This document shows positions 1 through 64,000 of a stretch of 64,000 nucleotides of DNA, in pieces. The DNA is from Dendrobates tinctorius. Its lineage: Eukaryota. Location: assembly GCF_039654945.1 (NCBI RefSeq), contig NW_027361788.1:5642001-5706000 (forward strand), written 5' to 3'. Positions within the stretch are counted from its first letter, which is position 1; every line of letters starts with the position of its first letter. Below the pieces are notes generated by a model that saw nothing but the letters and a program-made list of their open reading frames with translations, was not told the DNA's origin and ran no database searches. Both the position numbers and the translations under genes were made by a program.

Positions 1-705
1 GTGGTACTGTGTGCTGTGAGCTGAGGAAAGTTTTTATTTTTCCTCCCTCTGCAGTCAACAATTCCTCTAAAGCTCGGGTGTTTGTATAGAAATGAGTCAT
101 GACAGTTTTCTTTTGTAATATAGGTCATGCAAGCTGAGAAGTCTCCTGCTGGAAATCCTCACTACTCGCACGTTGCTACAATCCTGTATATCGTAATCAG
201 ATACTTCACTGATTTTCTGACCTACTTGAGTTTCTGTTGCACAGTATCTAACACTTGGAACCATTATGATTAGTTTGACGATGCTGCAAACAAGCTAAGT
301 TCTAATGAATCCATCCAACACATTACAAAAAATATCACATATCTTAAAACATTATGTATTTCCAATCCCTTGATATTTTTATATTGAATTCCTCATTGGT
401 GAAAGGACAGGCAAAGAACAGTCTTTTAGGGTTCTAGATGCAGAATAAATAGATGAATTCGCATACAGATTAGCTGCCAATTGATTTTGCACCAAATGCA
501 TGTGCATGGATTTCTGCAAGATGCATTCTGATGAATGGGACAGTTGCAAACAGTTCTGCAACCACACCCTTAAAGAGGTAGTCCAGGCGTGGGACTCAAG
601 CCTGCAGTTGCTCTATTTGACTACAGACATGTAAATCCTCACAGTGTGCACTATGTGTGCTATCAGGATTCTCCAGTGGCGGGTAGGCGTGTGACCACAA
701 GTATG

Positions 706-940
706 CTGAAAGTGAAAAGATACAGATTAGATATTAGAAAAAACTTTTTCACAGTGAGGGAGATCAATGAGTGGAACAGGCTGCCAGGAGAGATGGTGAG
801 TTCTCCTTCAATGGAAGTTTTCAAACAGAGGCTGGACAGACATTTGTATGAGATGGTTTAGTGAATCCTACATTGAGCAGGAGGTTGGACATGATGACCC
901 CGGAGGCCCCTTCTAACTCTTAACATTCTATGATTCTATG
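706..940 (+). mobile_element. CR1 LINE 3' fragment
   Basis: RT C-terminal peptide RYRLDIRKNFFTVREINEWNRLP...FKQRLD, followed by a CR1-type 3' UTR ending in ATTCTATGATTCTATG. Confidence 0.9.
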
Positions 941-1590
941 ACATCACTCTCCCAACTCTCTGACTGAACATGTGGCTTTTTCTTCCTCCCTGGAATCAGC
1001 CCCTTGAATGGGCAGAAGTGCTCACATCCTCTCCCTTAAACATTTGCTTTTAACTTAAAGGGAACCTGTCACCAGGTTTGGCCGATATGAGGTACAGCCA
1101 CCACCTTTCAAGGCTGATATACAGCATTCTATAATGCTGTATATCGGCCCCCAACCCGACCTAGAAGAACTGAAAAATAACTTTTATTATACTCACCTGC
1201 AGGCGGTCTGATCCGAGGGCTGTCGCTCTTCTTGGTCCGGCACCTCCCTTCTTCTTACGATCGCCGTCCTCCTTCTTGGTTCATTTGGATGACGCGTCTC
1301 TGCATCATCCACACAGTCTGCTCGGCCTAGTGCTCCTGCACAGGTGTTCTTATCTGCCCTGTTGAGGGCAGAGCAAAGTCCTGCAATACACAGACGCTGA
1401 ATCCCTCTGACCTTTCCCGGCACCTGCGCGCTACAGGACTTTGCTCTGCCCTCAACAGGGCAGATAAGTACGCCTGGGTGATGCAGGGATACGTTATCCA
1501 CACGACCCAAGAAGGAGGATGGCGATCGTAAGAAGATGGGAGGTTCCAGAGACCAAGAAGAGCGACACCCCTCGGACCGGACCACTTCGC

Positions 1591-3129
1591 CGTAAGACAG
1601 GGACAGGACCGTAGTCACCTGAATAACTGCTATATCCATGTCCAGTCCTTCCCCTACAGAAAAATGTACTCTTTTCTTCTGTATACCTGCATCTCCAGAA
1701 TCAGCTTCCTCTGGGCACGTCCCAGGCGATAATGGTCACTCTTCCAGGCAACCACCAGCAATGAAGACACAGTCCAAGTCAACTTAAACACTTTCTTTCC
1801 CTTTCTGGCTGTCGCTTCTGTGCAGTACACGCCCGGACCAAACTGTCCTAGACTGCTCCCCAGTTCCTTCCTGGCCTGACCTTGCCCTGATGACACTTCC
1901 TTCTGCCTGTTTTGCCCCAGACTCAAAATCATTAGTAATCAAGTTTGGTTGCCACTGGTAAAGCATCTGTCCCGTCTGTACCGATCTCGTCGAAGATCCA
2001 ACTTCCTTCATCTCACCTGTCGACCTGATTCCTGCCCTAAAAGGATCTGCCCAGGTGATAAGTCGCCACATTCTTTCTTTCCTGCACTGGCCCACTGCTA
2101 TGAGACACAGTGGCCTTGGGTAACATGGGTTGCAGCACTTAAACGTTACTGGACTGCCAAGCTGTCTGGGGCTAAATAGCCCATGTGGACGCTAGGGCAC
2201 CCTGGCCACTTCTGACCTAACCTTCCTCTTACTACTCGGCAGCCCCTCCTACAATTAACCCTCTATAACAATCCTATCAACTAAACCTATCAGGCCCACT
2301 AGTATGCCACCACCAAGTGGCCCTCAATAGAACTACACTTACCCGAGTCTATAGGAACTATATACTAAAAGTGCCTTCCTCTAATGTCCCCAAAAGGATG
2401 TACAAACTTACCCTAACTCTACATGCACAACAGACACATTATATTGTGCAATAATACAATACAAGAACACAAGACAATATATTACAGCTTTCTACAAAAT
2501 GGTAACACATACATGTGGCAATACCTAGAGTTGAGCGAAAAAGGGTGGCCAGATTCATAAGTCGCCAACTTATGGCAAAGTCGAGTTTCGCAGACCGAAA
2601 CCCGAAAACAGCGGGAAGTCGGCCATGCGGTCAGCAAAACGATTGCGAAAGTCGGATTTCCCAGAATGCTTGCACGTGACTTTTTTCAGCCACTGAGCAA
2701 GAACGTACACTGTGGGCAACGAGATGACATGCTCAGGGTCTGGGGAGAGAGAGAGAGTTTTCGCGCACTTTAAAAAAGCGGTCCGGCATGTAGGTGTGTT
2801 TACTGTCCTCCATTCCCTGCTGACTTTGCTTCCCCATTGACTTGCATTGGGTTTGCATTTTTTTTGTCGGACCTTCGATTTTTCACGATAGTTGGCCAAT
2901 TTCGTTCGACTCGACTTTTGAGAAAGTCAGGTTTCATGAAACCCGACTCGACCCTAAAAAAGGCAAAGTCGCTCATCTCTAGAAATACCATTAAAGACGA
3001 GTGATAATACATAATTTATATGTAGCAGTACCGCAGGCATTTATCATAGACACATTTGCAAACATTAACAACCAGAAGACAATCAGAGGGAAGGGAAGTA
3101 AGAAAGACATCAAATCTCAACCCCTTACA
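1591..3129 (-). mobile_element. Solo-LTR-like insertion inside the T2 MITE
   Basis: Interrupts the MITE palindrome; ends (C)GTAAG...CCCCTTACA; locally similar to 46366-47362; no clean TSD. Confidence 0.55.
2526..2981. mobile_element. Non-autonomous hAT element (MITE)
   Basis: TIRs TAGAGTTGAGCGA / TCGCTCATCTCTA; 8-bp TSD GCAATACC/GAAATACC (7/8); right half matches 43180-43370. Confidence 0.88.
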
Positions 3130-3556
3130 AGTATAATAAAAGCTATTTTCAGCTCTTCTAGGTTGGGTTGAGGGCCGATATACAGCATTATAGAATGCTA
3201 TATATCAGCCCTGAAAGGCGGTAGCCCTAACTCATATCAGCCAAACCTGGTGACAGGTTCCCTTTAAAGAATGAAGAACATTGCAGAAGCCCATCACGTT
3301 AGATTGAATGTGAGGCCCCCTGTAGTGACGGTTCCCCTGGGTCTACTATCCCCATCCATACAATGGGTCTAGTGGCTGGGAGAACAATGGCTTGAGGCCC
3401 CTGAGATACTGTTGAGATTAAAAGATTGATTTACATTTATCTTAACAATCTCCTTCTGTATACATAAAATCCAACCTGCAAGTCTTCCTCTGCTTACTAT
3501 CACTGAATGAAAACATTGATTCTTGAGGCAGAATTGACCAGCAAGCAAATCTCTAA

Positions 3557-4237
3557 AGCTGGAGTCACACATAGCAACTTACCAACGATCCCGACAACGA
3601 TATCAACGTGTCAGGATTGCTGCTAAGTCGCTATGTGATCGCTGCTGAGCTGTCAAACAGACAGCTTCACCAGCGATTAGCACAGCGATGCCGAGCGCGC
3701 GGCGTCGCTGTGTTCGTTAGCGCTGATGCCATAGATCCATGTAAAAAATAGAATTAAAATAAAAAATATTGTTATTCTCACCTTCCGACGTCCCGCGCAG
3801 CATTCCTGCCTCTCTCCACGCTCCGGTCCCAGTAATCCTTTGCGAGAATGACCGCAATGATGTCCGTTCTCGCGGGATCGCGAAGTATCGCGGTCATTCT
3901 TGCAAAGGATTACTGGGACCGGAGCATGGAGAGAGGCAGGAATGCTGCGCGGGACGTCGGAAGGTGAGAATAACAATATTTTTTTTTATTATTATTATTT
4001 TACACCTGATCGCTGGTCTCCCGCCTGTCACACGCAGCGATGCGTGCTGGCCAGAGGGAGATCAGCGACGAAAAAAATGTCCAGAGGTTTCTTGCAGCGA
4101 TCAGCGATACCGGCAGGGGGGCCGGTCGCTGGTCAGTGTCACACACAGCGATCTCGCTGGTGAGATCGCTGTTGTGTCACAAAAGTTGTGACTCAGCAGC
4201 TATCTCGCTAGCGAGATTGCTATGTGTGACGGGGCCT
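3557..4237. mobile_element. PIF/Harbinger-type MITE
   Basis: Imperfect TIRs AGCTGGAGTCACACATAGC / GCTATGTGTGACGGGGCCT; TAA/TTA flanks; long internal palindrome ~3750-4000. Confidence 0.8.
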
Positions 4238-4240
4238 TTA

Positions 4241-4436
4241 GGCTAGGTTCACATTTGTGGCTGGGCGAGCTGTGGAGGGCTGCGGACGTCCTCCGTGAAG
4301 CTCCGCCCACGGCCACGCCTCATCCGGCCAGCGCTGCATATGGCGCTGGCCGGATGAGGCGTGGCCATGGGCGGAGCTTCACGGAGGACGTCCGCAGCCC
4401 TCCGCAGCTCGCCCAGCCACAAATGTGAACCTAGCC
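4241..4436. mobile_element. PIF/Harbinger-type hairpin MITE
   Basis: Near-perfect 196-bp palindrome GGCTAGGTTCACATTTG...CAAATGTGAACCTAGCC; TTA/TAA flanks. Confidence 0.88.
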
Positions 4437-4587
4437 TAATAAAAACGCAGCCAACAAATCTGTAACAAAACACCGCAATAATATCGACTTAACCGATGCT
4501 CCATGCTGGAGAAAATCTGCATCCCTTAGAGCTGTGGAGTCTGCTCTACGTGCATTGGTCCAATAGTCTTTAGTAAGTGGCCAGCTC

Positions 4588-4590
<3 letters not shown>

Positions 4591-4626
<36 letters not shown>
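4591..4626. repeat. (AT)n microsatellite
   Basis: Direct reading. Confidence 0.95.
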
Positions 4627-4632
<6 letters not shown>

Positions 4633-5481
4633 TATCCTGAAATGTTGCACTTTTCCTTGATCACTGAGCCTCATAGTAGACTGACCCTTCTTGTTCTGTA
4701 GAAATTACTTCTCAGCGGTCTTCACCAAGACAAGATTATATTGACAGGTGACACCTATATATTGATTCACTATCCATAATTGGTGATGGTTAAAGCTCAT
4801 CTCATCCTCCTCCCTGCACAATTACCTCTGTACAGGTCGCAAAACATGCCTAGAAGTTAATGATACATGTGGCTTCTGTAAAATATATGCTATTATAACA
4901 ACAGAAGCTCGGGTAATATGTCACCCCCATGAACTTGTACAGTTAATACAAAAAACTGAAAACAGGGGAAAAAACTAAGATCATAAAAAAGCAATATTTC
5001 TGACTCTGGCTTTGATTCCTTAATAACAATAGTAAGTAAATGATTCCCTTTACAAGGAATTCCTAAAAGGCTGACGAACCTCCATCATAAAATGTAGAGT
5101 CCATAACCGGAGTGCATTCTTGATATGGTGGAACCAGTTTGAACACTCCTTCTGGATGATTTAGTAGGTGCTTTTCACAATATCCTTGGCCTTCTGTTTA
5201 ATTATTCACCATGCTCCTTTGTTATATGTGAGATTTATTGGGACATTTTTTTTAAAGGTCACTTTATCATGTAAAGTGTCTAGGGAAGTGTCTAGTTCTT
5301 TAGTAAAGATATGCTGAAAGGAATTGTATTCTAAATGTCTTCTGAATACAAAAGGGCAGTAAATTAGCTTTTTCTTTCTCTTTTTTTCTTTTTTTTGACA
5401 CTAGAAATTAAACAGATTTTTGTAAATAATAATATTATCATTACAAAATTTATTAGTTTTTTTGTAATGCATAGGATTTAA

Positions 5482-5902
5482 AGGGAATATGTTACCATTT
5501 TATCCTGTTTCATCTGAAAGCAGCATAATGTAGAGATAGAGACCCTGATTCTAGCGATGTATTACTTACTGGCTTCTTGCTTCGGTCTTGATAAAATCCC
5601 AGTTTTACCTGCTGAGCTCTATATAACCCTGCCCACACCTCTGATTGGCTGCTTTATCTGTACATTGTGCATAGGTAAAAATCTACCAATCAGTAGCGGG
5701 GGTGGGGATATACAGAGCTCATGAATATGGAAGACTACATGGCAGCAGGTTTATTAGTCCTCTAGTGATAATCTAAAACTAATTTAATTATCAAAACTAC
5801 ATAACATAGCACAGTAAGTGACACATCGCTTGAATCAGGGTCTCTGCCCCTACATTATGCTGCTCTCAAAATTAGGTGGCAAAAATCTGGTGACAGCTTC
5901 CC
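5482..5902. mobile_element. Degenerate T2/Kolobok-type MITE
   Basis: TTAA-AGGGAATATGTTACCA ... TGGTGACAGCTTCCC-TTAA; subterminal inverted matches GCAGCATAATGTAG/CTACATTATGCTGC and AGAGACCCTGATT/AATCAGGGTCTCT. Confidence 0.75.
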
Positions 5903-7265
5903 TTAACAGCTTGGAAAAAACCTAGAGTGCATATAACATAAAAATATATGATGGAAATAACAATTTTGGTTCCCCTTATAAAATAGTGAAAAATGACTAA
6001 CACATAATTTTTAAAGGGAAAACATAGTTTATTGTCTTTTCTAACGTCCGTTTTTATAAGGAAGCTCCTAAGTTCTCCTCAGTAGTGGTTACAGCCAACC
6101 AGAATAATAATAATTTTAATTTATAATTTCTATCAACTTGATCTCAGTTGATAGATAATGTAATAAATAGACAATCAACAAATCAATTTATTGAAAAATT
6201 ATGTTGTCATACCAGTGAAAAATCAATCTAAAATGCCAGCAAAAAAAAAAATGGCCTCCTTGGTTATTTGCTTCCTGCTGCCTGTGCTCAAGTGAAATTT
6301 TATATCTTGAAGCAGAGACATGTAAATGGATTACTAGAAGTCAGGGGCAGGATGTTGTTTCTGCTCTTGCTCTCCTGTCTGCCAAACTATATACAGCCAT
6401 AAAAGAAAGGTGAGCTTTGAGTTCAGGGCAGGCAAGCCAATGTACAATGTAAAGAGGATGGCATCCTGTGAAGTAAGGAAAAGATAGTTCTGGTACCTAG
6501 TATGGTATCTATAGTGCTGGCAGAATTCTGATGAAAAGGAACTGCCCAATCAAGAAGAATGGATGTGCAGTTATAGTGCATGGCAATCAGATTTCCTGAA
6601 ATATTAACAAATTTGTCATCTATTTAAAATGTTGTCCTTGGATAGATGTCAACATTAGGGAACAGTTATGGAAGGATGTGTCAAGGACTTTCTCTTTTCA
6701 TTTATGGGGAATGCCAAGATATGTTTCCATTATTGTGTTGATCTTTTTTTATCTGATACTACTGACTAAGTGTGATCTTCCAGTAATAACCTTGTCTGAT
6801 GGCAGAAGGTTAATGCTCATTCTCTGAGTTCTTTATTCTCAGGTAGCAAATTAAAAAAAGCAATGTTAGCATAAAAGGAAACATTTCGTATGAAGCGTAA
6901 GGCTATGAGACATCATTTCCTGGCTTCCCCCGTGACCTAACTCTAGGAACGATGGCATGTTGGTACTTACCGCAGGCAACAGAAAACCATTGTGATCACT
7001 TTTCATTTCCTTGCATTTGACAATACATAGAAACTGTATCTGCCGTGACCTACTCTGGTGTCAACTACTGATTTACCTTGTTCTGCGACAATGATTTTTT
7101 TTTTTTTTGCCTTAACGTGCCACATAGAAAACAAATATTTTTGCAATTTGATCAAGTTTATTACACAATGATCCTAACCACACTTTGGTTATGTTAATTA
7201 AAGTTTGTGCTCTTTATTATTGAAAAAAAAACAGAAACAAAAAGGTGAGTAATGGTAACTTTTTC

Positions 7266-8347
7266 TGGATCGCCCGCCAGGGCCGTGGGGTACTCGGTGC
7301 CGGGCCGCTTCTTAAAACGGCGGTGTCACAGTGGCACTGAGCCGGTCCATGGCCCTGGGCATCCAATAAAAGGGGTATATTTACAAGGGATGAAAATAAA
7401 GAGTTTGTAACAGAGTTTGTGACGGCACCTGTGGTATCTGATCAGAGGTGACCAGCGCTTGCAGTGCAGATCCTCTGGGACTGATGGAGTGATGCAGCAA
7501 AGTTGGTATAGCTCTCCACAGGGAGAGCTTTGTCCCAGGGCAGATGTATCTTATAGAAGATGATGATGTAGTGTTAGGCCAGAGATGTAGCAGTCCTGAG
7601 AAGATGTTCCTGAAAGAATTCAGAGCACTCAGCTTGGTGCAGTTCCAAAGCTTTACTCACAGTTCTGGTGCGCACAGATGCCCGCTTGGTGCTGCGTCAT
7701 CCAGGTCAGGGGTCCAGCAAACTTCCAGGCACATGGAGAACTCCTTTCCTGAACTCCCTTCAGTGTGTTCCTTTCCTGGCCGTCTCTCTGTGCTGATTTC
7801 TACTCCTCTTCCTTCCCAGCACCTCACAGTCAGTGTCCCAGGCCAGCAGCCGTGGACCTTATCGGGTAACGTCCTCTCTACGTTCCCTTGCTCCCTTTTG
7901 GCTGCCTTTCCGGAGAAGATAACTGTGGCTTGTGGCTGAGGTACCCTAAAGGTGCCTCTACCTCCGGCTTGCTAGTTGAGGCGGGTGTTCACTCCACTAG
8001 GCTAGGGTGCCGGCAACCCCGTGCAACCTGGTCCCTTCGCTTATGGATCGGATCCCTGCTGACAGGGAGGTGCTGCACACGTTCTCTCACTTCCTCCCCT
8101 CAGGGAAGACTGCTCTAGCTCTAACTCTCTTCTCCCACTCTAAAGATATCAGCTCCACCCACCTCCCAACACCCTTTATGACCCAAGCAGGGGTTATCCA
8201 GGGTGCCCTGCTACTCTAGGGTGTGTGCTGGGTGCAGGTGTAGAGTCCTGTGAGATGCCTCCACCTTACCTGGGAAGTGGGTGGGATACCACACCGCTGG
8301 GTGAGGTGCAGTACCTATGTGGCGACTGAACTCTCAGGGGCACCACA
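7266..8347 (-). repeat. 3' LTR
   Basis: Ends CTCAGGGGCACCACA next to the PPT; same family as 48567-49852. Confidence 0.8.
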
Positions 8348-8565
8348 TACCCCCCCGTTAAATACAGCACATCTGCGGGCTGAAACAGAGTGAATAGGGT
8401 GTTACAAGAACATACAAAAATTTTTGGAAATGTACATTTCAACAGGTAAATAAACACAACTTCCCTTTATGGGAGGCACTTTTCTTTAACATTACATAAT
8501 AACATTTCAAAACATTACTTCCTATGAAAGTACCAATATTACTCTTATCATACTATACTACCTAA

Positions 8566-9175
8566 AGGCCCCGTCACACACAGCTATCTCGTTAGCGAGA
8601 TCGCTGATTTTGTGACGCCACAGCGATCTCTCCAACGACATCGCTGTGTGTGACGGGGATCAGCAACCAGCCCCCTGCCTGTTATCGCTGATCGTGCAGC
8701 ATCGGCCTGGGCTGTTTTTCGATCACTTGTCTCCCGCTGGCCAGCTCGTATCACTGCGTGTGGCAGCGAGAGACCAGCGATCAGCGACGCTGGACGCTGG
8801 TTTCTAATGTAACCATCGGGTATCCAGGAGCCGCGGCTCCTGGATACCCGCTGTTTACCTTGGAAACCGGCGTACACGGTGGTTTCCAAGGTAAACATCT
8901 GGTATCCAGGAGTCGTGCAGATCTTAGATACCCGATGTTTACCTTGGAAACTAGCGTGTATGCTGGTTTCCAAGGTAAACAACGGGTATCCAGGAGCCGC
9001 GGCTCCTGGAAAACCGATGTTTACATTAGAAACCAGCGTCCAGCATCGCTGATCCTGATTGCTGGGGCGGTCTATGTGACAGCTCACCAGTGATCAACCT
9101 AACGATGTCCCAGTGATCCCATCATGTCGGATCGTTGGTGGGATCGCTAGGACATCGTTATGTGTGAAGGGGGCT
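8566..9175. mobile_element. PIF/Harbinger-type MITE
   Basis: TAA TSD; TIRs AGGCCCCGTCACACA / TGTGTGAAGGGGGCT; same family as 3557-4237; palindromic internal repeats. Confidence 0.85.
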
Positions 9176-9846
9176 TAACATTCTCCTTTTCATTAAGTGT
9201 TTCCAAGTTCTGCAAGAGTACCATCATTATCCCTCTTCCCAGACTATTGGCAGCAACCGTTATCGCCTATCAGGTTCGCCACCACATTATACAATACCAT
9301 TCTTATCAAGATACCATCTTATAAAATAACACTACTTCATTCTCGTTAAACACTATTGTTTACCCTCATTAAGCTAAAAAACATTCTTTCATACTGTATC
9401 AGCTACCAGATACCTTTACCTTCAGAAAATACTATTATTTTCTTTCTTCAGACCATTATCCATCATTAGCTATCAATTGCTATAAAACATTCACTATTAA
9501 AGATCAGAAACATACATCATTCACTTATACATTTTAATTATAGAAAAACATTCTTTGCTTTAAGTGCAAAACAGTGCAGTTAAATTTCTTTATTAAATGC
9601 AATCAGAAACGGTTATCAAACAAGGTAGTTCTTAATTGCAATCCCCATCCGGGGTGTCTTCTTGTGTCCTAAGAGCAAAAATGGGCGGGCTGAAAGGCAT
9701 GGCTGGTCTCCTGCTGGGACCACATGTTCGGCCACGCCAAACGGGTTTTCGTTCTTTGGTCTGTTAAAGGAATAGAGTGTACTATCCACACTCTTAAAGG
9801 GGTGTTGTAAACCCAAGAAGAAGCACCTTAAGAAGTGCTAACTATA

Positions 9847-10623
9847 TGTAGAGGTGGGTGAGCCGAGCTGGGGGGAGGTCTCTCTTCTTACCGCGCAGAG
9901 ATAAAACAGAGACAATTGGAGGCAACATTCGGGTACAACAGGTCCAGGTTTATTCGCTTGCCGTCCGCCTGACAGCCTCTGAAGTACACCGCACTTCACT
10001 TCAATTCACTTCACTTTCCTGAGCCTCCGTTTCTAGGCCCACTTTACACACCGTACCTTAGCACCAGGGACGTACATGCACGTACCGTCCCTACTTCACT
10101 TGATGACGCTGCTGACAGGTCCGTCACTGTGGCCGCCTTAGGCCCGTACACCAACAGTAATTTTACTGGTCAGACGTCTTCTTCCACACGGTATGTTTCG
10201 CCTCTGTCTCGTCCTTTTTGCCTTACTTTCCTGTCAGGACCACCCCCCTGATGTTCTCTCTCCTCAGTCCCCCTGGTCTGGATTCACCTCACAGCGCACA
10301 GACTGTTGCAGTCCTCCTGTCACTGAGGCTCCCCCTGGGGACTGGAACTTTCTGGAACCCTCCCTCAGTATTTATAGCTAACCCGGTTCCTTGAAACTGT
10401 CACTCCGCCCCCCATGACCAACGGTTTCTAAAGCCCTAAGCTGATGTCAAGTCCTTTGCTCACACTCCCCCCTGCCATCTAATGGTCAACCCAAGGTACT
10501 GCACGTCCACTACACTTTCCTAGCTGTTTTCCCACTGTAATACCTGACACCTACCCACACTGTGCAAACCTTTCCTTCTTCACTCTGACTAGACCGTCCG
10601 TCCATCAGGTCACCTTCCCTACA
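9847..10623. mobile_element. Solo LTR
   Basis: TGTAG...CTACA termini; perfect 4-bp TSD TATA. Confidence 0.75.
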
Positions 10624-11459
10624 TATATACAATGAAAGTTTTGATCACTCACTGTTCATGATCCTATTGTCTCTGTCAAACTTTAACTATTTACAGTCAT
10701 GCTTACTTGTTCTTTTTACTGCTTCTGCTGCTTCCAGGGAAGGATCATTCCTGTCCATGGGCACATTGCATAGCACTAGGATCATCGATTCCACCACTGG
10801 TGTCTGTGCGACTGGTGTGCACTGAGTTGATGGGGGTGTCAGGGGCTCCACCAGGGTGTCATCGACTGTAGCAGTGATGTCGTTGCCTGTTACCTGCATT
10901 TCTCCGGTGCCGGACTCCTTCTATTGTGACACCGCTGTTGGTTGCGTCTGCAGCTCCTCAACCTTTCCTTCCAGACGCGCCAGGTCAATAGCAGACGACT
11001 CGGTGAAGCCTCTATCTTCCTGGCCGGGGGAGCCTTCTTCTTCCACCCCACGCCCAGCAAGCCTCTGCTCACCTCTCACCATGTCGTCTTCCTGGTGCTC
11101 TTCCTTCTCTTCCACTCTGTTTCCCACCGCAAGGCCTTTCTCCACCCCCCAGGGGTGGTGTCTCTTTCCTTTGCCACCATACCAAGCCAGGATGCGGACC
11201 CCTCTGGCTGTCGGCCATGATGCTGTAGCATAGAAGTACAGGCAGGGGAGGTTCATGTTGTTTCGCGCTCTTTCTTTGGGTACCGCCCACAATGGCACGC
11301 CTCACTGCACACCTCGTGGAACTGCCATGGCAGCCATTTTTACAGTCCAAATCACAATCCAATAAGTTTTCTCCTTTACACATGCTGTTAAGTAATCTCT
11401 CAATTCAGTACAGTCTCTGGCACACAGGACCCGGTGATACCGGGCTTGCTATTTGAGTC

Positions 11460-11903
11460 CGTTGTTCACACCACTAGGCTAGGGTGGCGGCAACCCCGTG
11501 CAACCTTATCCCTCCGCTTACGGATCGGGCCCCACGGAAAGTATGATCGCAATCCGTGCCCCTAGGAGCCTTCCCTCTTCAGAGAGCTTCCTTCAGTCTC
11601 TTTCCTTCCCAGCAGCTCCTGCTGACAGGGAGGTGCTGCACACGTCCTCTCACTTCCTCCCCTCCGGGAAGACTGATCTAGCTCTAACTCTCTTCTCCCG
11701 CTCTAAAGCTATCAGCTCCACCCACCTCCCAACACCCTTTATGACCCAAGTAGGGGTAATCCAGGTAATCCTACTCTAGGGTGTGTGCTGGGTGCAGGTG
11801 TAGAGTTCTGTGAGATGCCTCCACCTTACCTGGGAAGTGGGATTCCACACCTCTGAGTGAGGTGCAGTACCTCTGTAGCGACTGAACCCTCAGGGGCACC
11901 ACA
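11460..11903 (-). repeat. Partial 5' LTR
   Basis: Matches ~7985-8347; the remainder of the LTR is missing. Confidence 0.75.
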
Positions 11904-12934
11904 GTTCTAAATGTATGGCAAATAATGAACTTGTTATAAAGTCCGTTTTGAAGAAGTTTATCTGACAAGGGATGTATTTTGCTTTTATTTATTACAGTAG
12001 TTTCTGTTCTCTACTATCAAAAATTAACAACTAAAATGTGAGTAGGAAATGGAGGAAATTGTAATTTGTTCTCCTAAATCGATAGCAAATAGTGAACTTG
12101 TCGTAAAGTCAGTTTTGGAGATGTGTAATTTGAAGTTTATGTATTCTTGAAAACTCTCTCGCCCACTATCTTCACAGCAATTTGCCTTTTAGGAGACAAA
12201 CCTGGACCTTTTACTAATGCCACCTAAAAGTGATTCCAGCTTTTAAAATGTCTGCCCATCGCTTTAAGATTTGAAAAAATGTGGCAAGGATAAAGAGGGG
12301 TAAAAAAAAATTCTAAGTGAGGTTAAATGGTGAAAAAAAACATCAATTCCGCTGTTGGTTTTTGGATTTTGTTTCGTATTCATTGTTCAAGTGGTTGGAT
12401 ACTATCTTATTAACTCCTTTTTAATATCCACCTGGTAAAATAAAAATAACAGATACTAGCCTCTTGCATGCAAGGCCGCCATCAGGGCATGACAGCCCTT
12501 ACTGTTGTATGGGGCCCGGTGAACAGCAGTAGAGAAGGGGGCCCGCAGATCAGGGGCCCCGCTCCTGTGCTGCCAGTCATCGGGCCCCAAGTGCTGTGTG
12601 TCATCGGGCGCCGGTCGGGCCCCAAGTGTGCTCTGCGGTCGGGCCCCTAATGTGCGCTGCGGCCGAGTCTGCAGCGCACACATCAGCAGAGCAGCCACAG
12701 CGCCCGACATCCGAAAGTTAGAGAAGTGCTTAAGGACCTGTGGTGACGCTATCATTATCACAGGCCTTCAGCATTGATCAGCTCCGCCCCTTGATCACAT
12801 GACGATAACGTCACCACAGGTCCTTTCAGCTCACACAGCAGCAGCTCCATCTTCACTGCAGGAGCGAGGTCAGGTAAGAAGAAAGTTTTTGTTTTATTTT
12901 ATTATTGAAAGGGGCAATATGTTTCCCTGGCAGA

Positions 12935-14273
12935 ATGGAGACACGGGGGCAGGATTGGAGACACAGAGGCAAATATGGAGACAGGGGGCAGGATTGGAGA
13001 CACACAGGGGCAAATATGTAGACAGGGGGCAGGATTGGAGACACACAGGGGCAAATATGGAGACAGGGGGCAGGATTGGAGACACTCAGGGGTAAATATG
13101 TAGACAGGGGGCAGGATTGGAGACACACAGGGCAAATATGTAGACGGGGCAGGATTGGAGACACAGGGGAAAATATGGAGACGGGGCAGGATTGGAGACA
13201 CAGGAGCAAATATGGAGGCAGGGGGCAGGATTTGAGACACACGGGCAAATATGGAGACAGGGGGCAGAAATGGGGACACACAGGGGCAAATATGGAGACA
13301 GGGTGCAGGATTGGAGACACACAGGGGCAAATATGTAGACACGGGGGCAAAAAGCAAGACATGGGGTAGAATGCAAGACATGGGGGCAGAATGCAAGACA
13401 TGGGGACAGAATACAGACAAGGGGGCAGAATGTGAGACATGGGGGCAGAATGCGAGACATGGGGGCAGAATGCAGACATGGGGCAGACTACGAGACATGG
13501 GGCAGAATGCGAGACATGGGAGCGGAATGCAGACATAATGGGGCAGAATGTGAGACATGGGGGCAGAATACAAGACATGGGGGCAGAATGCAAGACATGG
13601 GGGCAGAATACAAGACATGGTAGAATGCAGACATGGGGCAGAATACAAGATATGGGGCAGAATACAAGACATGGGTGCAGAATGCAGACATGATGGGGCA
13701 GAATGCAGACTTGATGGGGGCAGAATGCAGACATTGGGGCAGAATGCAAGACATGGAGGCAGAATGCAAGACATGGGGGCAGAATGTGAGACATGAGGGC
13801 AGAATGCAGGACGTGGGGGCAGAATGCAAGACAAGGGGCAGAATGCAAGACATGGGGGCAGAATGCAAGACATGGGGCAGAATGTGACAGTAAGACACAG
13901 GAGGGGGCAGAATGTGACATTGAGACACAGGAGGGGGCAGAATGAGAGACATTGGGGCAGAATGTGACAGTGAGACACAGGAGGGGGCAGAATGTGACAG
14001 TGAGACACAGGAGGGGGCAGAATGTGACAGTGAGACACAGGAGGGGGCAGAATGTGACAGTGAGACACAGGAGGGGGCAGAATGTGACAGTGAGACACAG
14101 GGGGGGCAGAATGCGAGAAACGGGGGCAGAATGACCATGGGGGCAGAATGTGAGACACGGGGTCAGAATGGACATGGGGCATAATGTGACAGTAAGACAC
14201 AGGAGAGGGCAGAATGTGACAGTGAGACACAGCAGGGGGAAAAATGTGACAGTGAGACACGGGACAGAATGTG
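12935..14273. repeat. Minisatellite with GGGGCAGAAT core (units ~40, ~20-21, then 30 bp)
   Basis: Direct reading; resumes at 20216-20336 and 24796-24975. Confidence 0.92.
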
Positions 14274-15137
14274 TGTTAGTGTGGGTGGTCTGGAGCAGGA
14301 ACCTCCGGGAGTGGACCCTCTGGACCGTGGCACCGAGGGTCCCCGGGCGAGCTGCCAGGTGGAACCGACCCCTATACAGGGACCGTTAGGAGCAGGCCCA
14401 GGGGTTCGAGTACCACGGTAGCTGGTACCGAGAGGGGCGGCTCAGGATGGACCGGAGTAAGACTGAGACTGGAGTAGGACGGCAGGAACACTGAAGGCAG
14501 GACTGGAGTAGGACAGCAGGAACACTGAAGGCAGGACTGGAGTAGGACAGCAGGAACACTGAAGGCAGGACTGGAATAGGATGGCAGGAACACTGGAGGC
14601 TGGACTGGAGTAGGACAGCAGGAACACTGAAGGCAGGACTGGAGTAGGACGGCAGGAACACTGAAAGCAGGACTGGAGTAGGATGGCAGGAACACTGGAG
14701 GCAGGACTGTAGCAGGACGGCAGGAACACTGGAGACAGAACAAGGAACACGGGTAGCAGGACTGAGAAGCTGCTGGAAGGAGAAGCCGACACTGGAACTG
14801 CGGGAGCAGAGTGCACACGATGAAGCTAGGCCAGAGTGTTAGGAAACACAACGATCATGCGCCTCCCTCAGGGGGAAGCGGCCTGATATGGCCCCGTCTG
14901 GTCAGCCATTGGTCCAAAGGTGCTTCCGGGTCAGGGCACAGCCGGAGCATAAGAAGCAGGAGGGAGGCGCGGCCGAGGCCTATGGCGCTGCGCATAGCAT
15001 GCAGGGAAGGCATCGGTCGTGAGCCCGTCTCAGGTGACCGCCGCGGCCTTCGGGTGGAGAGAGGCTGCGGCGTGGGAGCGGAGACCGACTGCGGCGTGGG
15101 AGTGGAGGCCGGGTGAGTATGGCGGAGCGGTGTAACT
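14274..15137 (-). repeat. 3' LTR with internal 34-bp tandem repeat
   Basis: Direct repeat of 19372-20215. Confidence 0.95.
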
Positions 15138-15169
15138 GTACCCCTCCCTAAGCCGCCCTCCCCGGAGGT

Positions 15170-18100
15170 TAGCGAGAAACCTCCTGAGGATACGGGGAGC
15201 ATTGATATTCTCCTGAGGCTCCCAGGATCTCTCCTCAGGACCAAAACCCTTCCAATCAACAAGAAAGAAAGTCCTACCTCTAACCCTTTTCACAGCAAGA
15301 ATGTCCTGCACTTGAAAAATGTCGTCGGCACCCACCGGCTGAGGACCAGGATCAAGTGAGGAATGGAAGCGATTCAGCACCACAGGTTTCAGGAGAGAGA
15401 CATGGAAGGTGTTCGGGACCCGGAGCGAAGCAGGCAACCTCAATTTGTAGGCGACTTCATTGATACGTCCAAGAATTTCAAACAGACCGATGTAGCTTGG
15501 CCCCAACTTGTAGGAGGGCAGTTTCAACCGGATAAATTTGGATGAGAGCCAGACCTTGTCCCCAACACGATAGGGTGGAGGACCCAATCTCTTCTTGTCG
15601 GCAAAATTCTTCATCCGATCAGCGGACTTCTTGAGTGACGTGTTGGTCTCGGCCCAGATCTTGGAAAACTCGGAGGACAAAGCGTTGGCCGCGGGTACCT
15701 CGGAGGCAGGAGTTATCGGAAGAGGAACACCAGGATGTTTGCCAAAAACAATGAAAAATAGAGACTTGGCCGAAGACTCACTCTGCCCAGGGGAGTAAGT
15801 TGACCCAAGCATTCTGGTGGGCGTTGGAGAAGTGCCGTAAGTACCCCGTAAGCGTCTGGTTGGTACGCTCTACCTGTCCGTTGGACTGTGGATGGTAGGC
15901 CGAGGAGAAATCGAGGGAAACGTTCATGAGCTTACAAAGCGAACGCCAGAACTTGGAGGTAAACTGAACCCCTCGGTCAGACACAATGCGTCGAGGTAAT
16001 CCGTTAAGTCTGAAGATTCGACCAATTAAGATTTTGGCCAGCTCCGGCAATGAGGGAAGACCGGGAAAAGGGACGAAGTGAGCCATCTTGGAAAAACGAT
16101 CCACCACCACCAGGATGACTGTGCAGCCCACAGAGCAGGGTAGGTCGGTGATGAAATCCATGGCGATGTTCTCCCAAGGAACCGTAGGGACGGGTAATGG
16201 AAGCAACAAGCCGGACTGAGGTCTCCGTGGCACTTTGTTTCTTGCACAGGATGGACAAGAAGCCACAAAGTCGAGTACATCTTGGCGAAGCATGGACCAC
16301 CAGTAGTGACGCGTGATAAGATCAAGGGTCTTCTTAGTTCTGGCATGGCCGGCCACTTTGGAGGAGTGCCCCCATAGAAGAACCTTTTGCTTGAGATTCT
16401 CTGGCACAAGCGTCTTGCCAGGTGGGGGAGTAAGCCAGTTCACCGGAGCCATGGTGATGATCCTAGTGGGATCAATGATGGGCGAAGGTTCTTCCGTGGA
16501 TTCGTGTGGCTGGAAGACCCTGGACAGGGCGTCGGCTTTGGAATTCTTGTTGCCAGGACAGAATCGGAGCTCGAAATCAAATCGGGCGAAAAATAGGGAC
16601 CATCTGGCCTGGCGAGGGTTAAGTCTCTGGGCAGACTGGAGATAGGCCAGATTCTTGTGGTCCGAGTAGATGACAAAAGGATGGACAGCTCCTTCCAGGA
16701 GGTGGCGCCATTCCTCCAAGTTCAACTTGATGGCCAAAAGTTCCCGGTCGCCGATAGAGTAGTTATTCTCGGATGGAGAAAAGGCCTTCGAGAAGAAGCC
16801 ACAAGGGTGCAGGCGACCGGAGGCGGTTCTCTGGGACAGTACCGCCCCGGCACCCGTCGAGGAAGCGTCCACCTCGAGTACAAAAGGTCGATCGCTCTCA
16901 GGGCGATGCCGGACCGGAGCCGTGAAGAAAGCTCGTTTTATGGTCAGAAAGGCCTCCTCTGCCTCAGGAGACCAATCCTTGGAAGTAGACCCTTTACGGG
17001 TGAGTACAGAAATGGGTCTTGTGATCGCGGAGAAGTGGGAGACAAATTGCCGGTAATAGTTGGCGAACCCGAGGAATTGTTGTATCGCCTTTAATCCAAC
17101 GGGGCGAGGCCATTTGAGGATGGCAGACAACTTCTCGGGATCCATCCTTAGACCAGCGTCGGAGATAATGAATCCCAGAAACGGCAGAGAGGTCTGTTCA
17201 AAGAGACATTTCTCGATCTTCGCATACAGGCGGTTCTCCCGAAGACGCTGAAGCACCAGGCGGACACTCTTTCTGTGGGACGAGAGGTCCGGCGAGAAGA
17301 CGAGGATGTCGTCTAAGTACACGACCACACAGGAATACAAGAGATCCCGGAAGATCTCATTGACAAACTCTTGACCGAAGGGCATGACCAGGTACTCGTA
17401 ATGGCCATCTCGAGTGTTGAAAGCGGTCTTCCACTCATCACCTGCACCGATACGGACCAGGTTGTAGGCTCCTCTGAGGTCCAGCTTGGAAAAGACCCGA
17501 GCCCCTCTGAGACGGTCAAACAGCTCCGGAATGAGTGGAAGAGGGTACATGTTCTTGATCGTAATCTCATTCAAGCCCCTATAGTCAATGCATGGCCGTC
17601 GAGTTCCGTCCTTCTTTTTGATGAAGAAGAACCCGGCTCCCGCGGGTGAAGAGGATTTCCGTATAAAGCCTTTGGCGAGGTTCTCTCGGATGTACTCAGA
17701 CATGGCGGTGATCTCTGCGGGAGACAGAGGGTAGATTCTGCCCCTTGGAGGGGTTGAATCGGGAACAAATACAATTGGGCAGTCAAACGGGCGGTGTGGA
17801 GGGAGGACCTCCGCTTCCTTCTTATCAAAAACATTGGCGTAGGAGCTGTAAGCTGGAGGAAGATCCGGGAGGTCTGGAGGTGACCGAGGAGCGGCCGCCA
17901 GGCGGACAGGAGACGGACAGAGAGCTGGGCATGGGTGCCCCCAGCGGAGTATCTCCCCAGAAGACCGGTCGAGAACAGGCTGATGAGTCCTTAACCATGG
18001 AAGACCGAGTAGAATGGCGTGAGAGACCTTAGGTAAAACGTAAAAGGCTATCTTCTCTCGATGTAAGGCTCCGACTTGCAACTCCACCTCTTCAGTGACC

Positions 18101-18279
18101 AAGGTGACGGTCACCTGTAGCGGTTTGCCATCCACGGTGGCAATCTGAATTGGGTTAGATAGAGTGACTACAGGAATTTGGTATTTGTCCACCTCTTCCG
18201 GCCGAATGAAGTTACCCGCTGAGCCCGAATCCACGTAGGCCACCTCGGAACCACGCCTCCCTCCTGAAACCAAAAGCAC
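15170..18279 (-). pseudogene. pol: Pol polyprotein (PR, RT, RNase H, integrase, chromodomain); frameshift near 15790 and short RT deletion
   Basis: VDSGSAG; RPCIDYRGLN; YLDDIL; DASSTGAGAVL; H-x6-H...CPSC; AMDFI/SDRG/GQVER; FHVSLLKP; LVDWKGFGPEERSWEP. VMPFG runs straight into QEFVN, so the usual ~8-residue NAPA motif is missing. Confidence 0.95.
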
Positions 18280-18329
18280 AGAAATCGTAAGGGGTTGAGA
18301 GGGATCATCATCAGCTAGGAAGGCCTCTC

Positions 18330-19358
18330 TTACCTTACCAAGGAGGAGTCGTTTCCCAGTCTCTTAGGACAGGTGCGGATATAGAGGCACAGACCTTGTG
18401 CCTGTCTCCCTCTCTGACGCAACTCGGCCAACCTGAGACGATCTATCTGCATGGGCTCACCCGAAGAGAAGGAAGAGGGCCCGACCGAACGGGAGCTGGC
18501 AGACCGGGTGAAAGGAGAAACTGACCTGGAGGACCGCCTGTCTCTCGCTGACTCCCGAGCACGCTCCAGAAAGCGCAGATCAATGCAGGTAGCCAGCGAG
18601 ATAAGGTCCTCTAAGGTGGACGGGGTATCTCGACCTGCGAGTTTATCCTTTATTCTACTAGAAAGACCGCGCCAGAATGCCCCCACCAAAGCCACGTTAT
18701 TCCAGCCGAGCTCGGAGGAGACAGTGCAAAAGCGAATAGCGTACTGTCCGACCGTGAGAGAGCCCTGGTGTAAGTTAAAGAGTGACTCAGTAAGAGAGGC
18801 TAACCGACCCGGCTCATCGAAAACCTTACAAAACGTATCCAGGAAAACCGGGAGACTCGAGACGACCGGGTCGTCACGTTCCCAGAGCAGGTTTACCCAA
18901 GACAGGGCCTCTCCCTCCAGATGGGACATGATGAAGGCCACTTTGGCCCGATCCGAGGGATATTGCTGCTGAGGCAGCCATTCAAAATGGAGACTACACT
19001 GATTTAAGAACCCCCTACAGAGCTTGGGATCCCCGGTGAAACGTGGCGGCTTGGCGAGGCGGGGCGTCGGGAGAGCAGTAGACGCAGGAGGAGGAGTCGG
19101 CACTGCAGTGGCAGCCTGGAGGGCCGACAAGCGACTATCAAAGGAGGCCATATAGGACAAAATATGGGCTTGAGTATCTTGCTGCTGACCCAGCTCCTGT
19201 TGGAGACTGGCCAGCTGAGTGGCATTTCCAGGATCGGCCACCTGTAAAGCCGACAAACGGGTGTCCATTGACTTCATGACTGACATATTGCGCCCCTGAT
19301 TAACCCGTAGGAATAGCAACTCTTTCTGGGTAGCAGCCGTAGTACTGGCAGGGTCAAT
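18330..19358 (-). pseudogene. gag: Gag (PEG10/RTL1-like capsid); zinc knuckle partly deleted, probable ATG mutated to ATT
   Basis: PPRFTGDPKLCRGFLNQC, AKVAFIMSHLEGEALSW, LHQGSLTVGQY, EPMQID; CLY|IRTCP lacks the knuckle centre. Confidence 0.9.
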
Positions 19359-19371
19359 GGCCTCATCGTAC

Positions 19372-20215
19372 TGTTAGCGTGGGTGGTCTGGAGCAGGAAC
19401 CTCCGGGAGTGGACCCTCTGGACTGTGGCACCGAGGGTCCCTGGGCGAGCTGCCAGGTGGAACCGACCCCTATACAGGGACCGTTAGGAGCAGGCCCAGG
19501 GGTTCGAGTACCATGGTAGCCGGTACCGAGAGGGGCGGCTCAGGATGGACCGGAGTAAGACTGAGACTGGAGTAGGACGGCAGGAACACTGAAGGCAGGA
19601 CTGGAGTAGGACAGCAGGAACACTGAAGGCAGGACTGGAGTATGACAGCAGGAACACTGAAAGCAGGACTGGAGTAGGATGGCAGGAACACTGGAGGCTG
19701 GACTGGAGTAGGACAGCAGGAACACTGAAGGCAGGACTGGAACAGGATAGCAGGAACACTGAAAGCAGGACTGGAGTAGGATGGCAGGAACACTGGAGAC
19801 AGAACTGCGGAAGAGAACAAGGAACACGGGTAGCAGGACTGAGAAGCTGCTGGGAGGAGAAGCCGACACTGGAACTGCGGGAGCAGAGTGCACATGATGA
19901 AGCGAGGCCAGAGTTTTAGGAAACACAACGATCAGGCGCCTCCCTCAGGGGGAAGCGGCCTGATATGGCCCCGTCTGGTCAGCCATTGGTCCAAAGGTGC
20001 TTCCGGGTCAGGGCACAGCCGGAGCATAAGAAGCAGGAGGGAGGAGTGGCCGCGGCTTATGGCGCATGCGCATAGCATGCAGGGAAGGCATCGGTCGCGA
20101 GCCCGTCTCAGGTGACCGCCGCGGCCTTCGGGTGGAGAGAGGCTGCGGCGTGGGAGCGGAGACCGACTGCGGCGTGGGAGTGGAGGCCAGGTGAGTATGG
20201 CGGAGTGGTGTAACA
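19372..20215 (-). repeat. 5' LTR
   Basis: TGTTA...TAACA; direct repeat of 14274-15137. Confidence 0.95.
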
Positions 20216-20631
20216 ATGTGACGGTGAAACACAGGAAGGGGCAGAATGTGAGGCACGGGGACAGAATGTGACAGTAAGACACAGGAGGGGCAGAATGTGA
20301 CAGTGAGACACAGGATGGGGCAGTATGTGACAGTAAGGCTACTTTCACACTTGCTTTTTTTTGCAGCGCGTTTTTTGCGCCAAAAAAGCATGGAAAAAAC
20401 GCATACAAACGCTGCGTTTTTTTCAAGCATTTATGCGTTTTTTATGTGTTTGTATGCGTTTTTAGTGCGTTTGCGTTTTTTTCCACATTGTTTGTCCTCA
20501 CCCAAAAATAAAAACAAATAATAATCTGGCAACACACACAACCAATGGGACATCAGTGGCGGTGTGGTATGTTAATATATAGACCCTGTCTACAGTATTC
20601 TTCACATTTGCTTGAATGTTCTCGTGTCAAC

Positions 20632-22029
20632 ATGGATCTGCGCTGGAAGAGTTTTCACTTCAACTTGGATTTGGACATCGCGATGGCTCAGGCTTATGCA
20701 GTTGCTTGCCATGAACAAAGGAAGAGAGAGAGGCAGCGAAGACGGCAGTGGCGGCGTATGTGGATACATCCGATTGTTGAACTCCGGGAGAGCCGTGGGG
20801 CATACCACACCCTCTACAGTGAGCTACAGGCAAACCCGGAGAAATTTACAGATTATATCCGGATGTCCCAAGAAAGCTTCAGGGATTTGCTTGCTCGTGT
20901 CCAAGAATCCATCCGGAGACAGGACACACAGCTCCGTCGTGCGATTCCTCCTGAGGAACGGCTACTGGTGACATTACGGTACGTAATATTTAAAAACCAA
21001 GGGGTGGGGTCTGATGTTTTTTTTTACATGTACTATTCAAAACCTTGGCTGATTATTTTTCGTGAATGTACTAATATTTTATTTTATAGTTTTACAAAAC
21101 CATATACAGAAATATTAATTTTACTTCTTTCTCTGTTTCGCAGATTCCTGGCAACTGGAGAAACCCTATCTTCACTACACTTCCAGTACCGTATTGGAAT
21201 CTCTACCTTGTCTGGAATTGTTGTGGACACCTGCTGGGCTCTCTGGAATGTTCTTTGTCCAGAATTTATGCCCCTACCCACCGCTGAAAAGTGGATGGAA
21301 ATTGCTGACAAATTCTGGACAGTCTGCAATTTCCCCAACTGTTTGGGAGCTGTTGATGGTAAACACATACGGATCATCAAACCCAAAAGAACTGGATCTG
21401 AGTACTATAATTACAAAAAGTACTTTTCAATAGTACTCATGGCCATTGTGGATGCCGGATGTATGTTTGAAGCAGTGGACAATGGCTCATTTGGCCGTGG
21501 TAACGACTCACAGGCTTTTAAAAACTCAGACATGGGCCGGAGGTTGTATGGCAACCAATTTAATTTCCCTATGCCATGGCCTCTTCCTCACACCGAAGCT
21601 CCGCCACTGCCCTTTGTAATGGTTGGGGATGAGGCTTTTCAAATGTGCGCAAACTTACTGAAACCCTACTCCAGCCGGGACTTGGACCAAACCAAAAAAA
21701 TATTTAATTACAGGCTGACCAGGGCCAGAAGAACTGTCGAGTGTGCTTTTGGGATTCTTGTCTCCAGATGGCGAATTCTCGGCACAGCCAATAATCTTAA
21801 ACTTGAAACAGTCGTTGAGGTGGTGAAGGCGTGTGTGGTTCTACATAATTTTGTGATGGCTAAAGAGCACCCGACCTTTGAACTGGATGATGCTGCTCCT
21901 AACCCATTGCCTGAATTCACTCAGCACCCTCTCAGGTCATCCGTTGAAGTTGGCCAAATGAGGGACCAATTTGTGGCCTACTTTATCTCTGATGTAGGAC
22001 GGGTGCACTGGCAAGATGAAATGGTGTAA
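20632..22029 (+). CDS. Harbinger DDE transposase (HARBI1-like), 410 aa after splicing; exons 20632-20978 and 21144-22029
   Basis: GAVDGKH, YNYKKYFS, VGDEAF, FNYRLTRARRTVECAFGIL, ACVVLHN; GT..AG intron 20979-21143 restores VTLR/FLATG; AATAAA at ~22053 and ~22108. Confidence 0.92.
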   Translation: MDLRWKSFHFNLDLDIAMAQAYAVACHEQRKRERQRRRQWRRMWIHPIVELRESRGAYHTLYSELQANPEKFTDYIRMSQESFRDLLARVQESIRRQDTQLRRAIPPEERLLVTLRYVIFKNQGVGSDVFFYMYYSKPWLIIFRECTNILFYSFTKPYTEILILLLSLFRRFLATGETLSSLHFQYRIGISTLSGIVVDTCWALWNVLCPEFMPLPTAEKWMEIADKFWTVCNFPNCLGAVDGKHIRIIKPKRTGSEYYNYKKYFSIVLMAIVDAGCMFEAVDNGSFGRGNDSQAFKNSDMGRRLYGNQFNFPMPWPLPHTEAPPLPFVMVGDEAFQMCANLLKPYSSRDLDQTKKIFNYRLTRARRTVECAFGILVSRWRILGTANNLKLETVVEVVKACVVLHNFVMAKEHPTFELDDAAPNPLPEFTQHPLRSSVEVGQMRDQFVAYFISDVGRVHWQDEMV

Positions 22030-22286
22030 GAATGTTTTCGCTTGTGTATGTTAATAAAAAACCTGATTTAATACCAATACCGAGTGCACTATGTTTTTTA
22101 CACTCCAATAAAATAAAAAACTTCCAATGTATACCTGTGAATTCATGATGTTCTCAAACCTGCGCAGGTAAATACACATATGAGTTAAAATGCAGCATCG
22201 CTAGTCTGCGTTAAATATATTGGTATGTAAGCAAAGCTGCAGGTTAAATATGATATGGGTATTAACCAGGCCATGATTGATAAATA

Positions 22287-22565
22287 ATGAGAAAATGGAA
22301 ACGGTCTTAGGAGTGCAGGAAAGAGACTCAGACAAGAGATGGGGTAAAACCACAACGCGTTTCGACGGAGGATCCGTCTTCATCAGGTGGAAACTTCCTC
22401 TTGTCTGAGTCTCTTTCCTGCGCTCCTAAGACCGTTTCCATTTTCTCATTGCTCCTATCCTCCATTGGAGGTTTTCGGCTGGAGCTGCGGTGGAGACCTG
22501 ACATTTTTGTCTGCCCCTGGGTTGCTTCCTAAGCGCTCCTCTATGACCGCTTATCACTGACTCTT
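22287..22565. mobile_element. Penelope-like fragment with inverted repeat
   Basis: Flanked by a 14-bp duplication ATGATTGATAAATA; ~52-bp inverted repeat (22287-22339 / ~22399-22450); contains a hammerhead core. Confidence 0.7.
22350..22390 (-). ncRNA. Minimal type I hammerhead ribozyme
   Basis: Minus strand reads CCAC-CUGAUGA-A-GACGGA-UCC-UCCGUC-GAAA-CGCG-UU-GUGG: core motifs, 6-bp stem II, 4-bp stem I, palindromic stem III. Confidence 0.82.
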
Positions 22566-23102
22566 ATGATTGATAAATAGTTATGATTATGACATTTGAG
22601 CGACTTTGGTAGGATCGGGTTTCATGAAAACAAATTTGTTTCAAATGAAAATTGTCCAACTAGTGGAAAACAAGTAGGAGATTCGTTAAAAACCAAACCA
22701 CAATGCAAAGAAACTCGCCTTTTTTTTGCCCGAGTTTCACCAGTTTGTGTTTCAGGAAACCAGATCCTAGTTGGTAAAACGCTAGTTATTATACTAGGCC
22801 TTGGTATTTAACATATTAACATATGACGTGTATTTTACCCATCAGTGGATTCAACACACAAGAGTATGTTGTTAATTACAAGGTATATCAATAATCCCCC
22901 TTGCCTAGAATCACAATAAGTGAAATGAGGATGGTAAAAACAGCCAATCCTCCAAACACTTTTTATAACACCTTGCAAAGTTTAAGTCGCATTGTGTGTA
23001 CGGCGCAGTGTGTGTGAGCGGCGCCAAAAACATTAATCAAACTTTGTAATGGTGAACCAGAAATTTTAAATTTATTTTTAACCAGAAAAATTAAAAAAAA
23101 CT

Positions 23103-24648
23103 TTATTTTTTTCTGCGTTTGGGGGCAGATGGTTGCAAGTTGGGGGTGTGCAGGGAAGATGCAGAACTTACAGTTGAAGAAGGTGTTCTAGGGGAAGGGG
23201 CAACAAAACTTGTGGGGAAAGGGAGTCCAGTTATGGGAATTGAACTAGAGACACTTGGAGGAGAGGAAAGAGGTTCAGGGACATTGGTCCTAAGTGCTTG
23301 TCTCCGTAAACTTGTCTGCCTGGACCTACTTGGGCCCAATGCCCGCCTTGATTGATGGCGCCTTAAACTTAGGGCAAATTTTGAATGTGAGTCCCTCGTC
23401 TGCAGCTGTGGCTGCTGCTGCTGTGGCTGCTGCTGTGGCTGCTGCTGATGCTGTGGCTGCTGCTGCTGCGGTGACTGCTGCTGCTGCGGTGGCTGCTGCT
23501 GATGCTGTGGCTGCTGCTGATGCTCTGTGGTGGCGGTGGCAGTGCTCATCCTTGCAGGAGGACTGGTGGTGGCAGTGATGGTCCAGGTTTGCGGAGTGGT
23601 GGTGGCAGGGCTACTACATGTTGTTGTAGCGGCAGGGCTGTTCCACGTTTGCAGAGTGGTGGCTGTGCTCCAAGCATGCATGGGGTGGCGGTGGTGCTCC
23701 AGACAGGAGCAGCGCTTGCCATGGTGGTGTTGGTGAAGTGACCAGCTGCACTCAGACTTGTGGTGGTGTAACGGTGGGTGTCCAGGCTTTGAATAGAGCT
23801 ATCCGTGCAGTGGTATGCAGCACAAGTCTGTAGTGAGGTGAAGCGGGTTAATGGTGGCACAGGTGGAAATGACACCACTGACTGCTGCCCGTACCGATTA
23901 TGCTGCATAGCCTGCAAGAAAGCATTGTTGCAGGCCTGCAGCACCTTCAGCTGTTGCTCAGGACTAAGGTGTTCCGCCAGGCCCTTTTCAATCTTACTAA
24001 AAAAATGGTGCGCTGGTCTGTTGAGGTCGGCTTCCAGACAGTCAAGGCGCTGTTCGACAGAATGGAAGCGGTGTTCCATGTGGTTAAAACCATGTTCCAT
24101 GAGTGAAAAACCGCTTTCCACTCTGTCGGACAGCGACTTGAGGCTGGCATTAAAGGCCTCGCTCAAGTGCATAAACTCGGGCAAGACATTCCTGTCCAAG
24201 GCCCTCTGCCGCTGGCAGGTAGTGCCCGCATAACCAGTGGCAGAGACCTGGGACAGGGGAACACCTGATGGACCTGCTTCCTGGTCACCACCTGTCTGTG
24301 TGGCTGACCTGCAAGGTGCTTCCTGGCTGTCGGATGGCTGGGACGGGTCAGAGGACGTCCGATGAGGGACCGCTCCAGGGCCAGGTTGCAGGGTGCTGCT
24401 CCAGGTGCTGTGGAAGAAAGGAAAATCATTACTATCATGCCTTTACAAGAAGCATCACCTGTGGATTAGAAAAACACAGATTAATAAAAATAAAAAGCAA
24501 AAAATTATAATACTTACGATCTGGTGGCAAGGACAGGTCTTAGGAACTGCAACGCGTGATAGTATCGGTATCTTGTTCTTGTCCTCGACACAGATCCACT
24601 GCGAACCTGGCCCTCAGCACGAACATCACTGTTGAAGCGGTCACGCAC
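23103..24648 (-). pseudogene. Harbinger MADF/Myb-SANT partner gene, 5'-truncated and frameshifted
   Basis: Exon 24648-24518 reads VRDRFNSDVRAEGQVRSGS...YRYYHALQFLRPVL (end of MADF domain); GTAAGT..CAG intron 24517-24408; BESS-like HHFFSKIEKGL..LSPEQQLKV; polyQ tract; terminal PKRRKK. Confidence 0.78.
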
Positions 24649-25319
24649 ACCAAAAAAACCGCAGCGCACGAAAAACGCATAAGTGCTCATGCTAATGCGA
24701 ACATATGCGCACCCATGTTAAATATAGGGGGGAAAAACACATGCGCACGTATGCATTTTTTTGCAGCGCAAAAAAACGCAAATGTGAAACCAGCCTGAGA
24801 CACAGGAGGGGCAGAATGTGAGACACAGGGGGCAGGATGAGAGATACATGGTGCAGGATCATGGGGCAGGATGGATACGATGTACACAGATGGGGCAGGA
24901 TCTGGAGGTCATGTGGGGGCAGAATGGTTACTCATGAGGGCAGGATGAGAGAAAATATGGCTGGAGCCAGGATGGGGGATATTATTACCATAGGGGCTAA
25001 TTAAGGGATATTATTACTGCAGTGATGTATTTATTTTATTTTTTGAGGATTCTGTTCTAAATGGGGGGAGGTTCTGCTACTGTGCAGAGTGACACTATGT
25101 CACCTTTTTTTCTTCATCTGGTGTAGTGTAGAAGTTGGGAAAAAAATTAAGTAATGTGTTCTGCAAGTGGAGCACTAGATAACTGTTATTTCCTGCAGAG
25201 GCAAGCCCTGGCTGCAAGACGTGATGGTGGTCTGTGCTGGATGAAAGATGAAAAGCAAAGATGAAGGACTTTACCTAGAGACGTCACTGCTGAGTCAGTA
25301 TGTTACCTTACAATGATAC

Positions 25320-25820
25320 TATACACTATATACAGAGGTCCTGTGCATAATGTCACCGGTGATCACTGTATTACCTGTACACTGACACTATATACAGAGT
25401 TCCTGTGTATAATGTCACTGGTGATCACTGTATTACCTGTACACTGACACTATATACAGATTTCCTGTGTATAATGTCACTGGTGATCACTGTATTACCT
25501 GTACACAGACACTACATACTAAGTACAGATCTCCTGTGTATAATGGCACTTATGGTGATAGTAATATGCTTTTTTATTAATGATCATTATTGTAGTATCC
25601 AGTCACCATGTTCTGGTAATATGTGGTCTGGTCATGGTGCGGTGGTATTTGTCCCTTGTATGTGCTATTATTCTGTCACTGGTGGTAATATGTGGTCTGG
25701 TCATGGTATGGCTGCATTTGTTCCTTGTATGTGGTATTATTGGTCACCATGTGGTGGTAATATGATGTCTGGGCATGGTGTGGTGGTATTTGTCCCTTTG
25801 GATGTGATATTATTGGTCAT
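25320..25820. repeat. Tandem repeats (~62-bp then ~70-bp units)
   Basis: Repeated GGTGATCACTGTATTACCTGTACAC and GGTAATATGTGGTCTGGTCATGG. Confidence 0.8.
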
Positions 25821-26689
25821 TTTAAAAATTGAAAAATAAATAAAAAATATACCTAAATTGTATTGGATATTTTAGCAAATGTTTAATAGGTTAGCGTAGG
25901 GTAGGGCCCAGCCAATAGAGTCTACCTTGTCGTGGTGGCAGACTTAAAAAATATTTTGGCCATAACAAGAGCTGCTGGCTATGTGTGTGATCTGGAGATG
26001 GGAACTGTTAATGTGTGATTGGTGAGAAGTGGAGTTTTTCCAAGAGAGAGCGGTGGGGCTGTGGACAGTTCGAGGGGTGGAGGGCGGAGCTGGGGTGGAG
26101 CCTGGGCGGAGGTTCAAGGGGTCCCTGAAAATTTTGCCAGTATGGGGCCCTGAATTTCCTAGTGGCAGCCCTGCTTGCATCGGCAGTGTTCCATCAATAT
26201 CGGTGCTGGGTCTCCATGGACTTTGCCACTTGAGCTCGGCAGCCAATCAGTGAGTGCAAATTGGTTGCTCTGATCTCACTTCTTCCACTTGTCCAACATT
26301 CGTCCAAGGAAGGTTTGAGTACAGCAGCCCAATAGTGGCCACTCTTTGGCTGCAGGGCTCACATGGTTTAACAACATCATGGGATACCCATCTCAGACAT
26401 AGCTGGAAGGATCCACATGTGGTAGATAAGTATCTGTTTGTTTTCTACAAGGGGAACTTCTTTTTTAAAACGTATGGACATTCTCGTTCAGTTAAAATGA
26501 CATGCCAACCTGATTGTCGTTTTCTGAGAGCCATACTTGAGAAAAAATCTTTCTATTGGGCTATATTAAACTGTTTTTTTGCATTGTGACCTGTAGTTTT
26601 TATTGTTGCCATTTTGGGGTACATATGACATATATATAGAATGGATCAGTCACGGAACCAGTGGTATGACCATTTCTGCAAAATGTCCC

Positions 26690-26830
26690 AGCAGCCGTTT
26701 CCCAACACAAACACAGTCAGGCCATCTGTTGCTCATACTGCTGTGAGCAACCTCCGTGGGCTAAATGTGCTCCCATGGCCTGCAGAGTCTCCGGACTTGT
26801 GTTCCATCGAGCACACATTGGTCGGAAATT
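26690..26830 (+). pseudogene. Old Tc1 transposase remnant
   Basis: LNVLPWPAESPDLCSIEH matches the Tc1 WP.SPDLNPIE motif. Confidence 0.7.
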
Positions 26831-27959
26831 GCAAAATGATATGCCAGCAGTGGATCATCATGATTTGTCGATTGAATTCCGCGCCACAGAACGTTCGCAA
26901 TACATCAATTATTACGCTCACTGATATTTTTTTTCATGTAATTTCCATACTTCCAGGGCTTTTACATCTTAACATTATTGCAATTTCAATGATGAGCAGT
27001 ACACACACAAATATATGCATGTATGTATGTTAATTTGGAAAATTATTATATGTTTGACTTATTCTGTAATCTAAGCACTATTATTGTAACATAACTGTAA
27101 AAAAAAGTCATGGACTGCAAATCCAAATGTTGTACATTGATCTACTTTGGCTACGCAAAATTTACGGAACTGAACACAAGATTCTTGGCTAACATTGATC
27201 AAAATATATGATCCCACTACCATGTCACGGTTAACCTCTGTGGGTCTCTAAAATGCCAGGCGTAGCGCTGTGCTATTATTTTCACTTCAGCTATTATCAT
27301 AGTTGAAGTAAAACTAATCTTTCTCGTAACTAAAAATTTAAGAAATAGCACCAAGAACTCGAAGAAATACTAAGACCATTAGCAAATGCAAATATTAGAT
27401 CAGAGAACTAAAATAACTCCTTCAAGATATCAGCACTGGCTTTTTTGAGACAACTGTATGGAGTTGTTTTAAGCCTTTACAATTCAAAAAAATCCATAAA
27501 AATGATGCGTGTGAAACATATAGGGGATGGGTAGAGTTTATCGTGAGGGTAATTTTAAATATCCTTTTTGCCTAGGACTTTATTGTCTTCATTTAGGACA
27601 AGTGTATCAAAGTGTTGCTTAATATTTGCTATGCAGGGTTTAGTTTCCACTTTTTATACTATTTCTCCACTGGAGTGAGAAGTCTGACTTTTTTGCTACT
27701 TAAACAAAAGTTGCTGTTCAGAAGTGTGGGTTAAACTTATTTGCATAGTTAACCATGCCCCCATTCCCATTCACTTTTCAAAAGTGGCCAGAGCAGCATG
27801 AAGTAGCGAAAAGTGGTTAACGAAACTGCAAAAGGCGATGAAACGCACGTTGAAGTGCTGGTGAGCAACCCATACATCCATCTCATCATGGCCACAGGTA
27901 ATGGATCATGTTATTGATTGTTGTAGTATCCTCTGTGATCTACCTGTGCCATTTATATA

Positions 27960-29510
27960 CAGTTGTGCTCAAAAGTTTACATACCCCTTCAGAATTTCTG
28001 CTTTCTTGGCCTTTTTTCAGAGAATATGAAGGATAACACCAAAACTTTTTCTCCACTCTTGGGTAGCGGTTGAGCGAAGCCATTTATTGTCAAACTAATG
28101 TTTTCTCTTTTTAAATCATAATGACAACCCAAAACATCCAAATAATCCTGATCAAAAGTTTATATACTCCATTTCTAAATACCATGTATTGCCACCTCTA
28201 ACATCAATGACAGCTTGAAGTCTTTTGTGGTAGTTGTGGATGAGATTCTTTATTTTCTCAGATAGTAAAGCTGCCCACTCTTCTTGGCAAAAAGCCTCCA
28301 GTTCCTGTAAATTCTGGGGCTGTCTAGCATGAACTGCGTACTTGAGATCTCCCCAGAGTAGCTCAATTATATTGAGGTCAGGAGACTGAGATGGCCACTC
28401 CACAACCTTCACTTTGTTCTGCTGTAGCCACTGACACGTCAACTTGGCCTTGTGTTTTGGATCGTTGTCATGTTGGAACGTCCAAGTACATCCCATTCAC
28501 AGCTTCCGGGCTGATGATTGCAAATCTGCCTCCAGTATTTGCGGATAATGTACTGCATTCATCTTTCCTTCAACTTTGACCAAGTTTCCTGAGCATTTGT
28601 AGCTCACTCATCCCCAAAACTTCAGCGATCCACCTCCGTGCCTTACAGTAGGAATCGTGTTCCTTTCATCATAGGCCTTGTTGATCTCTCTCCAAATGTA
28701 ATGTTTCTGGTTGTGACCAAAAAGTTCAATTTTGGTCTCATCACTCCAAAATACCTTGTTCCAGAAGTTTTGAGGCTTGTCTCTGTGCTGTTTTGTGTAT
28801 TTTACGCTATATACTTTGTGGCATTTGAGCAGTACTGGCTTTCTTCTGGAGACTCAAACATGCAGCCCATTTTCCTCAAGTGCCTCCCTATTGTGCATCT
28901 TGAAACAGCCACACCGCTAGTTTTCAGAGAGTCCAGTATTTCAGCTGATGCGATGTGTAGGTTTTTCTTTGCATCCTGAACAATTTTCCTGGCAGTTGTG
29001 AACAAAATTTTTGTTGGTCTACCTGACCATGGTTTTGTTTTTACAGAGCCCCTGATTTTCCATTTGTTAATCACAGTTTGAACATTGCTGACTGGCATTA
29101 TCAATTCCTTGGATATCTTTTTGTATCCCTTTCCTGTTTCATACAGTTCAATTACCTTTTCGCGCAGATCCTTTGACAATTCTTTCCCCATGACTCACAA
29201 TCCAGAAATGTAGGTGGCTGGATGAAAGATGCAAGAGCCTGTCTGGATCCCAGAAACTCACTCAGCTTTTATGCACACACACTGATTACAAGCAAACAGG
29301 TCACAGGTGAGAATGTTACCTTTAGTAGCCAGTCAAACCCATTTGTGTCAACTTCTGTGCATGTTATCAGGCCAAAATCACCAGGGTATGAAAACTTTTG
29401 GTCAGGGTCATTTGGATGTTTTGGGTTGTCATTATGATCTAAAAAGAGAAAACACAGCAGTTTGACAATAAATGGCTTCACCCAACCACTAACCATGAGT
29501 GGAGATAAAG
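27960..29510 (-). mobile_element. IR/DR-type Tc1 transposon; right IR truncated
   Basis: TA-CAGTTGTGCTCAAAAGTTTACATAC terminus; inner direct repeat at ~28150; partial inverted copy at ~29385-29510. Confidence 0.92.
28176..29191 (-). pseudogene. Tc1 DD34E transposase, frameshifted
   Basis: ELSKDLREKV..GYKKISK..SGRPTKI; WSDETKIELFG; FQHDNDPKH; WPSQSPDLNIIE. Confidence 0.93.
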
Positions 29511-30059
29511 TAGCGTGAGGTTGGCCATGAGGGCGCCGACCCGTGCACCAAAGCCGCGTTTCCCATAATGCTTCCAGTGCCTTTTCTCAGCCAATCATCA
29601 AGGACGCACACTGTGGGCAACGCGATGACATGGGCAGCGGCCACCACCATCTTAGAGAAGGGCATTCGTGTGATTGGCTTGCTTTGTGTGGCATCACAGT
29701 GGCTATAAAAGCCTTGTCCGCCGACCACCATTTTACTTCTGCCGATCTTAGCATAGGGAGAGGTTGCTGCCGCTGATTCTCAATAGGGAGAGCATTAGGC
29801 AACAAAGAAAAAAAATCTGTGCTTCTTGTGATAGCGATTTCAACTGTACAGTTAGTGTGCAGTGACAGGGGAAGATTTTTGTGTGTGCAGCAGCGCTGGT
29901 GGTTATTAGGCTGCCTTATAAGGCTACCTGATAGCTGCATTGCTGTGTGCACACTGCTGTTTAGACTGCTTTTTTCAAAGCAAAAATACTTTTATTCTGA
30001 TTTCCTGCAGAGTTAGAGAGCGTTCATTTTTTCACACACCGTATAGAGGTGTACACTCC

Positions 30060-31680
30060 TCACACACTACTGTGTACCGGCTGGTATCACGGACATATAC
30101 ATGCTATCTGTGTGTGACTCCGTAAAAAAAAATGGAGATTTTAAATTTTCCATACATACACCGTATAGAGCTGTCCGCTTCTCAAACAGTATCGTATATC
30201 TGCTGTTTGTATAGCGGTCAAATCTATACAGAGACAGCGTGTGTGTGTGAGACTCAGTAAATTTATATACGGACATTTCAATTTTTCCATACACTGTATA
30301 GAGCTGTCCGCTTCTCAAACAGTATCATATATCTGCTGTTTGATTACTGTCAAATCTATACAGAGACAGCATGTGTGTGTGACTCTGTAAAAAAATAGAC
30401 GGAGATTTAAAATTTTCCATACATACACCGTATAGAGCTGTCCGCTTGTCAAACAGTATCGTATATCTGCTGTTTGTATTGCGATCAAATCTATACAGAG
30501 GCAGCGTGTGTGTGTGAGACTCAGTAAATTTATATACGGACATTTCAATTTTTCCATACACTGTATAGAGCTGTCCGCTTCTCAAACAGTATCATATATC
30601 TGCTGTTTGATTACTGTCAAATCTATACAGAGACAGCATGTGTGTGACTCTGTAAAAAAATAGACGGAGATTTAAAATTTTCCGTACATACACCGTATAG
30701 AGCTGTCCGCTTGTCAAACAGTATCGTATATATGCTGTTTGATTATGGTCAAATCTATACAGAGACAGAGTGTGTGTGTGACTCCGTACAATAATAGACG
30801 GAGATTTAAAATTTTCCATACATACACCGTATAGAGCTGTCCACTTGTCAAACAGTATCTTATATCTGCTGTTTGATTATGGTCAAATCTATACAGAGAC
30901 AGCGTGTGTGTGTGACTCCGTAAAAAAATAGACGGAGATTTAAAATTTTCCATACATACACCGTATAGAGCTGTCCGCTTGTCAAACAGTATTGTATATA
31001 TGTTGTTTAATTATGGTCAAATCTATATAGAGACAGCGTGTGTGTGTGTGACTCCGTTAAAAAATAGACGAAGATTTAAAATTTTCTATACATACACCGT
31101 ATAGAGCTGTCTGCTTGTCAAACAGTATCGTATATATGTTGTTTAATTATGGTCAAATCTATATAGAGACAGCATGTGTGTGTGACTCCGTTAAAAAATA
31201 GACGAAGATTTAAAATTTTCTATACATACACCGTATAGAGCTGTCCGCTTGTCAAACAGTATCGTATATCTGCTGTTTGATTATGGTCAAATCTATACAG
31301 AGACAGCGTGTGTGTGTGACTCCGTAAAAAAATAGACGGAGATTTAAAATTTTCCATACATACACCGTATAGAGCTGTACGCTCCTCACACACTACCGTG
31401 TACCAGCTGGTATCACGGACAAATACATGCTATCTGGGTGTGACTCCGTAAAAAGATAGACGAAGATTTTCATTTTTCCATACATACACCGTATAGAGCT
31501 GTTCGCTTGTGATACAGTACCGTATATCTGCTGATTGGATTACGGTCAAATACATACTGGGAGAGCGTCTGTGACTAAGGAAATAAATACGGAGATTTAA
31601 ATTTTTACCTACATCTTATACAGCTGTACGCTCCTCATACAGTACCATATATCTGCTGGTATTTTTGTTACATTTTCACA
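30060..31680. repeat. ~134-bp tandem array (about 12 units) upstream of the hAT ORF
   Basis: TATAGAGCTGTCCGCTT recurs about every 134 bp. Confidence 0.92.
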
Positions 31681-31683
31681 AAT

Positions 31684-34600
31684 ATGAGGAAGTATGGTGG
31701 AAGAGGCCGCCAACGTGGGCGGGGGGCAGCTGGTACTGATGGTGGTGGTGGTGCATCTGCTGGTTATGCCAAAAGCACAATAGCAGCTAAGACAGGAGGT
31801 GTTGAGCCTGCGTCATTGTCTGGCACAAGAAGGTCTGTAAGGTTCCCTTTTCTGGGAGTAGGAAAACCGCTTTTAAAGCCAGAGCATCAGGAACAGGTTT
31901 TGGCTTACATTGCCGAAACAGCCACCAGCTCTATTGCCTCCTCTTCTGAACTTTCAAAACCTGCAAGCACTGAGTCGTCAGTGCAGGGTTCTGGTCAGGA
32001 AAAACACCTTTCCTTGTGTCCTTCACCCCCACCAAAAGTGAAGGATGCGGAAGCCCACACTTCAGATTACTCCATGGAGCTCTTTTCACATACCATGCCT
32101 GGGTTATCCAGTCAAATCCTGAATTCCCCAGTCCAAGATGAATCTGACATGGAGTGCACTGATGCAGAGCCACTGCTAGATGATTCTGCTGATACATTGA
32201 CCCACAGCACTACATTGCCCTCGCAGAATCTGACCCTGATGATACTCAGGTGCCCCTTCCCGCATACTATACCACCTTACATGGTGACACAGAGGAAGGT
32301 GCAGATGAAATTGAAGAGGAGGTGATGGATGACCCAGTTGTTGACCCGGATTGGCATCCATTGGGCTAAGAGGGTGTCGCTGTCAATAGCTCAGATAAGG
32401 AGAAGGATCCGCAGCAGGCATCGACATCGCAGCAGCGGTTATCTGGCAGGCCCGTAGCTGTCCAAATACGTGGAACAAAAACCAAAAGAGTTGCAGGACA
32501 GCTTGGCCAAACGGTCAAATTAGCACAGCGTGCAAGCCCTGAAAATTTATACCATAGTAGGAAGAGTGCAGTGTGGCACTTCTTTGTCCAAAATCCTACT
32601 GATGAGGCAAAGGTAATCTGTAAGAAGTGGGGAAGGACCTTTAGCCGAGGGAAAAATCTCAGAAATTTGAATACCAGTTGCATGCTTAGACATTTAACCA
32701 CCATGCACTTGCAAACGTGGATGGACTACAAAACCTCAGGTACCACATGTGCACCTGCTCCGACTGAAGGTAGCCAGCAACGCTGCATCGCTTCCCCCAC
32801 TGTAAGACCACCGCCACCGGTAAGCACACCACCAGCAATAAATGTTGAGGTGTCGTCGCAAGGCCAAAGCAGTCAGGGAATCACAATGGTTTTGCAGCGA
32901 AACACTGAATCTAGGCCATCACCACCAACACCATCACCATCACCAACCTCCTCTCAGTCCGTCCGGTCCACCGCTAGTTCCCCATATGCAGCTCTCAAGT
33001 CCAGCTCACCCTAGCAGACACTCTGAGTAGGACAAGAAAGTACTCATCCTCTCATCTGTGTACACTGGCTTTGAACGCCTACATTGCCAAACTGATCTCA
33101 TTAGAGATGATGCCTTTTCATTTGGTTGAAAGCGAAGCTTTCCGAGAGCACATGGCCTACGCTGTCCCATGCTTTGACCTACCCAGTCGGCACTTCTTTT
33201 CTCGAAAAGCCATCCCTGCCCTCCTCCTGCATGTGAAAGACCGCATTGTCCATGCACTCAAACAATCTGTGAGTGGAAAGGTGCACCTCACAACAGATGC
33301 ATGGTCCAGTAGGCATGGCCAGGGCCGTTACGTGTCCATCACTGCGCACTGGGTTAATGTGGTGGATGCAGGCTCCACAGGGGACAGCGGAGGTGGAACA
33401 GTGCTGCCTAGCCCCCTTTATAGGAAACAGTTGGCTGTAGGCGTTCGACCCTCCTCCTCCATAAGCAAAAGCTCTTCGACAGAGCGCAGTCGCACAAGCA
33501 CTCCATCTGCAGCTGCCAGTGTTGCACACGAGGTGTCCCACTATCAAACAGCTAGTGGTAAGCGGCAGCAGGCTGTTGTAAAGATGATGTCTTTGGGCGA
33601 CAACAGACACACCGCGGAGGTACTGGCCGACTACTTGCAGCGACAAACAGAGTCATGGCTGTGCAGTCTACATCTTGAGCCAGGCCAGGTAGTCAGTGAT
33701 AACGGCAGGAATTTTCTGGCAGCCATAGCACTTGCAAAACTCACACACATACCTTGCCTCGCTCACACTTTGAATCTGGTGGTGCAGTGCTTCCTAAAAA
33801 ATTTTCTGGAGTTAACAGCCCTGCTCCATAAGGTGCGAAGACTGTGTTCGCACATCCGTCACTCGCCCGTACACTCCAGTCGTATGCAGAACCTGCAGCG
33901 ATTGCTCCACCTCCCCAAGCACCGCCTAATCATAGACGTTGCAACAAGGTGGAACTCCACCCTGCACATGGTTGAGAGGCTGTGCGAACAGAGGCAGGAT
34001 GTAATGCATTTGTGGGAGGATACACGGGCAGGCAATTTGAGGGCAGACATGGAGTTGTCGGGTGTGCAGTGGTCAAAGCTGAAAGACCTCTGTAAAGTCC
34101 TTCAGTGTTTTGAGGAATGCACACGGCTGGTAAGCGCAGACAACGCCATCTGTTATGAATGGGAAACCGAGGAGGAAAAAAAAGACAACAAGCTAAGTCT
34201 CAGAAAACCAGAGAAGTTGGTAACTATGCAGATTGCAGATCCCTGATCTTACCTGCACAACTAGCAGCAGTTGTGGAGCGTTCCTACGTTGGTCCTAGAC
34301 GCCTCGTCACAACCAGAGAACTACATAAGCCTAAAGCAGGAAAAGAGGAAAACTAATTGCCCCAGAGCAGACCCCAAAGGAAAGACAGCCCCCCACATGT
34401 ATTGACGGTGAAACAAGATGAAAATACAAACAAAGGCAGAAAAAATAGGCTGAGCAAACGATGGGGCCCGGCTAACTAAAAAGGACAGAAAAGGAAAGAC
34501 ACTGTCTGCAATCTGCCAAAAAAAAACCTACAAAAATATTGTCCAAGACTTCTGATAGCAAAATTAACCCTGAAGTCACTAGACTTCTAAACCTATATCA

Positions 34601-36070
34601 GCACTCTGAAATATTCTGAGACAGAGCAAAAAAAGAGGCCAATCTAATAAGGGACAAAAAGCAGATTGGCAAATACTGATTAATAGGAGTGGAATTTCAG
34701 TATAGCCCCAGCAGAGGCAGGCTGATTACACAAAAAACAGAATTGACCAACAAGAGCAAGTGAGAACATTAACAAAAAACAAACTTAACTTGAGAAGACT
34801 GGAAGAGAGCTGAAGTCCAGGACCTGAGAAGCAGACTGAATCACCAGCACCCGGATAGGGCGTCGGCTGTCTTATATCCAGTCTGATACTCCAGAGATCC
34901 AATCGCTATCTTCCTCATGAGGTGGCAGATCACTACCACTTAAACCAACCGCACTACCTCCTGTCACCTTTAGAGGGAGAACAGAAGGGGAACTCTCAAC
35001 TGGTGGAGCAGAAAATGAGTTCATCATAAGCATGAGCATCCCACTTATGCGTCATCTCATGCAAAGTTTGACGCACATTAAGGATCAGGCATCTGCAGAG
35101 GAGGAGGAATAGGAGGAGGAGGTGGAGGGAAGCCTTGATAACAGTAAGCCATTGTCTGGTCAGGGAACTGTCCTGGATGAGGTGGAGGAAGAAGAGGAAG
35201 AGGAGGATGAGAGGGATGATTATTTTGTGGAGGAGGATGCTTGTCAGGGGGCAAGAGAAAATGTTGGCGTGGCAAGGTCAGGTACAGGGCTTGTGCGTGA
35301 CAGGAGGGATGTGGATTTGCCAGAAAGTGCTCCTCCACCCACCACTGCCATTGCATTATTGACACCTGGAACATTGGCCCACATGTGTGATTATGCCTTG
35401 CGGATCCTAAAAAAGGACTCCTGCATTGCCAAAATGATGAAGGATGACGACTACTGGTTGGCCAGCATCCTCGATCCACGCTGTAAAGGAAAATTACACA
35501 ACATCATGCCACAGGAGAACCTAGAGATAATATTGGCTAACAAACAAGCAACTCTGGTAAACTGTTTGTTTGAGGCATTCCCAGCACACAGCAGCGGTGC
35601 TGGTTCTCCCACGAGCCGTAGTGGGCAAAATGGAAGAGGTATTCGTGGTGCACACAGCCGAAGTGGCGTTGGAGACAGGGGTTTCATGACCATGTTGTGG
35701 ACTGATTTCTCAAGTACCGCTCACACAACTGGTAATACTGCATCGATTGCAAGTGACAGGAGACAGCAGTTGTCAACTATGGTTACAAACTACTTCTCCC
35801 ATATCAATGTTCTCCCTCACAGGTCATTGTCCTTTGACTATTGGGCCTGTAAACTGGACACCTGGCCTGAATTAGCACAATATGCCTTACAGGAACTCGC
35901 TTGCCCTGCTGCTAGTGTGCTATCTGAAAGAGTCTTCAGTGCTGCTGGATCAATCCTGACAGAAAAAAGGACCGTCTGTTGACCCAAAATGTTGATGATC
36001 TAACCTTCATTAAAATGAACCATGCATGGGTTTTAAAGGATTTTGTCCCACCTTCCCCTGATGACACATA
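31684..36070 (+). pseudogene. BED-finger hAT transposase (ZBED-like), frameshifted and interrupted
   Basis: BED finger VWHFF...ICKKW...MLRHLTTMH; TTDAWS; VSDNG; CLAHTLNL; DVATRWNST; dimerisation domain WPELAQYAL..ACPAASVLSERVFS. Confidence 0.93.
34151..35021. mobile_element. Solo-LTR-like insertion in the hAT ORF
   Basis: Starts TGTTATGA; removing it restores DNAI|ISMSIPL; CCATC/TCATC flanks; right terminus degenerate. Confidence 0.7.
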
Positions 36071-36725
36071 GGTTGCCAGAAATTTGGCTCGCTTTTGTCC
36101 TCCTCTTCCTCGGACTTGTCCGATTCCTCCATTTGCAGCTGCTGAATGTACAGCCTACACATAAACATATGCCATTTTTTCAACCTCCCTAACTGGGCTG
36201 CCCCCCCAAGGGCTGGAGTCACCAGCTGGCGCACCCGGGCAAGTGCTGTTGCTCTGAACTGGTGGGTAGGACCACTCTTTGCTGACGGCACTGGCACAGG
36301 GCCCCTCATAGTACAATACAGTGTCTCTGATGGTGGGGGGGCCCACTCACCGTCAAACACACCGGCGTACTATGAGGGGCCCTGTGCCAGTATCGTCGCC
36401 CACGAGTGGGCCCCGCCTGCTTGGTCATGGCCACAGCACTTGCAAGTTGCAATACTTACCTGCTCCACCGCTGTGTAGTCTGGCCAGTTAAATCCTTCAC
36501 AGGGACGGCCACTAGAAATTTGGTGGATTGATCGATGATGGTTAAGATGTAGCTATGGCCTGTTCTGCTGGCCTCTATCTTCAGATGATCAATGGCTACC
36601 ATTTGTAATGGACGTCAACTCACAATCGGATGTAGTGGTGCTTTATGATCAGCTTTCACAGTTTTCCTAGTCACAGATGTATGACATTCCTGCCACCATT
36701 TTTCAATGTCTCCTCTCATGCCAAT

Positions 36726-37040
36726 CTAATAGAATCGCCTACGGCTTGTGGCTTCTGTCTTTTGCACTCCAAAGTGCCCAGACACATCATGATAGGCAGT
36801 GAGGACCATGTCTACATCTCTCCCTGTGATCACAATTTGATGGAGACGAGTAACGGTGATGGGATCCACGCTACTGCGATACAGCAATCCTTTCTTCACA
36901 AATAACCGTTTTCGCTGTCTCCACAGACAAAGTAATTGAGGGTCAGCATCGCCTCTGCGAAATCTACCGGGAGGTTTTCCCATGATTAGTAATTCCCAAA
37001 TTTCTGCAAACACTCGAATTTCTGTTTGTACTTGTATCCA
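36726..37040 (-). pseudogene. Isolated Gypsy integrase zinc-binding fragment
   Basis: LWRQRKRLFVKKGLLYR...VLTAYHDVSGHFGVQKT..RRRFY. Confidence 0.78.
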
Positions 37041-37059
37041 TCTAGCTTTTAGTAGCGGA

Positions 37060-38397
37060 GAGTCTGGACTGGCTTACTGAGACTGAAAAATATACGAAGA
37101 TTTCAAAGTACCCCAACAATGTATACGTGGTGTACGCTTCGAATACATTTCCCTTTTTCTACTTTTTATATTTAGCCTGTGAGTGTCTGTGTCTGACTCC
37201 GGAAATATAGACGGAAATTTACAATTACCCCTAGACTGGATACACCTGGTATCTGCTGATACAGTACCTTTGTTCTAAATGTTTTATTACGGCATAATCC
37301 ATACTGAGTGAGCGTGTGTGGTTTCTTCCTTCTGTATATAAAAATTTTACCCTATACTATATACAGCTTCTACTGTATCTTGTTATACAGTACCTTTGTT
37401 CAACATTTAGTATTACGGTCAAATCCATACTGAGAGAGCCTCTGAGGGTGACTACGGGAATATCTACACGGATATTTAAATTGTACCCTATATATATACC
37501 TGCTATCTTGTTATCCAGTACCTTTTTTCAACATTTTGTATTATGGTCAAATCCAGACTGAGTGAGCGTCTGAGGGTGACTCCGGAAATATATACCGAGA
37601 TTTCAAATTTGCCCAACACTGTATACAGCTCTACGCTTCTGATACAGTACCCTTTTTTGCTATTTAGATTCTGGTGTAATCCATAATGAGCCTGTGAACG
37701 TCTGTCTGTTACTCCGAAAATATATTTGGAGATTTAAGATTACACCAACACTGTATACAGCTGTACGCTTGTGATACATTACCCATTTACTGCTTTTTAT
37801 ATTCTGGTATAATCCATACTGAGCCAGTGAGAGTCTGTTTCTGACTATGGAAATATATATGGAGATTTACAATGCCCCTATAGTGTATACAGCTGTACGC
37901 TTCTGATCCATTACCCTTTTACTGCTTTTTATATTGTGGTGTAATCCATACTGGGCCTGAGAGCATCTGTGTCTGCCTCCTCAAATATATACTGAGATTT
38001 AGAATGTTTAAACTATACTATATATACCTATTATCTGCTGATACTGTACCCTTTGTCAAATTTCTATATTCTTGTCGAATCCATACTGGGCCTGAGAGCG
38101 TCTGTGTCTGCCTCCGGAAATACATACGGATATTTTTTCTACTTTCACTAAACTATATATACCTTGTATCTGATACAGTACCCTTTGAGCCAGAAAGTCC
38201 TCCTCCACCCACCACTCTAAGTGCATCATTGACACCTGGAACATTGGCCCACATGTGTGATTATTTCTTGCAGATCTTCTTTTTGTATTATGGTTTGATC
38301 CATACTGATCCTGTGAGAGTCTGTGTGTTACTCATTAAATATATATGTAGATTTAAAAATTACACTAACACTGTATACAGCTGTATGCTTGTGATAC
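37060..38397. repeat. Degenerate ~130-bp tandem array (continues 41518-41815)
   Basis: ATCCATACTGAG and ATACAGCTGTACGCTT recur; related to the 30060-31680 array. Confidence 0.82.
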
Positions 38398-39290
38398 TGT
38401 TAGGAACGGCAGAACGCACTTATTAAAAATAATAATAAAGTGTGTTCGTCGCTCGGGGTCCACCGTGCAGTGGATGATATGACTGCTGCTAAGTGGTGGC
38501 AGGCAAGCAATATGGCGGAAATGCGCACGTGGATAAAAACGTCACCCAGGTGCGCAGAGCAATCTCTGTTAAGTCACAGAGGTGCCAACAAAGACAAATA
38601 CAATAAGGCTGAGCCTGTTGGAGTCACAGTACTCAGAGTAAATGCACACATGGTATCTGGTCACAGGAGCAGAGCCAAAGACAGCGGAACTGCGTCCGTC
38701 TAGACCTACCGTGCGTGCGACGTCGCAACTGCGGACGCCAAGGAGGGCTGCAACTGCAGTGCAGTGTAGGACACTGCCGCTAGACGACAAAGCTAGTACG
38801 CAAGCTCAATGTCGGATGCTAGCAACTGTGGATGATGTAGTAGTGGCGCGCTGGTGCTGACTCTAAGCTTAGTACCTGTCCACATACGTAATATCAGAGG
38901 GAAGGGGTTTCAAATGAGTCATTCACCAGAATCATACATCCATCATCATTCACACAGTAGCAACTAGAGACTATACTAGTGCAAGGCGGAACGGCCATAC
39001 GCGCTTTTTATAGCCGTCGGGACCTTCCGGAAGCTTCCAGATCTCTGAGATGGACCAATGAGATCTGGCACAGGACCTGAGCACATGACTCCCGATCTCC
39101 ATTGGGAAATCGTCTCATGAGCATGCTCAGTAGGAGGACAGAGGGACTTAGCCCCTGGAGAGATTTGCTGCAAGGCAATCTCCTCTGCAGTAGATAAACA
39201 GCAAGAGACCGCAGAATGTAAGGGTCTGGATTCCTGCAGAGCAGACGCAGAAACCTGACGCCTAACATTACCCCCCCTCCTAGGGCCTCC

Positions 39291-40616
39291 TCATCCCTGA
39301 GCCTTCCGATCCACCACCTTGTGCCCATCAGGGGCATAGGCCTCAGACCCATCCGAAGGCAAGTCTGATGTCCCAGTAGGTGACATGGAAAACCGGGACA
39401 CGTGGAAGGCATCAGAGGCGGCAAGGTCGCCAGGTTTGAGAAGGGAAGCGTGGGAGACAACGGGGGCGGCAAAATCGCCAGGAGCAGAAGCTGAAGTGGA
39501 ACGCCGCAGTGTGTCGGCTGGTGTCTCCACTCTCTGTTTAAGGAAGCTATTCCGAGCACAAAAAGCGCAGGCCCGAATATTCTTTTTAATGTCCCGAGCC
39601 CTGTGCTGCCACCAATACGACCCCGCCAGGAGTTTTGTGGTCTGCATGTAGCCACAGTGACCACCCCTCCTGGAGGAGTGTGCCCACGCGAGAACCCTCG
39701 GCCGAAGGCGGGGAGGGACAAAGGTCTTGCCCGGTGGCACAGAGTTTAGCCATTGCGGGGCACTGTTGTCCTGAGAAACAGCATGTTGACAATGGTAACC
39801 GCGAATGGAGTTTTGTGCCGGACGCGCCTCGAGAACGGCGCGAGACACCTCCATGGGCTCTGGAAGTGGAGTCTCTGGCTCGGGTGGTTCCAGAGGCTCA
39901 AAAAAGTTGTGAGTCGAGGTAACCTTACGTTTGGATTGAGCACGCTCCAGGCCGCGCTCCGAAAAACGGAGATCAATGCGGGTGGAAATGGCAATCAGCT
40001 CTTCCAAACTTGCATGAACTTCTCTGGTGGAGAGAGCATCCTTAACATGCTCCACCAAACCTCTCCAAAGCACAGGGATGAGGGCTTTGTCAGACCACTC
40101 CAGCTCGGAAGCCAGTGTCCGAAAATGAATGGCATACTGACTAACCGAGAGGAATCCCAGAGTCAAAGCAAGTAGCTGAAGAGAGGTGTCGTGCGTGACC
40201 CGTGGTCCCACGAAGACCTGCTTAATAGCTGTTAAAAACTGAGCAGTGGTCCGAACCTCTGGGTCACCACGCTCCCATAGTGGCGTAGCCCACTCCAACG
40301 CCTTGCCCGACAGAAGGGAAACAATAAACCCCACCTTGGCCCGTTCTGTAGGGAATCTCGCAGCCAGTAACTCCAGCTGGATAGAGCACTGGTGGATGAA
40401 ACCCCTACAGGAGGCACCATCGGCAGAAAATTTATCTGGCAACGGGAGGCGGGTAACTGTCGGCGCGTGGGAGGACGTGGACATACGTGAAATCGCGTCT
40501 GCGATTGCCTGTGCAGCAGCTTCAGTGGATTTCGCAGCTAAGATAGTACTCTCAAAAGTAGCCAACCGGCCCTCCAGCTGCCAAATATACTGTAAGATTT
40601 GCTGCTGTTCTGCCAT
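39291..40616 (-). CDS. gag: Gag capsid fused in frame to the integrase H2C2 zinc-binding domain (441 aa)
   Basis: LPDKF...CRGFIHQC, AKVGFIVSLLSGKALEW, EPMEV; then VPPGKTFVP...H-x6-H-x29-C-x2-C; tail with HASLLKP and FHVS remnants. Confidence 0.88.
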   Translation of the reverse strand: MAEQQQILQYIWQLEGRLATFESTILAAKSTEAAAQAIADAISRMSTSSHAPTVTRLPLPDKFSADGASCRGFIHQCSIQLELLAARFPTERAKVGFIVSLLSGKALEWATPLWERGDPEVRTTAQFLTAIKQVFVGPRVTHDTSLQLLALTLGFLSVSQYAIHFRTLASELEWSDKALIPVLWRGLVEHVKDALSTREVHASLEELIAISTRIDLRFSERGLERAQSKRKVTSTHNFFEPLEPPEPETPLPEPMEVSRAVLEARPAQNSIRGYHCQHAVSQDNSAPQWLNSVPPGKTFVPPRLRPRVLAWAHSSRRGGHCGYMQTTKLLAGSYWWQHRARDIKKNIRACAFCARNSFLKQRVETPADTLRRSTSASAPGDFAAPVVSHASLLKPGDLAASDAFHVSRFSMSPTGTSDLPSDGSEAYAPDGHKVVDRKAQG

Positions 40617-40632
40617 CACTAGCCAGACCCTG

Positions 40633-40643
40633 GCGCTAGTATA
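40633..40643 (-). promoter_or_regulatory. Putative self-priming primer-binding site
   Basis: Minus-strand TATACTAGCGC next to the 5' LTR is complementary (10/11) to the LTR sequence starting 29-30 nt downstream of the TATA box. Confidence 0.75.
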
Positions 40644-41250
40644 ATGTTAGGAACGGCGGAACGCACTAAATAAAAATAATAATAAAGTGCGTTTGCCGCT
40701 CGGGGTCCACCGTGCAGTAGATGATATGGCTGCTGCTAAGTGGTGGCAGGCAAGCAATATGGCGGAAATGTGCACGTGGGTTAAACGTCACCCAGGTGCG
40801 CAGAGCAATCTCTGTTAAGTCACAGAGGTGCCAACAAAGACAAATACAATAAGGCTGAGCCTGTTGGAGTCACAGTACTCAGAGTAAATGCACACACGAT
40901 ATCTGGTCACAGGAGCAGAGCCAAAGACAGCGGAACTGCGTCCGTCTAGACCTACCGTGCATGCGACGTCGCAACTGGGGACGCCAAGGAGGGCTGCAAC
41001 TGCAGCGCGGCGTAGGACACTGCCGCTAGACGACAAAGCTAGTACGCAAGCACAATGTCGGATGCTAGCAACTGTGGATGATGTAGTAGTGGCGCGCTGG
41101 CGCTGACTCTAAGCTTAGTCCCTGTCCACATACGTAATATCAGAGGGAAGGGGTTTCAAATGAGTCATTCACCAGAATCATACATCCATCATCATTCACA
41201 CAGTAGCAACTAGAGACTATACTAGAGCATGGCGGAACGGCCATACGCGC

Positions 41251-41257
41251 TTTTATA
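41251..41257 (-). promoter_or_regulatory. LTR TATA box
   Basis: TATAAAA in both LTRs (also 39005-39012). Confidence 0.7.
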
Positions 41258-41785
41258 GCCGCCGGGACCTTCAGGAAGCTTCCAGATCTCCGAGATGGAC
41301 CAATGAGATCTGGAGCAGGACCTGAGCACATGACTCCCAATCTCCAATAGGAAATCATCTCATGAGCATGCTCAGTAGGAGGACAGAGGGACTTAGCCCC
41401 TGGAGAGATTTGCTGCAAGGCAATCTCCTCTGCAGTAGATAAACAGCAAGAGACCGCAGAATGTAAGGGTCTGGATTCCTGCAGAGCAGACGCAGAAACC
41501 TGACGCCTAACAGATACATTACCCACTAACAGCTTTTAATATTCTTGTCTAATCCATACTGGGCCTGAGAGCGTTTGTGTCTGCCTCCTGAAATATATAT
41601 GGAGATTCAGAATGTTTAAACTATACTATATATGCCTTGCATCTGGTGATACTGTACCCTTTTTCAACTTTTCATATTATTGTGTAATCCATACTGAGCC
41701 TGTGAGCATCTGTGTATGACTCATGAAATATATACGGAGATTTACAATTATCCCTAGACTGTATAGAGCTGTACACTTCTGATAC

Positions 41786-42253
41786 AGTACCATATATCTG
41801 CTGGTATGTTGGGTACATTTTCACAAAAATTAGTAAGTATGGTGGAAGAGGCCGCAGACGTGGGCGTGGGGGGCCAGCTGGTACTGATGGTGGTGGTGGT
41901 GCATCTGCTGGTAGTGCCAAAAGCACAATAGCAGCTAAGGAAGGAGGTGTTGAGCCTGCGTCATGGTCTGGCTCCGGAAGGCCTGTAAGGCTCCCTTTTC
42001 TGGGAGTAGGTAAACTGCTTTTAAAGCCGGAGCATCAGGAACTGGTTTTGCCTTACATTGCTGAAACAGTCTCCAGCTCTATCGCCTCCTCTTCTGAAGT
42101 TTCAAAAAATGCAAGCACTCAGTTGTCAGTGCAGGCTTCTGGTCAGGAGCAACACCTTTCCTTGGGTCCTTCACCCACACCAAAAGTGAAGGATGCGGCA
42201 GCCCACACTTCAGATTTCTCCATGGAGCTCTTTTCACATACCATGCCTGGGTT
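41786..42253 (+). pseudogene. Second, diverged copy of the 5' end of the hAT ORF
   Basis: Matches 31640-32105; ATG mutated; ends at SHTMPG. Confidence 0.9.
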
Positions 42254-42254
42254 T

Positions 42255-42870
42255 ATTCTAAATGGGGCACATTATATATGGAGCATTATTTGGGCCCATA
42301 AGACACTGGAGCATCATCCATGGGGCCCATCATATACTAGAGCATTCTAAATGGGGCAGATTATATATGGAGCGTTATTTGGGCCCATAAGACAATGGAG
42401 TATCATCCATGAGGCTCATCATATACTGGAGCATTCCAAATGGGGGACATCAGACACTGGTGCAGCATTTACGGGGCCCATTATACACTGGAACATTAGA
42501 AATGGGGCTCATTATATATGGAGCATTATTTGGGCCCATAAGACACTGGAGCATCATCCATGGGGCCCTTCATATACTGGAGCATTCTAAATGGGGCAGA
42601 TCAGACACTGGAGCAGCATCTAAGGGGCCCATTATACACTGGAGCATTAGAAATGGGGCCCATTATATATGGAGCATTATTTGGGCCCATAACACACTGG
42701 AGCATCATCCATGGAGACCATCATATACTGTAGCATTATGTGGAGCTCATCATATACTGTATGGAACATTATAGGGGACCAATTATTCTATATGGAGAAA
42801 TATATGTGGCTCATTATTCTGTATGGCGCACTATGTGGTGGCCATAATACTGTATGGAGTAATATACTGT
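42255..42870. repeat. ~30-bp tandem repeat with ~151-bp higher-order period
   Basis: GGGCCCATAA at 42292, 42381, 42532, 42683. Confidence 0.88.
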
Positions 42871-43384
42871 CCGTTTTTTGAGCTATTGTAGAATTTAAAA
42901 TAGATATCAGTCATGTCATGTAAGAAGTGAAGTATTTTTCATTGTACTATACCTATATTTCTGTGCCGTATCGGAGCATCATGAATTGTGGTATGTGTTA
43001 AAGGGGCGCACTGACACTCTTTGGCCCGGGTCACACGAAAACCAGGAGCCAGCCCTACCCCCCCACAACTTTAGCCAAATAACCCCCAGTTTTCAATGCT
43101 TAACTATTATTATAAAGTAAATTAAGGTTGACAAGCTTAAGTAATAAGAATTGATGTTGTTGGCATTGAAATGGGCACTGTAGGTGTGTTTACTGTCCTC
43201 CACTCCCTTCTGACTTTGCTTCCCCATTGACGTGCATTGGGTTTCGTGTTTCAGTCGGATCTCCGAGTTTTCCCCTATAGTCGGCCGATTTCGTTCGACT
43301 CGACTTTTGAGAAAGTCGGGTTTCATGAAACCCGACTCGACCCTAAAAAAGGTAAAGTCTCTCATCTCTAGTCAAGATGAGTTT

Positions 43385-43690
43385 GTCATCGGCTGCTGTG
43401 CTCTGCATTATCAGCAACCAAGATAACAAAGTTCAGAATCATGAAGTGAGCTTTGTCATCTATGTATTCACTGCCTATGCTGAGTGCAACAGCCGATGAC
43501 CATCTTTTCTCAACTGCTGCACTCTACATAGGTAACAACCAAGATGACAAAGTTCAGTATCATGAAGTGAGCTTTGCAATGTTTGTAGCCACTGCCTGTG
43601 CTGAGTGCAGCAGCCGATGACCATCTTTTCTCGACTACTGCGCTCTACATAGGCAGCAACCAAGATGATAAAGGTTGAGAGATGCACTTT
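43385..43690. repeat. ~121-bp degenerate tandem repeat
   Basis: CAACCAAGAT recurs at about 43414, 43536, 43657. Confidence 0.7.
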
Positions 43691-44957
43691 TCAATCATGC
43701 ACAGTAGACATGTGCTCCATGGTGTTCTCCCATAACTTTCTGCCTCTACAGTCACTTATAATTGAGTGGAAAAACAGAGGGGTACTGGTAGAGGTGAGAC
43801 AAATATAAAAAATGGGCCATATAAAAAAAAAAACTGATGGAAAAAGAAATGTTATGTTTTTACACACTTTTTCCAACTCTAGCTAGAGTTAAGATCGGAG
43901 AAGGAGAATGGTCTAAATAGTTACATAAAAAAAACACAAAAATGTAATAAATAGTTAAAACACTTATAACAATTTAGAGTTTAAGGGAAAACTAGAATTG
44001 CATTGGTATTTTCTTAAATATAATAAATGTGCTTGAGGGAAAGGAGTTCAATTCTGGACTGGTGGAAGGAATCAGGAGGTGCTCACGAATCACGACCCAT
44101 GGGCTAATGAGTCACAAAATACCTGCCTTGCCCCAGATGCTGGTGACCTGTCTTACACCACCGGTGTCACTTATCGGTTGCACAAAAATAAAAAAAAAGA
44201 ACACTGAGTAGCTGGTTCATCATGATTGGCGTGTTGTATGACAGTTTTGATCCAGGGTGCACTGGAGCAAAATGCACCAAATTTATAGGAGGCCTAAATC
44301 TCTTAATGAATTTACTGCATCTTAATTTACTACACTTTTTTGGCAAATTAATTTGACCACTTGACCACAAACACGCTAATAAGCTCCACACACTTTTCAA
44401 AAAGTTGGCAAAACTGGTGTAGAAATGCCAAAAATTGCTAAATTTTCTGACATTTCTAATAGTTTTGCATCAAATTTCTGGCGCCAACTGATGGTTTGAC
44501 CCCATAATTGCTTGTAGATATTTATTCCAAACTCTATCTTCTGCTTTCACAATTTTCACCTCGGGTAAGGCAAGCTGAATGTTTATACTGAGTAAAGTTT
44601 TAAAATAAAGGAGAAATTTTTGCAATCACATATAGTTTTGATGAAGTTTATTAAGCCAAACTTAGAAATGTATTCAAATGGAACACAAAATATAAAGGGC
44701 GGACGGACATAGTCAGATTGCCCATAGCTGGGTCAAAAAATGCCGCATGCAATGTTTTAGGATCGCGCTCTAGAACAGGTCGCCCACAACACCTGATATT
44801 CTGGACACTAGGAAAGATCTGATAGAAATTTTTGTGATCAGTTTTGGCATCAGTTTCCTCCTTGTGTTCTACTACCACACCAGATGGAAAAAAAGAAAGA
44901 TGGCCGTATGCGTGGTTAAAATGCAATAAAAAGAAAAGTACTACTTCTTCAAACTTA

Positions 44958-45263
44958 TGGTGTCCCATACACATTAGACTAACATCTTCCAAACACTCCA
45001 GTATTGGTGGCTCGGCTGCCAGTCTAATGTGTATGGAGGCTCCCGTGACAGATGATGGTGGGAAGGATATGGATTCTGCATGATTTCAAATTGCCGATTC
45101 TTTTGTTCTTGGTGAGATAAGCCACCGACAGAGGAGTCTGACACCGGCTTTTTCATAGTGAACCCAGCATCACTATTGCGTTTGCTGAAGTTGGGAGAGA
45201 GAGATCTGTCGGCCAAACCATTGTTTAACTAGCAGCTACGGTATCTGCTGTGCATGGAGGACT
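44958..45263. mobile_element. Degenerate Harbinger-like MITE
   Basis: CCCATACACATTAGACT with an inverted copy AGTCTAATGTGTATGG and a decayed distal TIR. Confidence 0.4.
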
Positions 45264-46365
45264 TTTTTGTTTTGGAAAAAATTCCTATGGTTAGGGTCCT
45301 TCAGAAAAAATTTTATGTAAGTCAATATTCTTTTGTGGGAATAAGTGTGAAATGCAAATTAAAAACATTAGTTGATTATTTTTTTAGAATTTTTTACTTT
45401 TGGCAAAGTAAACCGTCACTGTCATATGTTTCTATAACTGCAGACAAAAATGTCTCAAGAGCTTTTCCAGTGACTAATACTTTGCAAATCTGTGTTTCCC
45501 CACCACGTTTCCTTTTTAGCTAAGTGCTAAATAAAATCTCACATCCGAGTTTTAACTTATAGATTCATCATCTAGGCTCTCGATTCTATCTAACCATATG
45601 ACGTGAACGTTATGGAAATACTGCAGATTTCCCCTTTTCTTGTGACAAACTTCTCCTTTTGATTTTATCTAGTGAGCCGATCTCGAAGGCTGTATGTTTG
45701 GCACAAGTTTGTATTACTGAAACGTGACAATTTGAGACAACTGCAAAAGACTGATCATGACACTTCTACTTCCCATTCATGATATAGCCCAGTTAAATCT
45801 CTCTCAGACATTAAACAAGATATTTTAGGTCTACCATAGTAACTCCGTGCAATTTTTAAAAAATATTTTGATTATGAGAGCTTATTGACACTGAGTCCAG
45901 ACAACCCTTTGTCCAGTCAGAAGCAATTCACAAACCATTATTTCAGCAATGACTTCTTTCCTTTTATATTTCATGACACCAAGAACAACCTTCTTGCATG
46001 TCATCCTGCAAGAGGATAGAGTTGTCAATCAGAGGGGACTATTCAACTAACCTGATGAAGGATGTTACACGCTAGGATGGTTTTCCCTCCAAGTTTGTAG
46101 ATGGGTTTGTGTCCATGATTGTTTTGTATCTTGCCATTGGGAAGAGGTCTGAGCCTACTGAGCCTCCAAGGAGCATGTCATTAGACTGAAGGACAGGTTA
46201 GAGAGTAATTAAAGTGGAATGAAGTCCATTTAGCTGCAGTGTCAGGACAGTGAGAAAAAAAAAAAGAGAGGTCCTACAAAAAGAAGTCCTCAAAGGTGGG
46301 CACTCAGAGCTACAGAAAGAGCTACATATGTCGGTTTGAGAGACTATTTGCAAGATGCTTTATAT

Positions 46366-47362
46366 TGTTAGGAGCAGTGGGATAAAGATCACGGTTGCAG
46401 ACAGTGTGACCTCAACCAAGACCTGGTGGATGTGGGGACAGATGTGAGGGAGGGCCAGGGCCATAGTCGTGGCTGAGATTATCTGTTCTTGCGCGCCCTG
46501 GCCTATCATTACATGCAGATAACGTCCTATTGTCAATGTACTTGCCTCTTTATTCTCTGCACCGTCAGGGCCTTCTCTCCGTTGCTTAAGGTCCCCTAAG
46601 GTCGCTTGCGTACAAACAGAAACAGAGTCCAGTTGCAACTTGAAAGATAAAACTTTACTTTCTTCTTTGCACAGCACATCCTTATCAGACACAGAATTTG
46701 CATAGGTTCCATAAAGCTCACATTCTCCACTTTGCGTGCTCTCTTTCCTTGGTCCCTAAGTAAGTGCTCGGGTCGTACCAGCTCTTGTGGTAACACAGCA
46801 TCCTCCCTGTCCAGACTCACTATGCTTGGGGATTCCCTTGTCCGTTTCACCCCAGATCTAAGGGCGTCAGCCCATGCGATGATCTGCCACATGTTGAGCA
46901 ACCTGAGTCCCCACACTGCTGAGACCCCGCTGTAACCTCTGCTTCACCACTGATGTACCCAGTGCTGGTTCAGCTAAACTTCTGCCCAATAGGCCCTGTA
47001 TGGCTGGGTCCATTTGTTACAAACATTGTGGAGCTACTGGGTAGCTCGGGCTTCAAGCACACCTGAGCTGTACGGGCTCCCTAGTCCCTCTGAACTAACT
47101 AGGAAACTGTTCCTGCCTTACCCCCCAGTTAACTCCTCCTACAGTTAACTATATACACTACTTATTATATCAAGGTGTCATGTGCCCCCTCTAGTGGGCC
47201 GAACAGGGTCCTAAGCTTTCCCTATGTTAAAACATTATATATTCCTATACACACAACAAAACATATATATATATACAGTATATATACACAGTTATACATA
47301 AAGGCAATATTTACATAAAGGAATGGAGAAGAGTATTACACAGTCCCGGTACACCCCTTACA
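46366..47362 (-). mobile_element. Solo-LTR-like element related to 1591-3129
   Basis: Ends CCCCTTACA; shared blocks with 1591-3129; left boundary uncertain and no TSD found. Confidence 0.5.
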
Positions 47363-47519
47363 CAGACATAGTTGAAATTGTGCACAGAGGACATCAGGAG
47401 AGACATCACTTCATTGCACCACCTGCACACTAGCAACAGACTACAGGGAAGGAAGACAACAATACTCACTGTAAGAATGGGGTGAGGTGAAGAATGGGGA
47501 CATCACTATTATACATATG

Positions 47520-47959
47520 AGCAAAGGGGAATTTGCTATTATGTACAGGCACAAATGGGAACTCATTATATGGAGGCACAGAGGGGGACATAACTGATGT
47601 ATATGGTTTATAAATGAAGATTTATCATTGTGTGGAGGCACATATTGGCATTATTATTGTGTGGGGGCAAAGAAAGAGCAATATTATTGTATGGGTCATA
47701 GAAATAGCAATATTATTGTGTGGGGCAAAGAAAGAGCAATATTATTATTTGAAGGCACATAAAGATCAATATTATGGTGTGTGGGCAAAGAAAGAGCTAT
47801 ATTATTGTGTGGGTCATAGAAAGAGCAATATTATTGTGTGGGGGCAAATTGGCATTATTATTGTGGGGGGAAATAAAGAGCAATATTATTATGTGTGGGC
47901 ACAAAGTGGCATTATTGTTGTGTGGGGCACAGTAAGAGCAACATTATTATATGGGACAC
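47520..47959. repeat. ~30-bp ATTATTGTGTGGG tandem repeat (resumes 56784-56960)
   Basis: Direct reading; split by the Gmr1-like element. Confidence 0.85.
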
Positions 47960-48566
47960 TGTGAGGCAGTGACCGGGGTCATATGCAAAGGTCGCTATGT
48001 GTCCCCCAGGATGCGCTAAGAAGCATATTGAGGCCTTGGGAATTCATTGCAGTCATAGGTGTAGCTGTGATTGCAAAGCAGAATAAAAGTGAGTGTTAGT
48101 CTTGGACAAGCTATTTGTACAAGGCAGATTAGAAAAACCTGCCATGGGCTTTTATTTTTTAAACGAACTACAGGAAGGTAGCAGGGCGGTACATTTCCTA
48201 CCCCGGCCCGGGTTTTCCATGTGGCCTACGACCACAGGTTCTTTGTAAAAAAAAAACCCTGCAGCAGAGGGTTGGGTGTGTCAGTGTGGAGTTTGCAAGG
48301 TGCAGATCACATGGCTCTGCAAAAGCTCAGCCTGTGTGAGGGAACACACCACAAAGCAGAGCAAACTCCTGGCACCCCACAACCTAATACAGTGGTTCAG
48401 TCACCCTCAGCAACCGGCCGCATTTACGGACTGTCATGTTTCCCGGCTGCGATCCAGAGGATACCGTTTCTTTTGTTGTAAGTTTTTGGACATTAAACCT
48501 ACGTTTACTTTGAACTTTCCTGGGTTACTGCCTCATCACTGCACAGTGAGGACACCGCTGCACTAC

Positions 48567-49852
48567 TGGGTCGTCCTCACACACCGAGGGCAGCGGGGTA
48601 CTCGGTACCGGGCCGGTGTCAAGGCGGGAATGTGTCACAGCAGCGATGACCCGGTCCGTGGCCCTGGGCGCCCAATATCAATGGCGGTGATGTTAATGGT
48701 GTTAAAGTTTATTAGAATAGTTTGTGACGCCACATGTGGTGTTTGGCAAGTAAGATGTTGAGCCAACGCTGCATGCAGATCCGCTGAGACTGATGGTGTG
48801 GTGCAGCAAAGATGGTGTAGCTCCCCACAGGTGGAGCTGTGGTCCCAGGGCAGTGTAGGTGCAATGGATGAGGAGAGGCGCAGAATGGTATAGATGTTGT
48901 TACCCAGGTGTAGCGGTGCTGGAATAACTGGAGGACACCAGGGTGTGCGGTTCCAAGGCTTTACTCACTGTTTGCAGTTCACATACACGCCTCCCTCCGT
49001 ACTGTGTTCTCCAGGTCAGGGCTCCAGCCAACCTCCAGGCCAGATAGGGTTCTCCCTTCCACACTCCGCCAATATGTACCTTCACTGAATGACTCCACCA
49101 ATGCGCCTTTAGGTGCGAAGCACTCCAGTACTTAGTTACCCTGGAATGCCTCTCTCTAGGTGTTCCTAGTCTCTACTTGTATGACAGACAGCTGGAGCCT
49201 GCTTCGGGGACTCCTCACTGCGTCCCAGCTCTCTATTCAGTTGCTGTTGTGTCCCAAGTCTATGATGGGAGCAAGGCGTTAGTGGCTCACTACTCCTCCG
49301 GTGTCTGTTGCCGGACATAATGATCCAATCAACCTCGGGGACCGGGCCCCGGCCTTTGCGCTCTGGACTGGAAGGGTTCTATATCTTTCTTCAACCAACT
49401 TCCCACCATCCTTCTATTCTCCTTCGTTCCGATCTGTTCTATCTCTCTTATGGAAGATTAGGTTATCAATCTTTTCAGTCTCTTTCTCTGGTCTTTCTCG
49501 TTCCAGCAGCCCAGATAACTGGGACCTGCTGCAGCACGTCCTTCAGACACCCATCTTCACTCTTCTCTCTCCCTCTCCAACTAACCAACTAACTCTCACT
49601 CTTCCCACTCTTTTGTATCATCTCACTCCACCCGCCTCCCAGCACATCTCGTGTTACGAAGCAGGGTTCCACGAGGGGTGCTCTGCTAACCCCCAGCTTG
49701 AAGCTGTTAGGTGGCCCCACTGAACTATCCTGTGTGTGGAATGCAGGTGTGGAGCGTGGTCAGGAGTTCCCACCTTACCTGGATGGTGGGGCACTACACC
49801 TTAGGAGAAGGTGCAGTACTTCTGTGGTGACTGAAGCCTCAGGGGCGCCACA
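48567..49852 (-). mobile_element. Solo LTR inserted in the last bases of the host 5' LTR
   Basis: TG...GGGGCGCCACA; perfect 4-bp TSD CTAC; same family as 7266-8347. Confidence 0.88.
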
Positions 49853-49859
49853 CTACATA

Positions 49860-49877
49860 TGGTGAAGAATGCGGGCA
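49860..49877 (+). promoter_or_regulatory. tRNA-Ala primer-binding site
   Basis: TGGTGAAGAATGCGGGCA, 17/18 complementary to the 3' end of vertebrate tRNA-Ala(AGC) as recalled. Confidence 0.8.
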
Positions 49878-49958
49878 GTGTGAACTGAGACATACCCCAA
49901 AGCGTGCTGTGTGTCAGTGATTAAGCCTGTAAAGCTTCAGCTCAAGCCTGCTAACAAA

Positions 49959-51330
49959 ATGGAGGAACTTTTGAAGTAGGTGATCCTCACTCAGCAACGG
50001 CAGCTGGAGCAGCAGCATCTACAGTTACAGCGGCAGCAGCAAGAGGAGCTGCAGCTGCTGTGGCAGCAGCTGGAGCATCAGCAACGCAACAGCAGCAGGA
50101 GCTACATAACCAGCAACAGCAGCAGACAACTAACCTGTTGAGGCAAAAGATCGCAGCTCTGCAAGAGACATTCACACAAATGACCACATTCCTTTCAGAG
50201 GCCCGTTATAAAGTCCTGCCAGCATTGAGGAAGATGAGTCCTGAGGACGACATGGAGGCTTTCCTCACTGTCTTCCAGTGAACTGCAGAGTGGGAGAGCT
50301 TGCTGATGACCCAGTGGGTTCAAGTCATGGTCCCGTTCCTGACAGGAGATGCCCATATGGCCTACCTGGACATCAGTCGGGACGATGCACTGGATTATGA
50401 AAAGCTGAGAGGTGAGATCCTTACCCGACTGGGAATTAACACATATGTAAGAGCACAATGGGTATTCTAGTGGTCGTTTGTGGAGTCGCGTCCCGCCTGG
50501 TCTCAGGCATATGACTTACTGCAACTGGTGAAAAAAAATGGCTCCAGCCTGAGACCTTAACTCCCGTCCAGATGGTAAAGAGGGTGGTGGTTGACCGGCT
50601 GGTGAGGGCCCTGCCAGCAGCTATACAATGTTGGTGGGATCAAGGGGACTCGTGCACTCTGGACCAGGTTGTTGGACTGGTTGAGCGGTATACAGCCTCT
50701 CAGGACTATATACAGGACACTGTTCCACTTCGGCTGTCACATAAGGCCCCACCAGCTCAGGAGTTTGGAAAAAGTCCACAACCCCCCACGGGGGCAAATC
50801 CAAACCGAGCCCATATTGAGGGGGTATCCCTCAGGGAGAGTGACAGCAGACCCTTGTCCCCTAAATCGGCCCCAAGGTCCAGTCGCACCACAATTATCAT
50901 GTGTTGGTGGTGCCAGGGCCCCAGACATATGGCTGCTAACTGCCCCCTGACAGTTGAACTCATGGACTGCGGGTATACTCGCCATGTGTCTATGTATACC
51001 CAGCCAGTCTGCACAGCCACTACAGTCACTGCCGGTACCGAACGCCAACTGTGCAAGGTACTTGTTAACGGGTACCAGACAGATGCTCTCTAGGACTTGG
51101 GGAGCTTAGTGACTCTGGGTCATGGGTCCCTTGTTGCCTGGGACAACACCATGGGGAACTCCGAGAGTACTCAACCACGGAGGTTACTTTTTCCACCCCA
51201 TATGGAGAAATAAGACATGTGGTGGGAGTGGTAAAGACTCTTCCATACGGGACTGTGTTGGGAAGAGACTTGCCCCTGTTCTGGTCCCTGTGGGAGACTA
51301 GCATTAATCCTCCCAAGGTTAAATGCTATT
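49959..51330 (+). pseudogene. gag: Gag (Q-rich N-terminus, SCAN-like capsid, CCHC knuckle) and protease
   Basis: KMSPEDDMEAFLTVF; KWLQPE...RVVVDRLVRALP..IQCW; CWWCQGPRHMAANC; VNG...AL*DLGS; stops and frameshifts. Confidence 0.87.
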
Positions 51331-51404
51331 CTGGGAGCAGAACCCGAAGATCCCGAGTCAGGGATTCCTGCCGTAGGGGTCGCCAACATAGGGACAGAGT
51401 GTGA

Positions 51405-51760
51405 GGCCAGGGTCACACTGGCGAGGAATACGGCCGAGTGAGAGGCGCTAAAAGCACGCATTAGACACGGACAAATGATTCTCTATGGGGTCCCTCGCAC
51501 CAGCCGTATATTTCTCATCCGTATTCTACGCTCCGTGTCAATCGCAGCATGCTGCGATTGTCAGCGTACTACGGTCGTAGTACGCCAATGCAAGTCTATG
51601 AGTGCGCAAAAAATACAGATTACACACGGACCACACATGTGACTTGTGAGAAATACGCATCCGGTGTCTTTTAGCAAAGCCGGCAATTCAGTGCGCTATA
51701 CAGTAAACTCACACTGACAGTTTTAATAAAGAAATGAAAGAATAGATATAGACACATAGA

Positions 51761-51797
<37 letters not shown>

Positions 51798-52044
51798 TTC
51801 TATGTGTCTATATATATTCTTTCATTTCTTTATTAAAACTGTCATAGGGCTCCATTATATGTCCATTTTGCAAGCCTGCGAGAAAATATCGCCATACGGA
51901 TGCCATGCGGATGCTTACATGCGCAAAATACGCGACCACACCTTGATTACGGATGACATACGGAGCACTGTTTAGGGGCCATTCATCCGTATTACGCATG
52001 TAAAATACTGACCGTATTTTGCATTGGTTAGTGTGACCCCGGCC
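51405..52044. mobile_element. PIF/Harbinger-type MITE with central (TA)n hairpin
   Basis: TIRs GGCCAGGGTCACACT / AGTGTGACCCCGGCC; TGA/TAA flanks. Confidence 0.87.
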
Positions 52045-52506
52045 TAACCCTGATAGGCTTCCCCTAGTTCCCCTAGAGGTATTGGCAGGAGAGGTCTAGA
52101 AGACCCCACCGATCCCTGAGCTGGAGGTGTCTCCTGGTACATTTGCGACAGCTCAGTTCTAGGATCCCACCTTGGCCCGGGCACGAGAAAAGGTGACTGA
52201 AATTAATTGCGTAGCACAGCAATCTGGTGCTAGGACAGTTTTTTCCAGCATGGTTATCCACCAGGAGTTGTTATATCGGGTGGTTAAAGTCCAGGATGAG
52301 GTGGTGGGACAGGTGGTGGTACATCAATCCTACCTTCGGGCGGTGCTCGACATGGCTCATGCCCTAATGCTAGGAGGGCACTTGGGGGCCAAAAAGATGC
52401 AGGAGTGCATTCTGCATTGTTTTGTTTTTTTGTCCTGGGGTCTGCGTAGAGGTCCGGCGGTACTGTGACACATGTCCGGAGGGCCAACTGTCATCACCCA
52501 TCATAC

Positions 52507-54474
52507 AGCTTTCGAATATTAGGAAAAAATATATGAGACGCTTAGCATAAAATTTGGCCAAATATTATCTGCCCACCAGCCGTCAAGGCGGTCTCAAATC
52601 TGCTATAATTAAAATCACCATCTGTATTGCTATTCAAATTACATATATTCTACATTGACATGCTTTAGCATGATAGAGTGCAACCTTTCTTTGTATATTG
52701 TATATGGGGGTAGCTCCTCTTGGTATGCACCTATTCACACTAGTTTGGATGTGCCAGTCAGTTTTTTGTCTTTTGTATGTTAGCTTACTGACCGAGCACT
52801 CCACCCTCCACAGGTGGTGATTTTAATTATAGCAGTTCCCTACTTACCCATAAATGCAGGCGTTGCTGACAGAGGTGTCCACATTCACCCAGGAATTCAG
52901 ATATCAGCCTTAGAGAGGTATTCACACAGTGTAGGTACCCATCAGATTTGAGACCGCCTTGACGTTGGCTGGTGGGCAGATATTTGGCCAAATTTTATGC
53001 TAAGCATCTCATATATTTTTTCCTAATATTCTAAAGCAGTATTACTATTCAAATTACATATATTCCACATTGACATGCTTTAGCATGATAGAGTGCAACC
53101 TTTCTTTGTATATTGTATATGGGGGTAGCTCCTCTTGGTATGCAAATATTCACACTAGTTTGGATGTGCCAGCCAGTTTTTTTGTCTTTTGTATGTTAGC
53201 TTACTGACCGGGCACTCTGCCCTCCACCAGGTGGTGATTTTAATTATAGTAGGTCCCTACTTACCCATAAATGCAGGCATTGCTGACAGAGGTGTCCACA
53301 TTCACCCAGGAATTCAGATATCAGCCTTAGAGAGGTATTCACACAGTGTACCTACCCATCAGATTTGAGACCGCCTTGACGTTGGCTGGTGGGCAGATAT
53401 TTGGCCAAATTTTATGCTAAGCATCTCATATATTTTTTCCTAATATTCTAAAGCAGTATTACTATTCAAATTACATATATTCCACATTGACATGCTTTAG
53501 CATGATAGAGTGCAACCTTTCTTTGTATATTGTATATGGGGGTAGCTCCTCTTGGTATGCAAATATTCACACTAGTTTGGATGTGCCAGTCAGTTTTTTT
53601 GTCTTTTGTATGTTAGCTTACTGACCGGGCACTCTGCCCTCCACCAGGTGGTGATTTTAATTATAGTAGGTCCCTACTTACCCATAAATGCAGGCATTGC
53701 TGACAGAGGTGTCCACATTCACCCAGGAATTCAGACATCAGCCTTAGGCCGGAGTCACACTGGAGAGGAATACGGCCGAGTGAGAGGCGCTAAAAGCACG
53801 CATTAGACACGGACCAATGATTCTCTATGGGGTCACTCGCACCAGCCGTATATTTCTCATCCGTATTCTACGGTCCGTGCCACTCGCAGCATGCTGCGAT
53901 TGTCAGCGTACTACGCCTGTAGTACGCCAATGCAAGTCTATGGGTGCGCAAAAAATACGGATTGCACACGGACCACACATGTGACTTGCGAGAAATACAC
54001 ACCCGGTGTCTTTAGAAACCCTGTCATAGGGCTCCATTATATGTCCATTTTGCAAGCCTGCGAGAAAATCTCGCCATACGGATGCCATACGGATGCTTAC
54101 ATGCGCAAAATACGCGACCACACCTTGATTACGGATGACATATGGAGCACTATTTAGGGGTCTGTCATCCGTATTACGCATGTAAAATACTGACCGTATT
54201 TTGCGCAGGTTAGTGTGACTCCAGCCTTAGAGAGGTATTCACACACTGTAGGTACCCATCAGATTTGAGACCGCCATGACGTTGGCTGGTGGGCTGATAA
54301 TATTTGGCCAATATTCTAAAGCTGTATTGCTATTCAAATTACATATATTCCACATTGACATGCTTTAGCATAATAGAGTGCAACCTCTCTTTGTATATTG
54401 TATATGGGGGTTGCTCCTCTTGGTATGCACCTATTCACACTAGTTTGGATGTGCCAGTCAGTTTTTTTGTCTTT
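52507..54474. repeat. ~416-bp tandem array (about 3.4 units) preceded by an inverted partial copy
   Basis: Unit starts at 52624, 53039, 53456, 54324; 52507-52623 is the reverse complement of part of the unit. Confidence 0.9.
53747..54226. mobile_element. PIF/Harbinger-type MITE (shorter relative of 51405-52044)
   Basis: Perfect TTA TSD; TIRs GGCCGGAGTCACACT / AGTGTGACTCCAGCC. Confidence 0.9.
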
Positions 54475-56989
54475 CATATCTAATGTTCGCCATCCGCAAG
54501 GTACCGCAGGCGTCCATGGTGTTCTCCCCATTTGAGCTATTGTATGGCAGGCACCCAAGGGGACTGCTGGACATAGCCAAGGAGACGTGGGAACAGGAGC
54601 CCATGCCGCATAAGAATGTTATCGTGCATGTGGCAAGCATGCAGGACCGGATTGCTGCAGTACGGCCCATAGTGAAGGAGCATCTGATGGATGCCCAGGC
54701 CGAGCAGAGCGGCGTGTATAATAAAAGAGCCACGGCCAGGACCTTTAAAGAAAAGGAACGGGTGTTGGTACTAGTGCCCACCACAGAGAGTAAGCTCATG
54801 GCCAAGTGGCAAGGGCCATATGAGATACGGGGAAAGGTGGGAGATGTAAATTATAGAGTTTACCAGCCCAGGAAAAGAAAACCTGAACAGCTGCATCACG
54901 TCAACCTGTTGAAAGTGTGGAAGGACTGGGAATGTTTGGCCGCGGAGGCAACCTCAGTGGTACCAACAAGGAACCCTCTGTCACCGGCCAAGGACGAGGC
55001 CAAGAGAGAGGTAAAAATAGGAGACACCATCTCAAAACAGCAGCGTCGAGAGGTTTGGAAATTAGTCCAAGAGAATGCAGATGTATTCTCAGAATTACCC
55101 GTTCATACCTCCGTCATCCAGCATGACATTGTCACCAAGCCTCATGTAAGGGTACAAATGAAACCATATCAGGTGCCCGAGGCCCGGAGATTGCGTGTGA
55201 GGTAAGACAAATACTCCAGCTGGGAATAATTGAGGAATTCTGGAGTGACTGGGCCTCACTGTGCTAATCCTGAAGCCAGACGAATCATTACGGTTCTGTA
55301 ATGATTTCCGTAAGTTGAATGAGATGTCGAAGTTTGACCTTTATTCAATGCCCCTGGTGGACGAGTTGATCGAGCGCCAGGGTCAGGCCCAGTACTTCAC
55401 CATGCTAGACCTAACCAAGGGTTATTGACAGGTGCCTCTTACAGCGTCGGAAAAGGAAAAGACCTAGTGCTGGAACCCCATCGGAAGTATACATCAGCGT
55501 ACTTAGATGACATCATCATCTTTAGTGATGACTGGCATACCCACTTGTCCCATGTACAAGTGGTAGTAGATTCGCTCAGAGCCACGGGCTTGACAGCGAA
55601 TCCCAAGAAATGTGCGATAGGGCTCGAGGAAGCCTGATACTTGGATTACGTGATTGGCCGTGGGGTTATCAAACCTCAAATAAATAAAACTGAGGCCATT
55701 CAGAACTGGCCCCAACCTGTTACCACCAAACAGGTGAGAGCATTTCTCGGAATCGTTGGGTATTACCAGAGGTTTATACCTAATTTTTCAGGAAGAACAA
55801 CCCCCTTACTGATCTCCTCAAGTGAAAGAAGTCGGTCATGGTTCGGTGGAACCCCAAGGCGGAGGAAGCGTACCAATCTATGAAGGTGGCGCTGTGTGGA
55901 CAGCCCATCCACATTATCCCCAGCTTTCAGAAATGCTTCATTGTGCTGATAGATGCCTCTAACGAGGGCCTAGGAGTTGTCCTGTCGCAGGAGGTGAACG
56001 GAGAGAAGCATTCGGTCACTTACCTAAGAAGGAAACTCACCCCGGCCTAGAAAAATTATAGCGTAGTGGAGAAGTGCCTAGCCATTAAATGGGCCTTGGA
56101 GTCCCTAAGCAATTATTTCCTTGGTCGACCATTTCGCTTGGTGACAGATCATCCTCTCTTAGTCTGGATAAGGAATTCCAAGGAGAGGAATGCTTGGGTC
56201 ACCTTCCTGTCTTTGCAAAATTTCAATTTTACCGTGGAACATCGGGCTGGAAAGTCACAGGGAAATGCGGATGCCCTGTCACGGACCCCCTGTATGGTGA
56301 CAAATGTTCAACCCCACAAGTTTTAACAGGGAGGTATGTGAGGCAGTGACCGGGGTCATATGCGAGGGTTACTATGTGCGCAAAGAGGCATATTGAAAAA
56401 CCTACCATGGGCTTTATTTTTTAAGCGGACTACAGGAGGGTAGTGGGGCGGTCCGTTTCCTCCCCCGGCCGGGGTTTTCCATGTGGTCTACGACCACAGG
56501 TTCTTTGTAAAAAAAAAAAAAAAAAAAAAATGAAAACCCTGAAGCAGAGCGTTGGATGTGTCAGTGTGGAATTTGCAAGGTGCAGATCACATGGCTCTGC
56601 AAAAGCTCAGCCTGTGTGAGGGAACACAGCACCAAGCAGAGTGAACTCCTGGCACCCCGCATCCTATTATGGTGGTGCAGTCGCCCTGAGCAACCAGACG
56701 CATTTACGGACTGTCTTGTTTCCCAGCTGTCTTTCCTGGGTCACTGCCTCATCACAGCACTGTGAGGTCACAGCTGCAGTACAGGCACAAATTGGCATTA
56801 TTTTTGAGTGGGGGGCAAAGAAAGAGTAATATTATTGTGTTGGGCACAAATTGTCATTATTATTGTGTGGGAGCACAAATTGTCATTATTATTGCATGAG
56901 GGCACAAAGTTGCATTATTATTGTGTGGCTACACAGAGGGGCCCTACTGCTGTGTGGAGGAATAAAGAAGGGTACATTGTTAGTTCTTA

Positions 56990-59322
56990 GAGACACTATT
57001 CAGATTCCCTACACTCATCACTGTCCCCAATCTCCTCTTTTTCCTGTCCTGATCTGGCTGTTCATCACTATAACGACACTCTTAGAAGCATCCTTGACCA
57101 AGTAGCTCCCCTCACTCTCAGAACCTCCAAGCACAGAGTAAAACAGCCCTGGCTCACATCGCAAACGCAACTTCTCCAGCGATGCTCTAGGAGTGCTGAA
57201 CGCCTATGGAGGAAAACCCGCACACAAGAAGACTTCATCCACTTCAAATTTATGTTAAGAACCTTTAACGCTGCCCTTCACCTTGCCAAACAGACCTACT
57301 TCACCACCCTGATCCCCTCACTAGCCAACAACCCCAAGAAACTTTTTGACACCTTTCACTCCCTCCTCAGGCCGAAAGCTCAAGCCCCCATCACAGACAT
57401 TTGTGCTGATGACCTGGCCTCCCACTTTACAGAAAAAATTGATAATATCCATCAGGAAATCTGCTCCCAACCACCAAGTGCTGTGACTCCCATCCCTTCC
57501 TGCATCTCCCCTGGCTCACTTTCCACATTTGATCCCTTCACAGAAGAAGAAGTCTCCAGACTCCTCTCTTCTTCTCGTCCGACCACATGCACTACCGACC
57601 CCATTCCCTCACATCTCCTCCAGTCTCTCTCTCCAGTCGTCACAACTCACCTAACTGCAATCTTTGATTTCTCCCACTCCTCGGGCATTTTCCCATCGTC
57701 CTTCAAACATGCCATCGTTACTACATTACTAAAGAAACCCGCTCTTGACCCATCCTGCACAAACAACTACAGACCAGTCTCCAATCTCTCCTTCATCTCT
57801 AAACTTTTGGAGCGCCTAGTTTACTCCCGCCTTACCTGTTACCTCTCCACTGAAACTGCACTCATCAAAGTGACTAATGACAGCAAAACGTAACGGTGAT
57901 CACTCTCTGCTCATTCTCTTCAACCTATCTGCAGCTTTTGACACTGTTGACCACCATCTCCTACTCTCTAGGCTCCAGTCACTAGGCATTAAGGACACTG
58001 CTCTCTCCTGATTCTCTTCCTATCTTTCTGACAGCTCCTTCAGTGTTTTGTTCTCTGGCTCCACGTCATCTCCTCTTCCTCTCGCTGTCGGGGTACCTCA
58101 GGGCTTAGTCCTTGGCCCCCTTCTCTCTCTACACGGCCCCAATTGGACAGACCATCAGCAGATTTGGCTTTCAGTAATATCTTTATGCTGATGACACACA
58201 ACTATATACGTCATTCCCCGACCTTACCCCCGCTGTACTACAGAACGCCAGTGACTGTCTGTCTGAAGTCTCCAACATCATGTCCGCTCTCTGTCTGAAA
58301 CGCAACCTCTCCAAAACTGAAGTTCTTCTGCTCTCGCCGTCTACTAAGCTCCCTAAATCTGACATTTCCCTCTCCTTGGGTGGCACCACAATAACACCCC
58401 GGCAGCAGGCGCGCTCTCTGGGTGTTATGTTTGACACCAATCTCTCCTTCACATCCCATATACAATCTCTTGCCTACTCTTGCCACTTACACCTAAAGAA
58501 CATCTCTAAAATCCACCCTTTTCTCACCATGGAAACAACAAAAACCCTCACTGTAGCATTGATCCACTCCTGCCTGGATTACTGCAACGCTCTATTAATT
58601 GGCCTCCCCGTTACTCGATTATCCCCTCTCCAGTCCATACTTAATGCAGCAGCCAGGGTCATCTATATGGCTAATCGGTACTCGGACACGTCCGCTCTTC
58701 ACCAGTCCTTACATTGGCTGCCCATTCATTATAGAATCCAATTCAAAGTACTTGTTCTCACCCACAAAGCTCTCCATAGTGCAGCACCCCCTACATCTCC
58801 TCCCTCATTTCTGTCTGTTGGCCTAACCGACCGCTGCGCTCTGCAAACGACTTAAGACTAACCTCTGCACTAATCTGTACCTCCCACTCCCGACTCGAAG
58901 ATTTCTCCTGCGTTGCGCCAATCCTCTGGAATGCCCTACCCCAAGAAATTAGGACTATCCACAATTTGCATAGTTTTAGGAGCTCCTCAAAACACATTTG
59001 TTTAGAGCAGCCTATCCCGTTCACTAATCAAAGTCATTCTATGTGTAAGTGTGCGTGTGTAGCCCATTCACTATCTCCATCCATCCCTCACTCCCTCAAG
59101 ATGGCTGGACCATCATTGTAAATACACCATTGTAAAGACACACCTGTACTTTGTATCTCCCCCACCTCATTGTAGATTGTAAGCTCTCACGAGCAAGGTC
59201 ATCTGAATTTGCTTTAATTATTGTATTGTTAACGTTGTTACTTATGACTTGTGTTTTGAAACTGTTAAATTGTAAAGCACTGCGGAATATGTTGGCACTA
59301 TATAAATAAAGATTATTATTAT
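56990..59322 (+). mobile_element. 5'-truncated L2 LINE with decayed RT
   Basis: NYRPVSNLSFISKLLER, STETAL, SAAFDTVDH, GVPQG, YADDTQ, LDYCNALL, LHWLPI; L2-type 3' end TGTAAAGCACTGCGGAATATGTTGG...AATAAAG(ATT)n. Confidence 0.95.
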
Positions 59323-59990
59323 CACGCTTACCCTTATCTGCAGGAGTGTAGCGTGACCGGTCAGCGGTCCCGGCGTTGGTGAAGGAACTCGGACCACGGG
59401 GCTGTCAGAGGGACCAGTGCAGGCGCACAGTTTGCGAGGTCGCAGGACCTGTGGAAGGGGCGGAGTGCTTGCAGAAGCACTCAGAGGCTGCAGGACCTAG
59501 CACCACGTGACCTGTGACGTCAGAGGGGGCGGAGCTTATCACAGGGACGCTGAAGTGACAGGCAGAGGGCTCAGAGAGCCAGGGGTTTATACAGTAGCGA
59601 TGGTCGGGCAATCCAGAAGTCATACACAGGAGAATCAATGCGGTACAGAGTCAGGCAGAGCAAGAATGGTCAGGGAAGCAGGAGGCCAGGCACGGGTCAG
59701 GCTGCACGGTACAAAATCAGAAAGTCAGAGAGTAGTCTAGGGAAGCCAAAGGTCAGAACACGGGTCGAGCAGGACGGTACCAAATGAGGAAGCCAAGAGA
59801 CAAAAACCAAAATCCAGACCAGGTCATACACACCACAAACACGGAAACAGGCGAGAGGCACTTAGCAAAGGCAGGTTTGGACTCCCTCAAGTATGAAGTA
59901 TAAAGGACAGGGAAGGTTGCTCGCCTGTGGCCATAAATACCCTCCCTGAGACTAAAGAGAGGCTCCAACCATTAACCCTTCACTTGTCAG
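59320..59990. mobile_element. LTR-like fragment
   Basis: Starts TATCACG (decayed TGTCACG); G/A-rich layout like the other LTRs here; no partner or TSD found. Confidence 0.4.
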
Positions 59991-60549
59991 ACCAAAATTC
60001 CAGATACCATGATATTAACCCTTCGCTTGTCAGACCAAAATTACAGATACCATGAAAATTATTTATTATTGTTGAAGGCAGAACAAAAGTCGATTACTAT
60101 TACTATGTATGCCAATAGGGGGCTATTACTGTTTAGTGCTCTAAGGATGGTTATAGCACTACGGTGTTAGAAGTCGGGAAAAATTAGGAGGGTTCTGAAA
60201 AAGCAATGAGCTGAAAATGTTTGTCTGTTACACTTTGAAGTAACAAGACATGCATTGAAGAAATCATAATCGCAATGTGAACTGAATGTAGAAGAAAAGA
60301 GGAAATGAATGGCAATTACAGAGAACGTCAAATATGAGTCACTGTATTTTTTTGTACAGTACTCACATTTTCAGTCTGAAGAGCTCTATAGTGCACCACA
60401 AGCGACAGGGCCACTGACCGTAGGTTACAGCAGGAGGCGAACCCGGCCTTACAGTATTATATTTGTTAATTTTATAGTGCTGATACTTGCTAACTGTATA
60501 ACTATACTATCTTAGAGTGTATTACTTAGAGTGTATTATCATAGCTAGA

Positions 60550-60665
60550 AGCAGAGTGTGTTGCAGAGCTATGTGTGTGGCAGAGCTGTGTGTTGTAGAG
60601 CTGTGTGTGTGTTGCAGAGCTGTGTGTTTGTTACACATCTCTGCATGTGCTGTGTGTGTCTGTGT
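60550..60665. repeat. TGTGTTGCAGAGC-type short tandem repeat
   Basis: Direct reading. Confidence 0.75.
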
Positions 60666-61569
60666 ATTTTTGATCTGTGTGTATGGGGGTTCAGATTTCA
60701 AGAGTGTGTTGTGAAGGGTGTTTTGCCCATTCATGTGCAGCAAGAAATTTCTTAAGTGCTGTTCCAGCTATGGCCATTAGATGTCATAGTTGTCCTTTTT
60801 TCTGTTCATGGATTTAGGTTCCTCTCCCTTTAATAGTTGTTCTGGTTACAACTGCCCCTTCAGGTTTCCTGGGCTTGAAAGCTGGTAGCCATTTTCTCCA
60901 GGATCTCTGAGCTACTCACATGCGTCCTGCTCTCTGGAAAATCACTGCTTCTGTCAAGCGGATTCCGGTGAGGGTTTAATTCAGTTATGTGATATGTGTT
61001 ATGTATCTGTGCTAGCTAGCCTTAATGCAGCCCCCATGATATGTGCAATGTATTTCCAGCTCACTGTAATGCTGTCTGTTTCTTTATAGTTTTTACCTGA
61101 TCTCATCCACAATTGTGTTCACCAATCTCCTCCACTATATCATCTGTTATCATCTACCATTGTTGTTCACATCATCTCAATAAATATAGACTTAAGCACC
61201 CATACAGTCTTTTTACTGGGAGTGGATGAAGGGTTTAGCTGGAATCCACACAGCGTCATACGTGGAAGAAGGCAGAACAAAGGGAGAATGAAGTAATCTC
61301 ACCAAGTAATCAGTGGCTGTAGTGTTCCTATTCCTGCAAGTAAGGAGTCAAAGGTGTGTAAATATCAAACTTTGTAAAGGTGTACTATGTACAGTTAATA
61401 GAAATTAAAAGGATGTTCTAGGGCAACTGTTTATAAAATGACGGATATTCTTATAAAGCAGATCATGTTCAAGACGTCACATAACCATGTTATCCAGCCT
61501 CCATATGTCTCTGCCCTCCATCTGCCTCTGTTTACATTATAACGAAAAAGAGAAACAGGGCTCCAAGTG

Positions 61570-64000
61570 TGTTACCCCCAGTATCGTACAAAGCAACAAA
61601 GGACTGTAAGCTGGCACAACTTTATACTTGCAAGCAAGAAGGGCTGATACTCCGATTGCTGACCCACATCCCGGAGGGAAAAAATATATTCAAACTAATC
61701 TGCTTATACTATGAAAGAGTCCTCCTTACCAATTTATCCTTTTTTGCCTCTTGCTGACTATCGTCAGCGGTGTCTGGCTGTAGCAGCTGATCCCACTGAG
61801 GACAGAACATTAATGACAGGTGCGGGCAAGTACAGACAGGCACGAATGGTACTCTGGCGGGCACGGCTGGCTCTCTGGCAGGCAGGCGGGTACAGCTGAC
61901 ACTCTGGCAGGCAGATGGGCACGGCTGGCACTCAGGCAGGCGGGCACAGCTGGTACTCAGGCAGGCGGGCACGGCTGGCACTCTGGCAGGCAGGCGGGCA
62001 TGGCTCAGACTGGAGGAATCAGAACCGTAATGGGTAGGGCAGGAACACAGGCAGGTACGAATAGGATAAGAGAACAGGTAGGAACCAGTTCAGACTGGAG
62101 GGACAGGAACCGTTAGGAACCAGTTCAGACTGGAGGAACAGGAACTGTTAGGAACCAGTTCAGACTAGAAGGACAAGACCTGCAGGATGCGGAATGAGAG
62201 CAGAGCAGAAACGCAAGGTGTGGAACGGAAGCAGAGCAGAACCGCAAGGTGTGGAATGGGAGCAGAGCAGAACCGCGAGGTGCGGGACGGGAGCAGAGCA
62301 GAACCGCGAGGTGCGGGACGGGAGCAGAGCAGAACCGCGAGGTGCGGGACGGGAGCAGAGCAGAACCGCGAGGTGTGGGACGGGAGCAGAGCAGAACCGC
62401 GAGGTGCGGGACGGGAGCAGAGCAGAACCACGAGGTGCGGGACGGGAGCAGAGAAGAGCTGCAGGTTGTGGAGCGGTGCGGTGAGCAGAACAGAGCCATA
62501 AGGTTGCGGAGCATAGAGCAGAAGGAGTAGATACAAGGCTACACACAGATAAGGATACGACAAGGACGGACATGGGAACAAGTTCAGGACAAAGATTCAA
62601 CCCTGGGTGTGCAGCCCTCAGAGAGGCAGAAAACAAGACACAACAAACACAGAAACGGTTTTGGTATGCAGCCCCCAGAGAGGTGAAAAACAGGACCTGT
62701 CAACTCAGTAGCAAATTACAGACTGACAGAGTTCGTTGCTCAGGCATCTCCCTATGGGTGGAGATGCCTTAAGTAGCCGATACCTCTTGGCAATAGGCTG
62801 GGAACATGTTAAGAGAGTGCACACTGTCTCTATAAGACTCAGGAATGCTGAGGCCGCCACCCTAAGCATACAGCCAGGAAGTATGCAGCAAGCAAAGACA
62901 TGAGGTTCACAGCAAGGAGCTGGCAGAGGACAGAACTCAAAGCATGGCCAGGAGTGTTGAGTAAGATGGGAGATGGGAAGCCATGCAGTGATGCCGGCAG
63001 GGATGTTACAGTAAACCCCCATTACACCCCCTCTTCTTCAAGCCCACTAGGATGATCTGCAGAAGGAGTATAGGACCACACACAGTCTAGCCCATCACGA
63101 CATCCTTAGGGTAGAATGAGGCAGGCGTGATATCAGGAATCCCGGAATACCAAGTCTCTCTCTGCCCGACGAGGTCAGCTCCCATTATGGAAGATGCAAC
63201 AATCTGAAACTCTTACTTCTGGTCAGAGACAAGAAAACTTCCGTTTTCAACTTTTCATCAACCGGCCACATGGAAGCTGAAGGTACCCTTACAGGATCCA
63301 TCTTTTGCCTGTTATCCAGGGAAAAATTTTCTAGAGGCAGGAATGTTCCTGGGAACTGGTTACTAGTATAGTCGTTGGACATGTGTGGAGAGAACGCCAC
63401 CGCTTCCCCTTCTTTGGAGACGTCAGCACACCTTGACTTGACAACTAGCAGACCAGATGAAGAAGAAGACGACACTGCTGACTGACTTTGATGCATGGAA
63501 ACCAGACACCTCTCGCGACTTGGTTGTTCCAAACGTAGCACTTTGCTGGGTCTCCAGACCAGAATGGGTAGTAGAGGTCTTGGCTCTGAATGACCCATGG
63601 GCATACCAGACAGTATGTGGAAGACGAACTTCTTCATGTATAATGCTCAGACTTGGAGTTGGAGTTGTCCCTGCAAGACTAGACTGCTCTTAAGTAGGGC
63701 TTGGCAATCACCAGACAACACCCACACCGACTCCGTATGGCTGGCGAATTAAATACACCAAAGCTCCCAGAAGGCAAAGAAACAGTCATTGACTTTAGTG
63801 GAGAGGAAGTACTCTCGCCAAGGGCAGCCTCTCCTACTGGCCCAAGGTTCTGGAGTATAGGCTTCTTAGGGCAGAGACGGTCAGGATGTTCAACACCCCC
63901 AAGGTGATACCACATTCTCTTCTCATGACTGGATTCAGACTGCTGCTCTGCCAGCCCACTTTTATCAGCCTTCTTGGATTTTGCTCGGGTAGCTGCTTTT
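61570..64000 (-). mobile_element. 3' part of a decayed sushi-type LTR element; LTR 61570-63010; continues beyond the window
   Basis: TGTTAC...GTTACA LTR with 31-bp tandem repeats (62200-62455); minus-strand PPT at 63011-63040; knuckle/gag-end remnant HPDRLCPKKP..NLGPVGEAALG. Confidence 0.7.

What the first reader, a model, noticed from the sequence alone, without database searches (positions are those of the whole stretch)
38398..41512. Mobilised mini-retrotransposon encoding only a Gag capsid fused to an integrase zinc finger
Seen: two LTRs, a perfect GATAC TSD and a PPT. One open 441-aa ORF fills the whole interior: capsid, decayed nucleocapsid knuckle (GYHCQHAVSQDNSAP), intact integrase H-x6-H-x29-C-x2-C, then two remnants of the IN C-terminal FHVSLLKP motif. 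PR, RT, RNase H, the IN catalytic core and the chromodomain are absent, yet the frame is kept across all junctions although the LTRs already differ by a few percent (estimated by eye). Known: gag-only non-autonomous LTR elements exist, and the IN N-terminal domain mediates multimerisation. Inference: this is a parasitic element family that transposed in this form. The HHCC finger may replace the lost knuckle for RNA binding, or may dock onto or interfere with helper integrase.
Basis: partly seen in the sequence, partly recalled or inferred. Interest (0 to 1): 0.75.

Follow-up and report, generated by a model that had tools for sequence, protein, structure and literature searches.

The report
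Gag-plus-zinc-finger mini retrotransposon family
This is a small frog jumping gene that lost its copying enzymes but kept a shell protein fused to an integrase zinc finger; two more copies in a poison-frog genome show that it spread in this stripped-down form by borrowing enzymes from complete relatives.

Summary
Window 38398-41512 (minus strand) is a 3,115-bp LTR element. It has 870/868-bp TG..CA LTRs that differ by 3.7%, a perfect 5-bp TSD in a 132-bp satellite, a PPT, and one 441-codon ORF. The ORF encodes a Ty3-type capsid, a decayed CCHC knuckle, an intact integrase HHCC domain and a disordered tail made of integrase C-terminal scraps.

The main inference is supported. Two further copies in Dendrobates tinctorius sit at other loci. 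One has its own TSD (GGTGG) and LTRs only ~1% apart. Both carry the same junctions and the same rearranged tail, at 84% and 70% DNA identity to the window copy. dN/dS between copies is 0.10-0.25 for the capsid and 0.13-0.23 for HHCC. The three copies form one gag clade beside full-length Ranitomeya imitator chromoviruses, which share their LTR ends, PPT and a Tf1/sushi-type self-priming site.

It is therefore a non-autonomous, TR-GAG-like chromovirus derivative, presumably mobilised in trans. What the HHCC domain does is untested. Gag-encoding non-autonomous LTR elements are known in plants, and an in-frame gag-pol fusion is known in mouse IAP 1-delta-1. I call this a new variant of a known kind, of moderate interest.

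The parts
38393..38397 (.). Target-site duplication GATAC, left copy
   Evidence: Satellite units elsewhere read TGTGATACATTACCC, which serves as an empty site.
38398..39267 (-). 3' LTR in element orientation, 870 bp, TG..CA
   Evidence: 96.3% identical to the other LTR.
39268..39280 (-). Polypurine tract GGAGGGGGGGTAA abutting the 3' LTR. The purine-rich run extends to about 39300 and overlaps the end of the ORF.
   Evidence: Near-identical in L001, L004 and the autonomous relative L003.
39291..40616 (-). Single ORF of 441 codons plus stop, the Gag-HHCC fusion protein
40482..40613 (-). N-terminal long helix (residues 2-45)
   Evidence: AF2 model, pLDDT above 90 over most of it.
39921..40454 (-). 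Ty3/PEG10-type capsid, NTD plus CTD (residues 55-232)
   Evidence: Pfam. AF2 pLDDT above 90. Foldseek: PEG10 CA-CTD with TM 0.93 and rmsd 1.1, Ty3 capsid with TM 0.70. dN/dS 0.10-0.25.
39759..39800 (-). Decayed CCHC nucleocapsid knuckle (residues 273-286). Only the second Cys is kept.
   Evidence: Gap-free positional match to the intact knuckle of P0003. Predicted disordered.
39531..39731 (-). Integrase N-terminal HHCC zinc-binding domain (residues 296-362), ligands H-x6-H-x29-C-x2-C
   Evidence: Pfam PF17921, E 1.9e-13. AF2 pLDDT 90-96. Superposes on the PFV and Ty3 integrase NTD at rmsd 1.0-1.5 over 57-59 residues. dN/dS 0.13-0.23.
39294..39530 (-). Tail (residues 363-441): start of the IN C-terminal region (ADTxRR), rearranged FHVSLLKP/RFSES segment, first strand of the chromodomain, then the end of the pol ORF over the PPT. 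The SH3 barrel and the rest of the chromodomain are absent.
   Evidence: Mapping to P0011, P0173 and P0174. Predicted disordered. dN/dS 0.52-0.62.
40633..40643 (-). Primer-binding site of the self-priming type, TATACTAGCGC, one base after the 5' LTR. It is not complementary to a tRNA 3' end.
   Evidence: Complementary to 41218-41228.
41218..41228 (-). Putative first 11 nt of the transcript, GCTCTAGTATA, about 30 nt downstream of TATAAAA (41251-41257). Pairs with the PBS in 10 of 11 positions.
   Evidence: Read directly. The match is 11/11 in L004 and L003, and the last pair covaries (A-T versus T-A). The MFE and centroid folds pair the 5' end with the PBS.
40651..40701 (-). Conserved U5 stem-loop next to the PBS
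   Evidence: RNAalifold on 8 LTR ends: 18 pairs, 4 with compensatory changes.
40645..41512 (-). 5' LTR in element orientation, 868 bp
41513..41517 (.). Target-site duplication GATAC, right copy

Best explanation
This is one copy of a non-autonomous LTR retrotransposon family. The family descends from a Tf1/sushi-type chromovirus (Ty3/gypsy) of dendrobatid frogs through four in-frame internal losses: (1) PR-RT-RNase H, (2) the integrase catalytic core, (3) the integrase SH3 barrel, and (4) most of the chromodomain.

Shown:
- The element keeps all cis signals: LTR ends, a TATA-driven transcript start, a self-priming PBS with an adjacent U5 hairpin, and a PPT.
- It keeps one ORF for a capsid-forming Gag fused to the integrase HHCC domain.
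- The family transposed repeatedly in this deleted form.
- The ORF, including HHCC in the window/L001 lineage, was held by purifying selection during that spread.

Inferred:
- RT, RNase H, protease and integrase are supplied in trans by a related full-length chromovirus that shares the same LTR termini, PBS and PPT.
- The element's own Gag-HHCC protein helps its RNA into particles, a cis advantage like that of the mouse IAP 1-delta-1 gag-pol fusion.
- The Gag-tethered HHCC domain, which in intasomes contacts the catalytic core of a partner integrase and the DNA ends, most likely gives the parasite access to helper integrase or to nucleic acid.
For: - Anatomy and TSD.
- Domains and fold.
- Second and third copies with the same junctions at other loci: P0001/L001 and L004. 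L004 has TSD GGTGG and about 1% LTR divergence.
- Between-copy DNA identity is 84% and 70%, against 96-99% LTR identity within copies.
- dN/dS: overall 0.25-0.38, capsid 0.10-0.25, HHCC 0.13-0.23, at dS up to 0.9.
- Gag tree: the three copies form one clade (98/97), sister to the full-length-type R. imitator clade.
- All three copies share the rearranged tail (..VSHxSLLKPGDLxxxxAFHVSR..). This is a rearrangement rather than a clean excision of the autonomous sequence, so recurrent splicing is an unlikely source.
- Collinear mapping onto full-length relatives P0011, P0173 and P0174.
- PPT, LTR termini and PBS are shared with the autonomous relative L003.
- Self-priming complementarity with covariation. 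Self-priming is documented for Tf1/sushi elements of yeast and vertebrates (PMC6317226).
- Analogues: IAP 1-delta-1 (PMC6466679), TR-GAG (PMC4350172), Quinta/Cereba (PMC11302176).
Against: - Only three copies could be reached, from one or two species. Two were found because gene models annotate them, which biases the sample towards open frames.
- No intact autonomous partner from the same genome is in hand. The nearest full-length relatives are R. imitator copies only 56-61% identical in protein and themselves defective.
- The L004 copy is young, yet its gag frame is broken near codon 139/140. This is a post-insertion or assembly change, or gag is not needed in cis.
- HHCC non-synonymous change on the L004 branch is about three times that of gag (0.24 versus 0.08), so its constraint is not uniform.
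- Template switching with co-packaged helper RNA could refresh gag or HHCC segments and mimic selection in the deleted form.
- There is no expression or protein evidence for the window copy.
Confidence: 0.78

Rival explanations
1. A once-complete chromovirus inserted here and lost its pol domains afterwards through local deletions. On this view the open frame is luck and no deleted family exists.
For: A single copy with 3.7% LTR divergence keeps its ORF by chance in about 12% of simulations. Each in-frame junction has a one-in-three chance.
Against: The same four junctions and the same rearranged tail occur in L001 and L004, at unrelated loci and with an independent TSD. Between-copy divergence is far greater than within-copy LTR divergence. 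dN/dS is well below 1.
Confidence: 0.02
2. The deleted form is generated again and again from autonomous masters, for example by reverse transcription of a spliced or template-switched RNA. The copies would then share junctions without forming a self-propagating lineage, and the low dN/dS would reflect selection on the autonomous parents.
For: Many other in-frame internally deleted chromovirus ORFs exist in databases: gag plus full IN (P0139, P0040), gag plus PR plus HHCC (P0002, P0053), and gag plus an RH fragment plus HHCC plus a chromo fragment (P0052). So such deletions arise often. No autonomous elements from D. tinctorius were sampled, so the gag clade could be a sampling effect.
Against: Four separate losses plus a non-collinear rearrangement of the FHVSLLKP region are shared by all three copies. 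The decayed knuckle is shared while a relative keeps it intact. The three copies are monophyletic with 98/97 support. Linker and tail sequences align across the junctions at dS about 0.9.
Confidence: 0.1
3. The Gag-HHCC ORF is a host-domesticated gene, like PEG10, RTL, Arc or Gin-type genes, rather than a transposon gene.
For: Purifying selection. NCBI models annotate P0001 as a protein, and annotate L004's ORF as the N-terminus of MFAP2 isoforms X1/X2.
Against: Each copy is framed by LTRs with PBS and PPT and, where testable, a TSD. The copies lie at unrelated loci inside tandem repeats or introns. LTR divergence of 1-4% shows recent insertion.
Confidence: 0.03
4. The element is a defective interfering parasite. 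Gag-HHCC co-assembles with helper Gag-Pol and poisons helper integrase multimerisation, damping the autonomous family, rather than aiding its own spread.
For: An isolated IN N-terminal domain without a catalytic core could occupy partner-binding sites (inference from intasome architecture, PDB 3oy9 and 7q5b, matched). The full-length relatives found are all defective.
Against: Selection at the element level favours transmission, and young copies exist (L004, about 1% LTR divergence). Interference and self-benefit are not exclusive. There is no functional data either way.
Confidence: 0.07

Closest known systems
[quoted passage not shown] 2015, PMC4350172)
   Same: Under 4 kb, with LTRs, PBS and PPT, a single ORF encoding Gag, and no enzymatic pol domains. 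Judged still mobile and dependent on helpers.
   Different: TR-GAGs were described in plants. The ORF here is a Gag fused in frame to an integrase HHCC domain plus integrase C-terminal scraps. The host is a frog, and priming is of the Tf1/sushi self-priming type.
RLG_Quinta / RLG_Cereba pair of Triticeae, and the 'semi-autonomous' Sabrina/WHAM elements (PMC11302176)
   Same: A non-autonomous chromovirus derivative that keeps an intact Gag ORF plus one extra domain. It shares LTR termini, PBS and PPT with an autonomous partner and persists as a long-lived lineage.
   Different: Quinta's extra domain is of unknown origin (DUF1), whereas here it is clearly the integrase N-terminal zinc domain. 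The partner is identified in wheat but not here.
Mouse IAP 1-delta-1 proviruses (review PMC6466679)
   Same: [quoted passage not shown] The element is non-autonomous and needs Gag and Pol in trans. The fusion protein is reported to act in cis to promote retrotransposition, which is the mechanistic model proposed here.
   Different: IAP is a class II endogenous retrovirus with a single 1.9-kb deletion. Here a chromovirus has four losses that leave only capsid plus HHCC. The cis effect is untested here.
Tf1/sushi group chromoviruses (Tf1, sushi-ichi; self-priming noted in PMC6317226)
   Same: Ty3-type capsid, HHCC integrase domain, single gag-pol frame in the relatives, 5-bp TSD, and an 11-nt complementarity between transcript start and PBS in place of a tRNA site. 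The closest full-length relatives carry a chromodomain.
   Different: Lacks PR, RT, RNase H, integrase core, SH3 and chromodomain, so it is a derivative and not an autonomous member.
TRIM / LARD non-coding LTR derivatives
   Same: Non-autonomous, LTR-bounded and mobilised in trans.
   Different: Those have no conserved coding capacity. This family keeps a selected 441-codon ORF.

Membership tests
LTR retrotransposon (structural definition) | Two direct LTRs with TG..CA ends, flanked by a short target-site duplication | tested here: met
   5-bp GATAC TSD, with an empty site inferred from satellite paralogues.
LTR retrotransposon (structural definition) | PBS next to the 5' LTR and PPT next to the 3' LTR | tested here: met
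   PPT GGAGGGGGGGTAA. The PBS is not tRNA-like but of the self-priming type.
Ty3/gypsy chromovirus, Tf1/sushi group (autonomous member) | Ty3-type capsid Gag | tested here: met
   Pfam PF03732 and PF19259. Foldseek hits to PEG10 and Ty3 capsids.
Ty3/gypsy chromovirus, Tf1/sushi group (autonomous member) | Pol with PR, RT, RNase H and integrase core in the order PR-RT-RH-IN | tested here: not met
   No such Pfam domains. The mapping shows them deleted. It is a derivative, not an autonomous member.
Ty3/gypsy chromovirus, Tf1/sushi group (autonomous member) | Chromodomain at the integrase C-terminus | tested here: not met
   Only the first strand remains (EAYAPDGHKVVDRK against EFEVNAIVGCKVVRGK). 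The closest full-length relatives P0011 and P0174 have it.
Ty3/gypsy chromovirus, Tf1/sushi group (autonomous member) | Self-priming: the first ~11 nt of the transcript are complementary to the PBS | tested here: met
   10/11 in the window and 11/11 in L004 and L003, about 30 nt after the TATA box, with one covarying pair. The transcript start itself was not mapped.
TR-GAG (PMC4350172) | Non-autonomous LTR element shorter than 4 kb | tested here: met
   3,115 bp.
TR-GAG (PMC4350172) | One ORF that encodes only the GAG precursor | tested here: inconclusive
   There is one ORF and Gag is present, but the ORF also encodes an integrase HHCC domain under selection. It fits the concept but not the letter of the definition.
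TR-GAG (PMC4350172) | Signs of continued mobility despite lacking enzymes | tested here: met
   Independent insertions with 1-4% LTR divergence and distinct TSDs.
Autonomous / non-autonomous partner pair (criteria used in PMC11302176) | Identical or near-identical PBS, LTR termini and PPT in an autonomous partner of the same genome | tested here: inconclusive
   These are shared with the full-length-type L003 of R. imitator. That is another species, and the copy is defective. No partner from the same genome was available.
Integrase N-terminal HHCC domain (PF17921) | His, His, Cys, Cys ligands with canonical spacing in a three-helix fold | tested here: met
   H-x6-H-x29-C-x2-C, with the ligands kept in all three copies. 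Pfam E 1.9e-13. Model superposes on the PFV and Ty3 IN NTD at rmsd 1.0-1.5. Zinc binding itself was not tested.
Domesticated gag genes (PEG10, RTL, Arc, PNMA) | Single-copy syntenic host gene without LTRs | tested here: not met
   LTR-flanked copies at three unrelated loci.
IAP 1-delta-1-type fusion element | The fusion protein promotes retrotransposition of its own RNA in cis | not testable with these tools
   Needs a cell assay. Only purifying selection on the fusion ORF is shown.

The most novel reading that the evidence does not exclude
On this reading the Gag-HHCC fusion is an adaptation of a parasite of a parasite, not a leftover. The capsid protein carries the integrase N-terminal zinc domain into the particle. 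There the domain docks on the helper's integrase core or on the cDNA ends. This would give the enzyme-less element privileged access to borrowed integrase and make up for its lost nucleocapsid knuckle. It would be a vertebrate chromovirus counterpart of the cis-acting IAP 1-delta-1 fusion.
Probability: 0.25. Interest if true: 0.65.

Novelty: new variant of a known kind. Interest (0 to 1): 0.5.

Why it matters
Non-autonomous LTR elements that keep Gag are well described in plants (TR-GAG, Quinta, Sabrina). One in-frame gag-pol fusion is known to act in cis in mouse IAP.

This family shows the same strategy in a vertebrate chromovirus lineage, with a defined extra module: an isolated integrase zinc domain that selection kept while every catalytic domain was lost. 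That makes a specific question testable: what can an integrase N-terminal domain do on its own when tethered to a capsid protein?

The family also offers a natural system for studying competition between helper and parasite retrotransposons in the very large, TE-rich dendrobatid genomes. A practical point follows for annotation. These ORFs are picked up as 'uncharacterized protein' and as spurious N-terminal extensions of host genes (MFAP2 isoforms X1/X2).

Tried and rejected
- Parent in the window: the other chromovirus at about 14274-20214 (-) is only 39-42% identical in protein and shows no DNA similarity, so it is a different family.
- tRNA-type PBS: the site does not start with TGG. The window has no tRNA genes and no Rfam family matches the region. 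A self-priming reading was adopted instead.
- More copies: a metagenome scan found nothing. The bacterial, viral, phage and plasmid collections cannot hold frog DNA and were not scanned. Two word searches from the window ORF and the representative search returned only P0001 and P0010 with this architecture; a third word search, from P0011's gag, was aimed at full-length relatives. Copy number is therefore unknown.
- P0010 had no gene record. The longer isoform P0161 gave the locus.
- P0162 in the same 90% cluster is ordinary MFAP2, not transposon-derived.
- My own recalled analogy to BARE-2 as a 'gag-only' element was wrong. The cited title is 'Life without GAG', so I replaced it with TR-GAG.
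- Exact DNA breakpoints, microhomology and splice signals could not be determined, because the nearest full-length relative is only about 68% identical in DNA.
- The source species of the window was not determined. The closest relatives are from D. tinctorius and R. imitator. Nothing suggests human sequence, and the window contains no N runs.
Full report
**1. What is there**

The interval 38398-41512 is a complete LTR element on the minus strand.
- The two LTRs are 38398-39267 (870 bp) and 40645-41512 (868 bp). Both begin TGTTAGG and end CCTAACA.
- They differ by 32 substitutions and two single-base gaps, which is 3.7% (K2P 0.038). Thirteen of the 21 transitions lie at CpG, as expected for methylated vertebrate DNA.
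- GATAC flanks both ends.
- The element sits in a 132-bp satellite. Other units of that satellite read ..GCTTGTGATACATTACCC.., which is exactly what the two flanks give once the element and one GATAC are removed. The TSD is therefore backed by paralogous empty sites.
- The interior is 1,377 bp.
- On the minus strand, GGAGGGGGGGTAA abuts the 3' LTR (the PPT). One ORF (39291-40616, 441 codons from the ATG) starts 28 nt after the 5' LTR and ends in the purine-rich run leading to the PPT.
- The window has no N runs, and nothing in it looks human.

**2. The protein**

Pfam finds Retrotrans_gag/Ty3_capsid at residues 65-213 and Integrase_H2C2 at 300-356 (E 1.9e-13). It finds nothing for PR, RT, RNase H, rve, SH3 or chromo.

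An AlphaFold2 model, built on a 53-row alignment of natural sequences, gives five regions:
- a long N-terminal helix (residues 2-45);
- a confident two-lobed capsid (60-232, pLDDT above 90);
- a disordered linker (250-286);
- a confident small helical domain (296-362, pLDDT 90-96);
- a disordered tail (368-441).

Foldseek matches the capsid to the PEG10 CA C-terminal domain (TM 0.93, rmsd 1.1 A), the Ty3 capsid (TM 0.70), dArc and PNMA2. It matches the small domain to the N-terminal domain of PFV integrase and of Ty3 integrase in its intasome (57-59 residues, rmsd 1.0-1.5 A). Sequence search of the PDB agrees. The ligand spacing H-x6-H-x29-C-x2-C is exact.

**3. What was lost**

The closest full-length-type relatives are gene-model fragments of Ranitomeya imitator chromoviruses: P0011/L003, P0173 and P0174. 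They are 56-61% identical to the window protein in gag and 61-65% in HHCC. Against them the window ORF is collinear, as follows.
- Residues 1-288 match gag through the nucleocapsid knuckle.
- Residues 286-362 match the stretch just before and through HHCC. PR, RT and RNase H are missing between these two blocks.
- The rve core is then missing.
- ADTLRR.. is the start of the integrase C-terminal region, and the SH3 barrel is missing.
- VVSHASLLKP and DAFHVSRFSMSPTGTS correspond to a rearranged TFHVSLLKPVHLSRFSESSAGTS.
- EAYAPDGHKVVDRK corresponds to EFEVNAIVGCKVVRGK, the first chromodomain strand. The rest of the chromodomain is missing.
- KAQG.. corresponds to the end of the pol ORF (SEAQGGG) over the PPT.

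The knuckle call is confirmed. R. imitator P0003 has an intact CHLCQQTGHLASRC at the same gap-free offset from the SRA anchor, and the window keeps only the second Cys. The knuckle is also decayed in P0173 and P0174.

**4. Is it a family that moved in this form?**

Yes, on the evidence reachable here.
- P0001 (XP_073425377.1, 'uncharacterized protein', Dendrobates tinctorius, 438 aa) is 79-80% identical over the full length with the same architecture.
- Its locus, L001, holds an element at 5613-8114 inside a VWA-rich gene. It has a 3' LTR, PPT and PBS, and a 5'-truncated 5' LTR. It is 84% identical in DNA to the window element, and the flanks are unrelated.
- A region-limited search found P0010/P0161, the MFAP2 isoforms X2/X1 of D. 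tinctorius. Their first 210 residues are the linker, HHCC and tail at 51% identity.
- That locus, L004, holds a complete element at 14508-17439. Its 794/793-bp LTRs are about 1% apart, it has a perfect TSD GGTGG in a 48-56-bp tandem array, and it is 70% identical in DNA to the window element. Its gag frame is broken near codon 139/140, while the remainder is open and runs into the 3' LTR.
- All three copies share every junction and the odd tail arrangement.
- Between-copy divergence (16-30%) greatly exceeds LTR-LTR divergence within copies (1-4%). The deletions therefore predate the insertions, so post-insertion decay and segmental duplication are both excluded.
- In a gag tree the three copies form a clade (98/97), sister to the R. 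imitator full-length-type clade (99/96); the two together have 100/100 support.

**5. Selection**

Nei-Gojobori dN/dS was computed with bootstrap intervals, reading L004 in two pieces with an X at the break.

| Segment | window vs L001 | window vs L004 |
|---|---|---|
| dS, whole ORF | 0.28 | 0.93 |
| Overall | 0.38 | 0.25 |
| Capsid | 0.25 | 0.10 |
| HHCC | 0.13 (CI 0.05-0.34) | 0.18 (CI 0.08-0.42) |
| Linker | 0.54 | 0.44 |
| Tail | 0.62 | 0.52 (CI 0.31-0.91) |

- Part of each distance is neutral decay after insertion, so constraint during the active phase was stronger than these ratios suggest.
- High synonymous divergence in HHCC argues against a purely nucleotide-level constraint there.
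- One nuance: with L003 as outgroup, HHCC non-synonymous change on the L004 branch is 0.24 against 0.08 for gag. On the window and L001 branches it is 0.03-0.04. HHCC is tightly kept in the window/L001 lineage and relaxed in the L004 lineage, although the four ligands persist.
- The open frame of the window copy alone is weak evidence. In simulations using its own LTR divergence, the ORF survives in 12% of runs.

**6. Cis elements and the likely helper**

- The sequence after the 5' LTR does not start with TGG. No tRNA gene lies in the window and no Rfam family matches the region.
- Instead, the 11-mer TATACTAGCGC, one base after the LTR, is complementary to GCTCTAGTATA in 10 of 11 positions. 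That sequence lies about 30 nt downstream of the LTR's TATAAAA, which is the expected transcript start.
- In L004 and in the autonomous relative L003 the match is 11/11 (GCGCTAGTATT with AATACTAGCGC), so the last pair covaries.
- The chance of such a match in an 868-nt LTR is about 0.007 (my own calculation).
- The MFE and centroid folds of the predicted R-U5-PBS RNA pair the 5' end with this site.
- This is the Tf1/sushi self-priming arrangement, reported for yeast and vertebrate members of that group (PMC6317226).
- A U5 hairpin next to the PBS is conserved with four compensatory pairs.
- The PPT with its upstream GGCTCA(A/G)GGA..GGGGGCC(C/T)TAGGAGGGGGGGTAA, the LTR start TGTTAGG and the LTR end (C/G)TAACA are shared with L003.
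- The deleted family therefore keeps what a related full-length chromovirus's RT, RNase H and integrase would need.
- The actual partner in the same genome was not found. The other chromovirus in the window (about 14274-20214) belongs to a different family.

**7. How it most likely works**

Shown: this is an enzyme-less, LTR-bounded element that inserted repeatedly, with its Gag-HHCC ORF under purifying selection.

Inferred:
- The transcript starts in the 5' LTR and is translated into Gag-HHCC.
- That protein assembles, alone or with helper Gag/Gag-Pol, around its own RNA.
- The helper's RT/RNase H uses the self-primer and the PPT, and the helper's integrase uses the shared LTR ends.

The HHCC domain contacts a partner integrase core and DNA ends in solved intasomes. 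When tethered to Gag it is best explained as a device to capture helper integrase or nucleic acid. The mouse IAP 1-delta-1 gag-pol fusion, reported to act in cis (PMC6466679), is the closest functional precedent. Interference with the helper is a live alternative.

**8. Comparison and novelty**

By structure this is a TR-GAG-like element (PMC4350172). It is also analogous to Quinta/Cereba and Sabrina/WHAM (PMC11302176), and to sugar-beet families that retain partial POL domains (PMC13570524).

It differs from these in three ways: the host is a frog, the lineage is a self-priming Tf1/sushi-type chromovirus, and a selected integrase N-terminal domain is fused to Gag.

Searches of the open literature library found no description of such a Gag-HHCC family, but that library is incomplete.

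In-frame internally deleted chromovirus ORFs of other compositions are common in protein databases, which tempers the surprise. I rate it a new variant of a known kind, interest about 0.5.

**9. Limits**

- Only three copies were reached, two of them found through gene models.
- Copy number, the helper and expression are all unknown.
- Recurrent origin and recombination with helpers are not fully excluded.

The broken L004 gag was read only in pieces or with an X at the break, and no repair is described.

Noticed in passing
window 37562-38187 and 41513-41800; L001 8115-8319; L004 13576-14507 and 17440-17710: All three copies of the family sit in or directly against tandem arrays (132-bp, 44/91-bp and 48-56-bp units). 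Arrays cover about 16% of the sampled DNA, giving roughly P = 0.004 for three of three. This would fit heterochromatin targeting by a chromodomain-bearing helper integrase, but n is only 3.
   Followed up: partly
window 40651-40701 (minus strand), and the equivalent LTR ends of L001, L004 and L003: A conserved stem-loop with an AT-rich loop lies at the U5 end, next to the self-priming PBS. Four base pairs show compensatory changes across non-autonomous copies and the autonomous relative.
   Followed up: partly
L004 15835-16887 (D. tinctorius JAYMGB010000010.1): NCBI gene models MFAP2 isoform X1/X2 (XP_073426350/1) start inside this transposon copy. Their first 210 residues are its linker, HHCC and tail read through into the 3' LTR. 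This is either a chimeric transcript or an annotation artefact.
   Followed up: partly
L004 about 15740-15745: A copy with LTRs only about 1% diverged has its gag frame broken near codon 139/140. This could be a post-insertion change or an assembly error, or it could mean that gag is dispensable in cis.
   Followed up: no
L001 5200-5613: The 5' LTR of the L001 copy lacks roughly its first 400+ bp (U3 with the TATA box). The 438-codon ORF is nevertheless intact and annotated as a protein.
   Followed up: no
window about 14274-20214 (minus strand): A second, near-complete chromovirus of another family. Its LTRs are about 860 bp and 96-98% identical, with 34-bp internal tandem repeats. It has a gag ORF (18330-19319), a PR-RT-RH-IN ORF (15778-18279) and an SH3-chromodomain ORF (15030-15812), so its frame is interrupted.
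   Followed up: partly
window 20545-22029 (+); 35122-35982 (+); 54483-55205 (+): Other transposon ORFs: a PIF/Harbinger DDE transposase, a hAT C-terminal dimerisation domain, and an integrase SH3/p58-C fragment.
   Followed up: no
proteins P0002/P0167/P0168 (locus L002, Logan SRR5149504), P0053, P0139/P0163 (Nothobranchius furzeri), P0040, P0052: Other in-frame, internally deleted chromovirus ORFs occur in public data: gag-CCHC-PR-HHCC, gag fused to a full integrase with chromodomain, and gag plus an RH fragment plus HHCC plus a chromo fragment. Such gag-to-integrase fusions seem to arise repeatedly in vertebrates.
   Followed up: partly
window ORF residues 379-384 (about 39465-39482): The window copy has six extra residues (in-frame, 18 bp) in the tail that L001 and L004 lack. 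They resemble the PGDLAA a few codons downstream, so they may be a small duplication.
   Followed up: no
window 12853-14260 (minus strand): Two long overlapping ORFs (440 and 452 aa) with no Pfam match lie in a GC-rich block of 20-bp and 41-bp tandem repeats. They are probably repeat-generated open frames.
   Followed up: no
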